Source of the DNA: a bacterium | Lineage (GTDB): Bacteria > Patescibacteriota > Minisyncoccia > Phycocordibacterales > UBA918 | Assembly (NCBI GenBank): GCA_027487145.1 | Contig: JAIYEC010000070.1 | Location: 4,477 to 68,476, forward strand | Direction: 5' to 3' | DNA: 64,000 bases | Part shown: positions 1 through 64,000 of the stretch, in pieces | Layout of the letters: each line of letters begins with the position of its first letter | Numbering within the stretch: the first letter of the stretch is position 1 | The notes under the pieces: generated by a model | What the model was told of the DNA's origin: nothing | Database searches by the model: none | What the model saw: the letters and a program-made list of their open reading frames with translations, nothing else | Made by a program: the position numbers and the translations under genes

Positions 1-1552
1 TATCGTATCGAATATCGCCAAGAGCAAACCAAACGACATCCTCGTGAAGCACTTTAGTGGTACCTATGTCGCTCCTTCCCTTTCGCTCCTAAATAAAGAA
101 AGTGGCAAGGCAAATATTGGAGACGTAAAAGCGAACGCCAACACTATCAAGCGAACCCTCGCTGACTTCGGTATCTCAGTTGAGATGGACGCGGTGGAGA
201 GTGGACCGACTATCACCCGCTATGCACTTAAGCCAGCGCAAGGTGTCCGTATCGCTCGCATCGCTGGACTCCAACAAGAGCTTCAGTTGGCACTGAAGGC
301 TAGCTCGATTCGAGTCGAAGCACCGATTCCAGGAAAGTCGCTCGTGGGTATTGAAGTGCCAAACCAGACGCGGGCTACCGTTGGGCTTGCCTCCCTTCTC
401 GCCACCCCAGAGTACACCGACTCACCTCACCCACTCATTGCTGCGCTTGGAAAAGATGTAACCGGTAACGTACACTTCACCAACATTGCTCGTATGCCAC
501 ACGGACTGATTGCCGGTACCACCGGTTCGGGAAAGTCGGTTACGATTCAAAACATCATCATCTCGCTGCTCTACCGAAACTCTCCTGAACAGCTGCGACT
601 TATCTTGGTCGACCCAAAGCGAGTAGAACTCACTCTCTATAATAAAATCCCTCACCTTCTTACCCCGGTTATCACTGATGCCAAGAAGGCCATCCGCGCG
701 CTCTCATGGGCGGTAAAGGAAATGGAACGACGGTACGACCTTCTTGAAGCTGAACAGGTGCAGAACATCGCCTCATACCACAAAAACATCTACCAGCCGG
801 CCAAGAAGGAGTGGGAGAAGAAAGGCAAGCCAGAGGAGGAACAAATCAATCTGCCTGAAGCTCTCCCCTACATCGTGATTATTCTCGATGAGCTCAACGA
901 CCTCATGCAGGCCTACCCACGTGAACTTGAAGGTTGTATCGTGCGCTTGGCTCAGATGAGTCGTGCGGTAGGTATTCACCTCATCTTGGCTACCCAGCGT
1001 CCGTCGGTGAACGTTATCACCGGTACGATTAAGGCAAACGTACCAACTCGTATTGCGCTGGCGGTAGCCTCTCAGATTGACTCACGGACGATTATCGACA
1101 CGGTTGGGGCTGAGAAGCTCCTAGGAGCCGGAGACATGCTCTACCTCTCAAGTGACTCCCCTCGTCCGTATCGTCTTCAGTCAGCCTTCATCTCAGAAGA
1201 AGAGATTAAGCGCGTGGTGGAATATCTCCGTAATCAAGCCGCCGATACCCTTGAGACACTCGACCTAGATAGTAAAGAAGACTCGGGAGCTGATAGCTTC
1301 ATGCGCTCACTGACCGGAAGTGAAGAAACTGAGGACGACCTCTACGAAGACGCTAAAGCAGCCGTCCTTGAGGCTGGTAAGGCTTCCACCTCATACCTCC
1401 AGCGAAAACTGCGGGTTGGATACTCTCGGGCGGCTAGACTGATTGATCTCTTGGAAGAAAATGGTGTCATTGGTCCACAAGACGGAGCGCGACCACGAGA
1501 AATCCTTGGTAGCGGTGGTGGTGACAGCTCAGAGAGTCGAGACATGGAATAG
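1..1552 (+). CDS. ftsK: DNA translocase FtsK/SpoIIIE, C-terminal motor and gamma domain; 5' end lies outside the window
   Basis: The reading frame is open to nt 1. Walker A GTTGSGKSV is present, with an ATQRPS motif and a C-terminal winged-helix gamma domain (YLQRKLRVGYSRAARLIDLLEENGVIG). Confidence 0.9.
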   Translation, partial: IVSNIAKSKPNDILVKHFSGTYVAPSLSLLNKESGKANIGDVKANANTIKRTLADFGISVEMDAVESGPTITRYALKPAQGVRIARIAGLQQELQLALKASSIRVEAPIPGKSLVGIEVPNQTRATVGLASLLATPEYTDSPHPLIAALGKDVTGNVHFTNIARMPHGLIAGTTGSGKSVTIQNIIISLLYRNSPEQLRLILVDPKRVELTLYNKIPHLLTPVITDAKKAIRALSWAVKEMERRYDLLEAEQVQNIASYHKNIYQPAKKEWEKKGKPEEEQINLPEALPYIVIILDELNDLMQAYPRELEGCIVRLAQMSRAVGIHLILATQRPSVNVITGTIKANVPTRIALAVASQIDSRTIIDTVGAEKLLGAGDMLYLSSDSPRPYRLQSAFISEEEIKRVVEYLRNQAADTLETLDLDSKEDSGADSFMRSLTGSEETEDDLYEDAKAAVLEAGKASTSYLQRKLRVGYSRAARLIDLLEENGVIGPQDGARPREILGSGGGDSSESRDME

Positions 1553-1554
1553 CT

Positions 1555-1935
1555 ATGTACGGTATCTCAGAAAAAGACACCTACCCACTTCGTACCCTCC
1601 TTAAGTACTGGATTATTGCCATCGTAACTCTCCTCATACTGGGGTTTGTGATATTCCAGGCTCGCTTCCTCATCACTGGACCACGAATCGTGCTCGATGA
1701 CCTACCTGAGGGACCATACAATACGCAACAAATAACCATTTCTGGGGGCGCCTATAATATTTCCAGGCTCTGGCTTAATGATCGGCCAATTTATACTGAC
1801 GCCAAAGGGAGGTTTGAAGAGGCTATCGTGCTTGAAAACGGCTATACAGTAGCTACCCTGCGGGCGGAGGATAGATATGGACGAACGACGAGAGTGAGTA
1901 CTCCTTTAGTATATATTCCAGCCAGCCTCAAGTAG
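1555..1935 (+). CDS. hypothetical small membrane protein (one TM helix)
   Basis: ORF lies 3 nt after the ftsK stop. It has a hydrophobic helix IIAIVTLLILGFVIF and no recognisable motif. Confidence 0.45.
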   Translation: MYGISEKDTYPLRTLLKYWIIAIVTLLILGFVIFQARFLITGPRIVLDDLPEGPYNTQQITISGGAYNISRLWLNDRPIYTDAKGRFEEAIVLENGYTVATLRAEDRYGRTTRVSTPLVYIPASLK

Positions 1936-2040
1936 GGTCTACGCACATGGCACTCTCCATCGGATTGCACTCATTTACATAGACACTATAAAATCTAAAA
2001 TACGGTATACTAGTAGCACTTTAGAATTGTAATTAAACTT

Positions 2041-3177
2041 ATGGCAGCCAAAAAATCTACCACCAAGAAGGCCCCTGTCGTTGCGCGCAAGGCAGGAGAA
2101 AAAAGTGACGTGAACGACATTGCAGAGACCCTACGAAGCATCAAGACTAAGTTCGGCGATGAAGCCATCATGACACTTGATGAAACTAAGAAGGTTGATG
2201 TTGAGTCGGTGTCTTCTGGATCAATCGGTCTTGATGATGCCCTTGGTATCGGCGGATACCCACGCGGACGTATTATCGAAATCTTTGGTCCTGAATCTTC
2301 AGGTAAGACTACCCTTTCCCTTCATGCTGTAGCTGAGGCGCAAAAGGCTGGCGGTATCTGTGCGTTTATCGACGCAGAACACGCCATGGATCCAGAGTAC
2401 GCTCGCAAGCTTGGAGTAAAACTCGATGAGCTGCTTATCTCTCAGCCAGACAATGGTGAGCAAGCACTCGAAATCGTTGAATCACTCGTCCGTACGGGAA
2501 AGATCGATGTGATTGTGATTGACTCAGTGGCTGCCCTTACCCCACGAGATGAGATTGAAGGTGAAATGGGAGCGCACCACGTAGGAAAGCAAGCTCGTCT
2601 TATGAGCCAGGCACTGCGAAAACTCACTGGTATTGTGTCTAAGTCTAAGACCGTGATTATCTTCATCAACCAAATCCGTATGCAGGTTGGCGTAATGTTT
2701 GGTAACCCAGAAACAACTCCCGGCGGAAAGGCACTAAAGTTCTACACCTCAGTCCGTCTTGATATTCGTCGTATTGCCCAAATTAAGAAAGGTGAAGAAG
2801 TGGTTGGTGGTCGCCACCGAGTGAAGGTGGTAAAGAACAAGGTAGCTCCCCCATTTAGGGCGACTGAGTTTGACGTCCTCTACGGTGAAGGTATTTCAAT
2901 TGAAGGTGAACTCCTCGCGCTTGGTGAGAAGTACAAGATGGTTCGAAAAAGCGGCGCATCATACACCTACCTCCCTCCTGGCGGTGATGAATCAACTGAA
3001 GTGAAGCTTGGTCGTGGGTATGATGCTGCACGTACCACCATTCGTGGCGATAAGAAGCTCAAGACTGAACTCCTTAAAAACATTCGTAAATGTCTTAAAG
3101 ATGAAGCAGCGAGCGGTGGCTACACCGCTGCAGTAGCATCGGCGAGCGCTGATGATGAGGTAGAGCCAGCTGAGTAA
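2041..3177 (+). CDS. recA: recombinase RecA
   Basis: Walker [10 protein letters not shown] and the canonical RecA core ([39 protein letters not shown]). The C-terminal tail is acidic. Confidence 0.95.
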
Positions 3178-3189
3178 CCTGTTCAAAAG

Positions 3190-3224
3190 AAAACCGCCGG
3201 GACCATGGTCCCGGCGGTTTTTTA
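3190..3224. terminator. rho-independent terminator between recA and a convergent gene
   Basis: GC hairpin ccgccgggacc..ggtcccggcgg followed by a T6 run, with an A-run on the other side, so it could act in both directions. Confidence 0.7.
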
Positions 3225-3231
3225 GCTTTAT

Positions 3232-3573
3232 TTAGGTAGTTTGCATTTTTCTTAGTGACAGTAGGACAGGTAAAGCCTTGGCAATGAAAGAAATACTGAG
3301 ACCAATCATGAATACTGATACGAGGACGGTGAGTACCTCTCCCCCATTTAGCGCATTTACGAAAGCATGAAAGACAAAATCTGGAGTACTTGAAAGTGGT
3401 ACGGAGCTCACGTTGTGAGAAATGGCGGCGACATGTGTCAGACGCCCGAACAAAGCAATTGAAGCACCGAGCAACACTCCCTGCCAAAGAGCGGCTGAGG
3501 TGGCGATGCTAATGGCGTACGAATAGTACACGCGGCGCATAATTTTATTTTTAACTGTATTTGTTGTGCTCAT
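3232..3573 (-). CDS. hypothetical membrane protein
   Basis: ORF with several hydrophobic segments and no motif. Confidence 0.45.
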   Translation of the reverse strand: MSTTNTVKNKIMRRVYYSYAISIATSAALWQGVLLGASIALFGRLTHVAAISHNVSSVPLSSTPDFVFHAFVNALNGGEVLTVLVSVFMIGLSISFIAKALPVLLSLRKMQTT

Positions 3574-3729
3574 AAGATTTTGTGATGTTTTAATATTTGT
3601 GCGTCCAGCAATTTTTGACAGGAAAGAGTCAAAAATTGGGACGTAAATTCAGAATAATCGCTACGCTCATTTCTTCATTTATGCCATACGGTTATTATTA
3701 CACCGATTGAGATAAAAAGGTTACGAATC

Positions 3730-3856
3730 TATAGCGCCAGGAAATCTGTGAAGTGCAAGGCGTGGGAGGAACTTGGCATGAGTCGTACTTGGTGTACGGT
3801 GAATGACAAGTTACTGAACCACAACGAAGCAATTTGCGATTTCCTGGCGCTATAGC
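3730..3856. repeat. 17-bp perfect inverted repeat (tatagcgccaggaaatc / gatttcctggcgctata) enclosing about 92 bp, overlapping the sigma-factor stop codon
   Basis: Read directly from the sequence. The arms are at 3730-3746 and 3839-3856, and the interior contains an additional cgtac/gtacg hairpin. Confidence 0.6.
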
Positions 3857-4440
3857 AATGCTTCGGCCTCCCCATCCTTACTCTCCTTCTTAAAAGCTGC
3901 CTTGGCTCGGTGAATACGGGCTTTAATGGTACCGACATTCTCCCCTGTCTCAGATGCAATATCTTCTTGGCTCCAGCGCTCGAGGTAATGAAGACGAAGG
4001 ACATAGGCGAGATGTTCTGGTAAACGCTCGAGGATTCTCTCTATACCATCTCGCTTTTCGGCAAAGCCACTGTGTTCTTTCATCTCACCGATAAATTGTT
4101 CAAACTCAGGATCAATAGCGGTAAAGCGCTGCCCTTCTTTAATGAGCTTTTGGTAGCGCGTGAAAGCCGTGTTCATAAGGATACGGTAGGCCCAAGAAGA
4201 GAACTTGGCGCCTGACTGTGGTTCGTACTTGTCAGCGTAGACGTATATTTTGGTAAACGCGTCTTGTACAATCTCCTCGGCATCGCGAGGATCATGAACA
4301 ATCCCTTTGGCCTTACGCAGAAACGGCTCTTGGTACCGATCGACTAACACTGAGAAAAGCCATGGTTGCGCCCGAGACACCATGAGAATCTGTTCATCTT
4401 CCCAATCTTGGATATCTGCTAATGAATTTACGCCAAACAT
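3850..4440 (-). CDS. RNA polymerase sigma factor, ECF (sigma-70 family group 4)
   Basis: Region 2 (FTKIYVYADKYEP..FSSWAYRI) and region 4 HTH (LRLHYLERWSQEDIASETGENVGTIKARIHRAK). Confidence 0.8.
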   Translation of the reverse strand: MFGVNSLADIQDWEDEQILMVSRAQPWLFSVLVDRYQEPFLRKAKGIVHDPRDAEEIVQDAFTKIYVYADKYEPQSGAKFSSWAYRILMNTAFTRYQKLIKEGQRFTAIDPEFEQFIGEMKEHSGFAEKRDGIERILERLPEHLAYVLRLHYLERWSQEDIASETGENVGTIKARIHRAKAAFKKESKDGEAEALL

Positions 4441-4672
4441 ATGTTTTATAGTATCACCCTAATGAATTAATAGTAGTTTTACGTTTCATAGTAAATCTGC
4501 TATAAATAGTCACTTGATTAGTATTTATTTAATTGAGCAGCAAGACAAGGGGTGGTCATTACGACCTCCTTTACAGCTCGCCACCGCTGGATTCTCCCTT
4601 AGGAGGGGTCGGATCCAGCGAGGCGCCTGTATATTTTCGAAATAGTCGAGCTTCGCTCTCCTTTTCTCAAAC

Positions 4673-5248
4673 ATGGCCGTCTTATCTTATAACGAAATAA
4701 CTCTTAAGAAAGTGATCCTTCACGAAGGTGAGCCATATCTTGTAGTAGCATCTCACGTATTCCGCAAACAACAGCGAAAGCCGGTTAATATCACCAAATT
4801 AAAAGGTTTGAAGTCTGGTCGAGTACTTGAAGTCACCTTCCATCAAAACGAAACGGTTGAAGAAGCTGATATGGAAACTCGAACAGTGACTTTTATCTAC
4901 CGTAAGCCGGGCGAATATTGGTTCCATACTGCCGGAAAAGCGGCTGAGCGGTTTGCACTCTCTGAAGAGCTGGTTGGTGACCAAGGACGCTTCCTGAAAG
5001 AACGTACTGACATCGACGCGATTGTTTTTGATGATGAAGTGATTGGCCTTAAGATGCCGATTAAGATGGAACTCAAGGTAAAAGAAGCGATGGACGCGGT
5101 AAAGGGCAATACTTCAAGTGGCGCCTTAAAAGAAGTTACGCTGGAGACTGGCGCAACGATTATGGCTCCGATGTTCATTAATGCCGGTGACATCATTAGT
5201 GTTAATACCGAAACAGGAGATTACTCAGAACGAATTGAGAAAGCATAA
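4673..5248 (+). CDS. efp: translation elongation factor P
   Basis: 191 aa. The N-terminal KOW-like region (KKVILHEGEPYLVV..FRKQQRKP) and the OB domains match the EF-P architecture. Confidence 0.85.
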   Translation: MAVLSYNEITLKKVILHEGEPYLVVASHVFRKQQRKPVNITKLKGLKSGRVLEVTFHQNETVEEADMETRTVTFIYRKPGEYWFHTAGKAAERFALSEELVGDQGRFLKERTDIDAIVFDDEVIGLKMPIKMELKVKEAMDAVKGNTSSGALKEVTLETGATIMAPMFINAGDIISVNTETGDYSERIEKA

Positions 5249-5261
5249 TAACTTATATAGT

Positions 5262-5295
5262 GAAAGGCCGCGCGGTATAGCGCGGCCTTTTTTGC
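5262..5295 (+). terminator. rho-independent terminator after efp
   Basis: Hairpin ggccgcgcggtatagcgcgcggcc followed by TTTTTT. Confidence 0.75.
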
Positions 5296-5515
5296 AGAAA
5301 GGAAAATGAATCTGTTATGGGAACAAATTGATTTTCCCTTCCACTTCAAGAACATAAAGAATGAACGCCTCCACTCCGAAAATAAAGATTGAAATACCTA
5401 TCTGAATAGCCCAAAATTGCCAGTCAGGATTACTCTTACTGAAGATATTTTTAAACTTATTTCTCACAAGAATCTCCTTCCGGCAAGAATTTAAACAAAT
5501 TTTATATTTAAAGTC

Positions 5516-5551
5516 AAAAAGGGCCGGCGCGATAGCGCCGGCTTTTCTTTT
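5516..5551. terminator. bidirectional hairpin terminator
   Basis: aaaaagggccggcgcgatagcgccggcttttctttt. Confidence 0.6.
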
Positions 5552-5568
5552 ACCTCATGTCCTTGTTT

Positions 5569-5778
5569 TCACCACCAGGGCCCACAGCTCTCAAAAATGA
5601 GAATACTCGCTAGGGTGGTAACGACCACAATGAGGATCACCCACCCAAACACGGACATTCTTCGATTATCCCCGTCTCTTTCCCTCTCCTCTATAGCAAG
5701 AATTTCTGGCGGTATCTCTATCTTAGAAAATCGATCTCTTTCGCGAAGATAAAAGACGTTGGTTTCATTATCAGACAC
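5569..5778 (-). CDS. hypothetical small membrane protein
   Basis: 69-aa ORF with a C-terminal TM helix. A second ORF of about 40 aa with a TM helix (about 5790-5912, minus strand) lies just upstream with a GGAGAG RBS. Confidence 0.35.
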   Translation of the reverse strand: MSDNETNVFYLRERDRFSKIEIPPEILAIEERERDGDNRRMSVFGWVILIVVVTTLASILIFESCGPWW

Positions 5779-5956
5779 GACACTCCCCTCCTCAAATGAG
5801 TCGTATGAATAAAATGATAACAGACGCCAAGACGATACCCGGAATCGCGATGACTTCCGGATACAGCTTTGTGGTGCTGGCAGGCTCGAAATCAGGCGGT
5901 TTTTGGAACTCCATGGTCACTCTCCCTTCTCCATAATTAGGGTAGCATGCTGTGAG

Positions 5957-6003
5957 AAAAAGAAAAGAGCGGACACCAAAGGTGTCCGCTCTTTTCTTTT
6001 TTT
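5957..6003 (-). terminator. rho-independent terminator after rpsR
   Basis: Long hairpin gagcggacacc..ggtgtccgctc flanked by A/T runs. Confidence 0.7.
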
Positions 6004-6005
6004 GA

Positions 6006-6206
6006 TTAGTGCTTGATGTATGGCATGAGGGCCATGAAGCGTGCTCGCTTGATAGCGGTTGCGAAGTTTCGCTGTCCCTTGGCTGTCATACGAGTACGAC
6101 GACGGCTCATCATACGAGCGTGTGGGTTCACATGAGCTCCAAGACGAACGATGTCTTTGTAGTCGATGTGATTGTTTAGGGTAGAAGTTTTAGTTGTTTC
6201 TGTCAT
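6006..6206 (-). CDS. rpsR: 30S ribosomal protein S18
   Basis: 66-aa basic protein (RRRTRMTAKGQRNFATAIKRARFMALMP), third gene of an rpsF-ssb-rpsR cluster. Confidence 0.85.
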   Translation of the reverse strand: MTETTKTSTLNNHIDYKDIVRLGAHVNPHARMMSRRRTRMTAKGQRNFATAIKRARFMALMPYIKH

Positions 6207-6359
6207 ATAGGTTTTTAGGTTTCTAGTAAAAATATTTCAGATTTCTAGAGTAAAGATGACCAAGATACGCGGAGCGGAAGCAAAATAATCTGAATGGGAC
6301 CAAAGTCCAGTGAAGGTTATTTTGCGTACTGCGACAAAGTAGATTGGTTATATTTTACT

Positions 6360-6803
6360 CTAGAAAGGGATGTCCTCGGGGTTAATTTCTTCTTCTGGAT
6401 AGTCAGGAAGCGCCGGAGCTCGGTTATCATCCTGTGGGTTGTTCCCAACCGGAGCAGGACTTGGAGCGCCACCGCCACTACTCTTTGGACCAAATTGTAC
6501 TCGATCAGCTACGATTTCAGTGCGGTACTGCTTCTGGCCATCCTTGTCCCAACTACGAGTCTGGAGACGACCTTCTACGTATACACCGCTTCCCTTAGTA
6601 AGCCACTTGGCTGACGTTTCAGCCTGCTTTCCGAATACCACGACATTGTGATAATCAGTGTTCTCCTGTCGCTTGCCATCACGGTCTACATAGACACGAT
6701 TAGTTGCAATTGAAAGTGAACATACTTGCATCCCGCTTGGGAGGGCTTTCATTTCGGGATCACGGGTGAGGTTCCCGTACACCATAGCTTTATTGAGGTA
6801 CAT
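6360..6803 (-). CDS. ssb: single-stranded DNA-binding protein
   Basis: OB-fold (NKAMVYGNLTRDPE..HNVVVFGKQAE), a Gly/Pro-rich linker, and an acidic C-terminal tail ending in DIPF. Confidence 0.9.
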   Translation of the reverse strand: MYLNKAMVYGNLTRDPEMKALPSGMQVCSLSIATNRVYVDRDGKRQENTDYHNVVVFGKQAETSAKWLTKGSGVYVEGRLQTRSWDKDGQKQYRTEIVADRVQFGPKSSGGGAPSPAPVGNNPQDDNRAPALPDYPEEEINPEDIPF

Positions 6804-6832
6804 AAGAAGAGAAATTAGTTAGTATGAAGAGA

Positions 6833-7357
6833 TTATACCGTTTCTTCTTCAGTGTCGCCATCTTGAGCAACCACCTCAGTTTCTTCAGCTTCTCCTTCTT
6901 CTACGGCTACCTCAGCTACTTCTTCAAGGACAATTGTTTCTACCTTTCGATCTGCAATTGCAGGGTGGAAAAGAAACGGATTAGCTTCTTCTACCTTGGT
7001 GAGACGGATGATGAGGTGACGAAGGATTTCCTTTGTTCCCTCAACTGACTCGGTAATTTCAGCAATTTTGTCTGGAGTAACGGTAAAACGGACCCAGCCG
7101 AAGTACGCGCTACTAAACTTTCGGTTACGACCTTCAAGGAATTTTACGATTTCGTACGCAAGATCGAATCGAGCTGGCGCTTCCTCTGAAGTAACCTGGC
7201 CACCAACTGTGGTGATAGCTGCTTTGATACGGCCAAAGACGGCTGACACTTCCCCTTCAGCAACCGTTGGAAGTACGTGGAAGGCTAGTTCGTAGGACAT
7301 GAGATCTTTCTCAACTCCTGCGACAGCCTCGGCTGCTGGCATATTTGTATCTGTCAT
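6833..7357 (-). CDS. rpsF: 30S ribosomal protein S6 with an acidic C-terminal extension
   Basis: An S6-like core (YELAFHVLP..GRIKAAIT..LAYEI) precedes ssb and rpsR. The tail is rich in Glu and Asp. Confidence 0.75.
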   Translation of the reverse strand: MTDTNMPAAEAVAGVEKDLMSYELAFHVLPTVAEGEVSAVFGRIKAAITTVGGQVTSEEAPARFDLAYEIVKFLEGRNRKFSSAYFGWVRFTVTPDKIAEITESVEGTKEILRHLIIRLTKVEEANPFLFHPAIADRKVETIVLEEVAEVAVEEGEAEETEVVAQDGDTEEETV

Positions 7358-7461
7358 TATGTTTTGTTTATGGCGGGCGAACCCTCCAACTTGTAACGGG
7401 CCAAATCTACCACAAATACCAACCTATATCAAGGTTTTTGAACGTGGTACACTTATGGTGT

Positions 7462-8382
7462 ATGAAGCGTGTATCAGTTAGTTCTCGCAATAGCATAATT
7501 GTCCTTTTATCGGCCCTTTTAGCCCTTTTAGCCTTCGTTTTGTGGCGGCAAGACGATCTCCAGCAAGCCAGAATAAACGCACTTGAAGCAGAACGAGATA
7601 CTCTCAAAACTGAGCTAGCTTCAAGTACTGTTGCTGCAAGTAGCACCATTACAGCGCTTCAAGCAGAGCTTTTTACCCTTAAAGAGGAGTATGGTCTCTT
7701 AAGTGAAGACTACTCTGGTGAACTTGATCGAAACAATGACTTCCAAAAGCAAATCAGGACCATCAGTCGGACTGTCGGCGTGCTCGATAAGCTCTCAAAA
7801 ACAGATGAAGAGCTTTTGCAAAAGTACTCAAAAGTATACTTCTTAAATGAACACTACGTGCCTGAGTCTCTCGCACAAATTGAGAACGAATGGAAATACA
7901 CTGAGACAAAAGATTTGAAGCTCCACTCAAAGGTAATCCCCTTTTTCAATGATATGGTAAAAGACGCCAAAGCTGACGGGGTTGATTTGTGGGTAGTGTC
8001 TGCCTACCGATCATTTGGTGATCAGGCGGTGCTTAAGGGTCAATACCTGACTACATATGGTAGTGGAGCCAATGCCTTCTCGGCCGATCAAGGCTTCTCT
8101 GAACATCAACTTGGGACAACTCTCGACTTTACTACAAAAGGTCTCGGGGGTGGACTTGAAGGGTTTGGCGACACCCCAGCCTTTTTGTGGCTGAAAGAAA
8201 ATGCTCATAAGTACGGCTTTGTCATGTCTTACCCGCCAAATAACTCCTTCTACCAATACGAACCTTGGCACTGGCGGTTTGTTGGCCAAAAGCTAGCCAA
8301 AGACATGCATAGTAGTGGTGCCTTCTTCTACGACTGGGACCAGCGAAAGATTGATGGGTATCTGGTGAATATATTCGATTAG
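7462..8382 (+). CDS. D-alanyl-D-alanine carboxypeptidase-like peptidase (M15B/VanY family), membrane anchored
   Basis: Motifs SAYRSF..Q, SEHQLGTTLD and EPWHWRF. An N-terminal TM helix is followed by a coiled coil. I chose the ATG at 7462 because the longer ORF starting at 7345 overlaps the rpsF start. Confidence 0.7.
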   Translation: MKRVSVSSRNSIIVLLSALLALLAFVLWRQDDLQQARINALEAERDTLKTELASSTVAASSTITALQAELFTLKEEYGLLSEDYSGELDRNNDFQKQIRTISRTVGVLDKLSKTDEELLQKYSKVYFLNEHYVPESLAQIENEWKYTETKDLKLHSKVIPFFNDMVKDAKADGVDLWVVSAYRSFGDQAVLKGQYLTTYGSGANAFSADQGFSEHQLGTTLDFTTKGLGGGLEGFGDTPAFLWLKENAHKYGFVMSYPPNNSFYQYEPWHWRFVGQKLAKDMHSSGAFFYDWDQRKIDGYLVNIFD

Positions 8383-8392
8383 CACATATAAA

Positions 8393-8424
8393 TAGCCGGG
8401 ACGCAAAGCGTCCCGGCTTCTTTC
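8393..8424. terminator. hairpin terminator
   Basis: gccgggacgcaaagcgtcccggc followed by ttcttt. Confidence 0.6.
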
Positions 8425-8704
8425 ATCCTGCAAAATCAACCTCATCGCGGTAACGAATGGCGTCATCTGGTTCAGCATAGTCATACCAAAGACAATGATC
8501 AGTTGGATCCTCGCTGTCACAATAAGCACATTCGCCTTCCGGACAGAGATCTTCCCCCCATACCACATACCGTCCATCGAGACGCTGTATCATGTGTGGA
8601 CCATCATGTCCTTCCGGACGCATGCAGGGTAAGGAGAGTTTACTCTCGGGTGAACTGTCGAGAACGTCGGTTCTACATACCAAAATTCCACACGTCTTCG
8701 TCAT
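8423..8704 (-). CDS. hypothetical cysteine-rich small protein
   Basis: The ORF has about 11 Cys residues (CPEGECAYCDSEDPTDHC). It is preceded by a 55-codon ORF (8712-8876, minus strand) that has a GAGGAG RBS between the two. Confidence 0.35.
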   Translation of the reverse strand: MTKTCGILVCRTDVLDSSPESKLSLPCMRPEGHDGPHMIQRLDGRYVVWGEDLCPEGECAYCDSEDPTDHCLWYDYAEPDDAIRYRDEVDFAG

Positions 8705-8925
8705 CACAGTTCTCCTCACAAAGGTTGGCCAAACCTGTCTCGAACAAGTGCGCCTGCTTCATCGACATAGTATCCTCTGTCGTTACAGAAACGTACACCT
8801 TGTTTTTTTGCTGCCTCTTGATTGGTAAAGTATTGCGGCGAAAAGTCTGGATCTAACTCTGTTTTAGGTTCAGACATAAAAACCTTCCTTTCTTATTTTA
8901 CCCTATCAAGAAAGAACGACGCTGG

Positions 8926-9368
8926 CTATAGCCAGCGTCGTAAATGGGCAATCGCATATTTAAGAGCTTTTAAATCTCCCCACGCTATCGCCCGATTGAT
9001 CGGACCGCCGGTATAATCACGAACCAAAACAAAAGCAATGCCGTGTTTTTTACAAAGTTTGCGCTTTTTTCAATACGGTCCGTTGCTCGGGCGCAAAACT
9101 CTTCCAACTGAGCAGCAGAAGGTTTGTGGAATTTTCGATACATTCTAACGCCTCGCTGCGTTACCTGTACTGGAAATATCTGACTATCTCTAGGCATTTT
9201 CACCCAGAAGTCTATTCCACCAGAGTCTTCTCGTCTGGTTGCTGGTATGACATACCCTCGTCTCATTTTGAGATTGTTGCGACTTCGACTCAATCGAAAG
9301 CCGTGGTAAAGCAACGACGAAACAAAAATTGACTCCCGTTGAGGGAGCTTTCGATGAATACTCATCAC
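8926..9368 (-). pseudogene. hypothetical protein gene apparently frameshifted at a homopolymer (T6 at 9045-9050)
   Basis: The 127-aa ORF stops at 8985. The +1 frame continues with a clean 40-aa C-terminus (KHGIAFVLVRDYTGGPINRAIAWGDLKALKYAIAHLRRWL) that ends inside a terminator hairpin at 8917-8940. Confidence 0.45.
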
Positions 9369-9385
9369 TCCCTCCAGAAATCTAA

Positions 9386-10243
9386 CTATCTGTCTATGTT
9401 ATACACCCGTCTAGCGTTTTGTAGAAGCTGGTTACGCACTGTCTCCTCATCCTCATTGCGGATAGCGGCGATGGTTTCGTACACTTCTTCTACCATCCAC
9501 GGTTCGGCTCGTTTGCCACGGTGTGGTATTGGGGCTACGTAGGGACAGTCGGTCTCCCCGTGGATGCGATCTAACGGCAACGCTCGCACGAGCTCTTCAT
9601 ATACCTTCGCGAAGGTAATCACGCCAGTAAATGACACGGTACCACCCAGTTCAAAAAACTTTTCCGCTTCCATCACTGTGCCAGCATAGAAGTGAACATT
9701 AAATGGCACCTTGGCGTATTGCTTGAGTGTCTCATACACGTCGACGTAGACACTACGTCCCGTTGGACTCTCCTCCCCCGGTTTTGGGTTACGGGTATGA
9801 ATCATGAGTGGTAACTCATGTTCATTTGCGAACTGTATCTGAGCGATAAAGTTTTCTTCTTGAGTCGCGAAGCTATCTGGTGTGGTGTGCCAATAATCAA
9901 ATCCACATTCTCCAACTCCTACTACTTTCGGTTGCTTCACAAGCTCTTCATAAAACGCTTTATTAAACGATTCACCCTTGCTAGTAAATGGCTTGGCGCC
10001 TTCACCCGTCTCCTCTTCATCGTGTCGTCCTGGCACTGTCTGGATCGGATGCAGTCCGATAATCGCATACATGTGCTCGTACCGCTGCGCGAGCTCTACC
10101 GCTTTTGCACTCGTTGATTCTTTTGTTCCGACATTAATGACTGCCACACCGCGGTCGGCACAGTCTTTGGCTACTGCTTCAACATCCTCAGCAAAGGCAG
10201 AAAGGTTTAAATGCGCGTGGGTGTCGATGTATTTTGCTTTCAT
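9386..10243 (-). CDS. tatD: TatD-family metal-dependent hydrolase / DNase
   Basis: N-terminal DTHAHL, plus GLHP and GECGFDY motifs. The protein is about 30 aa longer than typical TatD. Confidence 0.8.
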   Translation of the reverse strand: MKAKYIDTHAHLNLSAFAEDVEAVAKDCADRGVAVINVGTKESTSAKAVELAQRYEHMYAIIGLHPIQTVPGRHDEEETGEGAKPFTSKGESFNKAFYEELVKQPKVVGVGECGFDYWHTTPDSFATQEENFIAQIQFANEHELPLMIHTRNPKPGEESPTGRSVYVDVYETLKQYAKVPFNVHFYAGTVMEAEKFFELGGTVSFTGVITFAKVYEELVRALPLDRIHGETDCPYVAPIPHRGKRAEPWMVEEVYETIAAIRNEDEETVRNQLLQNARRVYNIDR

Positions 10244-10305
10244 AAATCACCTAATCCTCTAAACATATCACACTCAACTCTTGTTTTATAGTACGGTTAA
10301 CCGTA

Positions 10306-10855
10306 CTATTTAGGTTTAAGGAAGGAATTGATACGTAGTTCGTAGTCAGAGAATGCAAGGTAATCATGATTGTCCCCTGATAAGGTTTCTAAGCTAATCG
10401 AAGATGCAAACATTGCAGTCTTTTCTCTTACTACATCATAGAGTGCAGTAGGATCATTGTCATTATGAAATGCCAGTGTAGCCACCGTAAAATCTTTAAG
10501 GAGCGACCACCCATCTTTAGACAGGTCATCAGCCACAATACTTAGTGGCATTCCAAAAAAGACACATTTCGTTGGCTGGATAACACCTCCGGTAACAGCT
10601 TTTAAAGCTAAAATCGTACCGATAGATTTTGCAAAAAATAAACCATTCACTTCCCTCGCCGACACCGTCTTCTTCAACAATTTTTTTGATTTTTTCTAAT
10701 TCAGCCTCAAAATTAATATTCTTTTCCTCGGTAGCCCAATGGTCATAGTGAATAAAAAATACGTTATCAAATTGGTTATCAAAATGTTCAACACATGATT
10801 CACCCCACACTTGATTTCTCTTACTCCCTCCGGCTAAGACTAGTAGTTTTTTCAT
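10306..10855 (-). pseudogene. alpha/beta-hydrolase-like gene split by a frameshift at A6 (10633-10638)
   Basis: ORFs 10529-10855 and 10306-10680 overlap in different frames. Removing one base from the homopolymer gives ..GSEWFIFAKSIGTILALKAV.., which restores an A-x-S-x-G nucleophile elbow. Confidence 0.5.
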
Positions 10856-10858
10856 GAC

Positions 10859-11044
10859 TTAAAAATTATGCTTAATCCACCATCTTTTGATAAAAGGAAG
10901 TGAAAGTGTTGAGAGAAGATATCCTCCGGTTGGAACTAAGGCATTAATAAAAGGTTCACTCACACCGATACGATACATAAATAAAACAGCTACAGTATAG
11001 GTTACTCCTGCAACTAATCCTCTTCTTGTCTTACTTACCTCCAT
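10859..11044 (-). CDS. hypothetical small membrane protein
   Basis: 61-aa ORF with two hydrophobic helices. Confidence 0.3.
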   Translation of the reverse strand: MEVSKTRRGLVAGVTYTVAVLFMYRIGVSEPFINALVPTGGYLLSTLSLPFIKRWWIKHNF

Positions 11045-11092
11045 GCCTTATCAAGTTCGACACGCTTATTTCGCTCTTGAATTTGTTTTAGT

Positions 11093-11485
11093 TCAGTTTC
11101 CATACAATTCTTCGTGGCGTTGTTTTAGTTCGACTTTTTGTTTGGTTTTGATAACATCCCACATATGTTCAGAAGTCTCGAGGAACGCTGGTGCACGCTG
11201 CGAGTACTTAGTGAGACCGTGCTCAATTACCGCCTCCGCACTTTCGATATACCCAGCGTGTTCAAGTTGTGCTAATACACACGCGTAGTCCCACACGATA
11301 TCAGAGAGCTCATCTTCAAGATGAACACTATTTTGTTCTTTTATTTCAGCACGCACTTCTTCAACTTCATCTTTGAGACCACCAAGATACTGTAAAGCAA
11401 CTTCATCTGCTGGCCGGCCCTGAAGTGATGGGTTGTTACGAATATTTTCGCGAGCAATATTGAGAATGTCAGAAAAATTTTCCAT
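11093..11485 (-). CDS. MazG-like nucleotide pyrophosphohydrolase domain protein
   Basis: Acidic EEVxE..LxDELSD..W pattern typical of the MazG/HisE fold. It is packed 3 nt from the NUDIX gene. Confidence 0.6.
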   Translation of the reverse strand: MENFSDILNIARENIRNNPSLQGRPADEVALQYLGGLKDEVEEVRAEIKEQNSVHLEDELSDIVWDYACVLAQLEHAGYIESAEAVIEHGLTKYSQRAPAFLETSEHMWDVIKTKQKVELKQRHEELYGN

Positions 11486-11487
11486 AT

Positions 11488-11880
11488 CTAAGTAATTAGA
11501 TTATCGATAAAACCTTTTACTTCCATGAGCTTATCTTGGGGCAAAAGCCTTTTGTCAGCTTCTTCAAAACTCAACCATTCCCCTCCGGCACCTTCAAGTA
11601 CTTTGAATTCTTTGATTTCTGTTCGAAATAAATAAAAATATCTTTCTACTAAGATATCATCGAAATTAGTTACATCTAAAGCTAAAAATTCTATATCTGA
11701 TTCCGCCAGTTTAATATCTAACTCTTCTTTTGTCTCTCTTAATATAGCCTCAAGTGGACTCTCTCCTTCTTCAATACTCCCTCCAAAAAATCCCCATGGT
11801 GGCAATTTGTGACCTGTGCGATCTTGGATGAAAATTTCACCTTCTGAGTTATACGGAACAAGTAGTGATTTTTTCTTCAT
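11488..11880 (-). CDS. NUDIX hydrolase
   Basis: Nudix box GGSIEEGESPLEAILRETKEELDI. Confidence 0.8.
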   Translation of the reverse strand: MKKKSLLVPYNSEGEIFIQDRTGHKLPPWGFFGGSIEEGESPLEAILRETKEELDIKLAESDIEFLALDVTNFDDILVERYFYLFRTEIKEFKVLEGAGGEWLSFEEADKRLLPQDKLMEVKGFIDNLIT

Positions 11881-11882
11881 AC

Positions 11883-13322
11883 TTATGCTTCAAGGCGCGG
11901 GAAGAGGTTGTCGGGTTTTTTGTTTTGCAGAACCGCTTCCTTAATTTTTATATTTGCTTCTGGCATGATTGGGAACAATAGTCGGCTGACGATGTAGACG
12001 TCGTGTACAAGCTCAGCGATAAGCTTCTTCCCTGCTTCTTTATCTTCTTTAACAAACTTGAATGGTTCGGTGGCAGTGATTCTTTCATCAAGGTCGCCGA
12101 CTTTTTTCCAAATGATGTCGCAGGCTCCTTGGAAGTTATATTGGTCAAGCGCGAGCAAGAACGCCAGGTCAAAGTCGGCGACCGTTGGCTTTTCTATTGG
12201 ACCATCGAGGTGTGTCTCAGCCATCTTCATCACGCGGGCGACGAGATTACCGAGGCCATTTACGAGATTCGCTGTATAGTACTCATCCATTTTTTCCCAG
12301 GTGAGATCTGAGTCATCAAACGGGTGGACGTGACGGAGAAGAATGTACCGTGTCGCGTCTGTACCATAGCGAGCAACCATCTCTTGAGGAGAGATAACAT
12401 TCCCCAGACTCTTACTCATCTTCTGCCCCCCACTGTTGATGAAGCCGTGGTAGTAGATGGTATCAGTTGGTTTAATGCCGGCTGAGAATAACATCGCTTG
12501 GAAAATAATCGACTGGAACCGCACCTGGTCTTTTCCGGCCAGCTGCAGTGTCTCACCCTCAACCCAGAACTTCTTGAAGTCACCTGCTTCGTTTGGCCAG
12601 CCTAAGGTTGAGATGTAGTTCGTGAGTGCATCAAACCACACGTACATGACATGGTTATCATCACCAGGAACCGGCACCCCCCAATCCATACGATCTTTTT
12701 GTCGTGAGATAGAAAGATCTTCAAGTCCCCCTTTCACAAACTCTAAAGCCCACTGCCGGTGCCACTCTGGCGTCACCGATGATTCTTTACTCAATAGTTC
12801 AATCAGAGCATCTTGATACTTTGAAAGTCGGAAGAAATAATTTTCTTCTTCGAGTTCAATCGGTTCCATGTTTGGGTGGTTTGGACACCGCCCTTCAACT
12901 AAATCACTCTCACGCAAAAACATCTCATCTCCGACACAGTAGAGACCTTTGAAGGACTTTTTATAGATATCGCCGTTTGCTTCACAACGACGCCAGATCT
13001 CTTGGGCGGCTGCTTTGTGAGAATCATCTGTAGTTCGAATGAAATTGTTGTACGAAAGATTAAGAGCTTCTTTGAGTCGATTAAACTCAGTTGCATAATG
13101 GTCGACATATGCCTGACGGCTCTCGCCTTTCTCATCGGCCTTTTGAGCAATCTTTTGCCCATGTTCGTCGGTACCAGTATTGAAAAAAACCTCATGCCCC
13201 ATGAGACGATAGTAACGAGCGAGGGTGTCCGCTTGAATGACTTCAAGTGCAAACCCGATATGAGGATCGGCGTTCACATATGGCAAAGTAGTGGTGATAT
13301 ATTTAGCTTTTTTCGCTTCCAT
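11883..13322 (-). CDS. metG: methionyl-tRNA synthetase (short form, no C-terminal domain)
   Basis: N-terminal YITTTLPYVNADPHIGF (HIGH region) and KMSKSLGN. Confidence 0.9.
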   Translation of the reverse strand: MEAKKAKYITTTLPYVNADPHIGFALEVIQADTLARYYRLMGHEVFFNTGTDEHGQKIAQKADEKGESRQAYVDHYATEFNRLKEALNLSYNNFIRTTDDSHKAAAQEIWRRCEANGDIYKKSFKGLYCVGDEMFLRESDLVEGRCPNHPNMEPIELEEENYFFRLSKYQDALIELLSKESSVTPEWHRQWALEFVKGGLEDLSISRQKDRMDWGVPVPGDDNHVMYVWFDALTNYISTLGWPNEAGDFKKFWVEGETLQLAGKDQVRFQSIIFQAMLFSAGIKPTDTIYYHGFINSGGQKMSKSLGNVISPQEMVARYGTDATRYILLRHVHPFDDSDLTWEKMDEYYTANLVNGLGNLVARVMKMAETHLDGPIEKPTVADFDLAFLLALDQYNFQGACDIIWKKVGDLDERITATEPFKFVKEDKEAGKKLIAELVHDVYIVSRLLFPIMPEANIKIKEAVLQNKKPDNLFPRLEA

Positions 13323-13447
13323 AAAAGCTACTTTAGCATATTTATTGGATCTGATACACGATTAGGTTTTTTAACAGTGTCAGCCTATTTGATTATTTGC
13401 GGGTGTGCTATAGTCTGTCTTCATTTCTAAAAAAGGGGGATGAAAAA

Positions 13448-13579
13448 ATGCCTACGTTCTTTGAAACCAGCCTGATGGTAGCACTGATTCTTGCTATCTT
13501 CATCATCAGTATTATCGGAATCTCGTATTCCGATCCTGCTCATACGGGCATGATACTTCCAGTAAGTTTTTTGCCCTGA
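13448..13579 (+). CDS. hypothetical small membrane protein
   Basis: An RBS-like ggggga lies upstream of MPTFFETSLMVALILAIFIISIIG. The terminator hairpin at 13601-13640 (gcaatcgcttgtg..cacaagtgattgc + T7) follows. Confidence 0.3.
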   Translation: MPTFFETSLMVALILAIFIISIIGISYSDPAHTGMILPVSFLP

Positions 13580-13689
13580 CGGGCTGTGACTTTGGTCAAA
13601 GCAATCGCTTGTGCACTACACAAGTGATTGCTTTTTTTATATATTGCTGGTATAACTTGCGTCCGTCATTCCGACGGAGGAGACCACTC

Positions 13690-13977
13690 ATGAAGACCAA
13701 TGTGAAGACTACCCTTCTCACTGCCGCTCTCGTCGCCGTCGCCGGCGCTATCGCCACCCAGGTCAAGAAGAGGGGGGTCCGGAACACCGTCGAAGGCATC
13801 AAGGATGGCGGCACCAAAGTGCTCGATGCCGGCAAGAAGTCGATTTTGCAGCTCGTGTCCGACAACACGGACAAGGCGGGCGACGGAGGGTCGATCGAGG
13901 GTGTCGGTGGTCAGCTCACCAGCGATACCAACGAGGGCGACCTCGGCGACCGGGCACTGGAACGCGTCGAAGGCTGA
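13690..13977 (+). CDS. small secreted protein (signal peptide plus Gly/Asp-rich mature part) encoded in a GC-rich islet
   Basis: RBS ggagga, start MKTNVKTTLLTAALVAVAGAIATQ. The local GC content is clearly higher than the flanks. The GC hairpin terminator at 14015-14056 follows. Confidence 0.5.
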   Translation: MKTNVKTTLLTAALVAVAGAIATQVKKRGVRNTVEGIKDGGTKVLDAGKKSILQLVSDNTDKAGDGGSIEGVGGQLTSDTNEGDLGDRALERVEG

Positions 13978-14133
13978 TCCAGCCCTTCAACGCCAGAACT
14001 GCGATCACCTGGTTTCCGCCCCGCTGCGCACATGTTGTGCGGCGGGGCTTTTTCTTTTGTAATCAAAAATTAGGTAAGAGTTGCGTAGCGGTAGCGTCAA
14101 AAAGAAAAGAGGTTCACTTGTAGGGAGGAATAT

Positions 14134-14292
14134 ATGGCTACGCCACCGTCACCTCGTTTCACCTGGCTACAGCAGCTCATTATTTACGTCTTGGTCATTC
14201 TTTTCATTCTTTCTGCCTATGACAAATTTGCAAAGGCAGACTTTTGGGATGACCTAAACAACAAAAAAGTAGTGCCTGAAGCTTCTGAATAA
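14134..14292 (+). CDS. hypothetical 52-aa membrane protein
   Basis: RBS gggagga, MATPPSPRFTWLQQLIIYVLVILFILSAY... It falls below the cutoff of the ORF track. Confidence 0.3.
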   Translation: MATPPSPRFTWLQQLIIYVLVILFILSAYDKFAKADFWDDLNNKKVVPEASE

Positions 14293-14410
14293 TTATAGCC
14301 AACAAAAACTATCTGGGTTATTTCTTTGTTAGCCACCGTCGCCAAACGGTATCTATCAAAGCAATACACTCATGCCACTCACGCTGCGCCTTTCTTGGGC
14401 GCAGTTTTCT

Positions 14411-15802
14411 TTAGGTAAGTTTTGAAATAAGTTCTGAAATATGTACTCGTTCTTGCTCTCCGGTATCTCGATGACGAATAGTGACCGTGTCCTTAAGGTT
14501 TGGATTTTCTTCACCCAAGGTATCGAAGTCAATTACGATACAGTATGGTGTTCCGATTTCATCCTGGCGACGATATCGCTTCCCTACGTTTCCGTTATCG
14601 TCCCACGCAACATTACCAAATTCTTTTTTAAGAGAGACAAATACCTCTCGGGCTTTGGCGACAAGCTCTGGCTTATTTTTAAGCAGTGGTGAGACAGCTA
14701 CTTTGTATGGAGCAAGGTGAATTGGAAGTTTGAGGTATGTACGAATTTCTCCGCCCATTTCATCTTCGGTGTATGCTTCAGCCAAGACTGCGGTAAATGC
14801 GCGACCAACACCAAACGAAGGTTCAAGAACATGTGGAATAAATGGCACACCTTCTGCTGGTGTATAGCGCATCTTTACTCCACTCGCTTCCTCGTGACTC
14901 TTGAGGTCATGGTCAGTACGATACGCAAAGCCAGCCAACTCATCAAAGCCTTTTCCTGGGTAGTTATATTCGAAGTCGATGGTTCGCTTACTGTAGTGAG
15001 CTAGGTCATTTTCAGGCACTTCATACTCACGGATGTTTTCGTCCTTGAGGCCAAGGTGTGCATGCCAGGCTTTGATATCAAGATGTAGTTTCTCAAACTC
15101 TTCTTGCCAATCTTTCTCTTCGACAAAGTACTCGATTTCCATTTGCTCAAATTCGCGGACACGGAAAAGAAATTCGCGCGGTGCAATCTCATTACGAAAT
15201 GCCTTCCCTACCTGCGCGATACCAAACGGCAGCTTTGGTGACATTGAATCAACGACATTTTTGAAATTTACGAAAATACCTTGGGCAGTTTCGGGTCGCA
15301 GATATGATTTCATATCTCCCTCTGCTCCAACTTGGGTTTCAAACATCAAATTAAAATTTTTGACCTCGCCCCAATCACGTTTCTGACATTTCGGACAAAT
15401 TATGTCGGCACCTGATTTAAACTTCATTTGGAACTGTTCCAGGGTTAATCCATCAACACCTGTTTTTCCGTTTTCTTTCAACACATGATCAGCTCGATGT
15501 CTTGTACCGCAGGCATTACAAACTACTACCGGGTCTGAAAAACCCGCACCAGTATGTCCAGATGCTTCCCACACTTTCTCATTCATCAAAATCGCAGCGT
15601 CAAGTCCGTACATATCCTCACGACCATCGACAAACATCTTCCACCACTCTCGCTTAATATTGTTGTTAAGAGCTACACCAAGTGGGCCGAGGTCCCAGGT
15701 TCCTTTCAGCCCACCGTAGATTTCGCTACCCTGAAATACAAAGCCACGTCGTTTGCAAAGACTGACAATTTTATCCATCTTATTATCTTGATTTTCTTTC
15801 AT
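14411..15802 (-). CDS. glyQS: glycyl-tRNA synthetase (alpha2 dimeric type)
   Basis: Class II aaRS motifs, with an N-terminus typical of GlyRS (VSLCKRRGFVFQGSEIYGGLKGTWDLGPLGV). Confidence 0.9.
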   Translation of the reverse strand: MKENQDNKMDKIVSLCKRRGFVFQGSEIYGGLKGTWDLGPLGVALNNNIKREWWKMFVDGREDMYGLDAAILMNEKVWEASGHTGAGFSDPVVVCNACGTRHRADHVLKENGKTGVDGLTLEQFQMKFKSGADIICPKCQKRDWGEVKNFNLMFETQVGAEGDMKSYLRPETAQGIFVNFKNVVDSMSPKLPFGIAQVGKAFRNEIAPREFLFRVREFEQMEIEYFVEEKDWQEEFEKLHLDIKAWHAHLGLKDENIREYEVPENDLAHYSKRTIDFEYNYPGKGFDELAGFAYRTDHDLKSHEEASGVKMRYTPAEGVPFIPHVLEPSFGVGRAFTAVLAEAYTEDEMGGEIRTYLKLPIHLAPYKVAVSPLLKNKPELVAKAREVFVSLKKEFGNVAWDDNGNVGKRYRRQDEIGTPYCIVIDFDTLGEENPNLKDTVTIRHRDTGEQERVHISELISKLT

Positions 15803-15807
15803 AGGTT

Positions 15808-17763
15808 TTACTGCGTAACGAGTCCCCGTTCTTGTGATATTCCTTTAATTTCACTCGTAATTCCCACTACACTAGTCGTAACCAGCGTATTTGTAAAGCG
15901 ATCGACCGCTGAAAGGTTGAGGGTATTTACAAGGGTTGGAGAAGTACCGATCTGTGAGGTGCTCGGTAAGAAGTTAAGGGCGAACGTAAGTTCTTTGGTG
16001 GTGCCGCTCGTAATATCTCCCACACTCCACTCCAGCTGTCTTGAAATTGGATTAAAAGAGACTGTACCTGGTCCAGAGAATTCATTCTGCCATTCAACAA
16101 AGGTTGGAAGCGAGGTCGTAACTACGGTATTACGGAGATTATTGGCTCCACCGCCAGCCACCAGCTTTACTTGATAGCGGGTTGCCTGACCTGGTTTTGG
16201 TGGTAGTGGTCCCGTCACATGCGACAAGCTACCTTCAATACTCGCAGCTGAAGCATACCGAGCTTCGGCGGTCACTGTACCGACTAATTGTTGTACGGCC
16301 GATGGTTCCGAGACTCGCTTGGCATACACATTAACCGCGATATTAAATGAAGCAGTAGTCTGACCAAGCACTGGATCAATCGAGAAGTTAAGATTTCGCA
16401 CCTGGCCCGCCTGCACCTGACTAAACTCGGGTGTGTTGGAGACATCCCACCGCACCAGGTTCTTGTTTGAGTCATAGAATCCCTGGCGACTTTGGATTGA
16501 GTCAGCCTTGAGGGCATTACCAGTTGGCACCACTTCTACGACCATGTCATACACAGGCTCTTTGAGCGTATTTTTAATAGAGACTTGCACCACTGAGCTC
16601 TTATCTTCTTCCAAGACAACGGACTTATCGCGGTCTCCAGCAATATCAATATCGACGGCAATAAATGGTTGTTCCAAGACAAACTCCGCTCTAGCTTCGG
16701 CTAAGAGTGACCCGACAATAAATTCATTATCGTCACGCGAGGCGCCGGCGGTAAAGTCAACTACGAGACCCTCGCTATTGAGTCCAATGATTGATCCGTT
16801 AATGATGATTGTCTCAGTCTCTTCTGGCTTAAGTTCATCAATTTTCCAAACATTTTGATTGTAGAGCGGATCAGGTACGGCTGTTTTGTATGAAAAACCA
16901 CTTGGATATCGACTGGTAATCAAAACATCTTTTAATACTTTATTGGTATTTGATTTGACCTTAAGCGTAATCTGTACTGGCTGACCAGCAGAAACCCTCC
17001 TGACGGAATCCACTTGAAGAATAATTGGCGAAGAGATGATTTGGACATTAAACGGTTCAGCATTTTTATAGAACACTCCGTCAGAACCAACAATCCGATA
17101 CTCCAATGTAGCCTGAATTTGTGACTGTTGGTTTTCTTTTCCGTATACTGCCACTTGGAGTTGAATATTCCGTGCCTCGCCGGGCCCGAGCATCCCCACG
17201 TCTATGCGTTCTTCGTAAAGATTTTTAACTGGCTCAGTGACAGACCGCGTCCCTTCAGGGTATTTCACAATCAGCGAGGCTCCTTCAATTGCCACGGAGT
17301 TTTGATTGGTAACACCAATCTGAAATGAGACTGTTTCCCCACCACTAATATTGTTGTTGCCAGCAATATTAAAGGCGATATTATCGCCGGAAATACGATT
17401 ATTTCCAAAGTAGAAGTATGCCGCTGAACCCGCTGCTACTAAACAAAAAATTATCAGGCTAGCAATCAAAACGAATTTTCGGTACCGGTGTGGTTGCTCG
17501 CTCTGATTAAGAAACGCTGTCTCATCGTCTGCCGGTAAGTCCCAGGTTGCGGAAACCGCCAGCGGATCATCTTCAAGTTGATGACGCTCTATACCATTAT
17601 CAACAGGACCACGGGCATACAATCGCTTTCGAAGCTCATCAAGTTCTCGCTGGTCACGAATATCGGACATGCCAGTAGTATACCACCACTCTTTTCTAGA
17701 GATGACTGAGTGATACTGCCTTTTCAATAATCGGTGCCAGGACCTTCTCGGTAGTAGTATCAA
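15808..17763 (-). CDS. hypothetical membrane-anchored protein with a large beta-rich extracytoplasmic domain
   Basis: Cytoplasmic N-terminus, a single TM helix (FVLIASLIIFCLVAAGSAAYFYF), then about 520 aa rich in V, S, T and N with repetitive beta-strand character. Confidence 0.55.
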   Translation of the reverse strand: MILLPRRSWHRLLKRQYHSVISRKEWWYTTGMSDIRDQRELDELRKRLYARGPVDNGIERHQLEDDPLAVSATWDLPADDETAFLNQSEQPHRYRKFVLIASLIIFCLVAAGSAAYFYFGNNRISGDNIAFNIAGNNNISGGETVSFQIGVTNQNSVAIEGASLIVKYPEGTRSVTEPVKNLYEERIDVGMLGPGEARNIQLQVAVYGKENQQSQIQATLEYRIVGSDGVFYKNAEPFNVQIISSPIILQVDSVRRVSAGQPVQITLKVKSNTNKVLKDVLITSRYPSGFSYKTAVPDPLYNQNVWKIDELKPEETETIIINGSIIGLNSEGLVVDFTAGASRDDNEFIVGSLLAEARAEFVLEQPFIAVDIDIAGDRDKSVVLEEDKSSVVQVSIKNTLKEPVYDMVVEVVPTGNALKADSIQSRQGFYDSNKNLVRWDVSNTPEFSQVQAGQVRNLNFSIDPVLGQTTASFNIAVNVYAKRVSEPSAVQQLVGTVTAEARYASAASIEGSLSHVTGPLPPKPGQATRYQVKLVAGGGANNLRNTVVTTSLPTFVEWQNEFSGPGTVSFNPISRQLEWSVGDITSGTTKELTFALNFLPSTSQIGTSPTLVNTLNLSAVDRFTNTLVTTSVVGITSEIKGISQERGLVTQ

Positions 17764-18274
17764 TAGTTATCTTGGCTAACTCAGTAATGTCTATATCGAC
17801 GATTTCGGGCAATACCCGGGCATCTACATATCCTAATTCTCGCAGTATCCGGACCATAATAATGTGCTCAACCGTACTGCGGGTACCAACGTCTTTGGCC
17901 AAGACACGAAGCGAGACTAAGAAATAATCGAACAATACTGGGAAGGCTTCTTCCCCACCATAAAATCGACGTAAAAATTTTGTAATAGCAACAACACTTC
18001 CGCGCGCTGCTTTATCAGACGCAGACATGAAAAAATTTTCTCGTGACTCAATACTACCAACCTTCCAACTACTCTTACCCTTAACAAGCGAGACTCGAAC
18101 GTAGGAAAAGTCTTGTAGTGCCATCCGTTGGCGAGAACGTTCTTCGCGTACACTCTTAGCTTCCGCATACAACATACCTGCTTCACGGGTGAATAAGAGA
18201 TATGAACGATCTGCGGTGTTTCGATTGAATGTACCACATATAATCGCTTCAGTCGTATATGTCTGATATGCCAT
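17696..18274 (-). CDS. recO: DNA repair protein RecO-like (short)
   Basis: An N-terminal OB-fold pattern (TEAIICGTFNRNTADRSYLLFTREAGMLYAEAKSVRE) resembles RecO. At 192 aa it is shorter than typical RecO. Confidence 0.5.
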   Translation of the reverse strand: MAYQTYTTEAIICGTFNRNTADRSYLLFTREAGMLYAEAKSVREERSRQRMALQDFSYVRVSLVKGKSSWKVGSIESRENFFMSASDKAARGSVVAITKFLRRFYGGEEAFPVLFDYFLVSLRVLAKDVGTRSTVEHIIMVRILRELGYVDARVLPEIVDIDITELAKITIDTTTEKVLAPIIEKAVSLSHL

Positions 18275-18409
18275 ATTACGCGGTTATAAAAAAGCGATTA
18301 ACTTCTTCTCCTTGCACAAAATACCCCTCACCGTACAAGCAAGTACGACTCGAAGTATTTTGTTGGTGTTCATCGTTTCTCATCTTTTTTCTAACCGCTT
18401 TGTCAGTGG

Positions 18410-21400
18410 TTATTTATTTTTTGTTATTGAGAAAATAAATTGTTCAGTATCAGTCGCTACCACTTCCCCATCAGTATCAGCGAAGATAAGTTCACTTGCA
18501 CCAACTGTCTTTACCAGCATGTCGTGATAGGTCTCAATGGCAGTTCGGCCAGGATGTGAAGTACTGATGGTAAGGACAATTGCATCCTGGGGCGCAAGAC
18601 CTTCGGTCTTGCGCCGTCCCTGCACTGCTCGCATCAGTTCACGCACATTTCCTTCGGCAATAAGTTCTGGGGTAAGAACAGTATCAATCGAAACAGCATC
18701 TCCAACGATGTACTTCTTGGCATTCATCTCATCCAAAACAATTATTCTCAGTTTTTCAGAAATATCAGAACCGGTGACACTCATGATAGGTTGTCTTACC
18801 TTAATATTTGCTTTTGTTCGAGCATCAAGCGCTTTCGCTACGATATCTCGCACAATGTTCATGTCTTTAATTACTTCTTGTGGGACCAGGGATGTCTCTG
18901 GCCACTTTTCAAGATGGACGCTCTCTGTATCACTATCCTCTTTTACCTGCTGCCACAGGTACTCGGCGTAGAATGGCATCACTGGAGCCATTACTTTAGC
19001 AAGATCTCTGAGGACATAACGAAGAGTTGCAATTCCATTAGTCCTATCATCTACGTTATCCCCCTTTAGCCTGTCCCGACTTCGTCTGAGGTACCAAGTT
19101 GAGAGATCATCAATGAAATCTGTGATTGGTCGGACGGCTTTATCAAGTTCATAGCCCTTGTAGCCTGCAGTCGATTCGTTTACAAGTTCTTGTAAACGAA
19201 TGAGTATCCATCTATCAAGAATATTCGTAGAAGTAGTATCAGCTTTTGTACCATCCCTTACCATCTGAAACATCTCAAATACATTATGTAGCCGTCCGAT
19301 ATTCTTGCGCTGTAGTTCGAGTACTTCTTTTTCTGAGAAGTTGAGGTCTTCTCCCTTTACAATCGGGGCTGAGAGCAGATAGAAACGCATAGCGTCTACT
19401 CCGGTACGATTGGCCAGCTCCATTGGGTCGGGGTAGTTTTGGAGTGACTTACTCATCTTCTTGCCATCCTCCGCGAGTGTGAGTCCATTTACCACTACAT
19501 TCTCAAACGGACTCTTTCCAAAAAGTGCTACTCCAAGAACAATCAATGAATAGAACCAGCCACGGGTTTGGTCGAGTCCTTCAGCAATAAAGTTGGCTGG
19601 GTAACAGGTTTTGAGAAACGCTTCAGGATTTTCTCCCATGAAGTGATGCTGAGCGTACGGCATCGATCCACTCTCAAACCAACAGTCAAACACATCTGGC
19701 ACACGTTCGAGCTGTACGCCATTTTCAAACAACGTAATGTTATCGATGTACGGACGGTGGAAGTCGAGTTCAAAGTGGTCGTTGTGTGGGAAAGGTGTGA
19801 AATCAATCTCGTGGAGACTACCAGTTTTAATATCACCTTCGGTATCCCAGCCTTTGACAATATCTTTATCAGAGACTCCTTCAGCTCCCCACTTCAAAAG
19901 GCGAAGTGGTAAACCATGTGAGACAAACAAAATATTTTTGCCTTGGTGTTTTGCTTCAACCTCAAATAGTACTTCGAGCATTCGACGCTTAATCTGCTGC
20001 CAACTTTCTCCACCCTCTTGATGAGCTGTCATTTTCTTATCTGGGGGGAGTCCGTCACGATAGGCATACCATTCTTCAACCGGACGACCCTCTAATACTC
20101 CGCCTTCATTTTCACGCAATCTCTCATCGACGATTACTTGCTCAGGAGAAAGACCAAGTGTCTGTGCTACTAACGCGGCCGTATCTTTCGTTCGCTTAAG
20201 TGGCGAGACATACACAAGATCGATTTGTTTATCGGCTAGTTCAGTGATAGTGGCTGCTACCTGCTCCTTCCCTCTTTCAGTCAGGGTATATGGATCTGAT
20301 GGAGATGAACTTAGAATGTGGTTGATGTTATGTTCTGCCTCACCATGACGCATCATGAAAAAGCGGTTGTTGTTTTTTGGTACATATGCCTGAAGTTCAG
20401 CTAGTGATCCGAATACCTTATAAGACTTCGTTTCAGGATTTCGCCAGATCGGAAGCGGTGCACCCCAATAACGCTGACGAGAAACCGCCCAATCGCGAGC
20501 TCCCTCAAGCCACTTCCCAAAGCGATTGCTTCCCACATGGTCTGGGACCCAATTCACGGTATTATTTGCTGCAAGCAAATCATCTTTAATGGCTGGAACA
20601 TTAACGAACCACGATGTAGTCGCGTAATTAAGAAGTGGTGTATCACAGCGCCAACAGTGCGGGTAGCTGTGGGTGATATTTTCTTTTTTTACAACCACTC
20701 CCTTGGCCTGCAAAAATCGCAACACTTCAATGTCGGTATCTTTATGATCGACCTCCGCTTTATCGTCGTCCTTTGGCTTCACCAGACGACCGGCAAAATC
20801 GGTGACGAAGTCTTTAAAGCGCCCTGCCTCATCAACGTGATGGAAGATTGGTACGCCATGGGCTTGAGCCAGCTTCATGTCGTCATCACCATAGGCTGGT
20901 GCAATATGTACCGCACCAGTACCGTCCTCTCCTACTTCGACATAGTCAGCATGACGAATAACCCAACCGTTCTCAGCTCCTTCAAGTTGCTGTTCTTGGA
21001 TATACGTAAATGGTGGCTGGTATCGCTTTCCAACTAAATCACTTCCTTTCATTTCTTCTACCACCTCGTGAGCGATATCACCTAGTTGGGCTAGTCGGCC
21101 TTTGGCTAAGATGTAATATTCACTCTCAACTTTTACCTTTACATAGGTAATGTCGCTATGCACCGCAGCTGCGATATTTCCTGGCAGGGTCCATGGCGTA
21201 GTCGTCCAAACAAGGAGACTCGTGTCAGTTGCATTACCTGAATCATCTAAGAGTGGGAGCTTCACAGTCACGGCAATATCTTTGATGTCTTTGTATCCTT
21301 GGTTTACTTCAAAGTTAGAGAGCGTCGTCCCACAGCGTGGACACAAGTGCATAGTCTTGAACCCTTCAAATACCAATCCCTTATCATGAAGTGACTTAAA

Positions 21401-21931
21401 CACCCACCACACACTTTCGGTATAGGTACTATCCATCGTCTTGTAGTCGTCAGCCATATCAACAAACCGACCCATTCGGGGAATAATCTCTCGCCAATCG
21501 TCAGCGTAGCGCATCACTGCACCGCTCGCTTTTTCGTTAAAATTCTTCACGCCGTACTCTTCGATGTCACGCTTGGTACCAAGTCCAAGTTCTTTTTCTA
21601 TCAGGTTTTCAAGTGGCAAACCGTGACAGTCCCACCCCCACTTTCGTGCGACCTGATAGCCATTCATCGTCCAAAAACGCGGAATAGCATCTTTGATGGT
21701 TCCAGCCAAAATATGCCCATAGTGTGGTAGACCGGTGGCAAAGGGTGGTCCATCATAAAAAACAAATTGTCCTACCGGCGCGGCGCCAGCTGGTGTCTCT
21801 AACGTCTTATTAAAAATATCTCGCTCTCGCCAAAACGTGAGCATAGCTTCTTCACGAAGTGCAACGTCACTTTTTGGGACATCAGACACCACTTCAACTG
21901 TGTCATTTTCACGACCATGTATTTTGTTCAT
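18410..21931 (-). CDS. ileS: isoleucyl-tRNA synthetase (type 2 / eukaryote-like) with an inserted histidine-phosphatase (PGAM-like) domain
   Basis: PFATGLPHYGH (HIGH), KMSKS, CP1 editing region, WAVSRQRYWGAPLPIW and DCWFESGSMPYAQ. An insert of about 190 aa between the last two carries RHGEAEHN, SPLKRTKDTA and FVSHGLP. Confidence 0.9.
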   Translation of the reverse strand: MNKIHGRENDTVEVVSDVPKSDVALREEAMLTFWRERDIFNKTLETPAGAAPVGQFVFYDGPPFATGLPHYGHILAGTIKDAIPRFWTMNGYQVARKWGWDCHGLPLENLIEKELGLGTKRDIEEYGVKNFNEKASGAVMRYADDWREIIPRMGRFVDMADDYKTMDSTYTESVWWVFKSLHDKGLVFEGFKTMHLCPRCGTTLSNFEVNQGYKDIKDIAVTVKLPLLDDSGNATDTSLLVWTTTPWTLPGNIAAAVHSDITYVKVKVESEYYILAKGRLAQLGDIAHEVVEEMKGSDLVGKRYQPPFTYIQEQQLEGAENGWVIRHADYVEVGEDGTGAVHIAPAYGDDDMKLAQAHGVPIFHHVDEAGRFKDFVTDFAGRLVKPKDDDKAEVDHKDTDIEVLRFLQAKGVVVKKENITHSYPHCWRCDTPLLNYATTSWFVNVPAIKDDLLAANNTVNWVPDHVGSNRFGKWLEGARDWAVSRQRYWGAPLPIWRNPETKSYKVFGSLAELQAYVPKNNNRFFMMRHGEAEHNINHILSSSPSDPYTLTERGKEQVAATITELADKQIDLVYVSPLKRTKDTAALVAQTLGLSPEQVIVDERLRENEGGVLEGRPVEEWYAYRDGLPPDKKMTAHQEGGESWQQIKRRMLEVLFEVEAKHQGKNILFVSHGLPLRLLKWGAEGVSDKDIVKGWDTEGDIKTGSLHEIDFTPFPHNDHFELDFHRPYIDNITLFENGVQLERVPDVFDCWFESGSMPYAQHHFMGENPEAFLKTCYPANFIAEGLDQTRGWFYSLIVLGVALFGKSPFENVVVNGLTLAEDGKKMSKSLQNYPDPMELANRTGVDAMRFYLLSAPIVKGEDLNFSEKEVLELQRKNIGRLHNVFEMFQMVRDGTKADTTSTNILDRWILIRLQELVNESTAGYKGYELDKAVRPITDFIDDLSTWYLRRSRDRLKGDNVDDRTNGIATLRYVLRDLAKVMAPVMPFYAEYLWQQVKEDSDTESVHLEKWPETSLVPQEVIKDMNIVRDIVAKALDARTKANIKVRQPIMSVTGSDISEKLRIIVLDEMNAKKYIVGDAVSIDTVLTPELIAEGNVRELMRAVQGRRKTEGLAPQDAIVLTISTSHPGRTAIETYHDMLVKTVGASELIFADTDGEVVATDTEQFIFSITKNK

Positions 21932-22164
21932 ATATAAAACTAATTAATGTATATCAGACATTCCTAAAAGTGCTATGCCGGCGAACTTCGCTCATCACAC
22001 CACTTTTAGAGCTATGGTGTATCAGACCACGTTCAAATAGTACCACCCTTTCTAGATTTGGGAACCTTTTAGATACTTGTGTTTATGAATGCTTGCATTA
22101 CCAAAAAAGAAGAGTATTATCGTCAGTCGCACTACATCACTTGATACTTGCAGGGGGACAAACC

Positions 22165-22632
22165 ATGGCAAATACTCGTAAACGTAAAGATGTTCTTTGT
22201 ATCCGCTGTTCAGACAGTCGTAGTCGACTGCCGAGAAAGCTCCGATTTCTTCAATGGTTTAACTGGCTGCCGTGGCTGCCGTTTGTCTCAGTACATGAGA
22301 TCCGTAAGCCTGGTGGCGTAACAAATACCTACTATCGGGCTCGCAACACCAAACAGGAATTGCCGCTAGAGAAGTTTAAAGCGCTTCTGATCGAAAACAT
22401 CGATGTGATGGTGAAGATTAAGGATGTGAACGAAATTGTGATCATTTCTCACAATCTTTGCGGCGCGGCAGATGCTCTGGGTTTTACCTGTGAGGATACT
22501 CTCCAATCAAATATTGACTTCGTTCAAAAAATCAAAGAACTTTATCCCACAGTTAAGATCACGGTACTGCATGAGACTCATTCGGCGTCTGGACTCTGGC
22601 ATTACGGACATCGTCTAGTCCTTACATTGTAA
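22165..22632 (+). CDS. small beta-class carbonic anhydrase-like protein
   Basis: CIRCSDSRS (C-x-D-x-R) and ISHNLCGAA (H-x-x-C-G), RBS ggggga. The longer ORF from 21859 overlaps ileS and was trimmed. Confidence 0.5.
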   Translation: MANTRKRKDVLCIRCSDSRSRLPRKLRFLQWFNWLPWLPFVSVHEIRKPGGVTNTYYRARNTKQELPLEKFKALLIENIDVMVKIKDVNEIVIISHNLCGAADALGFTCEDTLQSNIDFVQKIKELYPTVKITVLHETHSASGLWHYGHRLVLTL

Positions 22633-22762
22633 GGGTTTCACCATGATGCCAAGGCGGCGCAGCAATGCGCCGCTCTTTTTCTTTTACCTATCCCCCGAAT
22701 CTATCATTACATTGTTGCCATGACTCACTTTGAGGAGTATCATGCGCATCTAAAAATTACAT

Positions 22763-23170
22763 ATGTCAGAAAATAATCAAAATGGTCTTGCTATCACGTG
22801 CGTTGATGCTCGCCTGCACCGTTATTCAATTACTCCGCAAGTTGCAGCGTTACTCGGTGTCGATAATGTGTACGTTCGAACATTAGTCGGCCCAGAATCA
22901 CGCATTTTAGGGGGTGAGCAAAGTGTTCACTTGCAATCACTCCGTTTATCAATGACCGATCTTGTACCACTAAAGAACATTAAAAAAGTAGCTGTTATCG
23001 GTCATTGTGATTGTGCTGGACATCCAGTTTCAGATCAACAACATGAAAAGGACTGTGTGTCTGTTATCACAGTATTACGAGAATTTTTTCCGGAACTTGA
23101 GTTTGTACCAATGATTGCTAGTGAGGCTGAAACTGAAAGACCTTGGAACGTTAGAATAATTGGCTCGTAG
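22763..23170 (+). CDS. small beta-class carbonic anhydrase-like protein (paralog)
   Basis: ITCVDARL (C-x-D-x-R) and IGHCDCAGH (H-x-x-C-x-G), 135 aa. Confidence 0.45.
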   Translation: MSENNQNGLAITCVDARLHRYSITPQVAALLGVDNVYVRTLVGPESRILGGEQSVHLQSLRLSMTDLVPLKNIKKVAVIGHCDCAGHPVSDQQHEKDCVSVITVLREFFPELEFVPMIASEAETERPWNVRIIGS

Positions 23171-23294
23171 TTCACAATGACAGCGTATACCCAAAGGCAC
23201 ACGCTGTTTTTTGTAAAAAGAAAAAGCCGGTTCTCCCCGAAGGGAAAACCGGCCACGCCTAGGCGTATTAGTTTGAAGGGTGCCGAGAGGAGTG

Positions 23295-24737
23295 TTAACC
23301 CTCCTTCGGCTTTGCCAGCTGTAGGTGAAGTGCCTCGCGCGTACTCCAGGGACCACAGAAGCCGAGAGTGACAATCGCCACCCAGGCAGTGACCGGCAGC
23401 ACGAGTTCGAGACCAGGGATGTTCTCCTTGGCAATTACTGCTGCCAAGACGACGCCGATTGCACCAACCTGCCGAACTGAGGCGATGTATCGAGCCATTC
23501 TCATCGTGACCTGCTTGAGCGCCATGGGAATGGCAAGGCCCAAAAAGGCTGATGGGTACCTGACGAAGATCAGCAACACGGCTGACAAAACGCCAAACAT
23601 CCAGAAGTCCCAGAAGGGACCCCACTCGACAAGACTGCCGCCCAACACGAAGATGGGAGGAATGAACAGCCGTTCAATCTTCTCATCGTACGCGTGCTTG
23701 CCATGTTCGAAGTGTTTTTCAGCCACGAGTATGAGCCCGGCCCCAAAACACCCAAGGAAGACGTTGCCACCAAGCCAGCTCGTCAGACAAAACGCCGCGG
23801 CTTGTGCAAGCACAAAAGCCCAGATGTCGTAGAAAACTGCATCGGAAGCCTCGGTGGACTCTTCCTCGTTCGGTTCACTCTTGCTCTTGAGCTTGAGAAT
23901 ATCCCGAATGGTGGCATCGTTACCCTGCACTTCGATTTCGCGGAACACTTGAAGGATGTACAGGGCCAAAGCCCCAGCAAAGCCCCCAACGAGAGCCCAG
24001 CCCACCTTAGCGCCGAGAAAACTTGCTGACTCAGCACTGAACACAGCGCCGAATCCATCTTCATATCCCCAGACCCGAACCAGCGTACCAGTAACGGCCA
24101 TGGGGAGGAATGTTGCAAGCACCAGGAGCGCACCAGTGACATCAGTCAGTCCACTTTCGGTGAGGACAATATCCCGAGCACGAGGCACAAACCAGGTAAG
24201 AGCAACCATGATCGGAATCAGGGCTGCTGGATCTGTCGAAGCCAAGATGGCACCGGTCATAATTGCCGAGACAGCTGACACCTCGATTCCAAGAAGTGGC
24301 CCGAGGATGTAATATTGGCCGACGGCAAACAGGAACGCGGTTGCGAGCAGAGTCACCACACTGAGGAGTGAGGTCACCAGCAGGGTCTTCATGAAGTCGG
24401 AGATCTTGATGCTCAGTCCCGTTTTCAAGAGAACACTAGTGGCAAAATAGACCAGCGCACCCACAACCACTTCACGGAGTGATTCCATGTATGTTGCAAG
24501 GATGATGCCGAAGATGAGGAAAAGCATTTCCCGAGGGAAGATGGTTCTCCTTGCAAGCACGACACCAGCGATGATGCTAAACGCAATTGCGCCAAGAGCT
24601 CCCACGTAAGGAGCAACGTGCCCCTCGGTTCCCTCATGGAGACTGTGCGTGAACGCAGAGCCGAACTGGCGGAGCCAGATCGTAATGCCGACTGCGATCA
24701 CAATCAGCAGATACGGTTTGATTTTTGCAAAGCTCAT
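23295..24737 (-). CDS. monovalent cation:proton antiporter (CPA1/NhaP-like)
   Basis: Polytopic membrane protein with the ILASTDPAA motif. GC content is clearly above the surroundings, and every frame here is an open ORF in the track. Confidence 0.6.
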   Translation of the reverse strand: MSFAKIKPYLLIVIAVGITIWLRQFGSAFTHSLHEGTEGHVAPYVGALGAIAFSIIAGVVLARRTIFPREMLFLIFGIILATYMESLREVVVGALVYFATSVLLKTGLSIKISDFMKTLLVTSLLSVVTLLATAFLFAVGQYYILGPLLGIEVSAVSAIMTGAILASTDPAALIPIMVALTWFVPRARDIVLTESGLTDVTGALLVLATFLPMAVTGTLVRVWGYEDGFGAVFSAESASFLGAKVGWALVGGFAGALALYILQVFREIEVQGNDATIRDILKLKSKSEPNEEESTEASDAVFYDIWAFVLAQAAAFCLTSWLGGNVFLGCFGAGLILVAEKHFEHGKHAYDEKIERLFIPPIFVLGGSLVEWGPFWDFWMFGVLSAVLLIFVRYPSAFLGLAIPMALKQVTMRMARYIASVRQVGAIGVVLAAVIAKENIPGLELVLPVTAWVAIVTLGFCGPWSTREALHLQLAKPKEG

Positions 24738-24852
24738 GGCTTTACCCCTTTTCGATTTTGATGAACTTGAGAACAGTCACCCACAAATGTGGCACCCTCA
24801 TACAGTACACAAAAAACCTTATTTGTCAAACTTTTTTTGAGCTTTTTATAGA

Positions 24853-26550
24853 TTACATCCGCTCTGGAGCTTTGATACCAAGTGTCCACAAACCATTTTT
24901 GAGGGTAGTAGCGACAGCTTTAGCGACAGCCGCTTTGTATGTAGCATATTCATCAGAGGCATCAGCGATTTTCTCATGCGCATAGAAAGAATTGAACTCC
25001 CCTGCTAGTTCAGTGAGATACCCAGTGACTTTGTGCGGAGCGCGATCAGCTAATGCACTTATGATAACGCTCGGAAATTGCGCGAGCAACTTTTCTACCG
25101 CATACGCACTAGGTGGTACAACCTGGATACTTGGAAACACACCAGCTTCTTTGGCTTTATCGAGCACTGACTGAATGCGAGCGTAGGTGTATTGCAAGTA
25201 CGGACCTGAGTCTCCTTCAAATGAGAGGGCGCTATCTTTATCAAAAACTGAGTTTTGGAGAATGTTTCCTCTAAGCGTTGCATACTTGATTGCGGCGATT
25301 GCGATGTCACGCGACAATTCCATATCTTCAAGACCACTACTTATTTTCATCTTCTCAAACGTAGCCCCAGCCACTTCGTCAATAAAATCAATTGCTGCAA
25401 TCACATCCCCTGTTCTCGAAGACATTTTTCCTGATGCAAGCCGCACCGTTCCATGTCCGATATGTTCTGTTTTAGCTGCAAGACCCGGATACACTTCCCC
25501 CATCGCAGAGAGGAGAACCTTGAAGTATTCAGTGATTTCATTTGCAGTTGAAATAACTGAGTGATCATATTGACCAAGACGTTCTTCTTTTAGTTTTGCA
25601 AGCGCAAGTTCTTTTGCTTCATAGGTCGGAAGTCCCTCCTTGTTTAAAAAGACGCGAGTATGAAGCCCTTTTGACTCGCCATCATAAATCCGAGCTCCGT
25701 CACTTTCTAAGAAGATTTCTGGATTATTAAGTACAAGCTCCTTCCCTCTTGGACCAGCTTCACTTTCAAAAAAGTACTCATCAAATTTAGTATCAACGAG
25801 CGCATAAATTGTCTCAAAGTACTCAAGGGAAACCGTTCGTCCAGCATCATAAAGCGTATTAATGGTACTGTCTTCTTTACTATATATTTTTTTATTTATA
25901 TCTCGTATCGCGAGAGCAGCCACTTCGTCTGTTTTATAGATGGTTGCACCAAGGGCATAAGCTCTCCCAAGATCTCTAGCCGAAAAAGTGCTTTCCGGAG
26001 TAAGTCCAAGCTGTTGCATCCCGTAGATGGCATGAGCCACATGAAGTCCAACATCTCCCTGATAGTTCACTCGCTTTGTGTCGGCGCCATTCATCATGAA
26101 AAGTCGGGCGATACTTTCACCCACAGCATTCGTGAAGAGATGCCCAATATGAAATTCCTTAAATGGATTTGGGTCGGTGTATTCAACCACCACCTTCTTT
26201 CCTTTCCATGACTGATTACGACCCCACGCTTCTTCATTTTGAAGAATTGTATTAAGTGTATCGGTGAAAACTTCACGAGATACAATGAAGTTAAGAAAAC
26301 CAGGACCAGCGACTTCAATCGACGCAACGTGCGGGATGGTACCTTCAAGCGCCGCGAGTAATTGCTCGGCAATTACTCGCGGCGCTTGGCCGGCTTGTTT
26401 TGATGCCGCCATAGCTACATTAGAAAAATAATCAGCGTGCGCAGATTTATCAGTTGGATAATCCACCACAAAATCTACCGCTTCAATTCCCAGGCTCTTG
26501 AGCGCGTCTGTGATAGAGTGTCTAATCGTCTCCTTCATGTGTGGGTACAA
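24853..26550 (-). CDS. argS: arginyl-tRNA synthetase
   Basis: N-terminal add-on domain, the HIGH-region variant FHIGHL, and a DALR-type anticodon-binding C-terminus, 565 aa. Confidence 0.9.
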   Translation of the reverse strand: MYPHMKETIRHSITDALKSLGIEAVDFVVDYPTDKSAHADYFSNVAMAASKQAGQAPRVIAEQLLAALEGTIPHVASIEVAGPGFLNFIVSREVFTDTLNTILQNEEAWGRNQSWKGKKVVVEYTDPNPFKEFHIGHLFTNAVGESIARLFMMNGADTKRVNYQGDVGLHVAHAIYGMQQLGLTPESTFSARDLGRAYALGATIYKTDEVAALAIRDINKKIYSKEDSTINTLYDAGRTVSLEYFETIYALVDTKFDEYFFESEAGPRGKELVLNNPEIFLESDGARIYDGESKGLHTRVFLNKEGLPTYEAKELALAKLKEERLGQYDHSVISTANEITEYFKVLLSAMGEVYPGLAAKTEHIGHGTVRLASGKMSSRTGDVIAAIDFIDEVAGATFEKMKISSGLEDMELSRDIAIAAIKYATLRGNILQNSVFDKDSALSFEGDSGPYLQYTYARIQSVLDKAKEAGVFPSIQVVPPSAYAVEKLLAQFPSVIISALADRAPHKVTGYLTELAGEFNSFYAHEKIADASDEYATYKAAVAKAVATTLKNGLWTLGIKAPERM

Positions 26551-26557
26551 TAACGGA

Positions 26558-27649
26558 TTATTTGATCAATGTCACGGGGGAGCCTTTACCGCCGACATCA
26601 ACATAGGCTGTTGAGCGACCCAGCACCTGCCCTCTCCCTGTCTCTACGCTACACCGCCATAAACCATCTCCAACGTTACTAATTGTTGTATACCCGCGGT
26701 ACCCTCCCTTATTGGTACCAGCAATTGGATACTTGATTCTAGCTCTATCCACCCATGTTCCATTTTCATCTTTATACTCCCAGCGATGATAGATATCTGT
26801 ATGGAGCTTAGCCGGAGCATATACCCGAGCAAAACAAGAAAGGGTTGGCGCGGTTGGATGCAGTGATTCTTCCATAAATGGCAGCTGTCGCCACCACGCT
26901 TGTGGCTCAGTCACTACCCGATACACGCCTGACTCTGGCCCGGTAACACTATGAGCCATCGTGAGCTCGGTGAGTGAGAGTGGGATAGGAGGAAGCACGC
27001 CTGTGAAATACAAAATATGAAGCGTTGCATAAATAGAACCGATAACAAGAATGACGCGACGGGTATTAGCCCGCATATAGTTAGGAACAATTCGGTATAA
27101 CATCTGAATGACAATCGTCACCCACACCAAAGCAACTACACCACTCAAGACAAACATAAGATCTCCCATGGCTCCAAACACAATTGGGAGTACTAGCACG
27201 ATGTATGAAAAGAGACCGATGAAGTAGAGTGCCAAGTGATACACCAACCGATCCGACCGTTTATGTACTAACTCGTTACCAAAAATAACCGAGAGAATAA
27301 GGAGAAGAAACGGTGCACTGGTGACCCAGTCTCCACTTCGTCCGTAGAAAATGAGCATACCTGAGAGAAGACCTCCAAATGAATACTGCATCACCCCAGG
27401 CATAAACCGGCGAAGCGTTCGAGAAAATTTCTCTCCCCACCTCTCAGCCACACCGGTATAAAACAGCAAGAGCGAAATAGACGCTAAGGTTGCGTAGCCA
27501 AGAAGAATCAAGTTGTCAGTCAAATTATCAACTTGATTCAACAAAATTAAGTCAGTACAAAAACCTAGTACAAAAGAGAGCGTCAGCCAGTGCTTCTTTA
27601 TTTGTTTCTTTGCTTTTTGCCAAACGGTTGGTTGCATTCCCTTTATCAT
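26558..27649 (-). CDS. hypothetical polytopic membrane protein with a C-terminal soluble domain
   Basis: Eight or more hydrophobic helices and then about 120 aa of soluble sequence. Confidence 0.45.
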   Translation of the reverse strand: MIKGMQPTVWQKAKKQIKKHWLTLSFVLGFCTDLILLNQVDNLTDNLILLGYATLASISLLLFYTGVAERWGEKFSRTLRRFMPGVMQYSFGGLLSGMLIFYGRSGDWVTSAPFLLLILSVIFGNELVHKRSDRLVYHLALYFIGLFSYIVLVLPIVFGAMGDLMFVLSGVVALVWVTIVIQMLYRIVPNYMRANTRRVILVIGSIYATLHILYFTGVLPPIPLSLTELTMAHSVTGPESGVYRVVTEPQAWWRQLPFMEESLHPTAPTLSCFARVYAPAKLHTDIYHRWEYKDENGTWVDRARIKYPIAGTNKGGYRGYTTISNVGDGLWRCSVETGRGQVLGRSTAYVDVGGKGSPVTLIK

Positions 27650-27687
27650 AACAGAAGAAGCGCCAGCGTAGCTGGCGCTTCTTTACA

Positions 27688-30282
27688 CTAACGTTGTTCC
27701 TCTTCTTGTCTCAGAAGGGCCAATTCCTTCATCAGTCGAACAATTTCTCCAAGGAGAACGACCATCGCTTTCTCTCTCGCTAGTGGTGCATCTGGGTTTT
27801 CAAAATATTCTGGGTACTGTTCTTTTAAGACAGCTTCAGCTGTGGGACTCGTGATAGTACGAAGTTCATCAATACGTTTGGTAGTTTCTCTTACTCTTGT
27901 ACTAGTCGTATTACCTGGGGCTTCAACATGCGACAAAGATACCTGTGTCAGGGTGGGAGTTTTTGTATCGTTTGTTGTACCGAGAGTTGCTCGCCAAGTG
28001 AAAGAAGTACCCTCAAGAGCAAGTTCTTCAAATGTCTCAGGTGAAAAAGGAACAAACGTAACACCTCCATCAATACTGTACTCATAGGCAACACTGGTAT
28101 CGGCAGGAATAGTTACGCTTGGAACAAACGTGGTAAAGCGACGCTTCGTATCGAAGGTTCTTGTCTCACTTGTGTATGTGAAGGAAGACTGATATGGACC
28201 GTTATATACAACCTTAGAAACTTTTGGTGAAGTGCTTGTGTCATCAGTCTCAAGCTCAACCCGATACTGAAGCCATGGATTTGAGCCAAGGGCATTTAGC
28301 GTACAGCTAGTGTAGCTGACGCAAGTGGTCCAACTGCTCCACTCGCCCATAATATCTGGTGTGCTAATTTGAATGTAGTCAATTTCAAGAGTGGTAGCAT
28401 CAAGTTCAGTACCTGAATTACTATAGGTATACGCATCAACTAAGATCATAGAGAAGGGTTGTTGCGCATCAAAAGTTATGGTCTGCCACTCATCAGTAGT
28501 TGCCTGTTTGGAAACATAGAACTCGAATTCATCAGTAGCTAGCCCAATATCCATCAAATCAGTTGATCGATTAAGTACCCTGTACCGCATGGTAACGACA
28601 GAACCAGATTGAAAATAATTATCAGCAAAACTGGTATCAATACCGAAATATGAATATTCAGGAGAGCCTAACGGTTCACCACTAAGACGAAGGACACCAT
28701 TAGTTGCAGTAGCAGTTTGCCAATTATACGCTGAACCATAGCCATAAGGATCGGCAGTATAGCTATCAATGGTATTGAGTTCATCCTGCCACACTGCGTT
28801 AGTTGTACCGGTACGGTATGAGAGCATTATTGAATGATCGTCAGTCGTTGAAGCAGTGACAGAAAGGGATGTGGTAGGAGTAGAGGCGATAAGGCGGGGG
28901 CTACCAAGATATGTACCGTCTGAATTATAAACACTTGGAGAAATAACAGAGAGACCATTAGAAGTGCTCACATATAACCAATCGTCTTCAAGAAACGAAT
29001 GGTAGACCGAATTGCTTACCAATGAAGGATTGCTGCTAACTCCATATTGAGCCACTAAAGTGTCATCTGTGGGACTTATAGTTCCTTGGGTATTTATAAC
29101 AGAGACCCCTATCCCACTTACATAGAGATAGTCATCATCGAGAAATACGTGGTTAACGTAATTCTCTAAAAGAGGAGGAGTACTTCCTTTATCGTAGCGA
29201 GTGACTAACGTATCATCTGCAGGATTATCGAAAGTTCCTTGCGTATTAATTACCGTAAGTCCATCACTTGCTACATACAATAGATTCCCATCCAAAAAAG
29301 AAAAATCTATTCTGTTTGTGGGTAAAGATGGAGTACTTCCGGTGTAGTAGCGAGTTACATACGTATCATCTGCAGGTGAAAGGGTTCCTTTAGTATCAAT
29401 CACTTCCACTCCCCCATATGAATTGAGGTAGAGGTAATTACCATCACGAAATGCCTGTGTAACCCGGGAATTAGCGAGGGACGGTGTACTACCTGTGTCG
29501 TACCGGATAACGAGCGTATCATCAGCTGGTGAGAGTGTACCTTGCGAATTTATCACATTAAATCCGTTGGAGGTGCTGATATATACCAGATTACCCTCTT
29601 TAAACGCATGGCTTGTACAGCCTGTACTGATAGAAGGACTACTTGTATTGGAATACTTCACAAGAAGAGTATCATCAGAAGGGTTGGTTGTACCCTTTGT
29701 ATCAACGACATGGAGACCACCGCCTCCGCCGCCACACCATACACTCATATATAGTAAATCACCTTCTTTAAAAGCATTATAGACAAAATTATCACTCAAC
29801 GCAGGTGAACTTCCTGTATGGTATCGAGCTACGAAAGTATCGTCGGAGGGGTCAGATGTGCTCTTCGTATCAAAGACGTATACCCCAGCATTTCGGGTAC
29901 TTATATAAACTAACCCATTTTCAATGAAGGAATGCGTGATGTAGCCGTAATCATCCGGTAATCCTGGATTCGTTGTCTTAGTATACGCATACCCTTTACT
30001 TATTTCTATTCCTCCATCTTGAAGAAAACTAGTCATCGCAAAGTAGTTTGACTTATTATTTCCAACGGAAAAATCTTCAAGAGTATCATCACTTGTGGAG
30101 GCGGTAGATGTAAGCGAGACTGGTGCTTCACTAAAATCCCAGGTGGTTGTCTCGGTCGCAGTCACGGCAGATGAAAGTTGTAAAAAAATTATAGGAGTGA
30201 GAATAAGTACCAAAAATAGCGCGATCTTAGCTCGACGCTCTTTGAGAACAATGGTATAAGGAGTGAAAATAGACCGTGACAT
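27688..30282 (-). CDS. large secreted repeat protein (about 8 tandem repeats of about 47 aa, LVIVD-like beta-propeller repeat) with a C-terminal coiled coil
   Basis: N-terminal signal/anchor, then repeats of the form DDT[LFY]V.RY.TGS.P.L..N.V...F.DGN.LY.S..G..VI.T.GT, Cys-free and Thr/Ser-rich. Confidence 0.55.
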   Translation of the reverse strand: MSRSIFTPYTIVLKERRAKIALFLVLILTPIIFLQLSSAVTATETTTWDFSEAPVSLTSTASTSDDTLEDFSVGNNKSNYFAMTSFLQDGGIEISKGYAYTKTTNPGLPDDYGYITHSFIENGLVYISTRNAGVYVFDTKSTSDPSDDTFVARYHTGSSPALSDNFVYNAFKEGDLLYMSVWCGGGGGGLHVVDTKGTTNPSDDTLLVKYSNTSSPSISTGCTSHAFKEGNLVYISTSNGFNVINSQGTLSPADDTLVIRYDTGSTPSLANSRVTQAFRDGNYLYLNSYGGVEVIDTKGTLSPADDTYVTRYYTGSTPSLPTNRIDFSFLDGNLLYVASDGLTVINTQGTFDNPADDTLVTRYDKGSTPPLLENYVNHVFLDDDYLYVSGIGVSVINTQGTISPTDDTLVAQYGVSSNPSLVSNSVYHSFLEDDWLYVSTSNGLSVISPSVYNSDGTYLGSPRLIASTPTTSLSVTASTTDDHSIMLSYRTGTTNAVWQDELNTIDSYTADPYGYGSAYNWQTATATNGVLRLSGEPLGSPEYSYFGIDTSFADNYFQSGSVVTMRYRVLNRSTDLMDIGLATDEFEFYVSKQATTDEWQTITFDAQQPFSMILVDAYTYSNSGTELDATTLEIDYIQISTPDIMGEWSSWTTCVSYTSCTLNALGSNPWLQYRVELETDDTSTSPKVSKVVYNGPYQSSFTYTSETRTFDTKRRFTTFVPSVTIPADTSVAYEYSIDGGVTFVPFSPETFEELALEGTSFTWRATLGTTNDTKTPTLTQVSLSHVEAPGNTTSTRVRETTKRIDELRTITSPTAEAVLKEQYPEYFENPDAPLAREKAMVVLLGEIVRLMKELALLRQEEEQR

Positions 30283-30291
30283 ACCTGATAA

Positions 30292-30708
30292 TTAAAATCC
30301 TTGATGGAAAAATCGTAAACACATACCAGGATGTCCAAACTTATTTATAGCCTCATCAGTAAAGCAGTCAGTTGGTGAAAGAGGTGTCCACTCTTCAGTT
30401 GCAGCTGGAACACCACTAGTTACCGTTGTTCGCGATGATTCTGGCAACGATTCACTATCATTTGCCTGTTCTACGAGGATGGTAGATGAGGTACTGGTAG
30501 TGGTTGCTATGTTAGCACTACTACTTGCAGTGGTGGTTGAAACAGTGCCGACTGTTTCTCCAGCAGTGTCTACTTGAATTTCTTTGGAAGGAATTTCTGG
30601 TAAAGCTTGCGGTTCAGGATCATTGGAAGCAAAAACTGTCACGATAAAGAGACTAGTCGAAACTAGCATGCCAAGCAATACCGGAAGACGAGTCACATAT
30701 TGCAACAT
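30292..30708 (-). CDS. hypothetical secreted Ser/Thr-rich small protein
   Basis: Signal-anchor, then a low-complexity T/S-rich region. Confidence 0.35.
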   Translation of the reverse strand: MLQYVTRLPVLLGMLVSTSLFIVTVFASNDPEPQALPEIPSKEIQVDTAGETVGTVSTTTASSSANIATTTSTSSTILVEQANDSESLPESSRTTVTSGVPAATEEWTPLSPTDCFTDEAINKFGHPGMCLRFFHQGF

Positions 30709-30748
30709 ATGTGCTTATGGTAACACGTACACTCAGGGTTTTATCAGA

Positions 30749-32017
30749 CTAGACAAATCTTTCTGGAACCGGAAATGCCTCACAGAGAGCTTGTACTTCT
30801 TTTTGAATAGCTATTTTTGCCTCTGCATCATCTTTAGCCCGCATCGTTGCAATCATAAGTTCAGCTAACTTGGTTGCCTCCGCTTCTTTCATTCCGCGCG
30901 TAGTCATGGCTGGTGTACCAAAGCGAATGCCAGATGGATCCATCGCTGTACGCGGTTCATCAGCAATCATATTTTTATTAAGGGTAATCCCTACCTCATC
31001 AAGTACCATCTCGGCTTCTTTACCGGTAATACCAAGTGACCCATACACATCAGCGAGTAGTAAATGATTATCAGTCCCGCCGCAAAGAAGTCGGATTCCT
31101 TCTTTTTTAAAGACCGCTTCCATAGCTTTGGCATTTTTAAGAATCTGGACCGCGTACTCTTTAAAGTTTGGGTGCAATGCTTCTTGAAACGCTACCGCTT
31201 TAGCTGCAATCACATTCATATGTGGTCCACCCTGCATCCCCGGGAAGACTGCCTTATCAATTCGCTTGGCGAGCTCTGCATCTTCCCGCACCACAATCAT
31301 CCCGCCCCGCGGACCTCGTAGTGACTTGTGGGTAGTCATAGTCATCACGTCAAAACCATAATCAAACGGATTCTTCAGTACCCCACCGGCAATGAGTCCG
31401 GTGATATGCGCAATGTCAGCCACGGTATATGCGCCAACTTCTTTAGCAATCTCTACAAATTTGGCGTAATCAAGCTCGCGAGAATAGGCAGAAAAACCAG
31501 CTAAGATAATCTTTGGCTTGTGTTCGAGCGCCATCTGACGTAAGTGATCATAGTCAATTTCTCCGGTATCAACGTCTTTCATCTTATATCGGACAAAGTT
31601 GAACACTTTATTGATAGCCGTTGTCGGGTGGCCATGAGTGAGGTGTCCGCCGTGAGAGAGATCCATTCCAAGTACGGTATCTCCCGGCTCCATCAGGGCA
31701 AAGTACATCGCAACATTTGCTGCTGCTCCACCAAGTGGTTGGACATTGGCGTACTTCGCCTTAAAGAGTTGCTTCGCTCGTTCAATCGCAAGCGTTTCAA
31801 TGACGTCGGTAAACTGCTGACCACCATAGTATCGCTTGCCTGGGTAGCCTTCAGAGTATTTATTAGTAAAGACAGAACCATTCGCTTCACGCACGGCCTT
31901 ACTCGCGTAGTTTTCGCTTGGGATTAATTCGATTCCTCGTTGCTCACGCAACTCTTCACCCATAAGAGCCTGATAGATGGCGTCGTCTTGCTCTTTAATG
32001 TAGGTATATTCGTTCAT
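30749..32017 (-). CDS. glyA: serine hydroxymethyltransferase
   Basis: LIPSENYAS, the PLP-site THKSLRGPRGG, 422 aa. Confidence 0.95.
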   Translation of the reverse strand: MNEYTYIKEQDDAIYQALMGEELREQRGIELIPSENYASKAVREANGSVFTNKYSEGYPGKRYYGGQQFTDVIETLAIERAKQLFKAKYANVQPLGGAAANVAMYFALMEPGDTVLGMDLSHGGHLTHGHPTTAINKVFNFVRYKMKDVDTGEIDYDHLRQMALEHKPKIILAGFSAYSRELDYAKFVEIAKEVGAYTVADIAHITGLIAGGVLKNPFDYGFDVMTMTTHKSLRGPRGGMIVVREDAELAKRIDKAVFPGMQGGPHMNVIAAKAVAFQEALHPNFKEYAVQILKNAKAMEAVFKKEGIRLLCGGTDNHLLLADVYGSLGITGKEAEMVLDEVGITLNKNMIADEPRTAMDPSGIRFGTPAMTTRGMKEAEATKLAELMIATMRAKDDAEAKIAIQKEVQALCEAFPVPERFV

Positions 32018-32105
32018 GATTAAAATAATTAAGGTAAATAAGAAATTCAGAGATGAACGAATAGCGTTAGATCATAGGGATTTTATTATAAAAACAGTAT
32101 ATCAC

Positions 32106-32136
32106 AAAAGGCCGGAGCTTCGCTCCGGCCTTTTAG
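32106..32136 (-). terminator. rho-independent terminator after thyA
   Basis: aaaaggccggagcttcgctccggcctttt. Confidence 0.7.
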
Positions 32137-32144
32137 CCTTATTT

Positions 32145-33122
32145 CTATGAATTAGTACTTCGATTAGCGTGAATATCAGCGTGGAAGCCTCCCACCACTG
32201 CCATTTCAGCCTTGATTGGTGGATGTGCCTCGTAGTCATGGAGTGTCACATGTTCTGGGCGGAATGATTCAAGTGAGGTCACCTCATCACTAATAGTTAC
32301 CTTCGGAAACGCAAATGGCGCTCTAGAGATTTGTTCTTTCGCTTGTTCGATGTGGTTTTCATAAATGTGAACATCGCCGAAGGTGTGAACAAACTCGCCA
32401 GCCTCGTAGCCAGTAATTTTAGCGAGAATCATGGTGAGAAGCGCATAACTTGCAATGTTAAACGGCACCCCAAGGAAAATGTCAGCGGACCGCTGGTAGA
32501 GCTGGAGACAGAGCTTCCCTTGGTTAATATTTACCTGGTACATATTGTGGCAAATTGGAAACCGCGCGGCTTCGCCAGGACGCGCCATCGCATAGAGGTA
32601 TTCGGGGTTCCAACTTGTCACAATTGCGTTGTGACAATTTGGATCAGCTTTAATTTCATCTACCACCCACTGCAATTGGTCAACACCTCCCCCATCTTTT
32701 CGTGGCCACTTACGCCACATTTCACCATAGATGTGTGGTAACTCACCATGTTGCGCAGCATATGCATCATCAGTCAAAATCTTTTCGATGAATTCATCTT
32801 TGGTGAGTTCTGGCCAACCCTGCGCTTCTCGCTTGTCATTATAGATACGGAACGGATAATCGTTCCAGATATTTACCTTATTATCTACCAAGTACTTGAT
32901 ATTGGTCTGCCCAGAGAGAAACCAGTACAACTCATGGAGCACTCCCTTCCAATACACTTTCTTCGTCGTAAGAAGCGGCAACCCTTCGCTCAAGTCATAT
33001 CGCATTTGTTTTCCAAACAAACTGTACGTGACATCTTTTGACTGCGCATCAACCTGCTTACTTCCTTTTTCTAGAATCTCTTGTACCAAATCAAGATATT
33101 GATACTCTGGGTGTTTATTCAT
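32145..33122 (-). CDS. thyA: thymidylate synthase (ThyA, long form with insert)
   Basis: YLDL..IL..G, WFLSG.TN and the active-site region ..PCH..YQ. Confidence 0.9.
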   Translation of the reverse strand: MNKHPEYQYLDLVQEILEKGSKQVDAQSKDVTYSLFGKQMRYDLSEGLPLLTTKKVYWKGVLHELYWFLSGQTNIKYLVDNKVNIWNDYPFRIYNDKREAQGWPELTKDEFIEKILTDDAYAAQHGELPHIYGEMWRKWPRKDGGGVDQLQWVVDEIKADPNCHNAIVTSWNPEYLYAMARPGEAARFPICHNMYQVNINQGKLCLQLYQRSADIFLGVPFNIASYALLTMILAKITGYEAGEFVHTFGDVHIYENHIEQAKEQISRAPFAFPKVTISDEVTSLESFRPEHVTLHDYEAHPPIKAEMAVVGGFHADIHANRSTNS

Positions 33123-33264
33123 AATGCTTTGTAATTTTATCTCTGGTAAGTGTATAAGGTTGGTAGTTACATATTACCAGTTCCAGGAATTTCGCCTAGG
33201 AAAGGGCAAAATTCGGAACTAAATTCGCAATAGTCGCTACGCTCGTTTGCTCATTTAATACGTG

Positions 33265-33807
33265 TTATTTTTTATCGCTAAAATGATCTGAATTTTTACT
33301 ATCGTACCGCCCTACATCTTCGTAACTTTTTGAACAGGGTGAAGACAGTTTAGCAAAAATAAGCTGAGCAACCTCCATCCCTGGACGAAGAATTATCGGA
33401 ATATTGCTACTATTTACGAGTTCAAACGTCGGATAAAATTTGTGTCCTGGATTAAACAACATAGCGGTGTTATGTACCACGAGTCCTATTCGAGCCAAAC
33501 TGCTCTTTCCCGAAAGAAGAATGAGATGCTCAAGATCGACACCGATAAACTCTTTTTGCTTCCCGAGTACATTCTCTCCTGGATGAAGCACAAACTCCTC
33601 TCCGTCTGGAATAATTATTTTGCGAGTCTTAGGAAAAATTTTACGCGCCGGGTCAGAAGCTTCGATTTGGTGTCGGTCAACGATTTCAAACTCATTCCCA
33701 AGCGTTACATCATAACTAGCAAGCTGAAGTTTTCGCTCGTCAAACGGCTCTATTACCACTGCGCCACTGGCAACCGCTGCTTTTATATCTACATCAGAAA
33801 GAAACAT
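33265..33807 (-). CDS. dcd: dCTP deaminase (dUTPase superfamily)
   Basis: MFLSDVDIKAA..VIEPFDERKLQLASYDVTLG, typical Dcd N-terminus. Confidence 0.75.
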   Translation of the reverse strand: MFLSDVDIKAAVASGAVVIEPFDERKLQLASYDVTLGNEFEIVDRHQIEASDPARKIFPKTRKIIIPDGEEFVLHPGENVLGKQKEFIGVDLEHLILLSGKSSLARIGLVVHNTAMLFNPGHKFYPTFELVNSSNIPIILRPGMEVAQLIFAKLSSPCSKSYEDVGRYDSKNSDHFSDKK

Positions 33808-33809
33808 GG

Positions 33810-34412
33810 CTATTGTATTTTATGTTTAAACTCTTGTAACACATCTTCTGAAAGCAATTCATTAAATACCACGTCACTAAATAACTGAGCTTTGATTCCA
33901 ACCTCACGTGCTGACTCAACGTTCTTATCTTCATTGTCTACAAAACCAACTTCAAAGGGTTCCACATTCAATTTTTCCAGTACAGCTCTAAAGTAGTCAG
34001 GATTCCCTTTCTTAACTTTTAAGTCGGCTGAGAAAAAGTATCCGTCCAACATATCGCCAAGGATCGTTTCAATTTTTCGACTTCTATAATGTTCATTGTT
34101 TGAAGCCAAGTAACACTTGATTCCTTTTTCTCGATAGCCTTGGATTTCCTCTAAAAAATCTTGATCTAAAACTACATCTTCGAACCAATAGTCCATGAAG
34201 TCATCGACCGAACCTTGCCAGCCCCATGATTCTAAAAATGGCACGAGTTCTTCTCTGAGGTCTTTTGCTCCTTCTTGGCATGCACCGAACGGACCTTTAA
34301 AGAATTTCAATACATCTTCAATCGGAACATTATGTTCACGAGAAAACTTCTCACTAAAAAATTCCCCTTTCTTAAGAACTACTCCATCAGCATCAAATAA
34401 TAAAACTTTCAT
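33810..34412 (-). CDS. HAD-superfamily hydrolase
   Basis: Motif I LLFDADGVV. Confidence 0.7.
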   Translation of the reverse strand: MKVLLFDADGVVLKKGEFFSEKFSREHNVPIEDVLKFFKGPFGACQEGAKDLREELVPFLESWGWQGSVDDFMDYWFEDVVLDQDFLEEIQGYREKGIKCYLASNNEHYRSRKIETILGDMLDGYFFSADLKVKKGNPDYFRAVLEKLNVEPFEVGFVDNEDKNVESAREVGIKAQLFSDVVFNELLSEDVLQEFKHKIQ

Positions 34413-34414
34413 AC

Positions 34415-35089
34415 TTATTCAATGACAAAAATTCTATCGGTGCCGTAGTAGTCGGGCCAATTGGCATTATAAAAAGAGAACATACGAGCCAAACGATCTT
34501 GATCAAGCTCAATAATTTCTAACTCTGCCATTAACTCGTCAATCTCTGCGCGCACAGTATCCGCTAGTGCTTCATCATGGACGATCTTCTCTACTTCCGC
34601 CACGTAGCCATACCCAGCGTTTTTATCAAGTGATACACTCGCTCCTTTATACGCATACTCTTCTCGCTCCCGCGACCATTTCGCCTGGTAGGTGAAGCCG
34701 GCATTTAAGATACGCTCGTCAAGTTCATCAAGGGTAACGGCTACTGGTTCTTCAAATTCCATCCGCTTTATAGTATTGGCGCTAGTACCTTCATCAATTG
34801 AAGCCTTGACCACGAGCAACACCTCCCCATCACGCTGCCTGCTACGGATTGAAAACTCAGCACCACGATCAATTGTCACTTTTAACTTAGCCTGTGTCTC
34901 TTCATCAAACAAGTCCTTCACGGCTTCGTACAAGTCCTCCATCGCCCCACCCTCAAAGTAGTGATTGAGTTGTTTGTTAGTGCTGATACAGACACACTCC
35001 GGGTCGAGTGCACACATCTTCTCTTTTAACCTGTCGGCCGTTGCCTGGTCTCCGAGTAAGCTTTTTACCTCAATTTCAAAGTGTGACAT
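34415..35089 (-). CDS. CYTH-domain (triphosphate tunnel metalloenzyme) family protein, putative
   Basis: N-terminal ExExK signature (HFEIEVKSLL) and acidic patches. Confidence 0.4.
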   Translation of the reverse strand: MSHFEIEVKSLLGDQATADRLKEKMCALDPECVCISTNKQLNHYFEGGAMEDLYEAVKDLFDEETQAKLKVTIDRGAEFSIRSRQRDGEVLLVVKASIDEGTSANTIKRMEFEEPVAVTLDELDERILNAGFTYQAKWSREREEYAYKGASVSLDKNAGYGYVAEVEKIVHDEALADTVRAEIDELMAELEIIELDQDRLARMFSFYNANWPDYYGTDRIFVIE

Positions 35090-35311
35090 ATAGCAAGAAA
35101 ATTAGTAGTTTTATTATACTGCCCTCACCGTCAGTCCGACAAAAGACAGTTCTACATGTGTATGGCATAATTGCTTGAGCAAACGAGCACGAAGTGCGAC
35201 TATTGCGAAAGTATACAGGCGCTTAGTATATTTCGACCTCCAAGGGAGAAATAGACTGTAGCGAGCTGTAGAAGTACACCTCTCAATAATCTAGGACCGA
35301 CTAACTCCATT

Positions 35312-35860
35312 ATGTTTACCTTCCTCAAAAAAATCATCCCTCCAACTGAGCCACCAATCGTGATAGTGGCTGCTATGTCAAAGGTTGATCGTGGTATCGG
35401 AAAAGAAAACAAACTACTGTGGCATATCCCAGAAGATCTTAAGCGCTTTAAATCACTCACGTATGGACACCCTATTATTATGGGTCGAAAGACTTTTGAG
35501 TCGATTGTGGCCATTCTTGGAAAACCATTACCCGGCCGGACCAATATTGTTATCACGAGAGACACCACCTACGCACCCGAAGGCGTACACGTAGCCTACT
35601 CATTAGAAGAAGCTATTCTTCACGCTAAGCAAGAGTATCCGGAAGAAATACACATTGGTGGCGGAGCTGAAATCTACCGCTTAGCACTCCCCTTTGTAAC
35701 CAGGCTTCATATCACCTGGATTCACGATAAGCCAGAGGCTGATACATTCTTTCCACCGTTTGAGGAAGAGTTTGAAATCACCAAGACTTATCCCGCAGCC
35801 ACTCACAATACTCTCACCTACCAATGGGTAGACTACGAGAGCAAACGAGGGAAGAAATAA
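35312..35860 (+). CDS. folA: dihydrofolate reductase
   Basis: IVAAMSKVDRGIGKENKLLWHIPEDLKRFK, TYGHPIIMGRKTFESI and RTNIVITRD. The exact start is uncertain. Confidence 0.85.
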   Translation: MFTFLKKIIPPTEPPIVIVAAMSKVDRGIGKENKLLWHIPEDLKRFKSLTYGHPIIMGRKTFESIVAILGKPLPGRTNIVITRDTTYAPEGVHVAYSLEEAILHAKQEYPEEIHIGGGAEIYRLALPFVTRLHITWIHDKPEADTFFPPFEEEFEITKTYPAATHNTLTYQWVDYESKRGKK

Positions 35861-35909
35861 AAAAAGGCAGGGCCGCAATGTCCCCCACCACTTTTATTAC
35901 CATCTTGAA

Positions 35910-36437
35910 TTATGAAACGAGAGCTACCTCTCGAGACATTTGCCTCAGAAGGTTTTCTGAACCCCGAAACAAATCGGGATGTTGTTGCAGAAGCAGCTGG
36001 CTCAAAGCCGAGATCATAGTGCGCTTGTTTGCGCTAAAGCCTTGCTCGGCGATTGCCATGATTTGTTGAGGGGTAAACCAGCCTGCGGCGGGAGCTTCAG
36101 GGCTCTGTTGCAAAACCACACCCGTATGACAGTGAACTAAAAAGAATCGATACCGTTTGGTTCTGCCGTCTTCAACCGCTGGACCAGTAAAATCAGAAGG
36201 TCCATGACTGATACTCCGTAATTGGTACTGCCCAGGCAAAAGACTAACTTCTTGCCACAGTTCACGCTTCAGTGCTTCTTCTGTAGATTCACCAGGTTCA
36301 ACGCCACCGCCAACAAAGGTATGTGTGCACTCCCCACAAGCCTGCGCTTTGCCTGACCAGATCAAACCAAACTGCAGTTGCCCCTTTGAACAGACACGGA
36401 CCAAGACTGCGAGTACCGTTTCTCTGTATGGATTCAT
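35910..36437 (-). CDS. NUDIX hydrolase
   Basis: Nudix box GGGVEPGESTEEALKRELWQEV. Confidence 0.75.
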   Translation of the reverse strand: MNPYRETVLAVLVRVCSKGQLQFGLIWSGKAQACGECTHTFVGGGVEPGESTEEALKRELWQEVSLLPGQYQLRSISHGPSDFTGPAVEDGRTKRYRFFLVHCHTGVVLQQSPEAPAAGWFTPQQIMAIAEQGFSANKRTMISALSQLLLQQHPDLFRGSENLLRQMSREVALVS

Positions 36438-36575
36438 GAATAATCCCCTCTATTTCCCCGGACAAAACTATCCTTGTCTATTATAACCAAACTTGGCTTT
36501 GCGAATATGAAATTTGCTCAGATTTCAAACTATAAAACGCTTTGTAGTTTTCGTAAAACAGTTTTAGCAGAGAGT

Positions 36576-37289
36576 CTAAAGTGAGAGAAAGCGTTCGTAG
36601 AGCACACGAAAGGTGTCTTCTTCAAATGGTACGAGAAAATCTTGTTTGGTATCACTGTCAGTAAAGGTAAGGTTTGGCACTCCGCGGGCAATAACAACAG
36701 GCTGACATTCATCAGTCTCTCCCATCACCACTCCAGCTCCAGCCGCGAGTGCATCAACAACATTACCCACCTCAATTTTCATCTCTCGACCAAAAAGATC
36801 TTCCCGTCCCACGTAATTAATAGTAGGGGCAAAGCCAGCGTACCCGATTGAAATACCCAAAGCACCGCGTCGTAGCGGCGCAGAGTGACTGTCGGTAATA
36901 ACCACTCCGACAGTTTCTAGGTTAAATCGTTTTTTTAGATACACCAAAATATCAAGAGCGCTCTTAAACGGATCTTTCGGCAAGAGAATATAATGCCCAT
37001 TTGCGTTACTCTCATCAATCCCTGCGGTGCCAATAAACGCGTTGTGCTTTACTGTCAGTGGTGACGGCCAATATGATCGTGGAATAAGGAGTTCGGCTTC
37101 CTGTCTCACTAACTCACTTTTTTCAACACTCCCGAGTGGAACACAATTGCCTTCACTGATTGATACCACCTTCGACGACACGATGATAATGTCTCCCTCA
37201 AGCACCTCATCAAGCGACTCGTCGAGTACCGAAAAAAGATCGTCGTACGGCGGCTGCATGATACGGGTTTTGATAGGAATATACTGCAT
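36576..37289 (-). CDS. F420-0:gamma-glutamyl ligase (CofE)-like family protein
   Basis: Pattern ..IIVSSKVVSISEGN.. / VVITDSHSAPLRRGALGISIGYAG resembles the CofE/F420-ligase fold. Homologs of this kind without F420 are common in small genomes. Confidence 0.5.
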   Translation of the reverse strand: MQYIPIKTRIMQPPYDDLFSVLDESLDEVLEGDIIIVSSKVVSISEGNCVPLGSVEKSELVRQEAELLIPRSYWPSPLTVKHNAFIGTAGIDESNANGHYILLPKDPFKSALDILVYLKKRFNLETVGVVITDSHSAPLRRGALGISIGYAGFAPTINYVGREDLFGREMKIEVGNVVDALAAGAGVVMGETDECQPVVIARGVPNLTFTDSDTKQDFLVPFEEDTFRVLYERFLSL

Positions 37290-37598
37290 GGAGACACTAT
37301 AGTGATTTTATATAAAAAAAGAAAGGGGCTATTCACCCCCTTCCGACTCTTTTGGTAACTGCTTGTAATATTCAAGCGCCTCAGCGATTGATCTACCTTT
37401 CTTATCTTTTTGTGATTCTCCTTCAGAGGTTTTGTTTGAACGATTACGGCACCTGGATGCATGTGCAACTGATTTACGATTTCTCATAACCACTCACTTT
37501 GCTCTATCCTGCCGCAGTATAGCAAATAATCTCTCTATGAAAAATGACCGCCGTATACCGGCGGTCACACATATGGTTCAGCGCGTGAAAGTTTTCAC

Positions 37599-38009
37599 TT
37601 ATAGCGCTAGGGCTTCTCTGATACGATCTTGAAACGGATGATCTTCCAGCTTCTTGTATCTCCTTTGGGCATCGTTGGTAAGATGGAGAATAAATCGCTG
37701 ACTCAGCATGTACTTATCGAGTCTCAGTACGACTGGGTGCCATTCCGTACCTCCCCGAATAAATTCCGGAAAGGTTTCGATCAAATCGGGATCAAGACGA
37801 CCGATAACACCCTGAAGCTTTTTCGATGTTTCTTCCTTAAAACTTTCAGCCTTGGGAGGTCTTCTCTTCAAGAGTTTCCCAAAGAAGCTGACAGCTTCTT
37901 CTTTATACTGACGCCGTGGCGTATGCTCTTCGGTCGGCTCAAAGATGTAGACCGCCTCATCAGCAAACCTGACAATGATAAGCGCTTTTTTATTACTAGA
38001 ATTCGGCAC
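37599..38009 (-). CDS. hypothetical protein
   Basis: 136-aa ORF with no motif. It sits where rplA would normally follow rplK. Confidence 0.4.
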   Translation of the reverse strand: MPNSSNKKALIIVRFADEAVYIFEPTEEHTPRRQYKEEAVSFFGKLLKRRPPKAESFKEETSKKLQGVIGRLDPDLIETFPEFIRGGTEWHPVVLRLDKYMLSQRFILHLTNDAQRRYKKLEDHPFQDRIREALAL

Positions 38010-38126
38010 TGAAGTTCCCCTTTGTGTTCTGGATCAGGGTCCGTGTTCTTTGACGCACTCAAAGCGAATTTCTTTCATTTCTTGAATTCTTTGAGTATCC
38101 AACCCATACAGGCTCTATTTGTCAAC

Positions 38127-38162
38127 ACAAAAAGCAGTTGGCAAGCCAACTGCTTTTTGTAC
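38127..38162. terminator. bidirectional hairpin terminator after rplK
   Basis: acaaaaagcagttggcaagccaactgctttttgt. Confidence 0.75.
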
Positions 38163-38180
38163 TTATTTAGATACGTAAGC

Positions 38181-38606
38181 CTAGTCAATTACCTTTACAC
38201 CCATAGATCGACAGGTTCCCTCAACGGTCTTCATTGCTGCTTCAATTGAAGCTGCATTGAGGTCAGCCATCTTTTCTTCTGCCACCTCACGGATTTGTGC
38301 TTTGGTGATAGAACCAACTGTCTGGCTCTTATTCTTTGAAGCTCCCTTGTCCTTACCAATCTTCTTCAAGATAAGTCGTGACATTGGTGATACCTTTACG
38401 ATGAAGTCAAAGGTTCGGTCGTCGTACACAGAGATTACTACTGGTACCACCTCCCCCATTCGGTCGCGAGTCTTTTCGTTAAACTGATTAACGAATTCTC
38501 CGATGTTAATACCAGCCTGTCCCAGTACCGGTCCAAGCGGTGGAGCTGGTGTAGCTTTTCCTCCGACTGACTGTACCTTAATAAGTTTTGTTAGTTTTTT
38601 TGCCAT
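38181..38606 (-). CDS. rplK: 50S ribosomal protein L11
   Basis: MAKKLTKLIKVQSVGGKATPAPPLGPVLGQAGINIGEFVNQFN. The longer ORF to 38675 was trimmed to the conserved start. Confidence 0.9.
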   Translation of the reverse strand: MAKKLTKLIKVQSVGGKATPAPPLGPVLGQAGINIGEFVNQFNEKTRDRMGEVVPVVISVYDDRTFDFIVKVSPMSRLILKKIGKDKGASKNKSQTVGSITKAQIREVAEEKMADLNAASIEAAMKTVEGTCRSMGVKVID

Positions 38607-38756
38607 ATAAATTATGAATTGTAGGTTGGTGTTCCATAGCCACCTTCCCGTCGTTGAAGCCCGCGTATCGTACAAGAGAAATCCACTTTTTGCAAGAAGC
38701 TATTGCTATTTTTTAAATTTAATTTATAGTCTCATAAGAATCAAACACGAACAGGA

Positions 38757-39272
38757 GTGTCTCATATGCGTTATGTTGTCCTTTTTGTCGCCACCCTCGC
38801 TTTAATTATTGCAGGAGCGAGCTTCCAGCCCGCATCTTTGCTCCCAGGAAGTAACTTGGGTTTCTTTGAATCGCGGATTGAAGGTCCGATGAACGTTATG
38901 ATGCGGAACTCGCCCGAATTAAAAGAAAATTTCAAAGAATTCGAGCGTTGTAAGCTGTCAGAAGATTGTGACGTTAAGCTTATCTATACTGAGCGTGACA
39001 AGATTGTAAAAGCAGTCTGGCCAAAGGTCTACGATCAACTCGAGGTTGAGAGTGACTGGGGCACGTGCATTCGATGTGAAATCGCGCACAAGGATTTCAA
39101 TGATGCACGAGCAAAAGTTGGTGAACTGAGGCTTCAATATGAATGCACTCCAGCTGCTCGATATACATTCCATGTGGGCAACGATCCTGGAAGAGAAGCC
39201 GGCTATACGTCTGTTGGATATGAATGTGCCGGCAAAAATATCACATATCCCGAAGCAGTCGATCCAGGGTAA
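38757..39272 (+). CDS. hypothetical secreted cysteine-containing protein
   Basis: Signal peptide (VVLFVATLALIIAGASFQPA) and 8 Cys. It is encoded on the opposite strand between nusG and rplK, and a hairpin plus T-run follows at about 39285-39325. Confidence 0.45.
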   Translation: MSHMRYVVLFVATLALIIAGASFQPASLLPGSNLGFFESRIEGPMNVMMRNSPELKENFKEFERCKLSEDCDVKLIYTERDKIVKAVWPKVYDQLEVESDWGTCIRCEIAHKDFNDARAKVGELRLQYECTPAARYTFHVGNDPGREAGYTSVGYECAGKNITYPEAVDPG

Positions 39273-39424
39273 CCCGCCACGTCGCGCTCAAACGAAAAAG
39301 TCGTTGGAGGGCGGCTTTTTCTTTTGGAAATGAATAGTGAGATGAGTAGTTCCATATTTATTTTATATATAAAAAATCCCACAGATGATTATTCTATGAG
39401 ATTTTTTAGTCGAAGCTGAGAAAA

Positions 39425-39970
39425 CTACACTTTCTTGATTTGAAGGAAATCAAGTTCAACCGGTGTCTCCCGTCCAAACATAGAAACAAGCACTTTCACC
39501 TTTCCGCTCTTTTCGTCTACCTCACCCACCTTACCTTCAAGATCCTTGAACGGACCGTCGACAATCGTGACAAAATCACCAGCGGTAAGGTCTACCTTGT
39601 GCTTCACGTCGTCAGTCGACATACGCTTCATGAGCTGATTGTACTCAGCTTCTGTTAGTGGCACCGGCTGGGTTCCACTTCCGACGAAGCCGGTTACGCG
39701 AGGAGTATTGCGCACTACAAACCATGACTCGTCGTCTACAATCATCTCAACGAGTACGTACCCCGGATAGATACGTTCTTCTTCAGTAACTCGCTTTCCA
39801 CCCTTTACACGAATTTTCTTTTCAGTTGGTACTACCACAGCAAAAATCTTGTCATTCATGTTGAGTGAGTCGATACGTTGCTTGAGGTTACGCGCTACTG
39901 CGTTTTCGTACCCTGAGTATGTATGGATAGCGTACCAGTTTCGCTCTCCGGTTCCTTGTTGTTTAGCCAT
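39425..39970 (-). CDS. nusG: transcription termination/antitermination factor NusG
   Basis: NGN domain (WYAIHTYSGYEN) and C-terminal KOW (GDFVTIVDGPFKDLEGKV). Confidence 0.9.
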   Translation of the reverse strand: MAKQQGTGERNWYAIHTYSGYENAVARNLKQRIDSLNMNDKIFAVVVPTEKKIRVKGGKRVTEEERIYPGYVLVEMIVDDESWFVVRNTPRVTGFVGSGTQPVPLTEAEYNQLMKRMSTDDVKHKVDLTAGDFVTIVDGPFKDLEGKVGEVDEKSGKVKVLVSMFGRETPVELDFLQIKKV

Positions 39971-39975
39971 AGAAC

Positions 39976-40164
39976 TTAGAAAGTATGAATGAGGAGGTTG
40001 ATACCTTGTGAAAAGAGGTAGTCAAACACACCGACGTATAAAGCGACAACTGCAGAAACAGCAATTACAAGTACCGTGTAGGTAATTGTCTGCTTCTTGC
40101 TTGGCCAATTAACCTGGCGAAGTTCGGCCATGGTAGCCTTGATGTATTTTACGAGTTGAGTCAT
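39976..40164 (-). CDS. secE: preprotein translocase subunit SecE
   Basis: Short protein with a single TM helix, MTQLVKYIKATMAELRQVNWPSKKQ.., immediately upstream of nusG. Confidence 0.7.
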   Translation of the reverse strand: MTQLVKYIKATMAELRQVNWPSKKQTITYTVLVIAVSAVVALYVGVFDYLFSQGINLLIHTF

Positions 40165-40302
40165 GTGTAATAAATATGTCGGGTAAAATAAAACGCCCGC
40201 AGGCGAATACATGACTATAGTACGCCTATCTAAGAAAATGTCAAAGCCCCGCTGGCTAGAGGCCAGCGGGGCTTTGTTTGAAAGGTTATGTTACTCGTTG
40301 CT

Positions 40303-41079
40303 TCATTTAACTTCAAACGAAACACTCACACTCACGTTAGTAGTGTTTTCTCCCACTGGTGTGTTTGGCGCCACCGAAGCATCCATTGCCTTTTCCATCA
40401 TTGGCTCAGCGCTACCATATCCGTAATACCCTTCGTTTTCGTAGAAGCTGGTAACTCGAACGATTTCCACTCCAAGATCAGCAGCAATTTTTTCAGCCTT
40501 AGTTTTTGCGTCAGCAATCGCTTTTGAGCGAGCTTCTGCCTTAAGAGCGGTCTCGTCATCAATGGTAAAGCTAAGGCCACTAATGTTGGTTGCTCCCTTC
40601 TCACCAACTCCAGCAATAAGTGTCCCAGCCTTTGCTGTATCTCGTACCTTTACCGCTACTGTCTGTGATACTTCAAATCCGTCAGGAATCTCTTCCCCCG
40701 GTGGACACCACGCTCCAAAACAGTCGGTATTTTCGTATCGGTATTTTGGATACATGTTGTAGTTTTCGGTTTTGATATCTTTCTCTTCAACTCCCTGTTC
40801 TTTTAAGTAAGCGATGAGATCATTGATCTTCGTTCCTGACGCTGCTTGAGCAGTGGTAGCGTCAGCCCCTTCAGCAGTCACACTAAAAGAAAATTGCCCC
40901 ACGTCCGGAATCGCACTTGCTTCCCCCTCTCCATTGACTGAGATACTCATTGGCATCGGGTACATCGACTTCGTCATGTAGTAACTGCTGTACGCATATG
41001 AAGCTAGTGCAAGACCAGCTAACGCAATGGTAATTGCGGTAATTACCTGATAGGTTTTGTTACTAAAAAATGATTGCAT
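40303..41079 (-). CDS. SIMPL-domain (DUF541) periplasmic/surface protein
   Basis: N-terminal TM anchor. The pattern ISVNGEGEASAIPDVGQFSFSV...ARSKAIADAKTKAEKIAADLGV matches the SIMPL family architecture. Confidence 0.6.
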   Translation of the reverse strand: MQSFFSNKTYQVITAITIALAGLALASYAYSSYYMTKSMYPMPMSISVNGEGEASAIPDVGQFSFSVTAEGADATTAQAASGTKINDLIAYLKEQGVEEKDIKTENYNMYPKYRYENTDCFGAWCPPGEEIPDGFEVSQTVAVKVRDTAKAGTLIAGVGEKGATNISGLSFTIDDETALKAEARSKAIADAKTKAEKIAADLGVEIVRVTSFYENEGYYGYGSAEPMMEKAMDASVAPNTPVGENTTNVSVSVSFEVK

Positions 41080-41084
41080 AGGTA

Positions 41085-42032
41085 CTAAAGATTATTGTGT
41101 ATAAATTCACGGATAAGACGACGAATGGTGGCTTCTCTTTCATTCCCGGTACCACAGACTGTCGTAAAGGCTTTTAGGTCGGTCTCGTTAAGAACTGGTA
41201 CGGAGCCGTCCTCCTTGAGTAAATAGTACATGACCGCATTCTCATCATCAACGTGATCAATGCCAAGCGCATGACCGAATTCATGAACCAAGACTGAAAC
41301 GAGCTCTTCTGAAGAAGAGAATTTATAAATATGTATCCTTCCGTCTTGGTAATCACCTTGGGTAAACTCTTTGGCAAACCCATGCTCCTTGTTATACGCC
41401 TCAACTTCACGATTGTACGCCTCAACTAACTCATTGCTTTTTTGTCCCAAAGCATTAATGCTCTGCCCCAGCTTATTAAGCGTATCAGCGTCACGATTAA
41501 GCTCAGCCGAGCGCGCATCAAGCGCTTGCCTCTCGCGCTCAATGTCAGCAAAGACATCCGACGGCGCACCGCCCTGATCATTGTATCGATTGACTCGTTC
41601 GTTATGTCGCGAGAGAGAGGCTTCGTATGCAGCGACATTTTTTTCATACGTCTTTGTTTTCTCTTCGTACTCTTTTTGCGACTCTTCGATAGTCTTTTTG
41701 AGTGTTTCTGTTTCCTCAAAAAGACGATCGAGCTCCTGTCTCTGTACGCTCTCCGAATCAGCCTCGGCCTGTCTATCATCAAAAATAAAATCGACAACTA
41801 ATACTCCATTTTCATCATAGGTAAATAACTCTCGGCCAGCTTTTTCTTCCCAGGCTTTTTCTGCTTCACCCAAACGAGCAATTGCTTCATCTCGCGTAAT
41901 TGTGAAGTGGCTATCAACTTGCCCTAGGCGATACGTAAGTGGCACGGGACAAATATGTGCAGTAGATTGATACCAAAACGTTCCCGCCACTGCGAGACTT
42001 GAGATGAGTGCAACCAGAAATGGAAACCGCAT
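41085..42032 (-). CDS. membrane-anchored zinc metalloprotease (metzincin/matrixin-like)
   Basis: HEFGHALGIDH (HExxHxxGxxH) with a downstream Met-turn (AVMYY). It has an N-terminal TM helix and a long coiled-coil linker. Confidence 0.65.
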   Translation of the reverse strand: MRFPFLVALISSLAVAGTFWYQSTAHICPVPLTYRLGQVDSHFTITRDEAIARLGEAEKAWEEKAGRELFTYDENGVLVVDFIFDDRQAEADSESVQRQELDRLFEETETLKKTIEESQKEYEEKTKTYEKNVAAYEASLSRHNERVNRYNDQGGAPSDVFADIERERQALDARSAELNRDADTLNKLGQSINALGQKSNELVEAYNREVEAYNKEHGFAKEFTQGDYQDGRIHIYKFSSSEELVSVLVHEFGHALGIDHVDDENAVMYYLLKEDGSVPVLNETDLKAFTTVCGTGNEREATIRRLIREFIHNNL

Positions 42033-42045
42033 AGATATGCTAATG

Positions 42046-42112
42046 ATAGCAAATAAAAAAACGGTGCAGAGCGGGGACTGCGTGGTCGCGACACGTAGTC
42101 CCTATTCTGCAC
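42046..42112. terminator. long bidirectional hairpin terminator
   Basis: An A7 run, then a two-part stem of about 25 bp (ggtgcagagcggggactgcgtggtc / gacacgtagtccctattctgcacc), then T6. Confidence 0.7.
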
Positions 42113-42695
42113 CATTTTTTAGTAACAAAACATATTCGCAACGGGCGAATGCCCTTTGCTTCCTCTATCATACCCTACCATCCTTCGTGCAAGCAAAAGA
42201 TTTCAACAGGGTGCAGTTATTTTTGACACAAATTTATTTTGTACTGCTTTTAATAAAAAATATAACTTTACTGATTGAGGTGTGTATAGAAATCTGCTAT
42301 TGTGCCTGTCTGGCAGTAAAATATAAGTACGTTTGAAATTTGGGCTATAAATCAAAGTCTTTGATTTATAGCCCACGCTTCAAACGAAACGTGGGTATAA
42401 AAAAGAACTATTGTTCTTTTTTATCCTTCGTATCAACCTCGTCTTTGGTTTCTAGCCCGGGCGAGGTTTTTACGTTTTTTTCTGAAGAAGCTGGAAACGG
42501 TGGAGCCCATGATCCATTTGGATGCTGGCACCAAACCATATTCTCCTCCTCATCTAAATGACAATGAATAAATTTAGACATATGTCATGCGTTCTCGCTC
42601 GCGTAGCGCCCGCAGGGTAACGGAGTTTTCTGCTAAAGTGCCCCTCTCTGGTTCGAACATGAAAACCAGAAAGGAGCGCTCTAGCGCCCTTTCTT

Positions 42696-44381
42696 TTACT
42701 TCTTCCCTTCGTTTTCTTGGAGCTTCTTGCGAACCAATTGCTGGGCTGCGTTCATTGAGTGCTGGTAGTAGAGACTTTTTACTCCCTGCTTCCACGCTTG
42801 GAGGTAGAGCGCGTTGATATCCTTTACCGGCGTATCTGGCGCCACCATGATGTTGAGTGACTGCGCTTGGTCAATAAACTTCTGTCGATCTGCCGCTTGT
42901 TCGATTACCTTTGATTGATCGATTTCGGCAAAGGTTCGGTAGATGGCTTTTTCTTCATCTGAAAGACAATCGAGATGTTGAACCGAACCATCGTTATCGC
43001 GAATTGAATCCCAGGTTACCTTATCGTCGTGACCCTTCTGCGCCAAAAGTGCTTGAAGCGTAGGGTTCTTAATGGTTACCTTCATCTTGGCCACGTCTTT
43101 GACGTAACAGTTAGACCAGATTGGTTCGATACCTTGTGATACTTGTCCGAGAATAAAAGCAGAGGAGGTGGTTGGAGCAATCGCAATTAAGGTGGTGTTA
43201 CGACGACCGTAGCCCTTGAGTACTTCTGGCTCACCGAGCGTAGCTGCGAGTTCTTTGGTAGCAGCGTCAGCTTTATCTTTAATAAGCTTGAAAACTTCTT
43301 TATTGAGAGTAGCGGCTTCTTCGCTTTCAAATGGCAAGCCTTTTGCCTGAAGGAGTGAGTGGTATCCAAGAACACCAAGACCGAGAGCTCTATTTGCTTT
43401 AGCGAAGTTGTACGCTCGCTCCATAAAGGTGAAGGCGCGACGCTTTTCAGCTTCTTCGTGGTCACGCAGTGCTTCTAACTTTACGATAAATTCTTCCATG
43501 ACGGCATCCAAAAATGCTGTCATTGTTTCTACCAAGTCAGTGTCCTTCCAGGCGTCGTAGTGAAGAAGGTTGACTGATGAGAGACAACACACAAATGACC
43601 AGTCTTCCTTACTTGGAAGCATGATTTCACTACACATGTTACTCGCGTGAATGCGGAGCTTCTTGTCTTTATAGACATCAACCGTGTTATTGTTAGCAGT
43701 ATCGCTAAACATAATATATGGGTACCCCATTTCTCCCCGTCGTTGAATGATACGAGCCCAAACTTTTCGCTTGGCTTCATCCCCATCAATCATGGACTGC
43801 ATCCATTCGTCCCCTACTGTCACACCGTGGGTGAGCTTCTGAATTGGATTTCCTTCAGTTCCGATATCGAGGAACTCCATGATGTCATCGTGCTCTGCAG
43901 GGAGGTATGGTGAGAAGTGTCCGCGACGAACTGATCCTTGTGAGACCACCACGACGAGAGTCTCAAAGAGTTGCATAAAGTGGACTGAACCAGATGAGTA
44001 CCCGTTGTCATTTCCAATTGATGCTCCACGTGGACGAAGTGCTCCAAAGAATCCAGAACACCCACCACCAAACTTACTCATCATTCCCACCTCAGCGTTG
44101 GTGTAGAGAATGTCACCCATGTTGTCATCAACGTATGAGCCAAAACAGCTAATTGGAAGCCCTTTTGGATCACCAAAGTTAGCCCACACCGGTGAGGCGA
44201 GTGAAATCCAGCCACGACTCATGTAGTCAACAAACTTATCGGCAAAGCCGTCTTGTTTGAGATATTTTTCTGCAGTTTCCGCGATAACGCGAATGCGTTC
44301 TTCGGCTGTTTGACCCGGGGCGAGGTATCCTCGAGCAAGAAATCCGCGACTATTTTCGTTCAACCAGTACCATGGTTCCAT
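42696..44381 (-). CDS. nrdA: ribonucleotide reductase class I large subunit without an ATP-cone
   Basis: Motifs NMCSEI and PTTSSAFILG are present. The protein starts directly at the region after where an ATP-cone would be, 561 aa. Confidence 0.8.
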   Translation of the reverse strand: MEPWYWLNENSRGFLARGYLAPGQTAEERIRVIAETAEKYLKQDGFADKFVDYMSRGWISLASPVWANFGDPKGLPISCFGSYVDDNMGDILYTNAEVGMMSKFGGGCSGFFGALRPRGASIGNDNGYSSGSVHFMQLFETLVVVVSQGSVRRGHFSPYLPAEHDDIMEFLDIGTEGNPIQKLTHGVTVGDEWMQSMIDGDEAKRKVWARIIQRRGEMGYPYIMFSDTANNNTVDVYKDKKLRIHASNMCSEIMLPSKEDWSFVCCLSSVNLLHYDAWKDTDLVETMTAFLDAVMEEFIVKLEALRDHEEAEKRRAFTFMERAYNFAKANRALGLGVLGYHSLLQAKGLPFESEEAATLNKEVFKLIKDKADAATKELAATLGEPEVLKGYGRRNTTLIAIAPTTSSAFILGQVSQGIEPIWSNCYVKDVAKMKVTIKNPTLQALLAQKGHDDKVTWDSIRDNDGSVQHLDCLSDEEKAIYRTFAEIDQSKVIEQAADRQKFIDQAQSLNIMVAPDTPVKDINALYLQAWKQGVKSLYYQHSMNAAQQLVRKKLQENEGKK

Positions 44382-44421
44382 ATCAGTTATTCAGTTTATT
44401 GTGTTTAATCGCGACAGTTGA

Positions 44422-45735
44422 TTAAAAGAGGTCTTCGCTGGTTACGCTCGCTGAGCGCTTGTTGTAGTTGATTGATCGCTTCTGGAAGAAGTCTACGTGC
44501 TTGGTAGCAATTACTTCAGCATCAAACCAGTCAGTCTCTTCAAGGAGTGCGTCACTGACGTCGAAGATTCGAGGCATACCAATTGAGGCGAGCGAATTAT
44601 TGAAGCGGTGCTTGATGAATTCTTTTACGTTAGCAGCTGGCAAGAAGCTGAGTTCACCGGCTTCGTAAATCCAATCTACAATCTTGCTTTCTGCTTCATA
44701 TGCTTCACGACATGCTTCTACCACCTTCTGTCGGCATTCATCGTCAAACCATTCTGGATGTTCGCTCTTGATGATATTGATGACATCAATCCCAAACATT
44801 CCGTGCAAATTCTCTTCCTTTGAAGTTGCTTCCACAGCATTTGAAATACCCTTAAACAGATTACGATGCTTGTTGAAAGACATCATAATGAGGAACTGTG
44901 AGAAAAGTGAGACGTGCTCCACAAAGAGTGAGAAGAGCATGACTGACTGGAAGTAGTCCTTGTTTTCCTGGGTTCGTGAGAGATCAATTACCTTTTCGAG
45001 GTAATTCATTCGCTCTTGCATGACCGGGATATCCTTAATCTTTCGGAATTCATCATTAAGACCGAGAATTTCAAGCAAGTGTGCATACGCATCAGCGTGA
45101 CGAACTTCTGATTCTGAGAAGGTTGCGCCTACTGCTCCAATTTCTGGCTTTGGCATCTTTTTGTAGATGTCTCCCCAGAAGGTCTTTACTGCTACCTCAA
45201 TTTGAGCAATAGCAAGCATAGCGTTCTTAATAGCGCTTCGCTCTGCTTCGTTTACATTGACATGGAAGTCCTGAACATCAGAGGTGAAGTTAAATTCGGT
45301 GTGTACCCAGTATGAGTGACGGACCGCGGTGGTGTACTCGTAGAGTTCTGGATACTCATACGGTTTGAAGTTTTGCCGACGAGCGAAGATATCTCGTTCG
45401 CGAAGCTTCTTGCGCTCATTACGATAGATGATGTACGCCTTCGCGGTGGTAAAGTACCCCTTCTCCATGAGCGCTTGCTCAACCAAGTCTTGGATTTCTT
45501 CCACTGCTGGACTACCATCAATACACTTGTTAGCAATTTCACTACCGGTCTCTGCTGTTCCTGCCTGCACACACATAGCGATCACCTTCTGGTGAGCTAG
45601 TTCGGCTACTTCAATGGCGGCATCACGATTTCCTTCTCCGGTTTCGACGAGAGCCTTTGCGATAGCACTTTCAATTTTTGAAATATCGAAGGGCTTTAGT
45701 TGCCCGTCGCGCTTTCGAATGGTTTCGATGTTCAT
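44422..45735 (-). CDS. nrdB: ribonucleotide reductase small (radical-generating) subunit with an N-terminal ATP-cone domain
   Basis: ATP-cone (ETIRKRDGQLKPFDISKIESAIAKAL ... VEEIQDLVEQALMEKGYFTTAKAYIIYR) followed by a ferritin-like R2 core (EAERSAIKNAM..E..H..AY). The ATG at 45735 was preferred over the upstream ORF start. Confidence 0.85.
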   Translation of the reverse strand: MNIETIRKRDGQLKPFDISKIESAIAKALVETGEGNRDAAIEVAELAHQKVIAMCVQAGTAETGSEIANKCIDGSPAVEEIQDLVEQALMEKGYFTTAKAYIIYRNERKKLRERDIFARRQNFKPYEYPELYEYTTAVRHSYWVHTEFNFTSDVQDFHVNVNEAERSAIKNAMLAIAQIEVAVKTFWGDIYKKMPKPEIGAVGATFSESEVRHADAYAHLLEILGLNDEFRKIKDIPVMQERMNYLEKVIDLSRTQENKDYFQSVMLFSLFVEHVSLFSQFLIMMSFNKHRNLFKGISNAVEATSKEENLHGMFGIDVINIIKSEHPEWFDDECRQKVVEACREAYEAESKIVDWIYEAGELSFLPAANVKEFIKHRFNNSLASIGMPRIFDVSDALLEETDWFDAEVIATKHVDFFQKRSINYNKRSASVTSEDLF

Positions 45736-46030
45736 ACTAATAAACTTGAATTGGTAAAAAGATGAATTATCGCGCACGAACATAATTGGTGGAAGACCGC
45801 TGCAATGAATTGCGCAGCACAATTAGGTTCACAAGCGATTAGGTCGCGACTAACACGCACGCGTTCTTTAAAAACGCGCTTGAAACTCGATATGAGTTTG
45901 TGTGTCTTACCTCCGACACACGAGACCTCGTGTGGTTTCATTACTATAGCACTGAGGTGAGAAGCTTGGCTATTTTATTGACGCCAAACGGAGGCTATTT
46001 TTCGTTAGCTATCCACAGTATTCTGGGGAC
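45736..46030 (-). promoter_or_regulatory. long structured 5' leader upstream of nrdB-nrdA
   Basis: About 290 nt without a credible ORF. It contains several hairpins, including cacacgag..ctcgtgtg and cgcgtt..aacgcg. Confidence 0.35.
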
Positions 46031-46097
46031 ACTGTAATACAAAATAATTTTGAGTTTTGCCTAGATTTGCAAGATGGTAAAAATGTCACGTGATAGA

Positions 46098-46135
46098 GAA
46101 AAAGCACCGCGACCATTGGTCGCGGTGCTTTTTAC
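46098..46135 (-). terminator. rho-independent terminator after mscL
   Basis: aaaaagcaccgcgaccattggtcgcggtgcttttt. Confidence 0.75.
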
Positions 46136-46139
46136 CGGC

Positions 46140-46532
46140 TTATCGCCTGAGGCTGTCTCGAATTTCCATAAGAAGCTTCACTTCTTCAGATGGTTCTTTT
46201 GGTTTTTCTTCTTTTGCAGCTTCTTCTTTCTTTACTACTTTCTCCTGAGCCTTATTAATACCCTTTACTACCATAAAGATAGCAAACGCGACGATAATAA
46301 AGTCGATTACCGATTGAACAAAAACACCGTAAGTCACAACTGCGTCGCCAAGGGTGTATGACAGTCCTGAAAAATTCACTCCGCCCATGAGCAGTCCAAT
46401 AAGTGGCGTGATGATGTCTGTCACCAAGGACGACACGATTTTTCCAAAAGCGGCTCCAATAACGACAGCAACAGCGAGATCAAGGACGTTCCCCTTCATG
46501 GCAAACGCCTTGAATTCATCAATAATTTTCAT
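46140..46532 (-). CDS. mscL: large-conductance mechanosensitive channel
   Basis: [33 protein letters not shown].. and a charged C-terminal helix. Confidence 0.9.
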
Positions 46533-46578
46533 ATATGTATTACCTACTCTTATAAAAGAATGAGTCTAGTATACCTAA

Positions 46579-47715
46579 TTAATGATGGTGGTGATGGTGG
46601 TGCGACGAATGATCATTCATGTCAACGGTGCGAGACCGGTAGTACCACGCAGCTACTGCAGTGGTGGCTGGAACAGCCATAATCAGTCCGATACTCCCTA
46701 CAATAATCCGGGTAAGTTCTGCTGCTACCACTTCTTGATTGAAGATAGCAGTCAGGTCAGTCCCCGCTTTCGCGTAGAGCAATATAAGCGGCAATGAAAC
46801 TCCGACATATGCGAGTGCGAGTGTATTAACAATCGAACCAATATGATCTCGCCCTACCACCAGCGCCCGATTATAAAGGTCGCTAAAATTAAAGTCTGGA
46901 TTGGCTGACTTAAGCTGCGCTACCACCGAGGTCTGGGTAACCGCGACGTCATCAAGCACTCCAAGAATACCGATAATAATTCCCCCGAGAAGCAGGCTGG
47001 CTAAATCAAGCGAGCCGTTGGTAGCAAAGTTAAGATAGACCGATGCATCATCACTAAAACCAGTCAGGTGCATACTCCGGACACTCACGTATGAGATGAT
47101 ACATGTCACCAAGACTGCGCTCATCGTACCTAGATACGAAATACAAGCCCGAGCATTAAAGCCGTGAGTTCCAAAGAGCGCAAACGCCATAATAACAGCG
47201 GCAATTCCTAACGTTGTAAGAGCAGGGTTGTATCCAGCCAGGAGCGCTGGCACAAGGAGAAATATAATTGCAGCGATACTTACCCCAAGTGAAAAGAGCG
47301 CTCGTACCCCTTGCCAACGAGAGATAAAGAGCAGTAGCCCAACAAAGAGTCCGAAGATAACTATGAGCGTTGGTCGTCGTTCATACGCTGAAAACGTCAC
47401 ATACTCATCCCCATTGATAGTGACCACTCGATTCACAAAAATGTCATCCCCGACCTCCAGATGTATCACTTCGGCCGTCATTGCTACCACCTCTCCTTTT
47501 TTATCTCCTTCTTCAAGAAGGATCCGTAATTCTTGTACTGTTGTAGTAGTATCAGTGCCGGTCACCTCACGAACGTCTTCACTCACCACTTCAAGGACCG
47601 TAGCTTTGACTGTCTCTTTTACATCTTGATGAACCTCTTGTGCAAAAACTGGTGAGGTACAAAAGAACGTCATAACGAGTGAGACAAAAATCCTAGAAAA
47701 TAAGACGCGCAACAT
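46579..47715 (-). CDS. YibE/F-family-like membrane protein with a natural C-terminal poly-His tail (HSSHHHHHHH)
   Basis: Signal peptide plus extracytoplasmic domain, then about 6 TM helices. The last codons are CAC/CAT x7 before the stop. Confidence 0.55.
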   Translation of the reverse strand: MLRVLFSRIFVSLVMTFFCTSPVFAQEVHQDVKETVKATVLEVVSEDVREVTGTDTTTTVQELRILLEEGDKKGEVVAMTAEVIHLEVGDDIFVNRVVTINGDEYVTFSAYERRPTLIVIFGLFVGLLLFISRWQGVRALFSLGVSIAAIIFLLVPALLAGYNPALTTLGIAAVIMAFALFGTHGFNARACISYLGTMSAVLVTCIISYVSVRSMHLTGFSDDASVYLNFATNGSLDLASLLLGGIIIGILGVLDDVAVTQTSVVAQLKSANPDFNFSDLYNRALVVGRDHIGSIVNTLALAYVGVSLPLILLYAKAGTDLTAIFNQEVVAAELTRIIVGSIGLIMAVPATTAVAAWYYRSRTVDMNDHSSHHHHHHH

Positions 47716-47895
47716 AAAAACCTACTCCGGCAGCTATAACAAGGGTGTACAGCACAGTTAAAATAAAAGAGGGTTGATCCATAGCTATAGCTTAGCGGAG
47801 ATTTTAATGATGAGCAACCAAGCATACGGACCATCTCGACAAACGCTTAAAAAACCTTTAGTATGTCCCGCACATGTATCGTTGATACATATATA

Positions 47896-47970
47896 TGGCG
47901 GCTATAGTATAATGGTTAATGCATCGGTTTGTGGTACCGAGAATTCGGGTTCAATTCCCGGTAGCCGCCC
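47896..47970 (+). tRNA. tRNA-His (anticodon GTG), with encoded G-1 pairing to C73
   Basis: Folded manually. A 7-bp acceptor stem (gcggcta/tagccgc) with an extra G-1:C73 pair, D arm gtat/atgc with a GG loop, anticodon stem tcggt/accga with loop ttGTGgt, T arm tcggg-ttcaatt-cccgg, and a trailing CC. Confidence 0.85.
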
Positions 47971-48045
47971 CTTTTAGAGCTAGCACGAGAAGGCTACAAA
48001 AATGAACCTCAATTGGGGTTCATTTTTGTAGCCTCTGGTATGCAA

Positions 48046-48963
48046 TTAAACAAGATTTAGAATCTTCGCAACCAGATATTCTGTATCAGAAAAAAATTCA
48101 GATATTTTATTATTCTGGTCTTTATAACCATTTTGCGGGAAAAAACCAAAGTGAATTAACCTATTGCGAATTTTTTCTATCTTTTCTGCGTTTTCTTCTT
48201 CCTTACCATCAAGAAAGTATTCATTTCTGACAAATCTATATTTTTGCTCCACGCTCATTTTTGATATCTCTTTATTATTCATCAATAAAGAATGGTGTAG
48301 TGAAAAAATATGTTCCCAAATTGACCAAGATAGAATAAAAGCGGATTCTGTACACTGGCGTTTTTGCGCCTGAGCAAAAATTAAAAGAAATGCGCCTTTA
48401 CTATATTTCTTTTGCCATACCTCATCCTTAATAGTGGAACATACTTTATTTACCGCGATTTCTAGCCCCTGATCAAATCTGAGCCATTCAAATGCACTAA
48501 GCCCATTTATCTCGACCTCAGAAATGATTTCTCGTGTTTGATTATTTATAGCTTTTCCTACAGGTAGAACAAATCGACCAAAATTACCCCTATGTTGCCT
48601 TGGATCTTCAATAATCTGTATTCTACTTTCAGCGTCACGCCATGTCTTTGCAATAATATTTCGCCCAGTAAGGAGTGATAGAACTAGTAGTATATCTAAA
48701 AATTCTCTAGGTTTTTGGGAACCTACTTCTATACTATTCCACGGCAAAATTGCAACTTTTTGTCTTGAGGGCAACAACGCCAAGGCAGTCACCCGATGAC
48801 TGCCTTGATTGACCTCAAATGAAGTGCTGTTGTACGAGTGCGACAATTCTTTTAATATTTTTTTGTAATCAGGAGCCTGCTTAAAACAATACTCACCTAC
48901 ATTCAGCTCTAAAACATTATCTGGAAACTCAAGGTTGTATATTTCAATCTGAACCCTATCCAT
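48046..48963 (-). CDS. hypothetical protein (island cargo, 305 aa)
   Basis: AT-rich ORF with no recognisable motif. It is the last gene of a three-gene operon. Confidence 0.5.
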   Translation of the reverse strand: MDRVQIEIYNLEFPDNVLELNVGEYCFKQAPDYKKILKELSHSYNSTSFEVNQGSHRVTALALLPSRQKVAILPWNSIEVGSQKPREFLDILLVLSLLTGRNIIAKTWRDAESRIQIIEDPRQHRGNFGRFVLPVGKAINNQTREIISEVEINGLSAFEWLRFDQGLEIAVNKVCSTIKDEVWQKKYSKGAFLLIFAQAQKRQCTESAFILSWSIWEHIFSLHHSLLMNNKEISKMSVEQKYRFVRNEYFLDGKEEENAEKIEKIRNRLIHFGFFPQNGYKDQNNKISEFFSDTEYLVAKILNLV

Positions 48964-49282
48964 TTCCTAATTTTAAGTTGTGTATTGAGAAAAGTAAAAA
49001 TAACGCAGTAACAAAATCAATTATTATCCAAACATCACGAGTAAGGAATACAGGAATAAAAGGGTTAAACAATACTGCTATCACACCAAAGAGCCATACC
49101 CAACCCTCTTGCTTATCTTTGTACGCAAGGTAGGCAACGTATGTAGTCGAAGCAAATACAACGAAACGAAGAATTGTAAAAAATCCATATTGCCAACCAT
49201 CAATCAAAGCTAATAAAAGAAAAACTGATGCAATAAACAGTGCGGTATTTTTCTTTTTATTTTGACCAAAGACCATGTACAA
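48956..49282 (-). CDS. hypothetical small membrane protein (island cargo, 3 TM)
   Basis: 108 aa. It overlaps the downstream gene by 8 nt. Confidence 0.45.
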   Translation of the reverse strand: MYMVFGQNKKKNTALFIASVFLLLALIDGWQYGFFTILRFVVFASTTYVAYLAYKDKQEGWVWLFGVIAVLFNPFIPVFLTRDVWIIIDFVTALFLLFSIHNLKLGNG

Positions 49283-49288
49283 AATAAG

Positions 49289-50476
49289 TTAATTCTTTGG
49301 TGTCAGAAATCTGAAACTTACTCCAGCGGCTTTATAAACATGATCTAGACCTTCTGGTGTAAAGTCGCCTCCAAACAATCTCATTGAACCATCATTATCC
49401 ATACACACTTGCATAAACATAAAATTGTCTTCAATTTTATACATAAAATGCCAAGTACCGACAAGTTTATTCCTATGTTCTTTTAAGAACACTAATATTT
49501 GCGACTGAGTGAAACAGAGATTGTTTAAATCTTTATCTATAGATTTAAACATCTTGTATATCGTTGAATCATTAATAAGATAATGTACTTGTGCTTCAGC
49601 AATGTTTGTGTTTTTTGAAACAAAGTCTGATTTATTTATATCTTCTTCTTCAAAAAAGATAATTTTAAAACTTTCTTTTGAGTTTGCAATATTTATTTTT
49701 CCGTCTGTAGGTGGTATTTGAAAAACAGTATCTGTTTTTATAAGTACATTATTGGGTATATTTTTGATGTCATTGTCTTTTTCCCAAATGATTTTTGATT
49801 CAGTAGAAATATCAGAACTATTAAGTTCTTTAATTTTATACTCTTCATCTTCTTGTTTGCCATAACTTTTTTGAACCTCCTTTGAAATTTTTTCAAAATC
49901 AACATCTTCCTCAATATCTGGTAGATATCCGAAATCGTATTCAATTTTTTCATCTGAACAATCCTGGGAGCCTGTGCCTGCAAGATAATCTTCTTTTGAA
50001 ATTTCTTTAGAGCCGAATAGCTTCTCAAATTTCTCTCGGATAAGAATACCTCCTGTTGGATCTGATTTTCCTATCGACTCTATTTTGGCAATATACTTTT
50101 CATAGCTTGGATAACCATTAAATAGCCAAAAACCAAGTTCTTGAATATTTTGAACCATGTCTGGTGCATTCTGATTAGCTAAATCAATATATAAGTAATA
50201 TGCAGCCTTAATGTATTTTTTAGGGTATGGCAATAATGACATTGGTACTAATGTCATTAATGGATGTAGGGGTAGATGCTCGTTAAATAATTTCAACTGG
50301 AATGAATTAAAATCTTTAAACACCTTCTCTGCGAGGGCATAGTTTGGTTCTTTATATTCTGGGACTGATTCTTTAATCAGATTATAAGCTTTTATTAAAT
50401 CTGAATTATCATACTGATTCACTACCTCCCTATGTGAAATTTTATTTTTAAATAAGCCAAACATATTTTTTATCAT
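49289..50476 (-). CDS. hypothetical protein (island cargo, 395 aa)
   Basis: Very AT-rich with no recognisable motif. It is the first gene of the operon. Confidence 0.5.
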   Translation of the reverse strand: MIKNMFGLFKNKISHREVVNQYDNSDLIKAYNLIKESVPEYKEPNYALAEKVFKDFNSFQLKLFNEHLPLHPLMTLVPMSLLPYPKKYIKAAYYLYIDLANQNAPDMVQNIQELGFWLFNGYPSYEKYIAKIESIGKSDPTGGILIREKFEKLFGSKEISKEDYLAGTGSQDCSDEKIEYDFGYLPDIEEDVDFEKISKEVQKSYGKQEDEEYKIKELNSSDISTESKIIWEKDNDIKNIPNNVLIKTDTVFQIPPTDGKINIANSKESFKIIFFEEEDINKSDFVSKNTNIAEAQVHYLINDSTIYKMFKSIDKDLNNLCFTQSQILVFLKEHRNKLVGTWHFMYKIEDNFMFMQVCMDNDGSMRLFGGDFTPEGLDHVYKAAGVSFRFLTPKN

Positions 50477-50555
50477 AGTCTATTGTAGCCAACAATATCA
50501 CAAATCGTAATATCTGCCTTAAACTAGGCGTTGCCTTTACCAGGCTACTTCTAGA

Positions 50556-51908
50556 CTATCTTAAACTTACCTTTCTATCAGTCAGAACAATATGACTCTT
50601 TAAACACCTTATAAATTCACGCTTTTCCTCAACGCTTCCCTCTTGGAGAATAAACTTGGCATAGTTTCGAATATCTATATCCTTTACTACCGCTGAGTTC
50701 TTGTTTCCAAGTAACATATGCTCAAACTTCTTCACTCGCTTTAATTCTTCGGTAATCTTTTCTCTAAGAGGAACAATCTGCATATCTAAATCATCGACTA
50801 AGCTTTGCAGTTGTGGTATCAAGTCGTCTTCGTTAATGAGAGCATTGGGACAGAAGTGGTCTTTGATACGTGTACATTTGTAATAGACGTAGCGGTGGGT
50901 ATTGCCGTTTTTTTGGTGTTTAAATTTCTCATCAGCGGTAATACCCGAGCCACAAAGTCCACATGTCATGATTTTGGTAAAAGCGAACTCTTTTTGAGCG
51001 TACTTTGGTTCTAGAACCTGACTCTTAATCTTTTCTTGCACTAAATCAAATAATTCTTTCGTGATAATTGGTTGATGTGAGCCGTTGTACCAAACACCTG
51101 AACCTTTTGGAAATTCAAAACGACCGTAATAAAAATGGGCTTCTAGAATGCGGTAGATGTTACCAAGACTGAGATGCATATTATTTTCAGTCCTGAAGTT
51201 CACTTCTTCTTTTAACCACTAATGTAGCTTTCGACCACTCCAACCATCATACGCAACCTTCTCAAACATCTGTTTAATGATTGGTGCTCGTTCTGGGTCG
51301 ATTACTGATTCACACTTCTGATCCATTCGTTTGAACTTGGTGTAGCCAGTCAGTGGTCGGCACGGCCACAATCCCATCTCCACTCTTGCCCGCAGTCCTC
51401 GCTTCACGTTTTGACTCTTATTATCGTTTTCAAGTTTGGCTTGCGAACACAGAATCATGAGTAGGAACTTTTCGTTCGGAGAATTAGAGAACGTCTGTCC
51501 ATACGTTTGAATATGAACTAACTTCTTCTGGTCCATCAGGTCTACTAGCGAACCGAGGTCACCCGCATTACGACTTAGTCGGTCTGGTGCCCAGGCCATA
51601 ATTCCATCGTATGTACCGTTTCTAATCTCTTCTAGCAATTCTTTAAAGACAGGTCGCTGTCCTGAATCTTTAGCGGAATGAGCTTCACGTTTAATGGTGA
51701 CTATGTTTAGATTTTGCCGTTCAGCAATCGCCATCATTTCTTTGACCTGTGAATCAATCGATAGTGCTTGCATTTCATCAGACTCAGTACTCTTTCTGGC
51801 GTATAAGCAGTAGCGAATTCTCGCTCCACTAATTGATACACCGTCTTGTACTCTGCCCACAACATTAGTTTCCATCCTTAATTGATGACAGAACGAAAAA
51901 ACCTGCAT
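50556..51908 (-). pseudogene. large serine recombinase (resolvase catalytic domain, recombinase domain and zinc ribbon) interrupted by one in-frame TAG at 51219-51221
   Basis: The N-terminal part has YARKSTESDEMQALSIDSQ. The C-terminal part has the recombinase domain and a Cys4 ribbon. The two ORFs are in the same frame, separated only by TAG plus 5 codons (..GWSGRKLH*WLKEEVNFR..). Confidence 0.7.
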
Positions 51909-52153
51909 AGCTATGCAAGCTAGCGGAAACGTTACCTATTCGCTCGGTAAAAGGCTACTACTTTCAAAATAACTAATATTTATAGGCCTATAATGCTGTG
52001 CACGACGTGTGAATAGTCTTTACTTTCGCCTTTTATCGTGTTAACATTATTGTGGCTGGTTGCTCAGCAATGAGCTAGTCCACCTCTCGACGATGTGGAT
52101 ATCCGCGAGGAAACTGGCTTCAAAAACACCTCTCTTCGGAGGGGTCTTTTTGT

Positions 52154-53053
52154 TTATTGGATGGGACAATTTTGGTGAAAATTCCAATTTACCTTATTTA
52201 CGTCAGGAACACAGGTCAGACCACATCCACGGACATTTCCCTGAGCATTGGCATGAAAGTTACATCTGATTTTCTCAAAATAGTCGTAAGTCTCCATTTG
52301 CTTCTTACCATCAGCAGATACCCTGTCACCACACCATTCCCTTCCATACACGGTAAACTGTCTATGAATGTTGTAGGCACAAATATCCGCTATCTGGAGA
52401 AAATTTTCGTCGCATGACTTCTTAAAATCCACATCCACTATATTTTCATAGCTCTCAGAAAATTTAGTCTCCATACCAAGATTGTTGGTAAAGATACCCC
52501 GAATCTTGTTGTGGGCACCTTTTTCAAGAGAGAGTGAAGACTCAAACTGATCAAATGTGACCACGTTGATGTTGCCAGCATAATTTATCCGTTCCAACAT
52601 TATCTGTGTCGTCTTCAAAAAAGGATTTCCATCTCCGGTTGCTCGCTTCGCATCGCCGTAATACCTCTTGTCAAAAACAACACCAATTACCTTCATCTTG
52701 TCAGCATTCTGAGCAATAAGATCATGCAGATCGTCACCAAACTTATTAAGTTGCTCAACGGTAATACCGTAGGGGTCTAAGTAGTGTTTCTTCCTTTTGT
52801 CTGGTATACGCAACCAAGTCGACTTTATTTCCACATCCGCAGTACCGAAGCAAGCAATCTTTAACGTCCTAACTGCCGCGTCAATAATCCCAATATCTGA
52901 TTGTTTTATACGCACACCACAAAGTACGAAATAGTTTTCCCGCCAAAACTGCTCATTACCTTCAAATGCTGGTGGATTGTCTTTAAAATCCCTTGAGTAT
53001 GGGGCATTGTAGTCTTTCATTCCACTATCATCTACGAAGACTTTATAAAGCAT
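52154..53053 (-). CDS. DUF3800-like protein
   Basis: The N-terminal MLYKVFVDDSG resembles the Y-x-F-x-D-E-S-G start of DUF3800 proteins, which are often found on mobile elements. Confidence 0.4.
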   Translation of the reverse strand: MLYKVFVDDSGMKDYNAPYSRDFKDNPPAFEGNEQFWRENYFVLCGVRIKQSDIGIIDAAVRTLKIACFGTADVEIKSTWLRIPDKRKKHYLDPYGITVEQLNKFGDDLHDLIAQNADKMKVIGVVFDKRYYGDAKRATGDGNPFLKTTQIMLERINYAGNINVVTFDQFESSLSLEKGAHNKIRGIFTNNLGMETKFSESYENIVDVDFKKSCDENFLQIADICAYNIHRQFTVYGREWCGDRVSADGKKQMETYDYFEKIRCNFHANAQGNVRGCGLTCVPDVNKVNWNFHQNCPIQ

Positions 53054-53100
53054 TGGACTATTTTATCAGTTTGTGGTCTTAAGTAAAACAAACCCCTTCA

Positions 53101-53470
53101 GCCAACCAATCCAGGTACATCTCTTCAAATTGGTTCGACTGAGGGCATTACTGTACATTTTAGAGCTAGCCTGAGAGTGACATAAACCTTGTACGAGGTG
53201 AATATTATTAAAAGAGTGACAGTTCCTTGTCACTATGTGACACACGTGAATAAGTGTCACTTTTGTCACTTTTTGCCTATGCACGAGAAGGGTTCTTTTG
53301 AATAAAAATCACTAGCTAGAAAAGCCTTACAGGGTAACGAACCAAACAAGTCGTATCTGCTGAAGGCGCCCTGGAGCAAAGTCCCCCTTGGGGGACTTTT
53401 GCGTAAGGGCGGCCAAGCGAGTGAACTGCTTCACTGCGTCCGGGAATCGAAAGCCGCAGTCATGTTGCGG
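53101..53470. repeat. copy 1 of a conserved hairpin-rich non-coding element, split by a 220-nt insertion that carries the GTGACA array
   Basis: 53101-53148 matches 55611-55661, and 53369-53459 matches 55668-55761. The common core is ccctggagcaaagtccccc..gggggacttttgcgtaaggg, a second hairpin, then gtccg(g/a)gaatcgaaagccg. Confidence 0.55.
53174..53269. promoter_or_regulatory. array of five GTGACA/TGTCAC half-sites forming two inverted repeats plus extra half-sites, about 120-215 bp upstream of the DUF3800 gene
   Basis: gtgacagttccttgtcac and gtgacacacgtgaataagtgtcac, plus agagtgacat and ttttgtcac, read directly from the sequence. Confidence 0.4.
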
Positions 53471-53975
53471 AGCAACAGACGAGGCGGGGTCGAGAGTACT
53501 TAGTAAAATCAGAGCGAAGCGAATAATTCTACTTAGTAACTCGTGACCGATTCCTCCCGGTAGCCGCACTAACGAAAATTTATTTAAAGGGTCCCTATAT
53601 ATGTAGGGATTTTTTAGTTCCAGTCTGATATACTTTTTTTGTATGAGTATATATTTAAAGATGCTTCTTTTGATAGCATCCATATATATTTTTATAGGGA
53701 TAGTATTCGCAACAAAATGGGCAATTACTTATGACCCTGCAGTAAACTCATTTCCTAATAATCCAGTCTCATTTCTTTTTAATATAATATTTTGGTTTAA
53801 TGAATTTTAATTTCATCAAAGCTGGGAATATGTATACTCACATCACCTAACCTCTCAAACACAGTTCTAACATCCTTTACGACGTCGCCCATTTTAAGGA
53901 GCTTTATTTAACAACATATTTTAAAGGTATTTTTTAGTACCTACTGTCCCTAGTAGAACCTGCTATAATTTTACT

Positions 53976-54317
53976 ATGCTGATAGTAACATTCTCACATA
54001 TAGTTAATGCACTCGTAGCGGGAGGTATAGGTATATTACTCCTCCTGAATCTTCCTAGTATGACGGCAGTGTATGGAGAAGCAACTCCTGCCCGATCTAT
54101 CCTGACCAGTGTCTATCTTGCAATTGCAGCAGGAAGTTTATTTGCACTTATCTTTCCCTTACACAGTATCGCAATCGCAAAAGTGCTTTTTCCATTACAG
54201 ATACTATATAAATTTTCAACCATACTAACCGTGGGGACAATTACCCATCCCGTTGTATTAAGTAATCTATTTATTAGCGTATTACACGCCGTCTCTTTAT
54301 TTATGATTTTTAAGTAG
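53976..54317 (+). CDS. hypothetical membrane protein
   Basis: 113 aa with 3-4 hydrophobic helices. Confidence 0.4.
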   Translation: MLIVTFSHIVNALVAGGIGILLLLNLPSMTAVYGEATPARSILTSVYLAIAAGSLFALIFPLHSIAIAKVLFPLQILYKFSTILTVGTITHPVVLSNLFISVLHAVSLFMIFK

Positions 54318-54327
54318 AGCTTCGTTT

Positions 54328-54750
54328 CTACTTTAAGACACCTTTTATTCTTAAATTTCTTGCATACCAAAGCAATCCGGCCGCCACCGCCACTACAAAC
54401 GTAAGGATGATAACTTGTGGTGCACCAAGAGCGGCGAACACTCCTTCGGTTATATCACCTATATAAAGAATAATGTACGCTATGAGTGAAATTGCGAAAA
54501 CTGATATAGCAACGCGGGATTTTAAAGCTAACAACACACTCCCAATAATTCCTCCAAAGACACCAACAGCAAATGCAATGGTCATCCATACAGGGTAATT
54601 CAACATTACCATTGCCTGTTCGGCAGTTAGGCCTTGAGTCATTAGCGACGTTTCTGTTGCGTTTAGTGAAGCAAGAAACTGTACCACTCCAAAGATATTC
54701 CACGCCAACCCCAATCCAACGACTGACCAAAATACTGTTTTTGATTGCAT
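54328..54750 (-). CDS. hypothetical membrane protein
   Basis: 140 aa with 4 TM helices, downstream of the SRPBCC gene. Confidence 0.45.
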   Translation of the reverse strand: MQSKTVFWSVVGLGLAWNIFGVVQFLASLNATETSLMTQGLTAEQAMVMLNYPVWMTIAFAVGVFGGIIGSVLLALKSRVAISVFAISLIAYIILYIGDITEGVFAALGAPQVIILTFVVAVAAGLLWYARNLRIKGVLK

Positions 54751-54751
54751 A

Positions 54752-55177
54752 TTATTTATTAATTAATTGTGTAAGCTTAGCAAATGCTGATTCCCACCCC
54801 ATTGCATGCATTTCTCGCAAAAACGGCTGATTGAGATTCTCTTGTATCAAAGTTAATTCTGATCCAGCTTCAATCAGTCTTATAGTGACGATAATCCGAG
54901 ACGAGTCCATTGGCAAATCATGAATACGCCAGGTAAATACCAACGTATGTTCTGGTTCGACTTTCTCAAATACACCGGTTGTTGTATGTATCACTCCACT
55001 TGGCTCTATAACATCAATATCATATTCAGCCCCTTCAACGACTTCGTACTTCTTTAGATGTGCCTCACTCTCTCCTGGTCCAAACCATTTGATAAATTGA
55101 GTCGGGTCGGTCCACGCTTGCCACACTTCGCTTGGTGAGGCACTGAATGTTTTTATAATTGTAATAGTGTTTTCCAT
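54752..55177 (-). CDS. SRPBCC / AHSA1-domain protein
   Basis: The pattern of about 140 aa (..FSASPSEVWQAWTDPTQFIKWFGP..) is typical of the Aha1-like START/Bet v1 fold, which commonly pairs with ArsR regulators. Confidence 0.65.
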   Translation of the reverse strand: MENTITIIKTFSASPSEVWQAWTDPTQFIKWFGPGESEAHLKKYEVVEGAEYDIDVIEPSGVIHTTTGVFEKVEPEHTLVFTWRIHDLPMDSSRIIVTIRLIEAGSELTLIQENLNQPFLREMHAMGWESAFAKLTQLINK

Positions 55178-55186
55178 GATAAAAAT

Positions 55187-55543
55187 TTATTTTTTACTAA
55201 GTAGTTTATCCAGCGCATCAAAATTAGTATTCCAAAACTTGGTGTATTTTTGCACCCACGCCTGAAGTACTTTGAGTGAATGCGGTTCAAGACTCACAAT
55301 TACGTTGCGACTTTCTTTTCTCCGTTTAATTAACTTTGCCTCCTCGAGTACCCGCAAATGTTTAGATAGTGCTGGAGCAGACATCTGATAGTACGGTGAC
55401 AGTACCTCAACTGAAAGCGGACCACTACTTACTCGCTCTATAATCGAACGACGAGTTGGATCAGCTAGGGCTTTAAAAATTGCATCCATTGATGATTGAT
55501 TAACCATACGGTTAAATGTATCATGTAGATACTTAACCGTCAA
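55187..55543 (-). CDS. ArsR/SmtB-family transcriptional regulator
   Basis: Winged HTH LADPTRRSIIERVSSGPLSVEVLSPYYQMSAPALSKHLRVLEEAKLI. Confidence 0.8.
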   Translation of the reverse strand: MTVKYLHDTFNRMVNQSSMDAIFKALADPTRRSIIERVSSGPLSVEVLSPYYQMSAPALSKHLRVLEEAKLIKRRKESRNVIVSLEPHSLKVLQAWVQKYTKFWNTNFDALDKLLSKK

Positions 55544-55610
55544 GTTAAGTATGCTGATGTGACATATCCCTCCTATGTGAACATCTCAAGCAAAACAAAA
55601 CCCTTGCTTC

Positions 55611-55765
55611 ACTCAACCATTCAAGACACAGCTCTTCCAATTGGTTCCACCCGAGGGTTGGCAGCCGCCCTGGAGCAAAGTCCCCCTTTCGGGGGACTTT
55701 TGCGTAAGGGCGCCTAGGGAAGCAGACTGTTTTGCTTCCGTCCGAGAATCGAAAGCCGGAGCGAT
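55611..55765. repeat. copy 2 of the conserved hairpin-rich non-coding element (contiguous form)
   Basis: See copy 1. It lies between the stop of the 747-aa surface protein gene and the start of arsR. Confidence 0.55.
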
Positions 55766-55899
55766 ATTTATGAGCGAGCAGGTGAGAAATGGGATGGGAC
55801 CCGTTTCCCAAACTTTTTTCACTCTACGACCTCGCGTAAACGAAAAAACACCAGGCTATTTGTCCGGTGTTTTTACATTTCTTTATATAAGTATAGTGA

Positions 55900-58143
55900 C
55901 TACCACCACAATCCTGGCAAACCAGCGGCTTTCATCTGAGCCCGGGTAATTGCTCCGAAGTAACCAGAAGCTGGGACAATACCGTATTTTAGTTGGTATT
56001 CAATCAGCGCTTGTTCGGTGTAATTGATGAAATCACCAGTCGCAGTTACTCGAGCGAGTTCTCGGGCTTTTGGTCCAGTGTTATGATTAATCAATAACAC
56101 CTGCAAGGCTTGAACGTCTTCCCCGCTTAGGCCACGGTACAAATCACGAACAATCAGACCAGTCACATCCACCACCGGTTGAACCGCTTGATCAAGAATC
56201 GTAATCACCACAGCCGGTAGCTCGATTCCCGCCATACGCGCTGCTTCAAAGACAGCCCTGTTTTGATTAATAAATTCTCGGAGTGAAGCAGGTACTGTTA
56301 TATTCTGACTTATCTCAGTATCCGCTTTGCTATCTGTTGGATTAGTTGTTCGACGAGTACCTCCTCCGCCACTGCGTCGAGGCTCATCTTCATCGACAGA
56401 GGTAAAGTTCTGCCAACGGAAAAATGGATAGCCTCCATTTTCGCTTGGGTTAATACCCCAGATAGTAGTGAAGTTCCAGCCGGCACCAGTGTAGGTACTA
56501 CTCATTTTCATTCCTGGGGTTGCAATACCACTTCCAGCTCCAGAAGCGGATTGATTACTAGCTACACTATCCCAAAATGACGCAGTGATAGTATTTTCAT
56601 CTGACTCTCCAATCAGACCACCTACAAACGTATTTCCTGTCACTAAACCGCGCGCGTATACATTTATATATTGTGAATTTGATACTTGTCCACTAAAGCC
56701 ACCAACATAATTAGTTCCGGTTACCGTCCCTGCCGCGTAGCCATCAGTAATGGTCATGCCTCCGCTACTGCCAAGGAACCCTCCGACCTGGTCGCTACCT
56801 GTTACATCTCCAGTGGCAAACACTTGACTCATGGTCGAGCCAGGTCCTTCACAGCCATCATTACCAGTAAAACCTCCTGCACTGGCACCTGTTGCAGTCA
56901 CATCACCAGTTGCGTAAGCACGTACGATTTCTGCACCACACCCACTGCTCCCGAACATACCGCCGACAGATTCAGTACCTGTCACATCGCCGGTTGCAAA
57001 GCTATTCAAGACATAACCACTTGAAAACCGTCCAGCAAAGCCTCCAATTGAAAATTCCGTTCCACTCACATCACCAGTAGCTGAACTAGTTGCAACACTA
57101 GCATCACTAGCTGAGCCAATGAGTCCTCCGACTTCATTGAGACCCTCTATCACTCCGGAAGCAGCAGCGTAACTGACACTACTTTCAGTCAGACTCCCTA
57201 CCAACCCTGCGACTCTACGATTTCCGGTTACGTCACTGGTACTGGTAGCATACGAAACAGTGGCATTATTCTCGACGGTACCGGCAATTCCACCAATCCG
57301 ATCTCCACGCTTCCCGTTATCATTTGTGCCATCAATTTCACCGGTTGAAACAACTCGAGTCAAAGAACCCCGCTCCATTCGTCCTACGATACCACCAATA
57401 TCTTCACCTCCATCAATAAATGCTGTCGATGTTGCATAAGTAATGGTTGTATCAAGAGCACTTCCGACGACACCACCAATAATGATTCCGCTTCCTTTAA
57501 CAGCACCACCAACAACAACATTTGAAATTGTAGTTCCGTTAGTATAGCCAGCGACTCCTCCGCCATATTCCCCCCAACGGGTCCAGATACAAGCGGCTGG
57601 CTGACATACATCTGGGGTACTCATGACATCAATTCCAAGATATGTAACACCAACATTTACTTGAACATTTTCAATGATACCTCCTACTGCATATCCAACT
57701 AAACCACCAACATATCGATACCCCTTGATTGCTACATTGGTGAGACGGATATTCTCCAGTGTCGCGTCTTCTGTATACCCAAACAATCCAACATGCTGTT
57801 CGTCATCAACTCCTTCTCCTGGCAAATCGTCTGCTCGTTCAATAAATAAGTCTCGAATTTCAAAGTTCTGCCCATCAAGTGAACCAATAAATTTTGCTGT
57901 GCTGGTACCAACTGGAGTAAAGCCCTTTCCTCCGTTCCACAAAGTGGTAACACCACATTCGATATGATTCTCTAGTCGATAGTGGGCATCAAGATCATCA
58001 GCCATTTCTCGTAATCCATCACAATCTGTAATTTGGTATGGATCATTTATTGTTCCAGCCCCAGCTCCCGTAAACGCTTCAGCGGCAGTTCCATAAGTTG
58101 CAAAAATAAAAACACTGATTGCAACAAGTTTAGGTAAATTCAT
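55900..58143 (-). CDS. large secreted surface protein with Gly-rich (GLUG-like) repeats and a C-terminal putative peptidoglycan-binding domain
   Basis: Signal peptide, then many repeats of ..VGG[LFI][IAV]G.., and a C-terminal segment like PG_binding_1 (LSGEDVQALQVLLINHN..YTEQALIEYQLKYGI). Confidence 0.5.
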   Translation of the reverse strand: MNLPKLVAISVFIFATYGTAAEAFTGAGAGTINDPYQITDCDGLREMADDLDAHYRLENHIECGVTTLWNGGKGFTPVGTSTAKFIGSLDGQNFEIRDLFIERADDLPGEGVDDEQHVGLFGYTEDATLENIRLTNVAIKGYRYVGGLVGYAVGGIIENVQVNVGVTYLGIDVMSTPDVCQPAACIWTRWGEYGGGVAGYTNGTTISNVVVGGAVKGSGIIIGGVVGSALDTTITYATSTAFIDGGEDIGGIVGRMERGSLTRVVSTGEIDGTNDNGKRGDRIGGIAGTVENNATVSYATSTSDVTGNRRVAGLVGSLTESSVSYAAASGVIEGLNEVGGLIGSASDASVATSSATGDVSGTEFSIGGFAGRFSSGYVLNSFATGDVTGTESVGGMFGSSGCGAEIVRAYATGDVTATGASAGGFTGNDGCEGPGSTMSQVFATGDVTGSDQVGGFLGSSGGMTITDGYAAGTVTGTNYVGGFSGQVSNSQYINVYARGLVTGNTFVGGLIGESDENTITASFWDSVASNQSASGAGSGIATPGMKMSSTYTGAGWNFTTIWGINPSENGGYPFFRWQNFTSVDEDEPRRSGGGGTRRTTNPTDSKADTEISQNITVPASLREFINQNRAVFEAARMAGIELPAVVITILDQAVQPVVDVTGLIVRDLYRGLSGEDVQALQVLLINHNTGPKARELARVTATGDFINYTEQALIEYQLKYGIVPASGYFGAITRAQMKAAGLPGLWW

Positions 58144-58279
58144 AAAATGTATTAGTTATATGTAAACCTATTATAACAGTGGGTACCAACAGTATAGACG
58201 TTCCTGGGGACTTAAAACCATTTATTTTCTTTCATGAAAGCGCTATCTTCTACTCTCAGGGAGGAGTATACTCATATAT

Positions 58280-58912
58280 ATGTATTACTATATTTTAGGA
58301 GCGGTAGTGGTAGGAGTATTGTTATGGACCATTGGGAGCTACCTAGTTATCCGAAATATTGAAGAACCAAAATATACAGTATTGGAAAAACGAGATGGGT
58401 ATGAAATCAGACAGTATGATCCATACATCCTGGCCCAAACGACTGTGACTGGAAGTTATGATGAAGCTACTAATAAAGGCTTTCGGATTATTGCTGATTA
58501 CATTTTTGGGAACAACACCAAAAAAGAAAGTATTGCCATGACTACACCAGTCTTAGAAACCAAGCCGGTATCAGAAAAAATTTCTATGACGACACCAGTG
58601 CTTGAGACCTCTCTTGAAAGTAATCAGCGTGTTATCGCATTTGTCTTACCTTCACAGTACACGCTTGAAACACTCCCCACCCCAAACAACCAAGCTGTAA
58701 CCTTCACGGAAGTCCCTGGTGAAAAAGTGGCAGCACTCACCTTTACCTGGTACGCAAGCGAAGAGAGAATGGAGACTAAGAAGGCTCTCTTGCAAGAACA
58801 CCTTACTCGTGACAACTTCACAGCAGCAGGAGAACCAAAAACAGCTCGTTACAATCCCCCACTTTCTATGCCGCTCATGCTTCGAAATGAAGTGTTGATT
58901 CCGATTGAATAA
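58280..58912 (+). CDS. SOUL/HBP heme-binding-family protein with an N-terminal TM anchor
   Basis: EEPKYTVLEKRDGYEIRQY...KGFRIIADYIFGNN...MTTPV...RNEVLIPI. It contains a tandem duplication of 16 aa (IAMTTPVLETK.. / ISMTTPVLETS..). Confidence 0.6.
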   Translation: MYYYILGAVVVGVLLWTIGSYLVIRNIEEPKYTVLEKRDGYEIRQYDPYILAQTTVTGSYDEATNKGFRIIADYIFGNNTKKESIAMTTPVLETKPVSEKISMTTPVLETSLESNQRVIAFVLPSQYTLETLPTPNNQAVTFTEVPGEKVAALTFTWYASEERMETKKALLQEHLTRDNFTAAGEPKTARYNPPLSMPLMLRNEVLIPIE

Positions 58913-58915
58913 TCT

Positions 58916-59395
58916 TTAGCGGATATATCCATTCGCCTTTAAGTAGGTGGTCGTGAGGATGGGTTTGTCATGAAGATTTTTTGCTTTTATAACCTTCCCC
59001 ACAAGTAGACTGTGATCTCCGCTCGTCTCAATCAGCTGCTCGACGTGTAGCGTCATAATTCCTGCGGCTGTCTTTAAATAAGAGAGATTACCTTCTTCAC
59101 CTAGTTCAAACCGTTTTTTAAGACGGCTGATTTTATTAATTTTAGTTCCAGAGAGTTGTCCGCATATGCGTACAACGGGAGCCAAGTCTTCCCCTAAGAG
59201 TTGTAAGAGGACAGTCTCTCCAACCGCAACATTTTTGAGTGTCTGTGTGTCTCTATAGACTGCGACCATCATGAGTTTTGGGTCAAGCGAAACCGCTGTT
59301 ACATACGTACAGATATTCATGTTAGGTACTCCATCTGATGACACTGTCGACAAACTCCATACAGCGTCGTCCGGGCGATTCCATAGCTTTCTCAT
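58916..59395 (-). CDS. flavin reductase-like (FMN-binding split-barrel) domain protein
   Basis: The pattern VWSLSTVSSDGVPNMNICTYVTAVSLDPKLMMVAV resembles the flavin-reductase-like domain. Confidence 0.5.
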   Translation of the reverse strand: MRKLWNRPDDAVWSLSTVSSDGVPNMNICTYVTAVSLDPKLMMVAVYRDTQTLKNVAVGETVLLQLLGEDLAPVVRICGQLSGTKINKISRLKKRFELGEEGNLSYLKTAAGIMTLHVEQLIETSGDHSLLVGKVIKAKNLHDKPILTTTYLKANGYIR

Positions 59396-59431
59396 AGGAC
59401 TATTCTACGCGACAAAATTTTAGGTACAATA

Positions 59432-59680
59432 GTGTCTATGAAAGCACTGACTGAGATTGATATTGAACAGATCATTTTGATGGCCTGGGGAGATACTATT
59501 CCGTTTGAAGCCATCAAGCGTGAATACGGGCTAACCGAGAATCAGGTGCGTGTTCTTATGCGAAAGCATCAATCTGAAAAAACGTATCGCCGTTGGCGCG
59601 AACGGGTTGAAAAGCGCAGTGGCTTCAGTAGTAAGCACGAGCAACTGAGTACAAAAACCTCAACAAGGCAAAAATATTAA
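59432..59680 (+). CDS. DUF2805 (TIGR03643-like) small protein
   Basis: 82 aa with IILMAWGDTIPFEAIKREYGLTENQVRVLMRK..YRRWRERV. Confidence 0.5.
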   Translation: MSMKALTEIDIEQIILMAWGDTIPFEAIKREYGLTENQVRVLMRKHQSEKTYRRWRERVEKRSGFSSKHEQLSTKTSTRQKY

Positions 59681-60759
59681 TCTCCCTGACAAGCCTGCCA
59701 GAATTTGAAGAAGCTTTGATGGTAGCCAGTCACCTGCGGGAATAATTCTGCTACAGGATCTTTGTATCCAGATACATGTTCAGTGGTTGGATGTGCTTTT
59801 GAATAGACCGTGGCATTTTCAATGCCAGGAATCGTCTCAGCATTTCCGACAAATATCTTAGCGGTCGGGACGTGCATTCTAAGCAGAGCTATCATATGCT
59901 CAAGAACGAGCGGCGATACCGGGAAACGGTCAAAAAGTCTTGGCTCGATGATAAAAATTCTCTCTCCAGCTTCATCTTTTCGCCACAATGGATCAATACT
60001 CCACGGGTGGTAGAGAAGTACTGTTTTACCTGACACATCTGCAATGACATCAGCTGTTGGATACGTCATTTCAAAATTAAACGGGCTGTGTGTCAGGAGC
60101 GCCAGAGGAACATCTCCCACTCCAATCAGTTCAATTGGCATATCCAAATAGGTACCCTGCTGATGTACGTCACTACAGTTGTTTATGAGTGACTGATTTG
60201 CAACATACTGTTTTTGAACCGACGTACCAGCCACCCACTGCCACGACAACGTGTTTGAAGCCAGATCTCCGTCAATCAAATGGTAATAGAGAAATCGACT
60301 CATGTTATACCAGTGTGCCTTCCCCACATTACACGCCAGCATAGCAGTCCACATTCGCGCATGGTTGTGCATGTACCCTGTCTCCATTAATTCCTTAAGG
60401 GTATTGTCTATGACAGTGATTCCTGTAGAAGCAGTAGCAATAGCGGTGGTTACTTCTGTATGATGCCAGTCATCCCGGGAAAACCTCAAGTCAGAAAAAA
60501 TCTCCTGCTGTTTTGTTGTGAACACCTTTTGGAAATACTCTCGCCAGGCGAGTTCTTGGATGAACTTTTCAGCATTTGCTTGAGAGTACTTTTGGAGAAT
60601 CCGGTCTCTGACGGCCGGCAAGCTAATCACCCCTCGCGTAATGTATGGCGACAATCTTGAAACCGCACCGGTGAGATGATTACGGGTTTTGGCATACGTT
60701 ACTGGATTTATAGTGTCGATATATTCAAGAATTTCTTGATAAGAAAGGTGTGGGTTCAT
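59677..60759 (-). CDS. cryptochrome/photolyase-family-related protein; FAD-binding domain is N-terminal
   Basis: TRN..GAVSRLSPYITRGVIS, ELAWREYF, and TGITVIDNTLKELMETGYMHNHARMW...HLIDGDLASNTLSWQWVAG all lie in the first 190 aa or so. The C-terminal 170 aa are more weakly alpha/beta-like. Confidence 0.6.
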   Translation of the reverse strand: MNPHLSYQEILEYIDTINPVTYAKTRNHLTGAVSRLSPYITRGVISLPAVRDRILQKYSQANAEKFIQELAWREYFQKVFTTKQQEIFSDLRFSRDDWHHTEVTTAIATASTGITVIDNTLKELMETGYMHNHARMWTAMLACNVGKAHWYNMSRFLYYHLIDGDLASNTLSWQWVAGTSVQKQYVANQSLINNCSDVHQQGTYLDMPIELIGVGDVPLALLTHSPFNFEMTYPTADVIADVSGKTVLLYHPWSIDPLWRKDEAGERIFIIEPRLFDRFPVSPLVLEHMIALLRMHVPTAKIFVGNAETIPGIENATVYSKAHPTTEHVSGYKDPVAELFPQVTGYHQSFFKFWQACQGD

Positions 60760-60760
60760 T

Positions 60761-61198
60761 TTAGAGTAACGGTAAACTTTTTACTTTTTGTAAAACATCT
60801 TTTGAGTTTTGGTGACTTAAGAGTGTCAGAGCATCATCAAATGTACACCAGCGAATCTCTTTAATTTCGTGTGGTTGTGAAATATGAGTATCTGAGGATT
60901 TACACACCCCAACAAAATACTCGACTGTTTTCTCAATCCGTACTCCTTCGTGCGTGAACGAATAAGAGACAGCTATCGGAGTTTTGTCAATCAGTTCAAC
61001 TTCACTCACACCTGTTTCCTCCTGTAATTCACGCAAAGCTGCCTTAATTGGTGTCTCCCCTTTTTCAGCGTGACCTTTGGGAAAAATCCAAAAATCATCG
61101 CCTCGGTATGAGATCTGATGCACGACAAGCACCCGCCATGCGGTGCCATTATTATAAAGCGGAACGATACCATATGAGATATCTTGTTTGGTTTCCAT
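60761..61198 (-). CDS. NUDIX hydrolase
   Basis: Nudix box GHAEKGETPIKAALRELQEETGV. Confidence 0.8.
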   Translation of the reverse strand: METKQDISYGIVPLYNNGTAWRVLVVHQISYRGDDFWIFPKGHAEKGETPIKAALRELQEETGVSEVELIDKTPIAVSYSFTHEGVRIEKTVEYFVGVCKSSDTHISQPHEIKEIRWCTFDDALTLLSHQNSKDVLQKVKSLPLL

Positions 61199-61252
61199 AC
61201 AAGCAGTATACGATTTTAGAGACCAATACTCTATAGGTTGCTATACTATTAC

Positions 61253-62135
61253 TATGCGCAGTGAGCTATCAATAGAACCCCAAACATCGGGATTTGAGAC
61301 CTTGGGTCCCACTATCCTTAAAAATATTGAACGGTTTAGAAAAGCCACCGGCTGGGAACAATTTAAAGAGGAGTTAGAACGAGTAATGCGTGCTTATTAT
61401 GATGTCCTTGATAACTTCTCCGCAAGCAAACCTCCTCGCTCTCACACACTTGAAAAACAAGATTCAGAACCTGAATCCTTTGAACGGGCTCTTCAACAAT
61501 TTAAAGAGTTCTATGCTCCAAAAGAACTGATAAAGAGAATATTCGAACAATTTCCACAGCATGGCATCTACGAAAACCATGATGTAGTTGGTAATCGTGA
61601 AGAAGGGACAGGACATGGACATCGGTACATTTTAGAGCGGTTCATATCAGAAGCAGCCGAAGAAGCTGTTCGAATCTATTTTTTGGATCCTGAACATCAT
61701 GTAGGAGCAAAAAATTTCCTCCGACCAGCTATTTTGAATCTCATGGCAATGGAAGTAAATGAGGAGCTAAGTGAATTTGAATTACGGACATTGCGAGTAC
61801 GGACTGAAACAATCGATGAGTCAGTTCTCAGTAACTTTAGTAAATTAAAACATTTAGCAGAGCTTCTCTTAAAAAACAACGTAACTCCAGATCGGTTAGA
61901 AGCACTTGATATTGACCCAAGAGAAGTAATTTATTTTGCTTCAGCAGCATCAGAGGCGGTGTCAATTATGTCCAGATATGTCGGTGAGAATGGCATTAAG
62001 GCAATTCACAACAATGGATTACTGCCACGTTTTATACTTGGGAAAATTCTCTCTCACCAAGGTCTCTTAAGAAGAATTATTCAAAAAGCGGCGGCAGGTA
62101 AATATCGCTCGAAAGAATCCGGTGCTGATGAATAA
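61253..62135 (+). CDS. hypothetical protein
   Basis: The ORF has no motif. The start was chosen at MRSELSI because the 61188 start overlaps the NUDIX gene. The terminator hairpin at 62137-62172 (aaaaccgcacaatgtgcggttttt) follows. Confidence 0.4.
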
Positions 62136-62173
62136 AAAACAAAAACCGCACAATGTGCGGTTTTTGTTTTTAG

Positions 62174-62192
62174 TGTCCAGGACTGGAGTTGG
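62174..62192. repeat. 19-nt direct copy of the tRNA-Leu 3' end (gtgtccaggactggagttg)
   Basis: Identical to 62372-62390. It lies 180 bp from the tRNA 3' end. Confidence 0.7.
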
Positions 62193-62324
62193 TCACGAAT
62201 CACTAAGTAGATTTTTCGTCTTCGACTCCCAATCTCCTAAGTGTTCTCGACCCCGTCTCGCTAGCTCACAAGCTCACATCGCTCCGACTTTCAACTCCAG
62301 ACGAACGACGCGCAGGCGTCCTTC

Positions 62325-62377
62325 TTCCTGGACACAATTAAAAAAACCGGCATACGCCGGCTTTTTTAATTGTGTCC
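62325..62377. repeat. near-perfect inverted repeat with arms of about 25 bp (cctggacacaattaaaaaaaccggc..gccggcttttttaattgtgtccagg) whose right arm is the tRNA-Leu 3' end; it also works as a bidirectional terminator
   Basis: Read directly from the sequence, with one mismatch in the arms. Confidence 0.65.
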
Positions 62378-62456
62378 AGGACTGGAGTTGAACCAGCATG
62401 CCCGTGAAGGCGCTACCACCTCAAGGTAGTGCGTCTACCAATTTCGCCACCTGGAC
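62373..62456 (-). tRNA. tRNA-Leu (anticodon GAG), type II with a long variable arm
   Basis: Folded manually on the minus strand. Acceptor gtccagg/cctggac, D arm gcg-aaattggtaga-cgc, anticodon stem ctacc/ggtag with loop ttGAGgt, variable hairpin gcc..ggc, and T arm gctgg-ttcaact-ccagt. Confidence 0.75.
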
Positions 62457-62506
62457 AGTATTGGTACCTCTTTTAGAAGTGGCGCTATTATGCATTAAAC
62501 TAGCTA

Positions 62507-63448
62507 TTATTTCAACTCCCTCTCGGTCCACTCCTTTGGGTCACCAATCAACGCCAAGGCCCGTTCATGGATGTCTTCATACGAGACAAATAGTGAAGGT
62601 TTTATTGAAAAATCAGCTCCATATAAATCCTTTACTGGACCGTCATGTTTAACCCAGCGATCACCCGAAAAGACGCTCACCACTCCGCCGCCAGCCAGCA
62701 CTAAATATACTCCCGCGGCTGAATCCCAAGCGTTCATCTCTATCTGCAGTAATCCTTCAAGCTTTCCAGTCGCTACATACGCATGCTCAAGCAGTGAAGA
62801 GTGATAGTGTCCTGATTTGCCGAATTCTCTGTATAGTGCTTTTTGGAGGTTTTGTCGAGCCATCTTTATCCAAGGAGCACTACTATTGGTGCCAGTCACC
62901 GTCACAAAATTTCGTCCGGCAACTGACTGTGTTACTCCTACACGTTCTACTCCATTCTCACACAATTGTATATTTTCAAAAGCAGAGAATATTTGGCGAC
63001 TAGCTGGGTTATAGATAATCGAAAATGTCCCTTCATTATCTTCCCCGAGTCGAGCAACTGTTATCGCAAAAAAGGGGATCTTTCTCACGAAATTATCTGT
63101 GCCGTCGATGGGGTCTATCACCCAAACAAATTTTGAAGTTCCAGAGACAAATCCTTCTTCTTCACCATAAATAGCATCGTCTGGAAAATTATCTTTTATA
63201 AAGAGTTTTAGCTTTTTTTCAATTATTGCATCAACTTCAGTAACCACGGAACCATCGTATTTTTGGGTATTTTCTGAGTGTATACCGAAAAAATAATTCC
63301 GAGCAATATCTCCCAGCTCTCCCTCGACATAATTCACCAGTGTTTGAAACGTAGTTTCAATATCAGACATGAAGGTATAATGGCACAATAATGAAAAAGA
63401 CGCTAAAAAATCCATACGAACAGGGGTGATGATACGCAAGCTCCTCAT
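62507..63448 (-). CDS. inositol monophosphatase family protein (SuhB/CysQ-like)
   Basis: WVIDPIDGTDNFVRKIPFF and a downstream DSAAG-like region (WDSAAG). Confidence 0.8.
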   Translation of the reverse strand: MRSLRIITPVRMDFLASFSLLCHYTFMSDIETTFQTLVNYVEGELGDIARNYFFGIHSENTQKYDGSVVTEVDAIIEKKLKLFIKDNFPDDAIYGEEEGFVSGTSKFVWVIDPIDGTDNFVRKIPFFAITVARLGEDNEGTFSIIYNPASRQIFSAFENIQLCENGVERVGVTQSVAGRNFVTVTGTNSSAPWIKMARQNLQKALYREFGKSGHYHSSLLEHAYVATGKLEGLLQIEMNAWDSAAGVYLVLAGGGVVSVFSGDRWVKHDGPVKDLYGADFSIKPSLFVSYEDIHERALALIGDPKEWTERELK

Positions 63449-63473
63449 CAGTTCAGAGAAAGACGAGAAATAA

Positions 63474-63515
63474 AAAGAGCCTCCCCTGGTGGGGAGGCTC
63501 TTTTTATTTAAAGAT
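63474..63515. terminator. bidirectional hairpin terminator
   Basis: aaaaagagcctcccctggtggggaggctctttttattt. Confidence 0.75.
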
Positions 63516-63516
63516 G

Positions 63517-64000
63517 TTAGTCTTTCTTGTCTTCTTCTGGTGTCTCGGCAGTTTCAGCAACTACGTCTTCGACAATATCTGGAGTAACTTCTTCAGCTGG
63601 AGTTTCTGCAGCTGCGGCCTCTGCAGCCTTGGCTTCTTCAGCAGCTACGCGAGTCGCTTCTGCTTCTTCGGCAGCCTTAGCTGCTTCTTCTGCCTTCTTA
63701 GCGGCTTCAGCTTCTTTTTGTGCCATTTCAATTCCTGACTCGGTTGAGATAGAAACGAGACTCATGCGTCGCATTTGTCGCTTAACCTCCCTCGCTACCT
63801 TCTCACGAATGTAGTAGAGTTTTGCTCGACGAACCTTCGCTCGCTTCACAATTTCAATCTTATCAATCATTGGCGAGTAGAGCGGGTAAATCTTTTCGAT
63901 TCCAATCCCTCCTGATACCTTACGGACAGTGAAGGTGGCTCCTGGTTCATCACCATGCTTGCGAGCAAGCACAATTCCTTCAAAAATCTGGATACGAGTC
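63517..64000 (-). CDS. rplS: 50S ribosomal protein L19 with an Ala/Glu-rich C-terminal extension; N-terminus lies beyond the window end
   Basis: [45 protein letters not shown] matches the L19 core. The ORF is open to nt 64000. Confidence 0.8.

What the first reader, a model, noticed from the sequence alone, without database searches (positions are those of the whole stretch)
19796..20368. Histidine-phosphatase (PGAM-like) domain inserted inside isoleucyl-tRNA synthetase
About 190 residues carrying RHGEAEHN, SPLKRTKDTA and FVSHGLP are inserted between WAVSRQRYWGAPLPIW and the ELDFHRPY/DCWFESGSMPYAQ segment of the IleRS catalytic core. These are the hallmarks of the histidine phosphatase superfamily, branch 1. 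Other IleRS enzymes have only a short zinc-knuckle linker at this position. A phosphatase or mutase fold embedded in an essential aaRS is unusual. It could act on a nucleotide by-product such as Ap4A or 2',3'-cyclic phosphates, or it could be a structural co-option. That functional idea is my own inference.
Basis: partly seen in the sequence, partly recalled or inferred. Interest (0 to 1): 0.65.

Follow-up and report, generated by a model that had tools for sequence, protein, structure and literature searches.

The report
Histidine phosphatase nested inside isoleucyl-tRNA synthetase
The essential enzyme that loads isoleucine onto tRNA carries a complete, apparently active phosphatase domain in its catalytic core; this is normal for a large group of tiny uncultured bacteria, related lineages encode the same phosphatase as a separate gene just upstream of the synthetase gene, and its substrate is unknown.

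Summary
Window 18410-21931 (- strand) is one uninterrupted 1173-aa type-2 IleRS. Residues about 517-722 form a branch-1 histidine phosphatase domain (Pfam His_Phos_1, E = 6e-35). It sits at the tip of the zinc-knuckle hairpin, where solved IleRS structures have about 8 residues.

The insert is not rare. All 120 nearest protein clusters carry it, as do at least 583 GTDB species genomes, mostly labelled Parcubacteria/Paceibacteria. A 2013 paper noted in one sentence an IleRS split by "phosphoglycerate mutase domains" in SR1.

R528, H529, N535, R580, E607, E642 and H672 are invariant in 121 sequences, while the rest of the insert is only 38% identical. This points to an active enzyme. It resembles the small phosphomonoesterases (PspA, PhoE, CobC, GpgP) and reaches no curated family cut-off, so it is not a recognisable phosphoglycerate mutase.

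The closest free-standing relatives lie in a tight argS-phosphatase-ileS operon whose ileS lacks the insert. Standalone and inserted states are intermixed on the IleRS and ArgRS trees. The same domain is also nested in ValRS and fused to ArgRS and TsaC.

I read it as the cis form of a phosphatase partner of class I synthetases. The substrate is undetermined; the Ap4A and cyclic-phosphate ideas have no support.

The parts
18410..21931 (-). ileS gene: 1173-aa type-2 (eukaryote-like) isoleucyl-tRNA synthetase with a nested phosphatase domain
   Evidence: Single ORF. TIGR00392 scores 863.6 bits against a cut-off of 621.4. Best solved relatives are type-2/eukaryotic IleRS at 650-670 bits, against 320 bits for S. 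aureus type 1. The AF2 model has pLDDT 92.5 and pTM 0.86. It matches 8c8u, 7d5c and 1ile with TMt 0.81-0.84.
20384..21931 (-). IleRS aa 1-516: first half of the Rossmann/HUP catalytic domain (HYGH at 70), the CP1 editing domain (TTPWTLPGN at 244), and the WAVSRQRYWGAPLPIW strand up to the N-terminal arm of the former zinc knuckle
   Evidence: This region is 79% identical on average to 120 homologues.
19766..20383 (-). Inserted segment, aa 517-722: histidine phosphatase domain plus its two linkers
   Evidence: Corresponds to about 8 residues in solved IleRS. Insert length is 197-211 aa in 121 sequences. The AF2 model of aa 506-737 has pLDDT 92.7 and pTM 0.89. In the full-length model the insert blocks have pLDDT 86-97. 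GC is 0.448 against 0.459 for the rest of the gene.
19862..20359 (-). Pfam His_Phos_1 (PF00300) match, aa 525-690
   Evidence: E = 6e-35, 121 bits.
20345..20350 (-). Codons for R528-H529 (RHG motif; H529 is the predicted phospho-accepting nucleophile)
   Evidence: Invariant in 121/121 sequences. Coordinates.
20192..20194 (-). Codon for R580 (second phosphate-pocket arginine, in the SPLxR motif)
   Evidence: Invariant in 121/121.
20111..20113 (-). Codon for E607 (predicted proton donor, in the RLRE motif)
   Evidence: Invariant in 121/121. Assigned by spacing to E83/E89 of PhoE/dPGM (established knowledge).
19916..19918 (-). Codon for H672 (second catalytic histidine, in the SHG motif)
   Evidence: Invariant in 121/121.
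18413..19765 (-). IleRS aa 723-1173: DFHRPYID arm, DCWFESGSMPYAQ helix, second half of the catalytic domain with KMSKS (825), anticodon-binding domain and C-terminal DUF5915 domains
24853..26550 (-). argS (ArgRS, 565 aa), the conserved upstream neighbour of the phosphatase/ileS unit
   Evidence: Pfam Arg_tRNA_synt_N + tRNA-synt_1d + DALR_1. argS lies upstream of ileS in 62 of 80 GTDB loci and upstream of the standalone phosphatase in 38 of 49 metagenome loci.
17696..18274 (-). recO-like gene, the conserved downstream neighbour of ileS
   Evidence: Pfam RecO_N. recO lies downstream of ileS in 69 of 80 GTDB loci.

Best explanation
The gene encodes a bifunctional protein. It is a complete type-2 IleRS whose zinc-knuckle hairpin carries at its tip an autonomous, catalytically competent branch-1 histidine phosphatase. 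The hairpin lies in the second half of the catalytic Rossmann fold, between the WGxPLPIW strand and the DxWFESGS helix, upstream of KMSKS. The phosphatase is of the small PhoE/PspA/CobC/GpgP-like phosphomonoesterase type. It would act through a phospho-His529 intermediate, with the R528/R580/H672/N535 pocket and E607 as proton donor.

The domain is the cis form of a free-standing protein of about 190 aa. Sister Patescibacteria lineages encode that protein in a tight argS-phosphatase-ileS operon next to an insert-less ileS. Lineages have switched between the two arrangements several times.

I infer that the phosphatase works together with class I synthetases, in trans or tethered. It would dephosphorylate something produced or needed at the adenylation/aminoacylation site. 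My ranking of candidates is first a small by-product of the ATP-to-AMP+PPi chemistry (PPi or a nucleotide monophosphate), then a phosphorylated tRNA end.

Shown: the anatomy, the conservation, the cis/trans duality, the synteny and the multiple fusions. Inferred: catalytic activity, functional coupling to IleRS, and the substrate.
For: Domain identity and insertion point.

Catalytic residues R528, H529, N535, R580, E607, E642 and H672 are invariant in 121/121 sequences. The insert is only 38% identical on average, against 77-79% for the IleRS core. Insert length is kept at 197-211 aa.

The same residues are conserved in IleRS that are only 34-45% identical overall.

The full-length AF2 model is confident through the insert and both linkers, with pTM 0.86.

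The insert is lineage-wide.

The standalone closest relatives sit between argS and an insert-less ileS. The gaps are 1-10 nt in L082. In 40 of 49 metagenome loci ileS lies downstream, 37 of them within 150 nt. In 38 of 49, argS lies upstream.

The insert-less ileS has a short CxxC...CxC hairpin exactly at the insertion site.

States A (standalone) and B (inserted) are intermixed on the IleRS core tree, with a minimum of 6 changes and mixed sister clades at bootstrap 96-99. They are also intermixed on the neighbouring ArgRS tree at bootstrap 98-100.

There are independent attachments of the same subfamily to other enzymes:
- ValRS, nested at a different site (P0224, and P0400 at full length).
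- ValRS with four tandem copies (P0141).
- IleRS with two copies, some at a second site (P0150, P0165).
- ArgRS C-terminal fusion, 3 clusters.
- TsaC C-terminal fusion, 5 clusters.
Against: No biochemical data exist, and no tool here could name a substrate. All NCBIfam equivalogs (dPGM_arch, CobC, PspA, GpmB, SixA) score far below their cut-offs.

The distance between the phosphatase pocket and the synthetic site or tRNA path is therefore unknown.

Gene fusion in these bacteria can be promiscuous. TsaC is more often fused to unrelated DNA-repair domains. Fusion and adjacency are thus weaker evidence of shared function than usual.

A ValRS, IleRS, ArgRS and TsaC partner set fits PPi or AMP better than tRNA, but it also fits neighbour-driven fusion in compact genomes.

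At least one Parcubacterium is reported to have an H+-pyrophosphatase and a cofactor-independent PGM (PMC5220378). An extra PPase is therefore not obviously needed.

The trees are neighbour-joining trees on divergent sequences. The number and direction of transitions is approximate.
Confidence: 0.5

Rival explanations
1. Passenger enzyme. The domain is an ordinary housekeeping phosphomonoesterase, for example a phosphoserine, sugar-phosphate or ribazole-type phosphatase. Its chemistry has nothing to do with aminoacylation. It happened to lie next to ileS and was captured in a permissive surface hairpin. It is kept because this guarantees co-expression in a streamlined genome.
For: The best sequence and structure matches are metabolic phosphatases: PspA 4ij5/4ij6, GpgP 4pz9/6s2q, CobC 6nru/6e4b and PhoE 1h2e. 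The insertion site is a hairpin tip that tolerates 8 to more than 400 extra residues. Patescibacterial TsaC is fused to clearly unrelated domains such as the MGMT DNA-binding domain, TruB and a glycosylase. This shows that fusion alone is weak evidence here. The insert surface evolves fast, at 38% identity.
Against: The same phosphatase subfamily was attached independently to four ATP-pyrophosphate-releasing, tRNA-related enzymes, at different sites. The argS-phosphatase-ileS order persists even where ileS has been replaced by a different IleRS type. Switches between standalone and inserted states recur. The linkers are conserved and modelled with high confidence, which suggests a fixed orientation on IleRS.
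Confidence: 0.3
2. tRNA-end repair. The domain removes a 2'- or 3'-terminal phosphate from tRNA, so that damaged or processed tRNA(Ile) can be charged by the neighbouring synthetic site.
For: All aaRS partners (IleRS, ValRS, ArgRS) are class I enzymes that need a free A76 2'-OH (established knowledge). The family has a short cap region like the open-pocket members PhoE and SixA. A bifunctional RNase H/acid phosphatase model is the second-best NCBIfam hit, at 85-88 bits, but this is far below its cut-off of 326.
Against: No histidine-phosphatase family member is known to me as an RNA 3'-phosphatase (own knowledge). TsaC, another fusion partner, does not bind tRNA directly. No RNA-binding feature was detected. 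Geometry relative to the acceptor-end path could not be measured.
Confidence: 0.1
3. It is the cell's cofactor-dependent phosphoglycerate mutase, a glycolytic enzyme moonlighting inside IleRS.
For: The best NCBIfam model by score is the archaeal-type dPGM NF038349, at 94.7-98.4 bits.
Against: That score is far below the cut-off of 225. TIGR01258 pgm_1 scores 33 against 81.7. Solved dPGMs superpose poorly, with rmsd above 7 A, while small phosphatases superpose at 2.5-3.3 A. A studied Parcubacterium is reported to use a cofactor-independent PGM (PMC5220378).
Confidence: 0.05
4. Non-catalytic structural co-option, or an artefact such as an assembly chimera, an intein or a pseudogene.
For: The zinc-ligand cysteines of the host hairpin were lost in this subclade, so the domain may now also stabilise that region.
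Against: All catalytic residues are invariant. There are hundreds of independent assemblies from different sources with the same architecture. Composition matches the host gene. No Hint/intein family appears in the Pfam scan, and the whole insert is accounted for by the phosphatase fold.
Confidence: 0.03

Closest known systems
SR1 / ACD80 isoleucine-tRNA synthetase described by Kantor et al. 2013 (mBio, PMC3812714)
   Same: This is a Candidate Phyla Radiation IleRS interrupted by 'phosphoglycerate mutase' (His_Phos_1) domains. It is the only literature mention I found. My searches also found multi-copy versions: P0150, P0165, P0166, P0241 and P0249.
   Different: The SR1 enzyme is reported with a Nudix domain plus two PGM domains that split it into four regions. 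The window protein has a single domain at one site and comes from a Parcubacteria/Paceibacteria-like genome. The paper gives one sentence, with no analysis of catalytic residues, distribution, standalone homologues or function. I could not retrieve the SR1 sequence to verify it.
Small branch-1 histidine phosphatases: PspA (4ij5/4ij6), PhoE (1h2e), CobC (6nru, 6e4b), GpgP/Rv2419c (4pz9, 6s2q), Rv3214 (2a6p)
   Same: Same fold and same catalytic constellation (RHG, R, E, H). Size is similar at about 190-210 aa. Foldseek gives TMt 0.72-0.79, rmsd 2.5-3.3 A and 24-30% identity.
   Different: All of those are free-standing metabolic enzymes. The window domain reaches none of their curated family cut-offs. 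It is nested in an aaRS.
Cis/trans accessory modules of aaRS: ProRS INS domain versus free-standing YbaK/ProXp; AlaRS editing domain versus AlaX
   Same: The same module occurs either inserted in or fused to the synthetase, or as a separate protein. The state varies between lineages (own knowledge of those systems; for this system).
   Different: Those modules are aminoacyl-tRNA deacylases with a known proofreading role and unrelated folds. Here the module is a phosphatase of unknown substrate. This is a resemblance in evolutionary pattern only.
Lineage-specific inserts at or near the same loop of class Ia synthetases (zinc knuckle of T. thermophilus-type IleRS; leucine-specific domain of bacterial LeuRS)
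   Same: The topological position is the same: between the WG-x-P-I/L-P strand and the D-x-W-F-x-S helix, preceding KMSKS. Insert-less relatives show the CxxC...CxC hairpin there. The LeuRS comparison is from my own knowledge and was not tested.
   Different: Those inserts are 30-60 aa and non-enzymatic. This one is a whole 200-aa enzyme domain.
NCBIfam NF040702 'isoleucine--tRNA ligase, N-acetyltransferase domain-containing', and Rv2228c-type RNase H/acid phosphatase fusions (NF005567)
   Same: Both are precedents. The first is an IleRS carrying an extra enzymatic domain. The second is a His_Phos_1 domain fused to a nucleic-acid enzyme. Both appear in the hit lists.
   Different: The window protein scores 309 bits against a cut-off of 1999 for NF040702, and 85 against 326 for NF005567. 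It belongs to neither family.

Membership tests
Histidine phosphatase superfamily, branch 1 (Pfam PF00300) | Profile match above the curated threshold | tested here: met
   121.1 bits in the whole protein and 126.1 bits for the insert alone, against a cut-off of 21.7.
Histidine phosphatase superfamily, branch 1 (Pfam PF00300) | Catalytic core: RHG nucleophile motif, second Arg, second His, acidic proton donor | tested here: met
   R528-H529-G530, R580, H672 and E607, plus N535 and E642, are present and invariant in 121/121 sequences. They are also conserved in distant members.
Histidine phosphatase superfamily, branch 1 (Pfam PF00300) | Alpha/beta fold of the superfamily | tested here: met
   The AF2 model has pLDDT 92.7. 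Foldseek gives probability 1.00 to PspA, GpgP, CobC, PhoE and Rv3214, with TMt 0.72-0.79.
Histidine phosphatase superfamily, branch 1 (Pfam PF00300) | Phosphatase or mutase activity through a phosphohistidine intermediate | not testable with these tools
   Requires enzymology.
Cofactor-dependent phosphoglycerate mutase (TIGR01258 pgm_1; NF038349 dPGM_arch) | Score above the curated family cut-off | tested here: not met
   33.1 against 81.7 for pgm_1, and 98.4 against 225 for dPGM_arch. dPGM structures align with rmsd above 7 A.
PspA / CobC / GpmB / SixA equivalogs | Score above the curated family cut-off | tested here: not met
   PspA 69.7 against 350. CobC 70.3 against 162.9. GpmB 64.1 against 261. 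SixA 34.9 against 74.5.
Isoleucyl-tRNA synthetase (TIGR00392), type 2 | Equivalog score above cut-off; closer to type-2/eukaryotic than to type-1 IleRS | tested here: met
   863.6 bits against 621.4. PDB type 2 scores 651-671 bits against 320 for type 1. Structural TMt is 0.77-0.84 against 0.65-0.77.
Isoleucyl-tRNA synthetase (TIGR00392), type 2 | Class I signature motifs HIGH and KMSKS, and the CP1 editing domain | tested here: met
   HYGH at 70, KMSKS at 825 and TTPWTLPGN at 244. The editing-domain PDB entries 1wk8 and 1ue0 match aa 212-425.
Mupirocin-resistance IleRS MupA/MupB; GNAT-containing IleRS (NF040702) | Score above the exception-model cut-off | tested here: not met
   MupB 671.9 and MupA 640.8, against 1900. 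NF040702 309.1 against 1999.
Intein / selfish insertion | Hint-domain splicing motifs; homing endonuclease | tested here: not met
   The Pfam scan of the whole protein (E up to 0.01) returns only aaRS families and His_Phos_1. The whole insert folds as one phosphatase domain.
CPR IleRS interrupted by PGM-family domains (Kantor et al. 2013) | IleRS reading frame interrupted by one or more His_Phos_1 domains in a Candidate Phyla Radiation genome | tested here: met
   The Nudix domain reported for SR1 is absent here.

The most novel reading that the evidence does not exclude
The phosphatase is a dedicated, previously unrecognised accessory enzyme of the aminoacylation machinery in Patescibacteria. 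It serves class I synthetases (IleRS, ArgRS, ValRS) either in trans, from an argS-X-ileS operon, or in cis, as a nested domain placed beside the KMSKS region. It hydrolyses a phosphorylated product of the reaction. That product could be PPi, which would make it a histidine-phosphatase-type pyrophosphatase that pulls adenylate formation. It could also be a nucleotide or a tRNA-end phosphate. The repeated conversion between the standalone gene and an insertion at the same hairpin would then be selected substrate channelling.
Probability: 0.3. Interest if true: 0.85.

Novelty: new member of a known kind. Interest (0 to 1): 0.6.

Why it matters
Aminoacyl-tRNA synthetases are among the best-studied enzymes. 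Even so, a second, apparently active catalytic centre sits inside the catalytic domain of IleRS in hundreds of species of a major bacterial radiation, and nobody has asked what it does. A February 2026 survey of IleRS domain evolution does not mention it.

The cis/trans duality found here gives a clean experimental handle. The handle is a standalone gene in an argS-X-ileS operon set against the nested domain, with repeated switches between them and parallel captures by ValRS, ArgRS and TsaC. One can compare a natural fused enzyme, a natural split pair and point mutants.

If the phosphatase is coupled to aminoacylation, it would be a new kind of accessory activity in translation. It would also be an example of how streamlined symbionts rewire core machinery. 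If it is a passenger, it is still a striking case of repeated whole-domain insertion from a neighbouring gene into the same loop of an essential enzyme.

In practical terms, NCBI names several of these proteins only 'class I tRNA ligase family protein' or 'hypothetical protein'. Annotation could be improved.

Tried and rejected
1. The look-up of encoding contigs with the window protein found no exact copy on record. The window's own contig and taxonomy could not be retrieved.
A narrower alignment, A2, worked.
3. A chimeric query (ArgRS tail + TsaC fusion + ValRS junction) was meant to survey three fusions in one search. It recovered only the ArgRS fusions, not even the TsaC or ValRS self-hits. 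TsaC was then searched separately. The spread of ValRS::His_Phos beyond P0224/P0400 and P0141 remains unsurveyed.
4. The His_Phos domain tree is too poorly resolved to say whether inserts are monophyletic; most bootstraps are below 50. Only two mixed clades are supported.
5. The pyrophosphatase idea could not be tested by gene presence or absence. No ppa-like or second His_Phos sequence occurs in the 64-kb window, which is uninformative. The literature gave only an H+-PPase and an iPGM in one Parcubacterium.
6. L143 (His_Phos + cytidylyltransferase-like) and P0259 (His_Phos + weak AlkB-like, 27 bits against a cut-off of 31.2) were considered as further tRNA/nucleotide fusions. I set them aside as distant or sub-threshold.
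7. Intein, assembly chimera and recent horizontal transfer of the insert were rejected.
8. Eight literature searches combined IleRS, aaRS, CPR, Patescibacteria, histidine phosphatase and PGM. Only the 2013 sentence turned up.
9. The geometry of the phosphatase pocket relative to the synthetic site could not be extracted, because the structure tool returns no coordinates.
Full report
**1. The observation**

Window 18410-21931 on the minus strand is a single open reading frame of 1173 codons.
- Pfam finds two stretches of the class I synthetase catalytic domain (tRNA-synt_1, E = 5e-130), the anticodon-binding domain, and the C-terminal DUF5915.
- Nested between the two catalytic stretches is His_Phos_1 (PF00300) at residues 525-690, with E = 6e-35.
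- The protein passes the NCBIfam ileS equivalog at 863.6 bits against a cut-off of 621.4.
- All quoted motifs are present at the expected positions. HYGH (70), KMSKS (825) and the editing-domain signature are intact.

Alignments to solved IleRS locate the insert. Residues 516 to 721/723 correspond to only about 8 residues in P. megaterium IleRS2 (8c8v 477-485) and human IARS1 (9w01 490-498). The insert is therefore about 205 aa, window 19766-20383.

The host is a type-2, eukaryote-like IleRS. It scores 651-671 bits against type-2/eukaryotic structures and 320 bits against S. aureus type 1. The full-length AF2 model has pLDDT 92.5 and pTM 0.86. It superposes best on PmIleRS2, yeast IleRS and T. 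thermophilus IleRS, with TMt 0.77-0.84.

Base composition of the insert (GC 0.448) matches the rest of the gene (0.459).

**2. How common it is**

The insert is not a curiosity of this genome.
- All 120 best protein clusters (64-82% identical, from NCBI, JGI, ENA and Logan assemblies) carry PF00300 in the same architecture.
- An exhaustive phmmer search with the insert against 1.84 billion representatives gave 14,011 hits. About 100 of the best 150 are IleRS, complete or contig-truncated, with the domain at the same place. Their overall identity to the window protein goes down to 34-35%.
The 80 best all cover the whole insert.
- Record titles name Kaiser-, Zambryski-, Wolfe-, Lloyd-, Vogel-, Nomura-, Azam- and Nealsonbacteria, Paceibacteria/-ota, Minisyncoccia, Parcubacteria and 'Patescibacteria group'. 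Many records are titled 'uncultured Candidatus Saccharibacteria'. That is the depositors' label, which I did not verify.

Eight full-text literature searches found one relevant sentence. Kantor et al. [quoted passage not shown] A February 2026 preprint devoted to IleRS domain evolution mentions neither a phosphatase nor these bacteria.

**3. What the domain is**

Conservation was measured in 121 aligned sequences.
- R528, H529 (RHG), N535, R580 (SPLxR), E607 (RLRE), E642 (GES) and H672 (SHG) are invariant.
- The insert as a whole is only 38% identical to the query, against 79% and 77% for the two halves of the IleRS core.
- Insert length stays within 197-211 residues.
- The same residues are conserved in IleRS that are only 34-45% identical overall.

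This is the signature of selection on catalysis, not merely on a fold.

The AF2 model of residues 506-737 is confident, with pLDDT 92.7 and pTM 0.89. Its closest solved structures are small phosphomonoesterases (sequence level):
- H. thermophilus phosphoserine phosphatase PspA (4ij6, TMt 0.79, rmsd 2.5 A);
- mycobacterial glucosyl-3-phosphoglycerate phosphatases (6s2q, 4pz9);
- CobC (6nru, 6e4b);
- PhoE (1h2e);
- Rv3214 (2a6p).

True cofactor-dependent mutases align with rmsd above 7 A. Every curated NCBIfam equivalog (dPGM, archaeal dPGM, CobC, PspA, GpmB, SixA) scores far below its cut-off.

So the domain is a member of the superfamily and of no characterised family within it. By size and structural neighbours it works like a phosphatase rather than a mutase. 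That last step is inference.

**4. Where it sits**

More distant members keep CxxC upstream and CxC/CxxC downstream of the insert. Insert-less relatives have a short hairpin there. An example is L087: 'VWRCNNCKKEIVFGSAKELKDASGTEVKDLHKDIVDEVIFDCKCGG'.

The phosphatase is therefore inserted at the tip of the zinc-knuckle hairpin in the second half of the Rossmann fold. This lies between the WGxPLPIW strand and the DxWFESGS helix, about 100 residues upstream of KMSKS. The window's subclade has lost the four cysteines (WRNPETKSYK ... LFENGVQLE).

The first and last strands of the domain (523-528 and 706-709) are adjacent in sequence to the two arms. The C-terminal linker (P715, N717, E721, L722) is nearly invariant. 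Both linkers are modelled with pLDDT above 90. This suggests a fixed orientation rather than a floppy one.

I could not obtain coordinates. The distance to the synthetic site is unknown.

**5. The main new evidence: a cis/trans pair**

The closest free-standing relatives of the insert are about 190 aa. An example is P0163. Another, P0222, comes from a Staskawiczbacteria MAG. They are encoded between argS and ileS on the same strand with gaps of 1-10 nt, and that ileS has no insert and is 962-1001 aa long.

A metagenome scan with these standalone proteins returned 57 loci.
- 49 have a standalone phosphatase gene.
- In 40 of those 49, ileS follows, 37 times within 150 nt. The other contigs end too early.
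- In 38 of the 49, argS precedes.
- 7 loci instead have argS followed by ileS with the phosphatase inserted.

All 80 GTDB loci have the inserted form. argS lies upstream in 62 of them and recO downstream in 69.

The window has the same order: argS 24853-26550, ileS::phosphatase, recO 17696-18274. Here, however, a 2.9-kb block lies between argS and ileS. It holds a GC-rich Na+/H+-exchanger-like gene and two small plus-strand ORFs. There is no second phosphatase copy or remnant in the window.

**6. Repeated switching and repeated capture**

On a neighbour-joining tree of the IleRS core, the two states are intermixed. The tree uses 902 columns with the insert removed, 116 sequences and 100 bootstraps.
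- At least 6 state changes are needed, against about 29 for shuffled labels.
- Two mixed sister groups have bootstrap 99 and 96.
- Pairwise identities agree. L087-type insert-less IleRS are 58-60% identical to some insert-bearing IleRS but only about 50-57% to other insert-less groups. L108-type insert-bearing IleRS are as close to insert-less L103/L128 (62%) as to other insert-bearing ones.

The tree of the neighbouring ArgRS shows the same intermixing, at bootstrap 98-100. One ArgRS clade (bootstrap 100) is followed by three different kinds of ileS. So ileS has been replaced while argS-phosphatase stayed.

The phosphatase tree itself is poorly resolved. It does nest the L108/L109 inserts inside a standalone clade at bootstrap 99.

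The direction of change, and the roles of transfer, deletion and re-insertion, remain open. These are NJ trees on divergent sequences.

The same phosphatase subfamily is also found in other proteins:
- nested in ValRS at a different site, after DTWFSSG...LGWP (P0224, and the full-length 1140-aa P0400);
- as four tandem copies after a ValRS N-terminal part (P0141);
- as two copies in IleRS, in tandem or at a second site past KMSKS (P0165, P0150);
- fused to the C-terminus of ArgRS (three clusters from different sources);
- fused to the C-terminus of the threonylcarbamoyl-AMP synthase TsaC (five clusters).

**7. Interpretation**

Several things are shown: an intact IleRS, an intact-looking phosphatase active site under purifying selection, a conserved operon partner that alternates with the nested form, and parallel attachments to other ATP-consuming, PPi-releasing, tRNA-related enzymes.

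From this I infer that the phosphatase functions with class I synthetases. I read the nested domain as the tethered version of a trans-acting partner.

The partner set shares one chemical feature, ATP to X-AMP + PPi. Three of the insertion sites flank the KMSKS-bearing subdomain that handles the pyrophosphate moiety (established knowledge). On that basis I rank the candidate substrates as follows:
1. PPi or a nucleotide monophosphate;
2. a tRNA 2'/3'-phosphate;
3. an unrelated metabolite.

The evidence is weak, for these reasons.
- Histidine phosphatases are classically monoesterases.
- At least one Parcubacterium has an H+-PPase.
- TsaC in these bacteria is more often fused to plainly unrelated DNA-repair domains, so fusion can be neighbour-driven.

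The 'passenger' reading therefore keeps substantial weight, at 0.3.

It fits poorly with ArgRS, which to my knowledge does not make Ap4A. Cyclic phosphodiesters are not typical substrates of this fold. A glycolytic mutase role, a purely structural role, an intein and an artefact are all disfavoured.

**8. Verdict**

The feature is real, and the domain assignment and insertion point are right. It is ordinary for its lineage and was noticed once, in passing, in a related lineage. I therefore file it as a new member of a known but uncharacterised kind.

Its interest lies in what is still unknown, the substrate and any coupling to aminoacylation. It also lies in the cis/trans, multi-capture pattern documented here, which makes the question directly testable.

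Noticed in passing
window 23100-24750 (ORF 23295-24737, - strand): This is a GC-rich island (0.52-0.58, against about 0.45 around it) with strongly positive AT skew. It encodes a Na+/H+-exchanger-like protein. Together with two small plus-strand ORFs it lies between argS and ileS and breaks an adjacency that is tight in most related loci. It may be a horizontally acquired block.
   Followed up: partly
window 22763-23170 (+) and 21859-22632 (+): There are two small ORFs on the opposite strand, just upstream of ileS. The first matches Pfam Pro_CA_2 (putative carbonic anhydrase, E = 5.5e-12). The second has no Pfam hit, and its 5' end overlaps the ileS start.
   Followed up: no
window 11883-26550: Four aminoacyl-tRNA synthetase genes are clustered on the minus strand within 15 kb: MetRS 11883-13322, a class II tRNA-synt_2b/HGTP_anticodon enzyme 14411-15802, IleRS and ArgRS. 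recO and a DUF11 surface-type protein lie between them.
   Followed up: no
window 27688-30282 (-): This 864-aa ORF has no Pfam family at E up to 0.001. The neighbouring ORF 26558-27649 has only a DUF2914 match.
   Followed up: no
P0150, P0165, P0166, P0241, P0249, P0371 (related IleRS): These IleRS variants carry two histidine phosphatase domains. In P0165 they are in tandem at the canonical site. In P0150 the second copy sits at another site, after the KMSKS/SC-fold region. This resembles the SR1 enzyme described in 2013.
   Followed up: partly
P0145 (1066 aa): This is an IleRS-like protein with an IS200-like Y1 transposase domain (aa 340-461) inside the editing region. It also has a His_Phos_1 insert (680-854) and a C-terminal GNAT acetyltransferase domain. 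It may be a mosaic or a misassembly.
   Followed up: no
P0141 (1161 aa) and P0224/P0400: In P0400 the same phosphatase is nested in ValRS at aa 577-752, after DTWFSSG...LGWP. That is a different loop from the IleRS site. P0141 is a ValRS N-terminal part followed by four tandem His_Phos_1 domains.
   Followed up: partly
P0405-P0519 (relatives of TsaC fusion P0266): Patescibacterial TsaC (threonylcarbamoyl-AMP synthase) is very often fused to the MGMT DNA-binding domain PF01035. It is sometimes fused to TruB or to a methylpurine glycosylase domain (PF02245). This shows promiscuous domain fusion in these genomes.
   Followed up: no
L088, L089, L093, L133 (ileS downstream of standalone phosphatase): This is a divergent IleRS type, about 31% identical to the window enzyme. 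It has 'GPITANNPMGVHHAWGR' in place of the usual HIGH region and 'HKSKGN' in place of KMSKS. It still sits in the argS-phosphatase-ileS order.
   Followed up: no
L071:11805-12350: This GTDB genome has the inserted form of ileS. It also has a separate 182-aa His_Phos-like ORF about 4 kb downstream, so inserted and free copies can coexist.
   Followed up: no
L143:5971-6957: This protein joins a more distant His_Phos_1 domain (nearest model CobC) to a cytidylyltransferase-like domain of the TagD/RfaE type. It probably belongs to a different pathway.
   Followed up: partly
window 47898-47971 (+) and 62372-62456 (-): The only RNA genes detected in the window are tRNA-His(GTG) and tRNA-Leu(GAG). There is no tRNA-Ile nearby.
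   Followed up: no

Follow-up and report, generated by a model that had tools for sequence, protein, structure and literature searches.

The closest described counterpart of the enzyme considered here is the NrdAi/NrdBi ribonucleotide reductase (RNR) of Leeuwenhoekiella blandensis, in which dATP drives the cone-bearing NrdB into inactive tetramers (Rozman Grinberg et al., eLife 2018, PMC5794259), and all species then known to have a cone-NrdB encode other RNRs as well (PMC5794259). A second system devoted to RNR is NrdR, a protein acting on DNA that itself includes an ATP-cone and whose operator, an RNR-specific element at the transcript start, consists of two 16-bp palindromes (acaCwAtATaTwgtgt) about three helical turns apart over the promoter (PMC9110341). 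RNA elements are also found before RNR genes, including a 2′-deoxyguanosine (mfl) riboswitch 5′ of the RNR beta subunit of Mesoplasma florum and cobalamin riboswitches (PMC5435998).

The window analyzed here, a 64-kb stretch of DNA from a Patescibacteria/Paceibacteria genome, carries an nrdBA operon with the following protein features.

44422..45735, minus strand: nrdB, radical-generating subunit of class Id (437 aa) with an ATP-cone at its N-terminus (Pfam ATP-cone and Ribonuc_red_sm; match to 5OLK)
45406..45723, minus strand: ATP-cone of NrdB, residues 5–110 (PF03477, E 5e-20; conserved residues relative to 5OLK)
44557..45378, minus strand: ferritin-like metal-binding core of NrdB (PF00268, E 4e-61)
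42696..44381, minus strand: nrdA, catalytic subunit of class Id (561 aa), lacking an ATP-cone (only lgN and barrel found by Pfam; relatives 6DQX/6DQW)

The lineage of this host has genomes of roughly 1 Mb. The nrdB open reading frame was listed as 44422..45822 with a TTG start (466 aa); because the alignments of homologues begin at the ATG at 45735, we take NrdB to be 437 aa long. On the 466-aa frame the ATP-cone model matches residues 34–139 with 72 bits, against a cutoff of 25.8 bits, bearing out the sequence-only reading, which had placed an ATP-cone at the start of NrdB; the Ribonuc_red_sm domain follows the cone. In a comparison with PDB sequences, NrdB matches a characterized NrdB-cone enzyme, 5OLK, along its whole length (E 8e-165, 59% identity), with 42% identity in the cone and 64% in the core. 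The top solved relatives are 5OLK, 6SF4, 8DQ3 and 6CWO (E 1e-165 to 1e-100), while those ranked later, chlamydial-type beta chains included, have E values of 1e-27 or worse. Specifically, the alignment with 5OLK retains the cone counterparts of Asp73, Met80, Lys89, Ile92, Ile93, Arg95 and Arg102, the metal-site counterparts of Glu170, Lys174, Trp177 and Tyr207 (L. blandensis numbering; cone-interface, dATP and metal-site residues from PMC5794259), the ligand motifs EVRH, EH and EExxH of the core, and the stretches IEVAVKTFW, EVRH..AY, VEH and KEE..H.

NrdA consists of an all-alpha N domain and a barrel only, and Pfam finds no ATP-cone in its 561 residues. An N-terminal extension is impossible because an in-frame stop lies four codons 5′ of the ATG, so the earlier claim of a cone-less NrdA holds. 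Among solved structures, NrdA is closest to 6DQX (E 3e-205) and 6DQW. Both genes lie on the minus strand in the order nrdB-nrdA, as had been read, with a spacer of 40 nt, and the order nrdB(cone)-nrdA recurs in all 80 loci inspected out of 253 relatives.

Like the L. blandensis enzyme (5OLK), the pair combines an NrdB made of a cone and a ferritin-like core with a short, cone-less NrdA, and NrdB shares the class Id metal site (Glu-x3-Lys, Trp, and a Tyr without a hydrogen bond to the metal site) and the dimer-interface and dATP residues of the cone. It differs in its host, which is a patescibacterium and not a member of the Flavobacteriia, in a cone with about 13 additional residues between helices, and in a long structured leader, none being described for the flavobacterial enzyme in PMC5794259. 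Sequence comparison assigns the pair to the class Id (NrdAi/NrdBi) reductases, and since this is the type already characterized in L. blandensis (eLife 2018; 5OLK; PMC5794259), the cone-on-NrdB arrangement is not new; what is new on the protein side is the host. By close homology, the operon would encode a manganese-type reductase whose NrdB cone binds ATP or dATP, and dATP would be expected to assemble NrdB into inactive tetramers and turn the enzyme off, NrdA having no such switch. The idea that activity is controlled through the small subunit thus appears right by this homology. Class Id cone-NrdB is thereby extended to Patescibacteria, where it is apparently the standard form in a large clade. 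The enzyme by itself adds little, and the leader RNA matters more; we consider it likely that this is a class Id nrdBA operon subject to control both of the enzyme and at the RNA level.

The nrdB gene is separated by 404 nt from mscL, the product of which was identified by Pfam. Three elements of this intergenic region lie outside the structured part of the leader.

46099..46133, minus strand: intrinsic terminator of mscL, outside the leader, a perfect 17-nt inverted repeat followed by a U run
45943..45951, minus strand: TG-extended −10 element TGcTATAGT, with the −10 hexamer at 45948..45943, found by promoter scan and conserved in homologues
45736..45768, minus strand: A/U-rich tail from the motif to the nrdB ATG, containing UUUUUACC and no Shine-Dalgarno (SD) sequence

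The −10 hexamer (TANNNT) ends 8 nt before the first pair of the 5′-terminal hairpin P1 in 57 of 81 homologous leaders and has the TG extension in 54 of the 81. The predicted transcript start is 1–2 nt before P1, and the predicted 5′ untranslated region (UTR) spans about 200 nt (about 45936..45736). The sequence-only reading had estimated a leader of about 290 nt, which is too long because the intergenic region includes the mscL terminator and the promoter-like TGcTATAGT. The tail measures 30–60 nt in most homologues. Elsewhere in the window, genes mostly show a −10 box 7–10 nt before the ATG and lack an SD sequence; most genes of the genome look leaderless, and a UTR of about 200 nt would be unusual there.

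The structured part of the leader comprises the following elements.

45769..45934, minus strand: conserved structured leader RNA, whole motif, about 170 nt (covariance-model span 45759..45939)
45917..45934, minus strand: P1, 5′-terminal hairpin CACACGA-GGUC-UCGUGUG, 7 pairs with covariation
45900..45916, minus strand: near-invariant strand UCGGAGGUAAGACACAC, the 5′ strand of helix P2, carrying an SD-like GGAGGU; most conserved columns of an 82-sequence alignment
45859..45899, minus strand: P3a and P3b, variable hairpins capping P2
45841..45856, minus strand: 3′ strand of P2, GUGUUAGUCGCGACCU, with covariation
45769..45839, minus strand: domain 2, with the three-part helix P4a–c, the variable hairpin P5 and a 3′-side internal loop, with covariation

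P1 is 96% paired, and five of its seven pairs show changes on both sides, while its loop differs in length and sequence among homologues. It is followed by the near-invariant UCGGAGGUAAGACAC, which forms the long helix P2 (91–94% paired, with both-side changes in 8 of 10 pairs); type-B relatives have an uninterrupted P2 of 16–17 bp. Alternatively, the UCGGAGGUAAGACACAC strand can pair with the 3′ strand of P1 in a hairpin. The P3 region, the sequence of which is not conserved, folds into two hairpins in 58 of 77 unique sequences and into one in 18, with a mean z of −2.15. In domain 2, 14 of the 17 pairs of P4 have compensatory changes, P5 forms a hairpin in 75 of the 77 unique sequences (z −3.7), and the conserved internal loop GGUCUUCCAC at 45798..45789 has the consensus CUUCCAC or CACCAC. 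The distance from the GGAGGU (45914..45909) to the predicted transcript start is about 22 nt and that to the ATG 175 nt, and the 15 nt on the 3′ side of the GGAGGU contain no start codon (ATG, GTG or TTG).

The leader is a conserved, covariation-supported structured RNA that matches no described family. Its fold is well more stable than expected by chance, with z = −3.25 over 381 nt and z = −3.8 over the 172-nt core, and its hairpins are kept in relatives, in agreement with the earlier description of a hairpin-rich leader. An alignment of 83 sequences has paired bases in 94% of its cells, and both partners have changed in 27 of its 34 base pairs. Its covariation score of 0.322 exceeds that of shuffled alignments (0.17, with none of 500 shuffles as high) and that of slid controls (0.04–0.08). 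Furthermore, RNAalifold recovers P1, P2 and P4 from an independent MAFFT alignment. An all-against-all scan of column covariation for pseudoknots places the known pairs on top and yields no new long-range pair, the signal below the known pairs being dominated by clade effects and wobble pairs. Rfam 15 models, with yybP-ykoY and T-box among the families covered, detect only two tRNAs in the window at the gathering score, the 3′ end of the host's 16S rRNA lying outside the window; on the leader, with E up to 10, they give only terminator-driven matches at 46022..46200 and none in 45736..46021, the purine, 2′-dG and cobalamin models included. The leaders of relatives likewise have no Rfam match in 15 loci at the gathering score and none in 12 loci at E up to 1.

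The motif is tied to one gene. The covariance model R1 scores the leader at 158 bits (E 9e-37) and places the motif directly 5′ of nrdB in about 55 of the 80 related genomes, and the model also finds it in metagenome contigs. An exact 18-mer from the core occurs in 67 metagenome contigs, 51 of which have nrdB 120–308 nt downstream and 10 of which are truncated; the other 6 are chance matches inside GC-rich coding DNA, the 18-mer being found otherwise only in nrdB leaders. It has no match in viral contigs.

Two readings of the leader dispense with a structured RNA. In the first, the conserved palindromes are DNA operators over the promoter, either NrdR boxes, as the sequence-only reading had offered beside a regulatory RNA element, or the site of another repressor. 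The P1 palindrome CACACGAGGTCTCGTGTG does have an ACAC-N8-GTGT outline directly after the −10 box, and an overlap with the transcription start is typical of NrdR boxes at RNR genes (PMC9110341). However, homologues differ in the spacer between the half-sites (2 to more than 15 nt), the center is GC-rich and not AT-rich, a second box is absent, and the NrdR-box consensus has no match in the whole window with up to 3 mismatches. In addition, the compensatory changes reach helices up to 140 nt apart. We consider operators highly improbable; of the two earlier proposals it is the RNA element that stands, by virtue of covariation and of the exclusive association with nrdB. In the second reading, the leader encodes a small protein or leader peptide, for which a 69-aa frame exists at 45941..45732, its TGA overlapping the nrdB ATG as ATGA in a manner that resembles translational coupling. 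This reading is scarcely credible: in close relatives the best-conserved block contains frame-shifting indels of 1 and 2 nt, a stop-free frame is found in only 17 of 82 homologous motifs, and the substitutions are base-pair compensatory. Because loop indels break the frame and so few motifs keep it free of stops, the leader is not coding.

The distribution of NrdR boxes also bears on the role of the RNA. A tblastn search with an approximate E. coli NrdR query gave nothing at E below 0.2 in the window, so that no nrdR was found there, and none was found in the flanks of the 80 loci. Among related cone-nrdB loci, tandem NrdR-like boxes occur only where the RNA is missing, namely in two motif-less sister loci (L075 and L077), which suggests that the leader RNA occupies the regulatory niche of NrdR. 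The two share an RNR-specific element at the transcript start but differ in kind, NrdR being a protein acting on DNA and the leader an RNA. Taken as a cis-acting element, the leader RNA probably regulates the nrdBA operon.

A sharper version of this explanation, and one that we hold only tentatively, is that the leader is a metabolite-binding riboswitch of a new class, with a nucleotide-related ligand (a deoxynucleotide or deoxynucleoside) or Mn2+, providing feedback on RNR. We found a covariation-supported, aptamer-like structure in a 5′ UTR tied to a coherent gene set. The size, the two-domain architecture, the invariant unpaired nucleotides beside covarying helices and the exclusive association with the leaders of one gene family, nrdBA, all speak for a riboswitch, as do the absence of NrdR boxes here and their presence in the motif-less loci. 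There is also precedent in the 2′-dG riboswitch before the RNR beta subunit of Mesoplasma florum (PMC5435998): like the mfl and cobalamin riboswitches, the leader is a structured 5′ UTR RNA before RNR genes with a presumed role in feedback on deoxynucleotide supply, and the mfl host, too, is a reduced-genome bacterium. It differs from both in that it matches neither in sequence or structure, and has two domains over about 170 nt and no detected expression platform.

The missing platform is the first of several points against a riboswitch. No terminator follows the motif, and RNAalifold finds no consensus structure in the tail or around the nrdB AUG. When the tail and the AUG region were compared with the GGAGG strand, both strands of P4 and the J5/4 loop, they showed no excess complementarity over shuffled controls (z about 0, with z −4.4 for a positive control). 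Moreover, the most conserved stretch lies in stems and not in junctions, modules are lost in some lineages, and an association with a single gene gives no clue to the ligand. Narrowed further, to a Patescibacteria-only riboswitch class that senses a deoxynucleotide-pool signal (dATP, another dNTP or a deoxynucleoside) and replaces NrdR, the proposal becomes rather unlikely; if it were true, RNR would be under the same kind of signal twice, through the RNA at the level of expression and through the NrdB cone at that of the enzyme.

STAB-SD elements and 5′ stem-loop mRNA stabilizers of Bacillus were reportedly described by Agaisse and Lereclus in 1996, and a reference in PMC7509114 traces the STAB-SD concept to that work. 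It is possible, though we would not favor it, that the leader is mainly such a stabilizer or a ribosome- or protein-binding element that senses no small molecule. The 5′ hairpin and the distant SD-like GGAGGU would then guard a rare long-leadered mRNA from decay that depends on the 5′ end; alternatively, a regulatory protein would bind the leader. The leader has a 5′-proximal SD-like element unused for initiation, about 20 nt from the 5′ end, at least 175 nt from the AUG and not followed by a start codon, and P1 begins 1–2 nt after the predicted transcript start, the same arrangement as in Bacillus, where a long leader combines a 5′-proximal GGAGG, far from the start codon, with a 5′-terminal hairpin. 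The genome is otherwise SD-poor and leaderless in appearance, and the lack of a detectable expression platform also fits a stabilizer. Here, however, GGAGG is a strand of a conserved helix, a second covarying domain is present, and the leader is specific to one operon across many genomes. A stabilizer does not account for a 70-nt domain 2 that covaries and keeps its internal loop, for the burial of GGAGG in a long P2 or for the restriction to one operon, and GGAGG is missing in some relatives.

Returning to the regulatory leader RNA, we propose the following scheme, in which the switch, the effector and the output are hypothetical. The operon would be transcribed from its own promoter, and the first ~170 nt of the UTR would form a cis-acting two-domain RNA, a sensor or switch of nrdBA expression. 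Domain 1 would comprise P1 at the 5′ end of the transcript, UCGGAGGUAAGACAC and P2, and domain 2 the long interrupted hairpin P4/P5 with its C-rich loop. Four mutually complementary CACAC/GUGUG strands would permit two exclusive folds: in one, P1 and P2 form and the SD-like GGAGGU is buried, and in the other, GUGUGUC-GGAGGUAA-GACACAC forms a hairpin that exposes GGAGGU in its loop. A ligand or protein on the conserved loops would shift the balance between the folds and alter mRNA stability or translation. The alternative hairpin is the minimum-free-energy structure of the window's leader when folded as a single sequence, and the mean energies of the two folds are nearly equal (−29.2 versus −30.4 kcal/mol). 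The energy difference between them varies widely across homologues (sd 7.6 kcal/mol), so bistability is not a consistent property. Two loop contacts were also considered. Kissing between the P1 loop and the J5/4 loop (GARG:CUUC, GGUA:UACC) was dropped because the top pairs of P1 must open and the loops vary within a clade with constant J5/4, and pairing of CUCCA in the type-B P1 loop with GGAGG is unsupported because relatives that lost GGAGG retain CUCCA.

In Patescibacteria, genomes are tiny, regulators few and mRNAs mostly leaderless, and the cells depend on their hosts for nucleotides. A conserved 170-nt RNA dedicated to the RNR operon is a directly testable candidate for tuning deoxynucleotide supply there. 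Full-text literature searches returned no report of a cis-regulatory RNA in Patescibacteria, nor of an RNR leader RNA or riboswitch there. If a nucleotide ligand were bound, the leader would be a new riboswitch class; to our knowledge, no riboswitch senses a deoxynucleotide, those linked to RNR sensing 2′-deoxyguanosine or cobalamin. Another possible use of the leader is as a native expression switch in Patescibacteria, a group short of genetic tools, the need for which is noted in PMC11665869.

The architecture of the leader varies among relatives. Five loci (L022, L023, L025, L031 and L042) lack GGAGG and retain P1 and domain 2, and domain 2 is missing from a short variant (L033, L036 and others), so no single module is universally required. 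The neighborhood is steadier: relatives show strong local synteny, yibEF-mscL-nrdB-nrdA, and part of the sequence conservation of the leader accordingly stems from shared ancestry.

In NrdB, Pfam detects an ATP-cone (PF03477, E 5e-20; 72 bits, cutoff 25.8) and behind it a small-chain domain (E 4e-61); in NrdA it detects an all-alpha N domain and a barrel, and nothing else. Four codons before the nrdA ATG there is an in-frame stop codon, making a hidden cone on NrdA impossible. The sequence-only reading, which had placed a cone on NrdB and none on NrdA, is therefore upheld for both proteins. The ATG at 45735 is where nrdB homologues from 80 related loci begin to align, which gives NrdB 437 aa and places its cone at residues 5-110.

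Features of the nrdB-nrdA region
42696..44381, minus strand: nrdA, 561 aa (ORF list)
44422..45822, minus strand: nrdB ORF with TTG start (ORF list)
45540..45620: cone insertion of NrdB, residues ~39-65 (alignment with Leeuwenhoekiella blandensis NrdB)
46139..45736, minus strand: mscL-nrdB intergenic region
46133..46099, minus strand: mscL terminator, a perfect 17-bp stem
upstream of the RNA motif: promoter-like TAGCCA-18-TATAGT with a TG extension (promoter scan)

The structure of full-length L. blandensis NrdB (5OLK) matches the window NrdB from residue 3 to the C-terminal DLF (E 8e-165); identity is 59% over the whole match, 42% for the cone and 64% for the core. Further close solved relatives are 6SF4, 8DQ3 and 6CWO; beyond these, scores drop to E 1e-27 or worse, chlamydial-type beta chains among them. 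The best solved relatives of NrdA are 6DQX (E 3e-205) and 6DQW. Cone-NrdB enzymes have been described: the class Id subunit NrdBi can bear ATP-cones and its partner NrdAi never does, and L. blandensis NrdB forms inactive tetramers with dATP (eLife 2018, PMC5794259). The cone-interface and nucleotide residues of L. blandensis NrdB (Asp73, Met80, Lys89, Ile92, Ile93, Arg95 and Arg102) and its unusual metal-site residues (Glu170, Lys174, Trp177 and Tyr207) (PMC5794259) are all identical in the window NrdB in the alignment with 5OLK, indicating that the arrangement is of an already characterised kind. By homology, activity would be controlled via dATP-induced oligomerisation of NrdB. Relative to L. 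blandensis, the cone has ~13 additional residues, inserted between helices (AAIEVAELAHQ...AGTAETGSEIANKCIDGS); this length is common to the Paceibacteria homologues, all of 437 aa.

Relatives numbered 253 in a scan of species-representative genomes. The best 80 of them all come from MAGs, labelled Patescibacteria, Paceibacteria, Parcubacteria, Kaiserbacteria, Nomurabacteria and similar, and in all 80 loci a cone-bearing nrdB is directly followed by a cone-less nrdA. In 2018, cone-bearing NrdBi in RefSeq numbered 93 sequences, mostly from Flavobacteriales (PMC5794259); the spread is thus wider than then described. The Patescibacteria enzymes are a taxonomic extension and not a new kind, and the protein half of the flagged feature is already known.

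The RNA half lies in the downstream part of the mscL-nrdB intergenic region, ACCACACGAGGUCUCGUGUGUCGGAGGUAAGACACAC and what comes after. BLASTN of the leader against the 80 loci revealed a 37-nt block ~200 nt upstream of the ATG that is >90% identical even where the rest of the leader is unalignable; fuzzy matching found it in 44 loci. The conserved motif (~170 nt, 45934..45769, minus strand) comprises domain 1, with a 5'-terminal hairpin (P1), a long helix containing a GGAGGU strand (P2) and its variable cap hairpins (P3), and domain 2, with P4a-c, hairpin P5 and an internal loop. The P1 stem varies in a compensatory manner (CACACG/CGUGUG, CGCACG/CGUGCG, CACUCG/CGAGUG), and its loop ranges from 2 to >15 nt. 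A 69-aa ORF overlapping the leader was considered as coding and rejected: indels in the P1 loop break the frame, and only 17 of 82 motifs have any stop-free frame, so the conservation is not protein-coding.

We aligned 18 close leaders (A1), wrote on them a 34-pair structure (P1, P2a, P2b, P4a-c) and built from both a covariance model, R1. Of the 80 genome loci, ~55 have an R1 match that directly precedes nrdB (E 1e-39 to 1e-3), some of them without the GGAGGUAAGACAC block, and R1 detects the motif in metagenome loci as well. Its matches yielded an 83-row alignment, A2, including one spurious reverse-strand row. In A2, 94% of cells are standard pairs (27-49% with partners slid by 1-3 columns), 240 cells are changed on both sides (77 ± 8 in shuffles, 0 of 500 reaching the observed value), and the covariation score is 0.322 (0.17 shuffled, 0.04-0.08 slid). 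Specifically, P4 shows compensatory changes in 14 of 17 pairs, such as AUCGC/GCGAU, AUUGCG/CGCAAU and AUCUUUC/GAGAGAU. Because A2 was fitted to the written structure, the test was repeated with an independent alignment: 38 non-redundant full leaders were aligned with MAFFT, and from these RNAalifold recovers P1, P2 and P4. In P3 and P5 the shape is kept and the sequence is not: of 77 unique sequences, 75 fold P5 as a single hairpin (mean z -3.7) and 58 fold P3 as two (mean z -2.15). The suggestion that the leader is a regulatory RNA element is thus supported at the level of structure, by RNAalifold and by the 27 of 34 pairs that change on both sides in A2. We consider it very probable that the leader is a functional structured cis-acting RNA. 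On these comparative data, which support it strongly, it forms an RNA family that is apparently undescribed, though its general kind, the structured RNR leader, is known.

The motif is tied to nrdB. In metagenomes, 67 contigs contain the exact 18-mer GTGTCGGAGGTAAGACAC; in 51, nrdB lies 120-308 nt downstream, 10 end too early to judge, and 6 are chance matches inside GC-rich coding DNA without P1. The 64-kb window holds a single copy, and viral contigs hold none. The gene order yibEF-mscL-nrdB-nrdA-M10 protease-SIMPL is widely kept (mscL in 55 and yibEF in 38 of 80 loci), and the motif still adjoins nrdB where mscL is distant or absent (loci L018, L043 and L007). In type A motifs, that of the window among them, the P1 loop is short and variable, and the internal loop of domain 2 reads CUUCCAC or CUACCAC. 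In type B the P1 loop contains CUCCA, the internal loop reads CACCAC, and P2 is an uninterrupted helix of 16-17 bp in which GGAGG is paired. A short type (L033, L036, L038, L040, L043 and L045) is without domain 2 and has an additional helix, AUGUGUG:CGCACAU, around P2. In several short-type loci an invariant UUGUAGUCGCGCAC can pair with the bases right before the AUG, a different sub-segment each time, and may be the expression platform of this subtype. GGAGG is absent in a few relatives, and the motif was not found in the most distant cone-nrdB loci (L063-L080, NrdB ~63-65% identical).

From the end of a TANNNT hexamer to the first P1 pair the distance is 8 nt in 57 of 81 homologues and 5-9 nt in 78 of 81, with a TG extension in 54; this fixed spacing indicates that the RNA begins at the transcript 5' end. 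The predicted 5' UTR is ~200 nt, shorter than the ~290 nt first proposed, and the leader folds more stably than shuffled sequences do, with z -3.25 over 381 nt and z -3.8 over the 172-nt core. Just upstream of the promoter, the 9-mer AAAATAGCC occurs twice on the minus strand, 25 nt apart (45968..45976 and 45993..46001), and may serve as a -35/UP-like element or as the binding site of a factor; boxes like AAAATA(G/A)CC also occur in close relatives.

Most window ORFs of at least 150 aa have a -10-like box (TATACT, TATAGT, TACAAT, TAGAAT) 7-10 nt ahead of the ATG and no Shine-Dalgarno (SD) sequence, which suggests that this genome's mRNAs may be mostly leaderless and makes a 200-nt leader exceptional here. 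Nor does the nrdB ATG have an SD. The sole strong SD-like sequence, the near-invariant GGAGGU, stands ~22 nt into the predicted transcript and ~175 nt short of the ATG, and no start codon comes within 15 nt after it. Four strands, CACACG, CGUGUGUC, GACACAC and GUGUGU, are mutually complementary, so two exclusive folds are possible. In fold I, P1 and P2 would form and bury GGAGG; in fold II, a hairpin GUGUGUC-GGAGGUAA-GACACAC would present GGAGG in its loop. Fold II is the single-sequence MFE of the window and fold I the comparative consensus; constrained domain 1 energies in 62 sequences average -29.2 (I) versus -30.4 (II) kcal/mol, with a standard deviation of 7.6 for the difference. A need to keep all four strands complementary would explain why the stems are conserved in sequence. 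Together, these features suggest a switch between two folds. In the leader we found no terminator, no consensus pairing around the nrdB AUG by RNAalifold, and no excess complementarity between tail and core strands. Such a switch might act on mRNA stability, as STAB-SD elements do, on ribosome loading or on Rho access. We rate two more specific readings alike, each as possible but less likely than not: a stabiliser or an element that binds a protein or ribosomes, and a metabolite riboswitch. A 2'-dG riboswitch precedes a Mesoplasma RNR gene (PMC5435998). Rfam 15 gave no leader match in the window at gathering score, in the leader at E up to 10, in 15 related loci at gathering score or in 12 at E up to 1, and a full-text literature search found nothing on an RNR leader RNA or natural riboswitch in Patescibacteria.

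The mechanism of NrdR has been described (PMC9110341), and NrdR-box-like operators had been the other proposal for this leader. It failed: with up to 3 mismatches allowed, nothing in the window matches the NrdR-box consensus. The P1 palindrome was rejected as an operator, its GC-rich centre of variable length being incompatible with a fixed dimeric operator. A tblastn search with E. coli NrdR matched nothing in the 64-kb window. Two loci without the motif, L075 and L077, carry tandem NrdR-like boxes 33 bp apart (ACACAATATATAGTAT ... ATCATACTATATGTTGAT), ~70-110 nt upstream of cone-nrdB. These boxes fit the idea that the RNA may fill the regulatory niche of NrdR in the window's clade. A different palindrome, ATAGATGAGTATCTAT, occurs in L068, L069, L076 and L079.

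Elsewhere in the window, a YibE/F-like membrane protein (46579..47715, minus strand) has a natural poly-His C-terminal tail, HSSHHHHHHH; a metal-related role beside a Mn-dependent RNR is speculation. Three minus-strand ORFs are without a Pfam match, 27688..30282 (864 aa), 48046..48963 (305 aa) and 49289..50476 (395 aa), the latter two adjoining a tRNA gene (47898..47969). At 18410..21931 (minus strand), a 1173-aa IleRS-like class I aminoacyl-tRNA synthetase (tRNA-synt_1 and Anticodon_1) has its catalytic domain split by an inserted His_Phos_1 histidine-phosphatase domain (residues 525-690, E 6e-35), an unusual fusion.

Follow-up and report, generated by a model that had tools for sequence, protein, structure and literature searches.

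Elements and prophages moved by large serine recombinases (LSRs) include those of the phiC31, Bxb1, A118, SCCmec Ccr and TnpX types, and the characterised serine integrases mostly target open reading frames or intergenic sites; it is tyrosine integrases that classically insert at tRNA genes. Since serine integrases that use simple sites are prized tools for genome engineering, an LSR family that lands on tRNA termini would be of practical interest. Patescibacteria have tiny genomes, and to our knowledge little is known about gene exchange among them. The island described here is similar to the LSR elements in that it encodes a recombinase with Resolvase, Recombinase and zinc-ribbon domains and a catalytic Ser motif, has short att homology (5 nt here) with the recombinase gene near one end, and carries variable cargo with no long target duplication. 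Similar to the tRNA islands of tyrosine integrases (P4-like and ICE types, and the sublocation classes of Williams 2002), it lies directly downstream of a tRNA gene that remains intact, deviates in composition, varies among strains and carries accessory cargo.

Within the window, by which we mean the whole 64,000-nt (64 kb) stretch of DNA analysed, we find a strain-specific integrative island of 5.4 kb at ~47972-53370, which falls inside the range of 5.2 to 5.6 kb proposed in a first-pass annotation of this sequence. Our preferred reading, which we hold to be probable, is that this is one copy of an LSR-moved Patescibacteria island family, integrated at the end of tRNA-His and now probably fixed. 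Its left junction is the exact 3' end of the tRNA; the right junction, at 53367-53371, is defined by a second island copy that another organism (L139) carries. The island and its borders comprise the following features:

47898-47971, plus strand: tRNA-His(GTG), by ARAGORN and Rfam
47966-47970, plus strand: left CGCCC junction microhomology, putative attL crossover region, the same pentamer being at 53367-53371
47972-48034, plus strand: left-end module, the 22-mer TTTTAGAGCTAGCACGAGAAGG followed by a bidirectional terminator-like hairpin, conserved in L010 and L139
48046-48963, minus strand: p305 cargo gene (ORF), with a C-terminal RNRLIH (Rx4H, HEPN-like) motif, GC 0.352
48956-49282, minus strand: DUF6804 small membrane protein, cargo (Pfam PF20619, E 2.7e-26), GC 0.333
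49289-50476, minus strand: p395 cargo gene (ORF), the most AT-rich of the genes, GC 0.301
50556-51908, minus strand: LSR, full length but stop-interrupted (Pfam, PHROG)
52154-53053, minus strand: DUF3800 protein, variable cargo (Pfam PF12686, E 2.1e-10), GC 0.404
53158-53176, plus strand: second TTTTAGAGCTAGC copy, inside the island, a 17/19 match to 47972-47990
53171-53281, no strand assigned: array of six GTGACA/TGTCAC hexamers, overlapping minus-strand promoter-like sites upstream of DUF3800
53202-53369, plus strand: right-end module, with CACGAGAAGG at 53282-53291 and ending ...GTCGTATCTGCTGAAGGCGC, from homology to L139
53367-53371, plus strand: right CGCCC copy, putative attR crossover region, 5401 bp from the left copy

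Comparison of the tRNA-His locus among relatives, as the first-pass annotation had advised, upholds its claim of a horizontally acquired serine-recombinase island directly past the tRNA-His 3' end. The genes on either side assign the window to Patescibacteria. Relatives share the block RNR-MscL-YibE/F-tRNA-His, and all of them diverge directly past the tRNA: homology with L002, L003, L004 and L138 breaks off at the 3' end of tRNA-His, such that homology among five tRNA-His loci places the island against that end, and many metagenome contigs break just past it. L138, a near-empty comparator, has nothing of window 47971-53939; 73 nt past its tRNA-His comes a promoter region equal to window 53940-53972, and then a 113aa/140aa/AHSA1/ArsR block at 85.5% identity. 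The same ends and LSR occur elsewhere, in the homologous island of L139, whose LSR is 95% identical in protein and 86% in DNA. The left-end module of L139 matches window 47948-48034 at 83%, and the right-end module is 83% identical to L139 6157-5989, the homology ending at 53369/53370. The L139 cargo differs, consisting of ADP_ribosyl_GH and NOV_C genes, a 217-aa gene and, at the position of DUF3800, an unrelated 155-aa gene. At its left end the L139 copy also has a decayed 24-nt tRNA-His 3' fragment, and either the mobile unit reaches into the tRNA T-arm or this copy moved with flanking host DNA. The island family thus has two conserved end modules that enclose exchangeable cargo and an LSR gene oriented towards the tRNA. 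Relatives of the LSR are arranged alike, with the cargo between the tRNA 3' end and an LSR directed at that tRNA, at tRNA-Ser in L097 and L137 and at tRNA-His in L003.

The LSR (~440 aa, with a probable start METNVV at 51875) retains all three domains of its class, the resolvase catalytic domain (Resolvase PF00239, E 1e-22), the recombinase domain (Recombinase PF07508, E 3.1e-7) and the zinc beta-ribbon (Zn_ribbon_recom PF13408, E 1.4e-7), and it matches PHROG 95 integrase. The catalytic YARKST motif is kept, with LYARKST-ES aligning with the same motif in L097, L137 and L003. The reading frame is not intact: an in-frame TAG at 51219-51221, aligned with a His in L097 and L137, splits the gene into two ORFs. 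The gene is uninterrupted in its homologs, of which there are at least 8000, the best 120 being 74-95% identical and nearly all 431-450 aa long. Since the gene is broken its activity cannot be assumed, and the nonsense codon suggests that the island is now probably immobile and fixed, unless a paralogue acts in trans. One could argue from this pseudogene, from the finding of no excision evidence and from the nearest comparators being different species that the region was never mobile, but is an ancestral variable segment lost by the relatives, its AT-richness reflecting gene function. We regard this as highly improbable and as largely refuted already by L139, considering that the same end modules and LSR occur with other cargo at a tRNA-Ser/MgtE locus in another organism, that in four lineages the boundary falls precisely on the end of the tRNA, and that the LSR family has so many (at least 8000) close members.

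As first annotated, the island has five genes, with the recombinase counted as one gene split by the TAG, and all are on the minus strand. We found no match for p305 in Pfam, NCBIfam, PHROG or PDB and none for p395 in any library searched. PADLOC likewise assigned no known defence family to the cargo, its sole match being a weak one of p305 to the Cas13a HEPN region (E 1.2e-3). The cargo, an AT-rich three-gene operon plus DUF3800, probably represents accessory or defence-type genes, a suggestion to be taken lightly. The sharp drop in composition noted in the first-pass annotation is clear, as the island holds the lowest-GC 2.4 kb of the 64 kb, beginning at 48001 with a GC of 0.328 (median 0.446; 5th percentile 0.393).

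How the island arrived is suggested by its junctions. A flanking direct repeat from the tRNA 3' end, as attL and attR, was not found; the two junctions share CGCCC only (5 nt). The attP would be the two island ends joined (...GAAGGCGCCC to CTTTTAGAGC...), and the attB the last bases of tRNA-His with its trailer hairpin (...GGTAGCCGCCC to TGGAGCAAAG...). The last bases of tRNA-His would form the B arm of the integration site, and sequence comparison at the junctions reveals that the P arm GAAGGCGCC resembles the B arm GTAGCCGCC. The LSR would have recombined attP with attB, with the crossover likely inside the shared CGCCC, judging from this 5-nt microhomology only. Such an event would have left tRNA-His intact and displaced its native terminator and cognate tRNA-mimic element 5.4 kb downstream, and the LSR would later have gained the nonsense codon that it carries today. 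Our searches turned up neither an excised circle nor an attP junction nor a truly isogenic empty site, and the proposed attP pattern had no match in the viral contigs searched. The following features lie beyond the right junction:

53376-53402, plus strand: native tRNA-His trailer hairpin, GCAAAGTCCCCC-TT-GGGGGACTTTTGC, outside the island
53403-53568, plus strand: element A, a His-type, tRNA-3'-end-mimicking structured element (nhmmer E 1.3e-30), with core GGGGTCGAGAGTACTTAG at 53486-53503, 3' arm at 53532-53548 and a tail CGATTCCTCCCGGTAGCCGC that contains the 12-mer CCCGGTAGCCGC
55645-55811, plus strand: copy B, a decayed tRNA-His 3' remnant (GGTTCCACCCGAGGGTTGGCAGCCGCCC) joined directly to the same trailer hairpin and a partial element
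62171-62340, minus strand: Leu-type copy of the element, directly downstream of tRNA-Leu(GAG) at 62372-62456

When the island is removed in silico, tRNA-His, terminator and element become colinear with the intact loci L098 (74% identity) and L032 (72%), and the element core comes to lie 115 nt past the tRNA, the same spacing as in L098. The trailer hairpin sits where L098 and L032 have their post-tRNA hairpin, and copy B holds a duplicate of it. Copy B is an uninterrupted paralogue of the reconstructed attB (55656-55680), and keeps the junction in which GCCGCCC is followed directly by TGGAGCAAAG.

The first-pass annotation had instead proposed three repeats as att duplications bounding the island. 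All of the features it noted are present, with coordinates off by 0-2 nt, and the repeats are indeed above chance. The 13-mer TTTTAGAGCTAGC occurs at 47972-47984 and at 53158-53170 (not 53160-53172), with no further match in 64 kb even when 1 mismatch is allowed (0.11 expected; 0/100 shuffles gave two); CACGAGAAGG occurs only at 47984-47993 and, as noted, at 53282-53291 (0.09 expected); and the 12-mer CCCGGTAGCCGC only at 47957-47968 and 53556-53567 (not 53555-53566; 0.05 expected). The hairpin beside the tRNA is also real, but is found at 47991-48034 where 47993-48040 had been given; its arms (47991-48012 and 48013-48034) are 22 nt each and 95% complementary, and an A-run and a T-run flank them. 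What did not survive is the role given to the repeats: TTTTAGAGCTAGCACGAGAAGG and the second CACGAGAAGG belong to conserved end modules also present in L139, the left one being shared with L010 as well and matching its L139 counterpart at 83% identity, and the 12-nt tRNA copy is found 186 nt beyond the right junction, in the tail of a separate tRNA-linked structured element.

An island bounded by the two TTTTAGAGCTAGC copies (~47985-53170, 5.19 kb), these being the attL/attR common core with crossover in the palindromic GCTAGC, would account for a 13-mer pair that is unique in 64 kb. The 22-mer TTTTAGAGCTAGCACGAGAAGG is a pseudo-palindrome centred on GCTAGC, both copies of the 13-mer lie within such sites, GCTAGCACGA is also found 3' of tRNA-Ser in L097 and L139 at 7-9 nt past the tRNA, and a 1.5-kb MgtE module of L139 lies between 13-nt direct repeats (GCTAGCACGAGAC). 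We nonetheless find these limits unlikely, given that the L139 homology runs ~200 nt to the right of the second copy, to 53369, that the 8-nt core of this copy (GAGCTAGC) is missing from the aligned L139 sequence and is thus not conserved there, and that deleting 47985-53170 fails to restore the tRNA-hairpin-element order while deleting 47972-53370 does. The second TTTTAGAGCTAGC copy at 53158 is statistically non-random, and our preferred reading leaves it without an account. Still less credible is a classical tRNA-integrating island of ~5.6 kb with the 12-mer at 53556-53567 as its attR duplication, a model we consider very improbable. The exact 12-mer is unique in the window and tRNA 3'-end direct repeats are a hallmark of tyrosine-integrase islands, but here no tyrosine integrase is present, the L139 homology stops 186 nt before the 12-mer, and the LSR islands at tRNA-Ser in L137 and L097 have no second tRNA-end copy. 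Moreover, the 12-mer is an element tail, and ~35 loci, including tRNA-Leu of the window, carry such tRNA copies without an island.

The dense operator-like array of the first-pass annotation is likewise present, with 3 GTGACA and 3 TGTCAC in 53171-53285 (42 in the whole window). The right module has this array, then CACGAGAAGG, and ends in ...CTGCTGAAGGCGC, and L139, L072 and L133 also have the motif GTGTCACTTTTGTCACTTTTT with (C)ACGAGA after it. It is possible, if rather doubtful, that the island is a composite in which an LSR backbone (ends, LSR and DUF3800) received the AT-rich three-gene operon later, and in which 53158-53370 may be what is left of a previous tandem island, its 22-mer split by a 111-nt GTGACA element. 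GC is two-tiered within the island (0.30-0.35 versus 0.40-0.41, the LSR gene itself having 0.408), and the AT-rich operon may therefore have been acquired later. The left 22-mer is found again on the right in two pieces, 13 nt and 10 nt in their original order with 111 nt between them, the ends persist while cargo differs among the window, L139, L097, L137 and L010, and copy A and copy B are direct repeats flanking the ArsR block. However, the GTGACA array and CACGAGAAGG are conserved as a unit in L139, L072 and L133 and are therefore a regular part of the right end rather than a one-off insertion, and, as attL is not normally an integration target of LSRs, islands would have had to accrete in tandem by some other route. 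We note that this account overlaps with our preferred reading and differs from it in the number of events only.

Correcting the att sites exposed a widespread structured element, absent from Rfam, that lies downstream of most kinds of tRNA and of tmRNA and copies their 3' ends. It spans ~150-200 nt, is found downstream of tRNA and tmRNA genes in >120 metagenomic contigs, sometimes in tandem arrays, and copies the 3' end (last 19 bases) of each neighbour, with 19 tRNA identities seen. At ~35 loci the element has a 13-21-nt copy of the preceding tRNA, 75-135 nt away, with no island between; the tail of the Leu-type copy, which is in its normal place, is 19/19 identical to the tRNA-Leu 3' end. 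Inserted DNA also lies between a tRNA and its cognate element at two further loci, and a fourth locus points to a similar split. In a covariation test of the helices 92.7% of cells were paired versus 77.5% in shuffles (0/500), with a covariation score of 0.393 versus 0.135 (0/500 shuffles) and slid controls at 31-40%, and compensatory changes in element A therefore exceed those of the controls. Element A and copy B had no Rfam match at gathering thresholds, nor did 51800-56100 at E <= 10 or 12 further element loci at E <= 1. On inspection the sequences did not fit a hammerhead, a group I intron, H/ACA or a K-turn. We tentatively propose, as one possible reading, that the element is an undescribed structured-RNA class tied to tRNA/tmRNA genes in Patescibacteria, each copy reproducing the last ~19 nt of its neighbour masked by a complementary 5' arm; that the interval between tRNA and element is a dedicated landing pad of an abundant LSR island family using many tRNA ends; and that tRNA end and element, as a pair, have a functional link with integration or with the protection of tRNA genes.

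Taken together the locus offers a concrete, testable model with an abundant LSR family, defined ends, predicted attP and attB at a tRNA end, and swappable cargo. Compared with the known LSR elements it differs in its target, the exact tRNA 3' terminus, in its Patescibacteria host, in the nonsense codon of this copy, and in a P arm whose end resembles the 3' strand of the acceptor stem of the targeted tRNA (tRNA-His in the window; Trp-like in L072); no RDF was identified. Unlike the tRNA islands of tyrosine integrases, it has no such integrase and made no 15-60-nt tRNA direct repeat, the nearby tRNA-end copy being part of a separate resident element. Similar to defence-island and mobile-element cargo hotspots, the family swaps cargo between conserved ends, with the PADLOC candidate PDC-M36A in L097, NERD, NOV_C or ADP-ribosylglycohydrolase genes in others, and p305 with its Rx4H motif in the window; it differs from them in that no cargo gene of the window matches a known defence family above threshold, and a defence role can therefore only be inferred. 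Finally, if the element is an RNA it points to an unfamiliar side of tRNA gene biology in Patescibacteria. Like the tRNA-like modules of tmRNA, mascRNA/MALAT1, bacterial YrlA and viral TLS, element A reuses acceptor/T-arm sequence at the end of an RNA and keeps company with genes of the tRNA type, among them tmRNA, and it might plausibly make use of RNase P, RNase Z or the CCA-adding enzyme. In contrast to these modules, its T-loop bases are engaged in pairing instead of a T-loop fold, it belongs to no Rfam family and forms tandem arrays, it copies the particular neighbouring tRNA across 19 identities, and a conserved three-way-junction core (GAAA, P3 and GGGGUCGAGARYACUUAG/CUUAGURAYUCGUGACC) replaces the rest.

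The island begins exactly where a first-pass annotation had put its left border, at the tRNA-His 3' end, and the features listed there were all found in the window with a coordinate error of at most 2 nt. These include a sharp drop in base composition (GC is lowest in the 2.4 kb from 48001, at 0.328 vs a window median of 0.446), five minus-strand genes that occupy 48046-53053, and a dense array consisting of six GTGACA/TGTCAC hexamers within 53171-53285. The three repeats proposed as att duplications are also real, each having no occurrence beyond its pair in the 64 kb (expected counts 0.05-0.11, no shuffle reaching two). The right border, however, coincides with none of them and lies at 53367-53371.

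Features of the tRNA-His locus and copies of the structured element (slash, junction point)
Window 47898-47971: tRNA-His(GTG)
Window 47957-47968 and 53556-53567: CCCGGTAGCCGC pair
Window 47966-47970: CGCCC of the left junction, GTAGCCG-CCCC/TTTTAGAGC
Window 47972-47984 and 53158-53170: TTTTAGAGCTAGC pair
Window 47984-47993 and 53282-53291: CACGAGAAGG pair
Window 47991-48034: hairpin 3' of tRNA-His, 22+22 nt, perfect-type
Window 53367-53371: CGCCC of the right junction, GAAGGCG-CCC/TGGAGCAAAG
Window 53403-53568, + strand: element A, His-type, whose tail contains the 12-mer of the first-pass annotation
Window 62171-62340, - strand: Leu-type copy, tail 19/19 vs the tRNA-Leu 3' end
Contig L002 3804-3946, - strand, and 6578-6724, + strand: element copies (the tRNA-Val of L002 is also an example of a tRNA-end copy)

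Among the matches listed of at least 8000 homologs, the best match to the large serine recombinase (LSR) of the island is P0241 on contig L139, which is 95% identical in protein and whose gene has 86% DNA identity. This contig also carries a left-end module composed of TTTTAGAGCTAGCcCGAGAAGG and the hairpin (83% vs window 47948-48034), preceded by a decayed 24-nt tRNA-His 3' fragment, and a right-end module (83% vs window 53202-53369) where homology stops exactly after ...GTCGTATCTGCTGAAGGCGC. Its neighbourhood is tRNA-Ser(gct)/MgtE and its cargo an ADP-ribosylglycohydrolase, NOV_C, a 217-aa gene and a 155-aa gene, vs p305/DUF6804/p395 and DUF3800 in the window. That the ends and LSR are common to both while cargo and site differ argues for a mobile unit with conserved ends and exchangeable cargo. 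On the minus strand of L139, GCTAGCACGAGAC (13 nt) occurs at both 12199 and 10684 as a direct repeat on either side of a 1.5-kb MgtE module, which itself lies between the LSR island and tRNA-Ser(gct); the inner copy of the repeat adjoins the tRNA-His fragment, and this island looks as if it had moved from a tRNA-His site along with flanking DNA.

Two of the proposed att repeats can be placed relative to these ends. The 22-mer at 47972-47993 is part of the conserved left end and forms a pseudo-palindrome centred on GCTAGC (CCTTTTAGA-GCTAGC-ACGAGAAGG), a motif that we infer to be a putative recombinase-binding arm; GCTAGCACGA is also present 3' of tRNA-Ser in L097 and L139, and in L036 and L135 it is TTAGAGCTAGCAC that is found 3' of tRNA-like ends. 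The CACGAGAAGG copy on the right is part of the conserved right end and comes directly after the TGTCAC repeats; L139, L072 and L133 show the same GTGTCACTTTTGTCACTTTTT-(C)ACGAGA arrangement. The second TTTTAGAGCTAGC (53158) is internal to the island and not conserved in L139. The 12-nt tRNA-His copy turned out to belong to another entity, element A (about 53403-53568), whose tail it forms. We dropped TTTAGAGCTAGC as a promoter or CRISPR-repeat look-alike, as the motif moves with the island ends.

The two CGCCC copies at the junctions are 5401 bp apart. Deleting the island in silico gives tRNA-His, trailer hairpin and element, an arrangement colinear with that of L098 (74% identity) and L032 (72%), where the tRNA-His locus is intact, and places the element core 115 nt from the tRNA-His end, the same as in L098. 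Moreover, the uninterrupted junction GGCAGCCGCCC/TGGAGCAAAG is independently kept at copy B, a decayed paralogue site (55645-55811). With a crossover at CGCCC, the 5.4-kb unit would have CTGCTGAAGGCGCCCCTTTTAGAGCTAGC as its predicted circle junction (attP), and the predicted empty site (attB) would read GGTAGCCGCCCTGGAGCAAAGTCC. Copy B itself, on the + strand, combines what is left of a decayed tRNA-His 3' end with the trailer hairpin, which matches 53367-53426 at 58/60 positions, and with an incomplete and diverged element. Its position is exactly where synteny with contig L138 ends (55657), upstream of ArsR, such that copies A and B form a direct repeat on either side of the ArsR block; in L022 the element is likewise paired with ArsR-AHSA1.

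The comparison with relatives that had been proposed as a check revealed a near-empty locus in L138 (GCA_041740175.1). This contig has in common with the window the tRNA-His, a 33-nt promoter region (53940-53972) and a 113aa/140aa/AHSA1/ArsR block (53974-55657, 85.5% DNA identity), yet its tRNA-His is only 73 nt from the promoter region and window 47971-53939 is wholly absent. The 140-aa membrane protein of this block has homologs 60-70% identical that are named from Proteobacteria and Bacteroidota, which suggests that the ArsR-AHSA1-membrane block may have been acquired horizontally too; the single close relative in Patescibacteria shows 87% identity. An isolated 39-nt match (window 53853-53891 vs L002 7538-7576, 90% identity) lies in otherwise unrelated intergenic regions, with DUF378 upstream of the L002 site.

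More generally, the tRNA-His 3' site is a recombination hotspot. The RNR-MscL-YibE/F-tRNA-His block is kept in every relative fetched and synteny returns at NUDIX-tRNA-Leu-L19 (window 60761 onwards), but gene content between the two blocks differs in every lineage and DNA homology ends at the last tRNA-His base. L002 and L003 encode identical YibE/F and have the same DNA up to GCCGCCCC, then diverge; in the differing part L003 has an intact 551-aa serine recombinase. Many metagenome contigs terminate at this tRNA-His; seven independent contigs of close relatives (within L007-L015) stop at or in tRNA-His, 90-270 nt upstream of YibE/F, an assembly signature of strain-level heterogeneity at the hotspot. 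The flanking YibE/F homologs are from Patescibacteria (Kaiserbacteria, Pacebacteria, Parcubacteria). Exact-sequence look-ups of the window YibE/F, MscL, AHSA1 and P0121 gave no matching record, and scanning GTDB genomes with YibE/F yielded a single Kaiserbacteria locus, non-syntenic and lacking a tRNA.

The window LSR has Resolvase, Recombinase and Zn-ribbon domains, keeps the catalytic YARKST motif and aligns end to end with its homologs, nearly all of the best 120 of at least 8000 being 431-450 aa. It is interrupted by a single in-frame TAG (51219-51221, minus strand) where relatives have His (two base changes from CAY, one from CAG), and is probably a recent pseudogene, unless the assembly is wrong at the TAG or the codon is read through. 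LSR relatives show the same layout of tRNA 3' end, cargo and LSR aimed at the tRNA, namely L097 (63% identity, tRNA-Ser gct, with a match to the PADLOC candidate PDC-M36A as cargo), the IMG/VR contig L137 (55%, tRNA-Ser tga) and L003 (33%, tRNA-His). No second tRNA-end copy was found within the DNA available for L097 and L137, which fits serine-recombinase chemistry. A viral origin was rejected: one IMG/VR contig has a related LSR beside tRNA-Ser, the L016 match to the core motif of the structured element is a chance coding match, and the attP junction pattern was not found in viral contigs. Adjoining the two related LSR genes, in opposite orientations, is a hairpin motif, AAGTGCCGGCTTATG(T/A)(A/G)GCCGTTT with arms of the CGCGAATA...TATTCGCG type (L097 25-75 and L137 9360-9410, both +), that may be another small structured element. 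Within the 245-nt LSR-DUF3800 spacer (51909-52153) there is a strong hairpin resembling a terminator (52128-52145, +), and Rfam gives a weak istR-like match (E 0.6).

Among the cargo, p305, DUF6804 and p395 form a compact AT-rich operon, and DUF6804 and DUF3800 are the only Pfam matches; PADLOC, PHROGs, NCBIfam and PDB sequence searches gave nothing usable beyond a weak PADLOC HEPN-region match of p305. The C-terminal RNRLIH (Rx4H) motif of p305, together with what sister islands carry (NERD in L036, PDC-M36A in L097, NOV_C in L139), points to a possible defence or toxin role; a relationship between p305 and the Rx4H-bearing 295-aa protein of L072 was not detectable.

Element A belongs to a widespread class of structured elements of ~150-200 nt, found in the window, in L002 and at >120 further loci on the same strand as, and 3' of, tRNA/tmRNA genes. 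The tail at the 3' end of each repeats the final 13-21 nt of the tRNA it follows, and the arms on the 5' side can pair with that tail. The core GGGGTCGAGARYACTTAG of the element has matches in at least 120 metagenomic contigs, and a profile search gave 160 copies at 124 loci. A same-strand tRNA or tmRNA lies at most 400 nt upstream in 108/130 judgeable copies, covering 19 amino-acid identities and 7/8 tmRNAs. At ~35 loci the 19 nt past the CTCGTGAC motif hold an exact 13-21-nt copy of the tRNA 3' end, from T-loop C56. The order is P1 and P2 5' arms, hairpin A, GAAA, P3, hairpin B, a long conserved hairpin C and the tail, around a conserved three-way junction. Paired cells amount to 92.7% vs 77.5% in shuffles (0/500), covariation scores 0.393 vs 0.135 (0/500), and slid controls are 31-40% paired. 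A G·U pair is invariant (88/88), which favours the element being read from the tRNA strand. Between the window and L002 the Leu copy keeps 89-93% identity, vs about 80% for coding DNA. Four tandem core units lie 3' of the tmRNA gene in L097 (13154-14230), and tandem or nested units are also present in L114, L111, L121, L083 and L098.

Rfam has no family for element A, copy B or further element loci, and we found no account of the element in the literature. By sequence inspection, a hammerhead was rejected (the element has GAAA and a three-way junction but lacks CUGAUGA), as were an H/ACA-like guide, without a pseudouridylation pocket, and a K-turn, not conserved in hairpin B; a tmRNA or RNase P fragment lacks a sequence match. 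For a group I intron the R and S boxes are loosely resembled, but the 5' arm shows no pairing to a 5' exon, and the group I introns reported from Patescibacteria tRNA genes sit in the anticodon loop (PMC13011429); this reading was dropped as well. Our best guess is a tRNA-gene-linked RNA whose acceptor/T-arm look-alike helix might serve in processing or be recognised by a protein; the element could also be a miniature mobile element that duplicates its target.

The tRNA-to-element distance is usually ~50 nt and is 5.46 kb in the window. A second case of cargo between a tRNA and its element is L042 (4289-5581), where a single 255-aa gene, on the opposite strand and without a recombinase, lies between tRNA-Gly and its cognate element, whose tail has ATTCTTCTCAC in common with the tRNA; in L139 ~6 kb including the LSR island separates tRNA-Ser from a Ser-type element. 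In L072 a TGTCAC/CGAGA right-end module, itself followed by tRNA-Trp-end-like sequence, is 166 nt upstream of a Trp-type element, and no tRNA was found within 2.2 kb. Taken together, these separations make the tRNA-element interval a recurrent insertion point.

Genomic islands have already been reported in Patescibacteria, without tRNA or recombinase analysis (PMC12455944), and we found no description in the literature of LSR islands at Patescibacteria tRNA genes. The tRNA-end-mimicking element family is the more surprising outcome; the island is an LSR integrative island, a known kind of element, in a decayed state and with an unusual choice of target, the tRNA 3' terminus, in a little explored host phylum.
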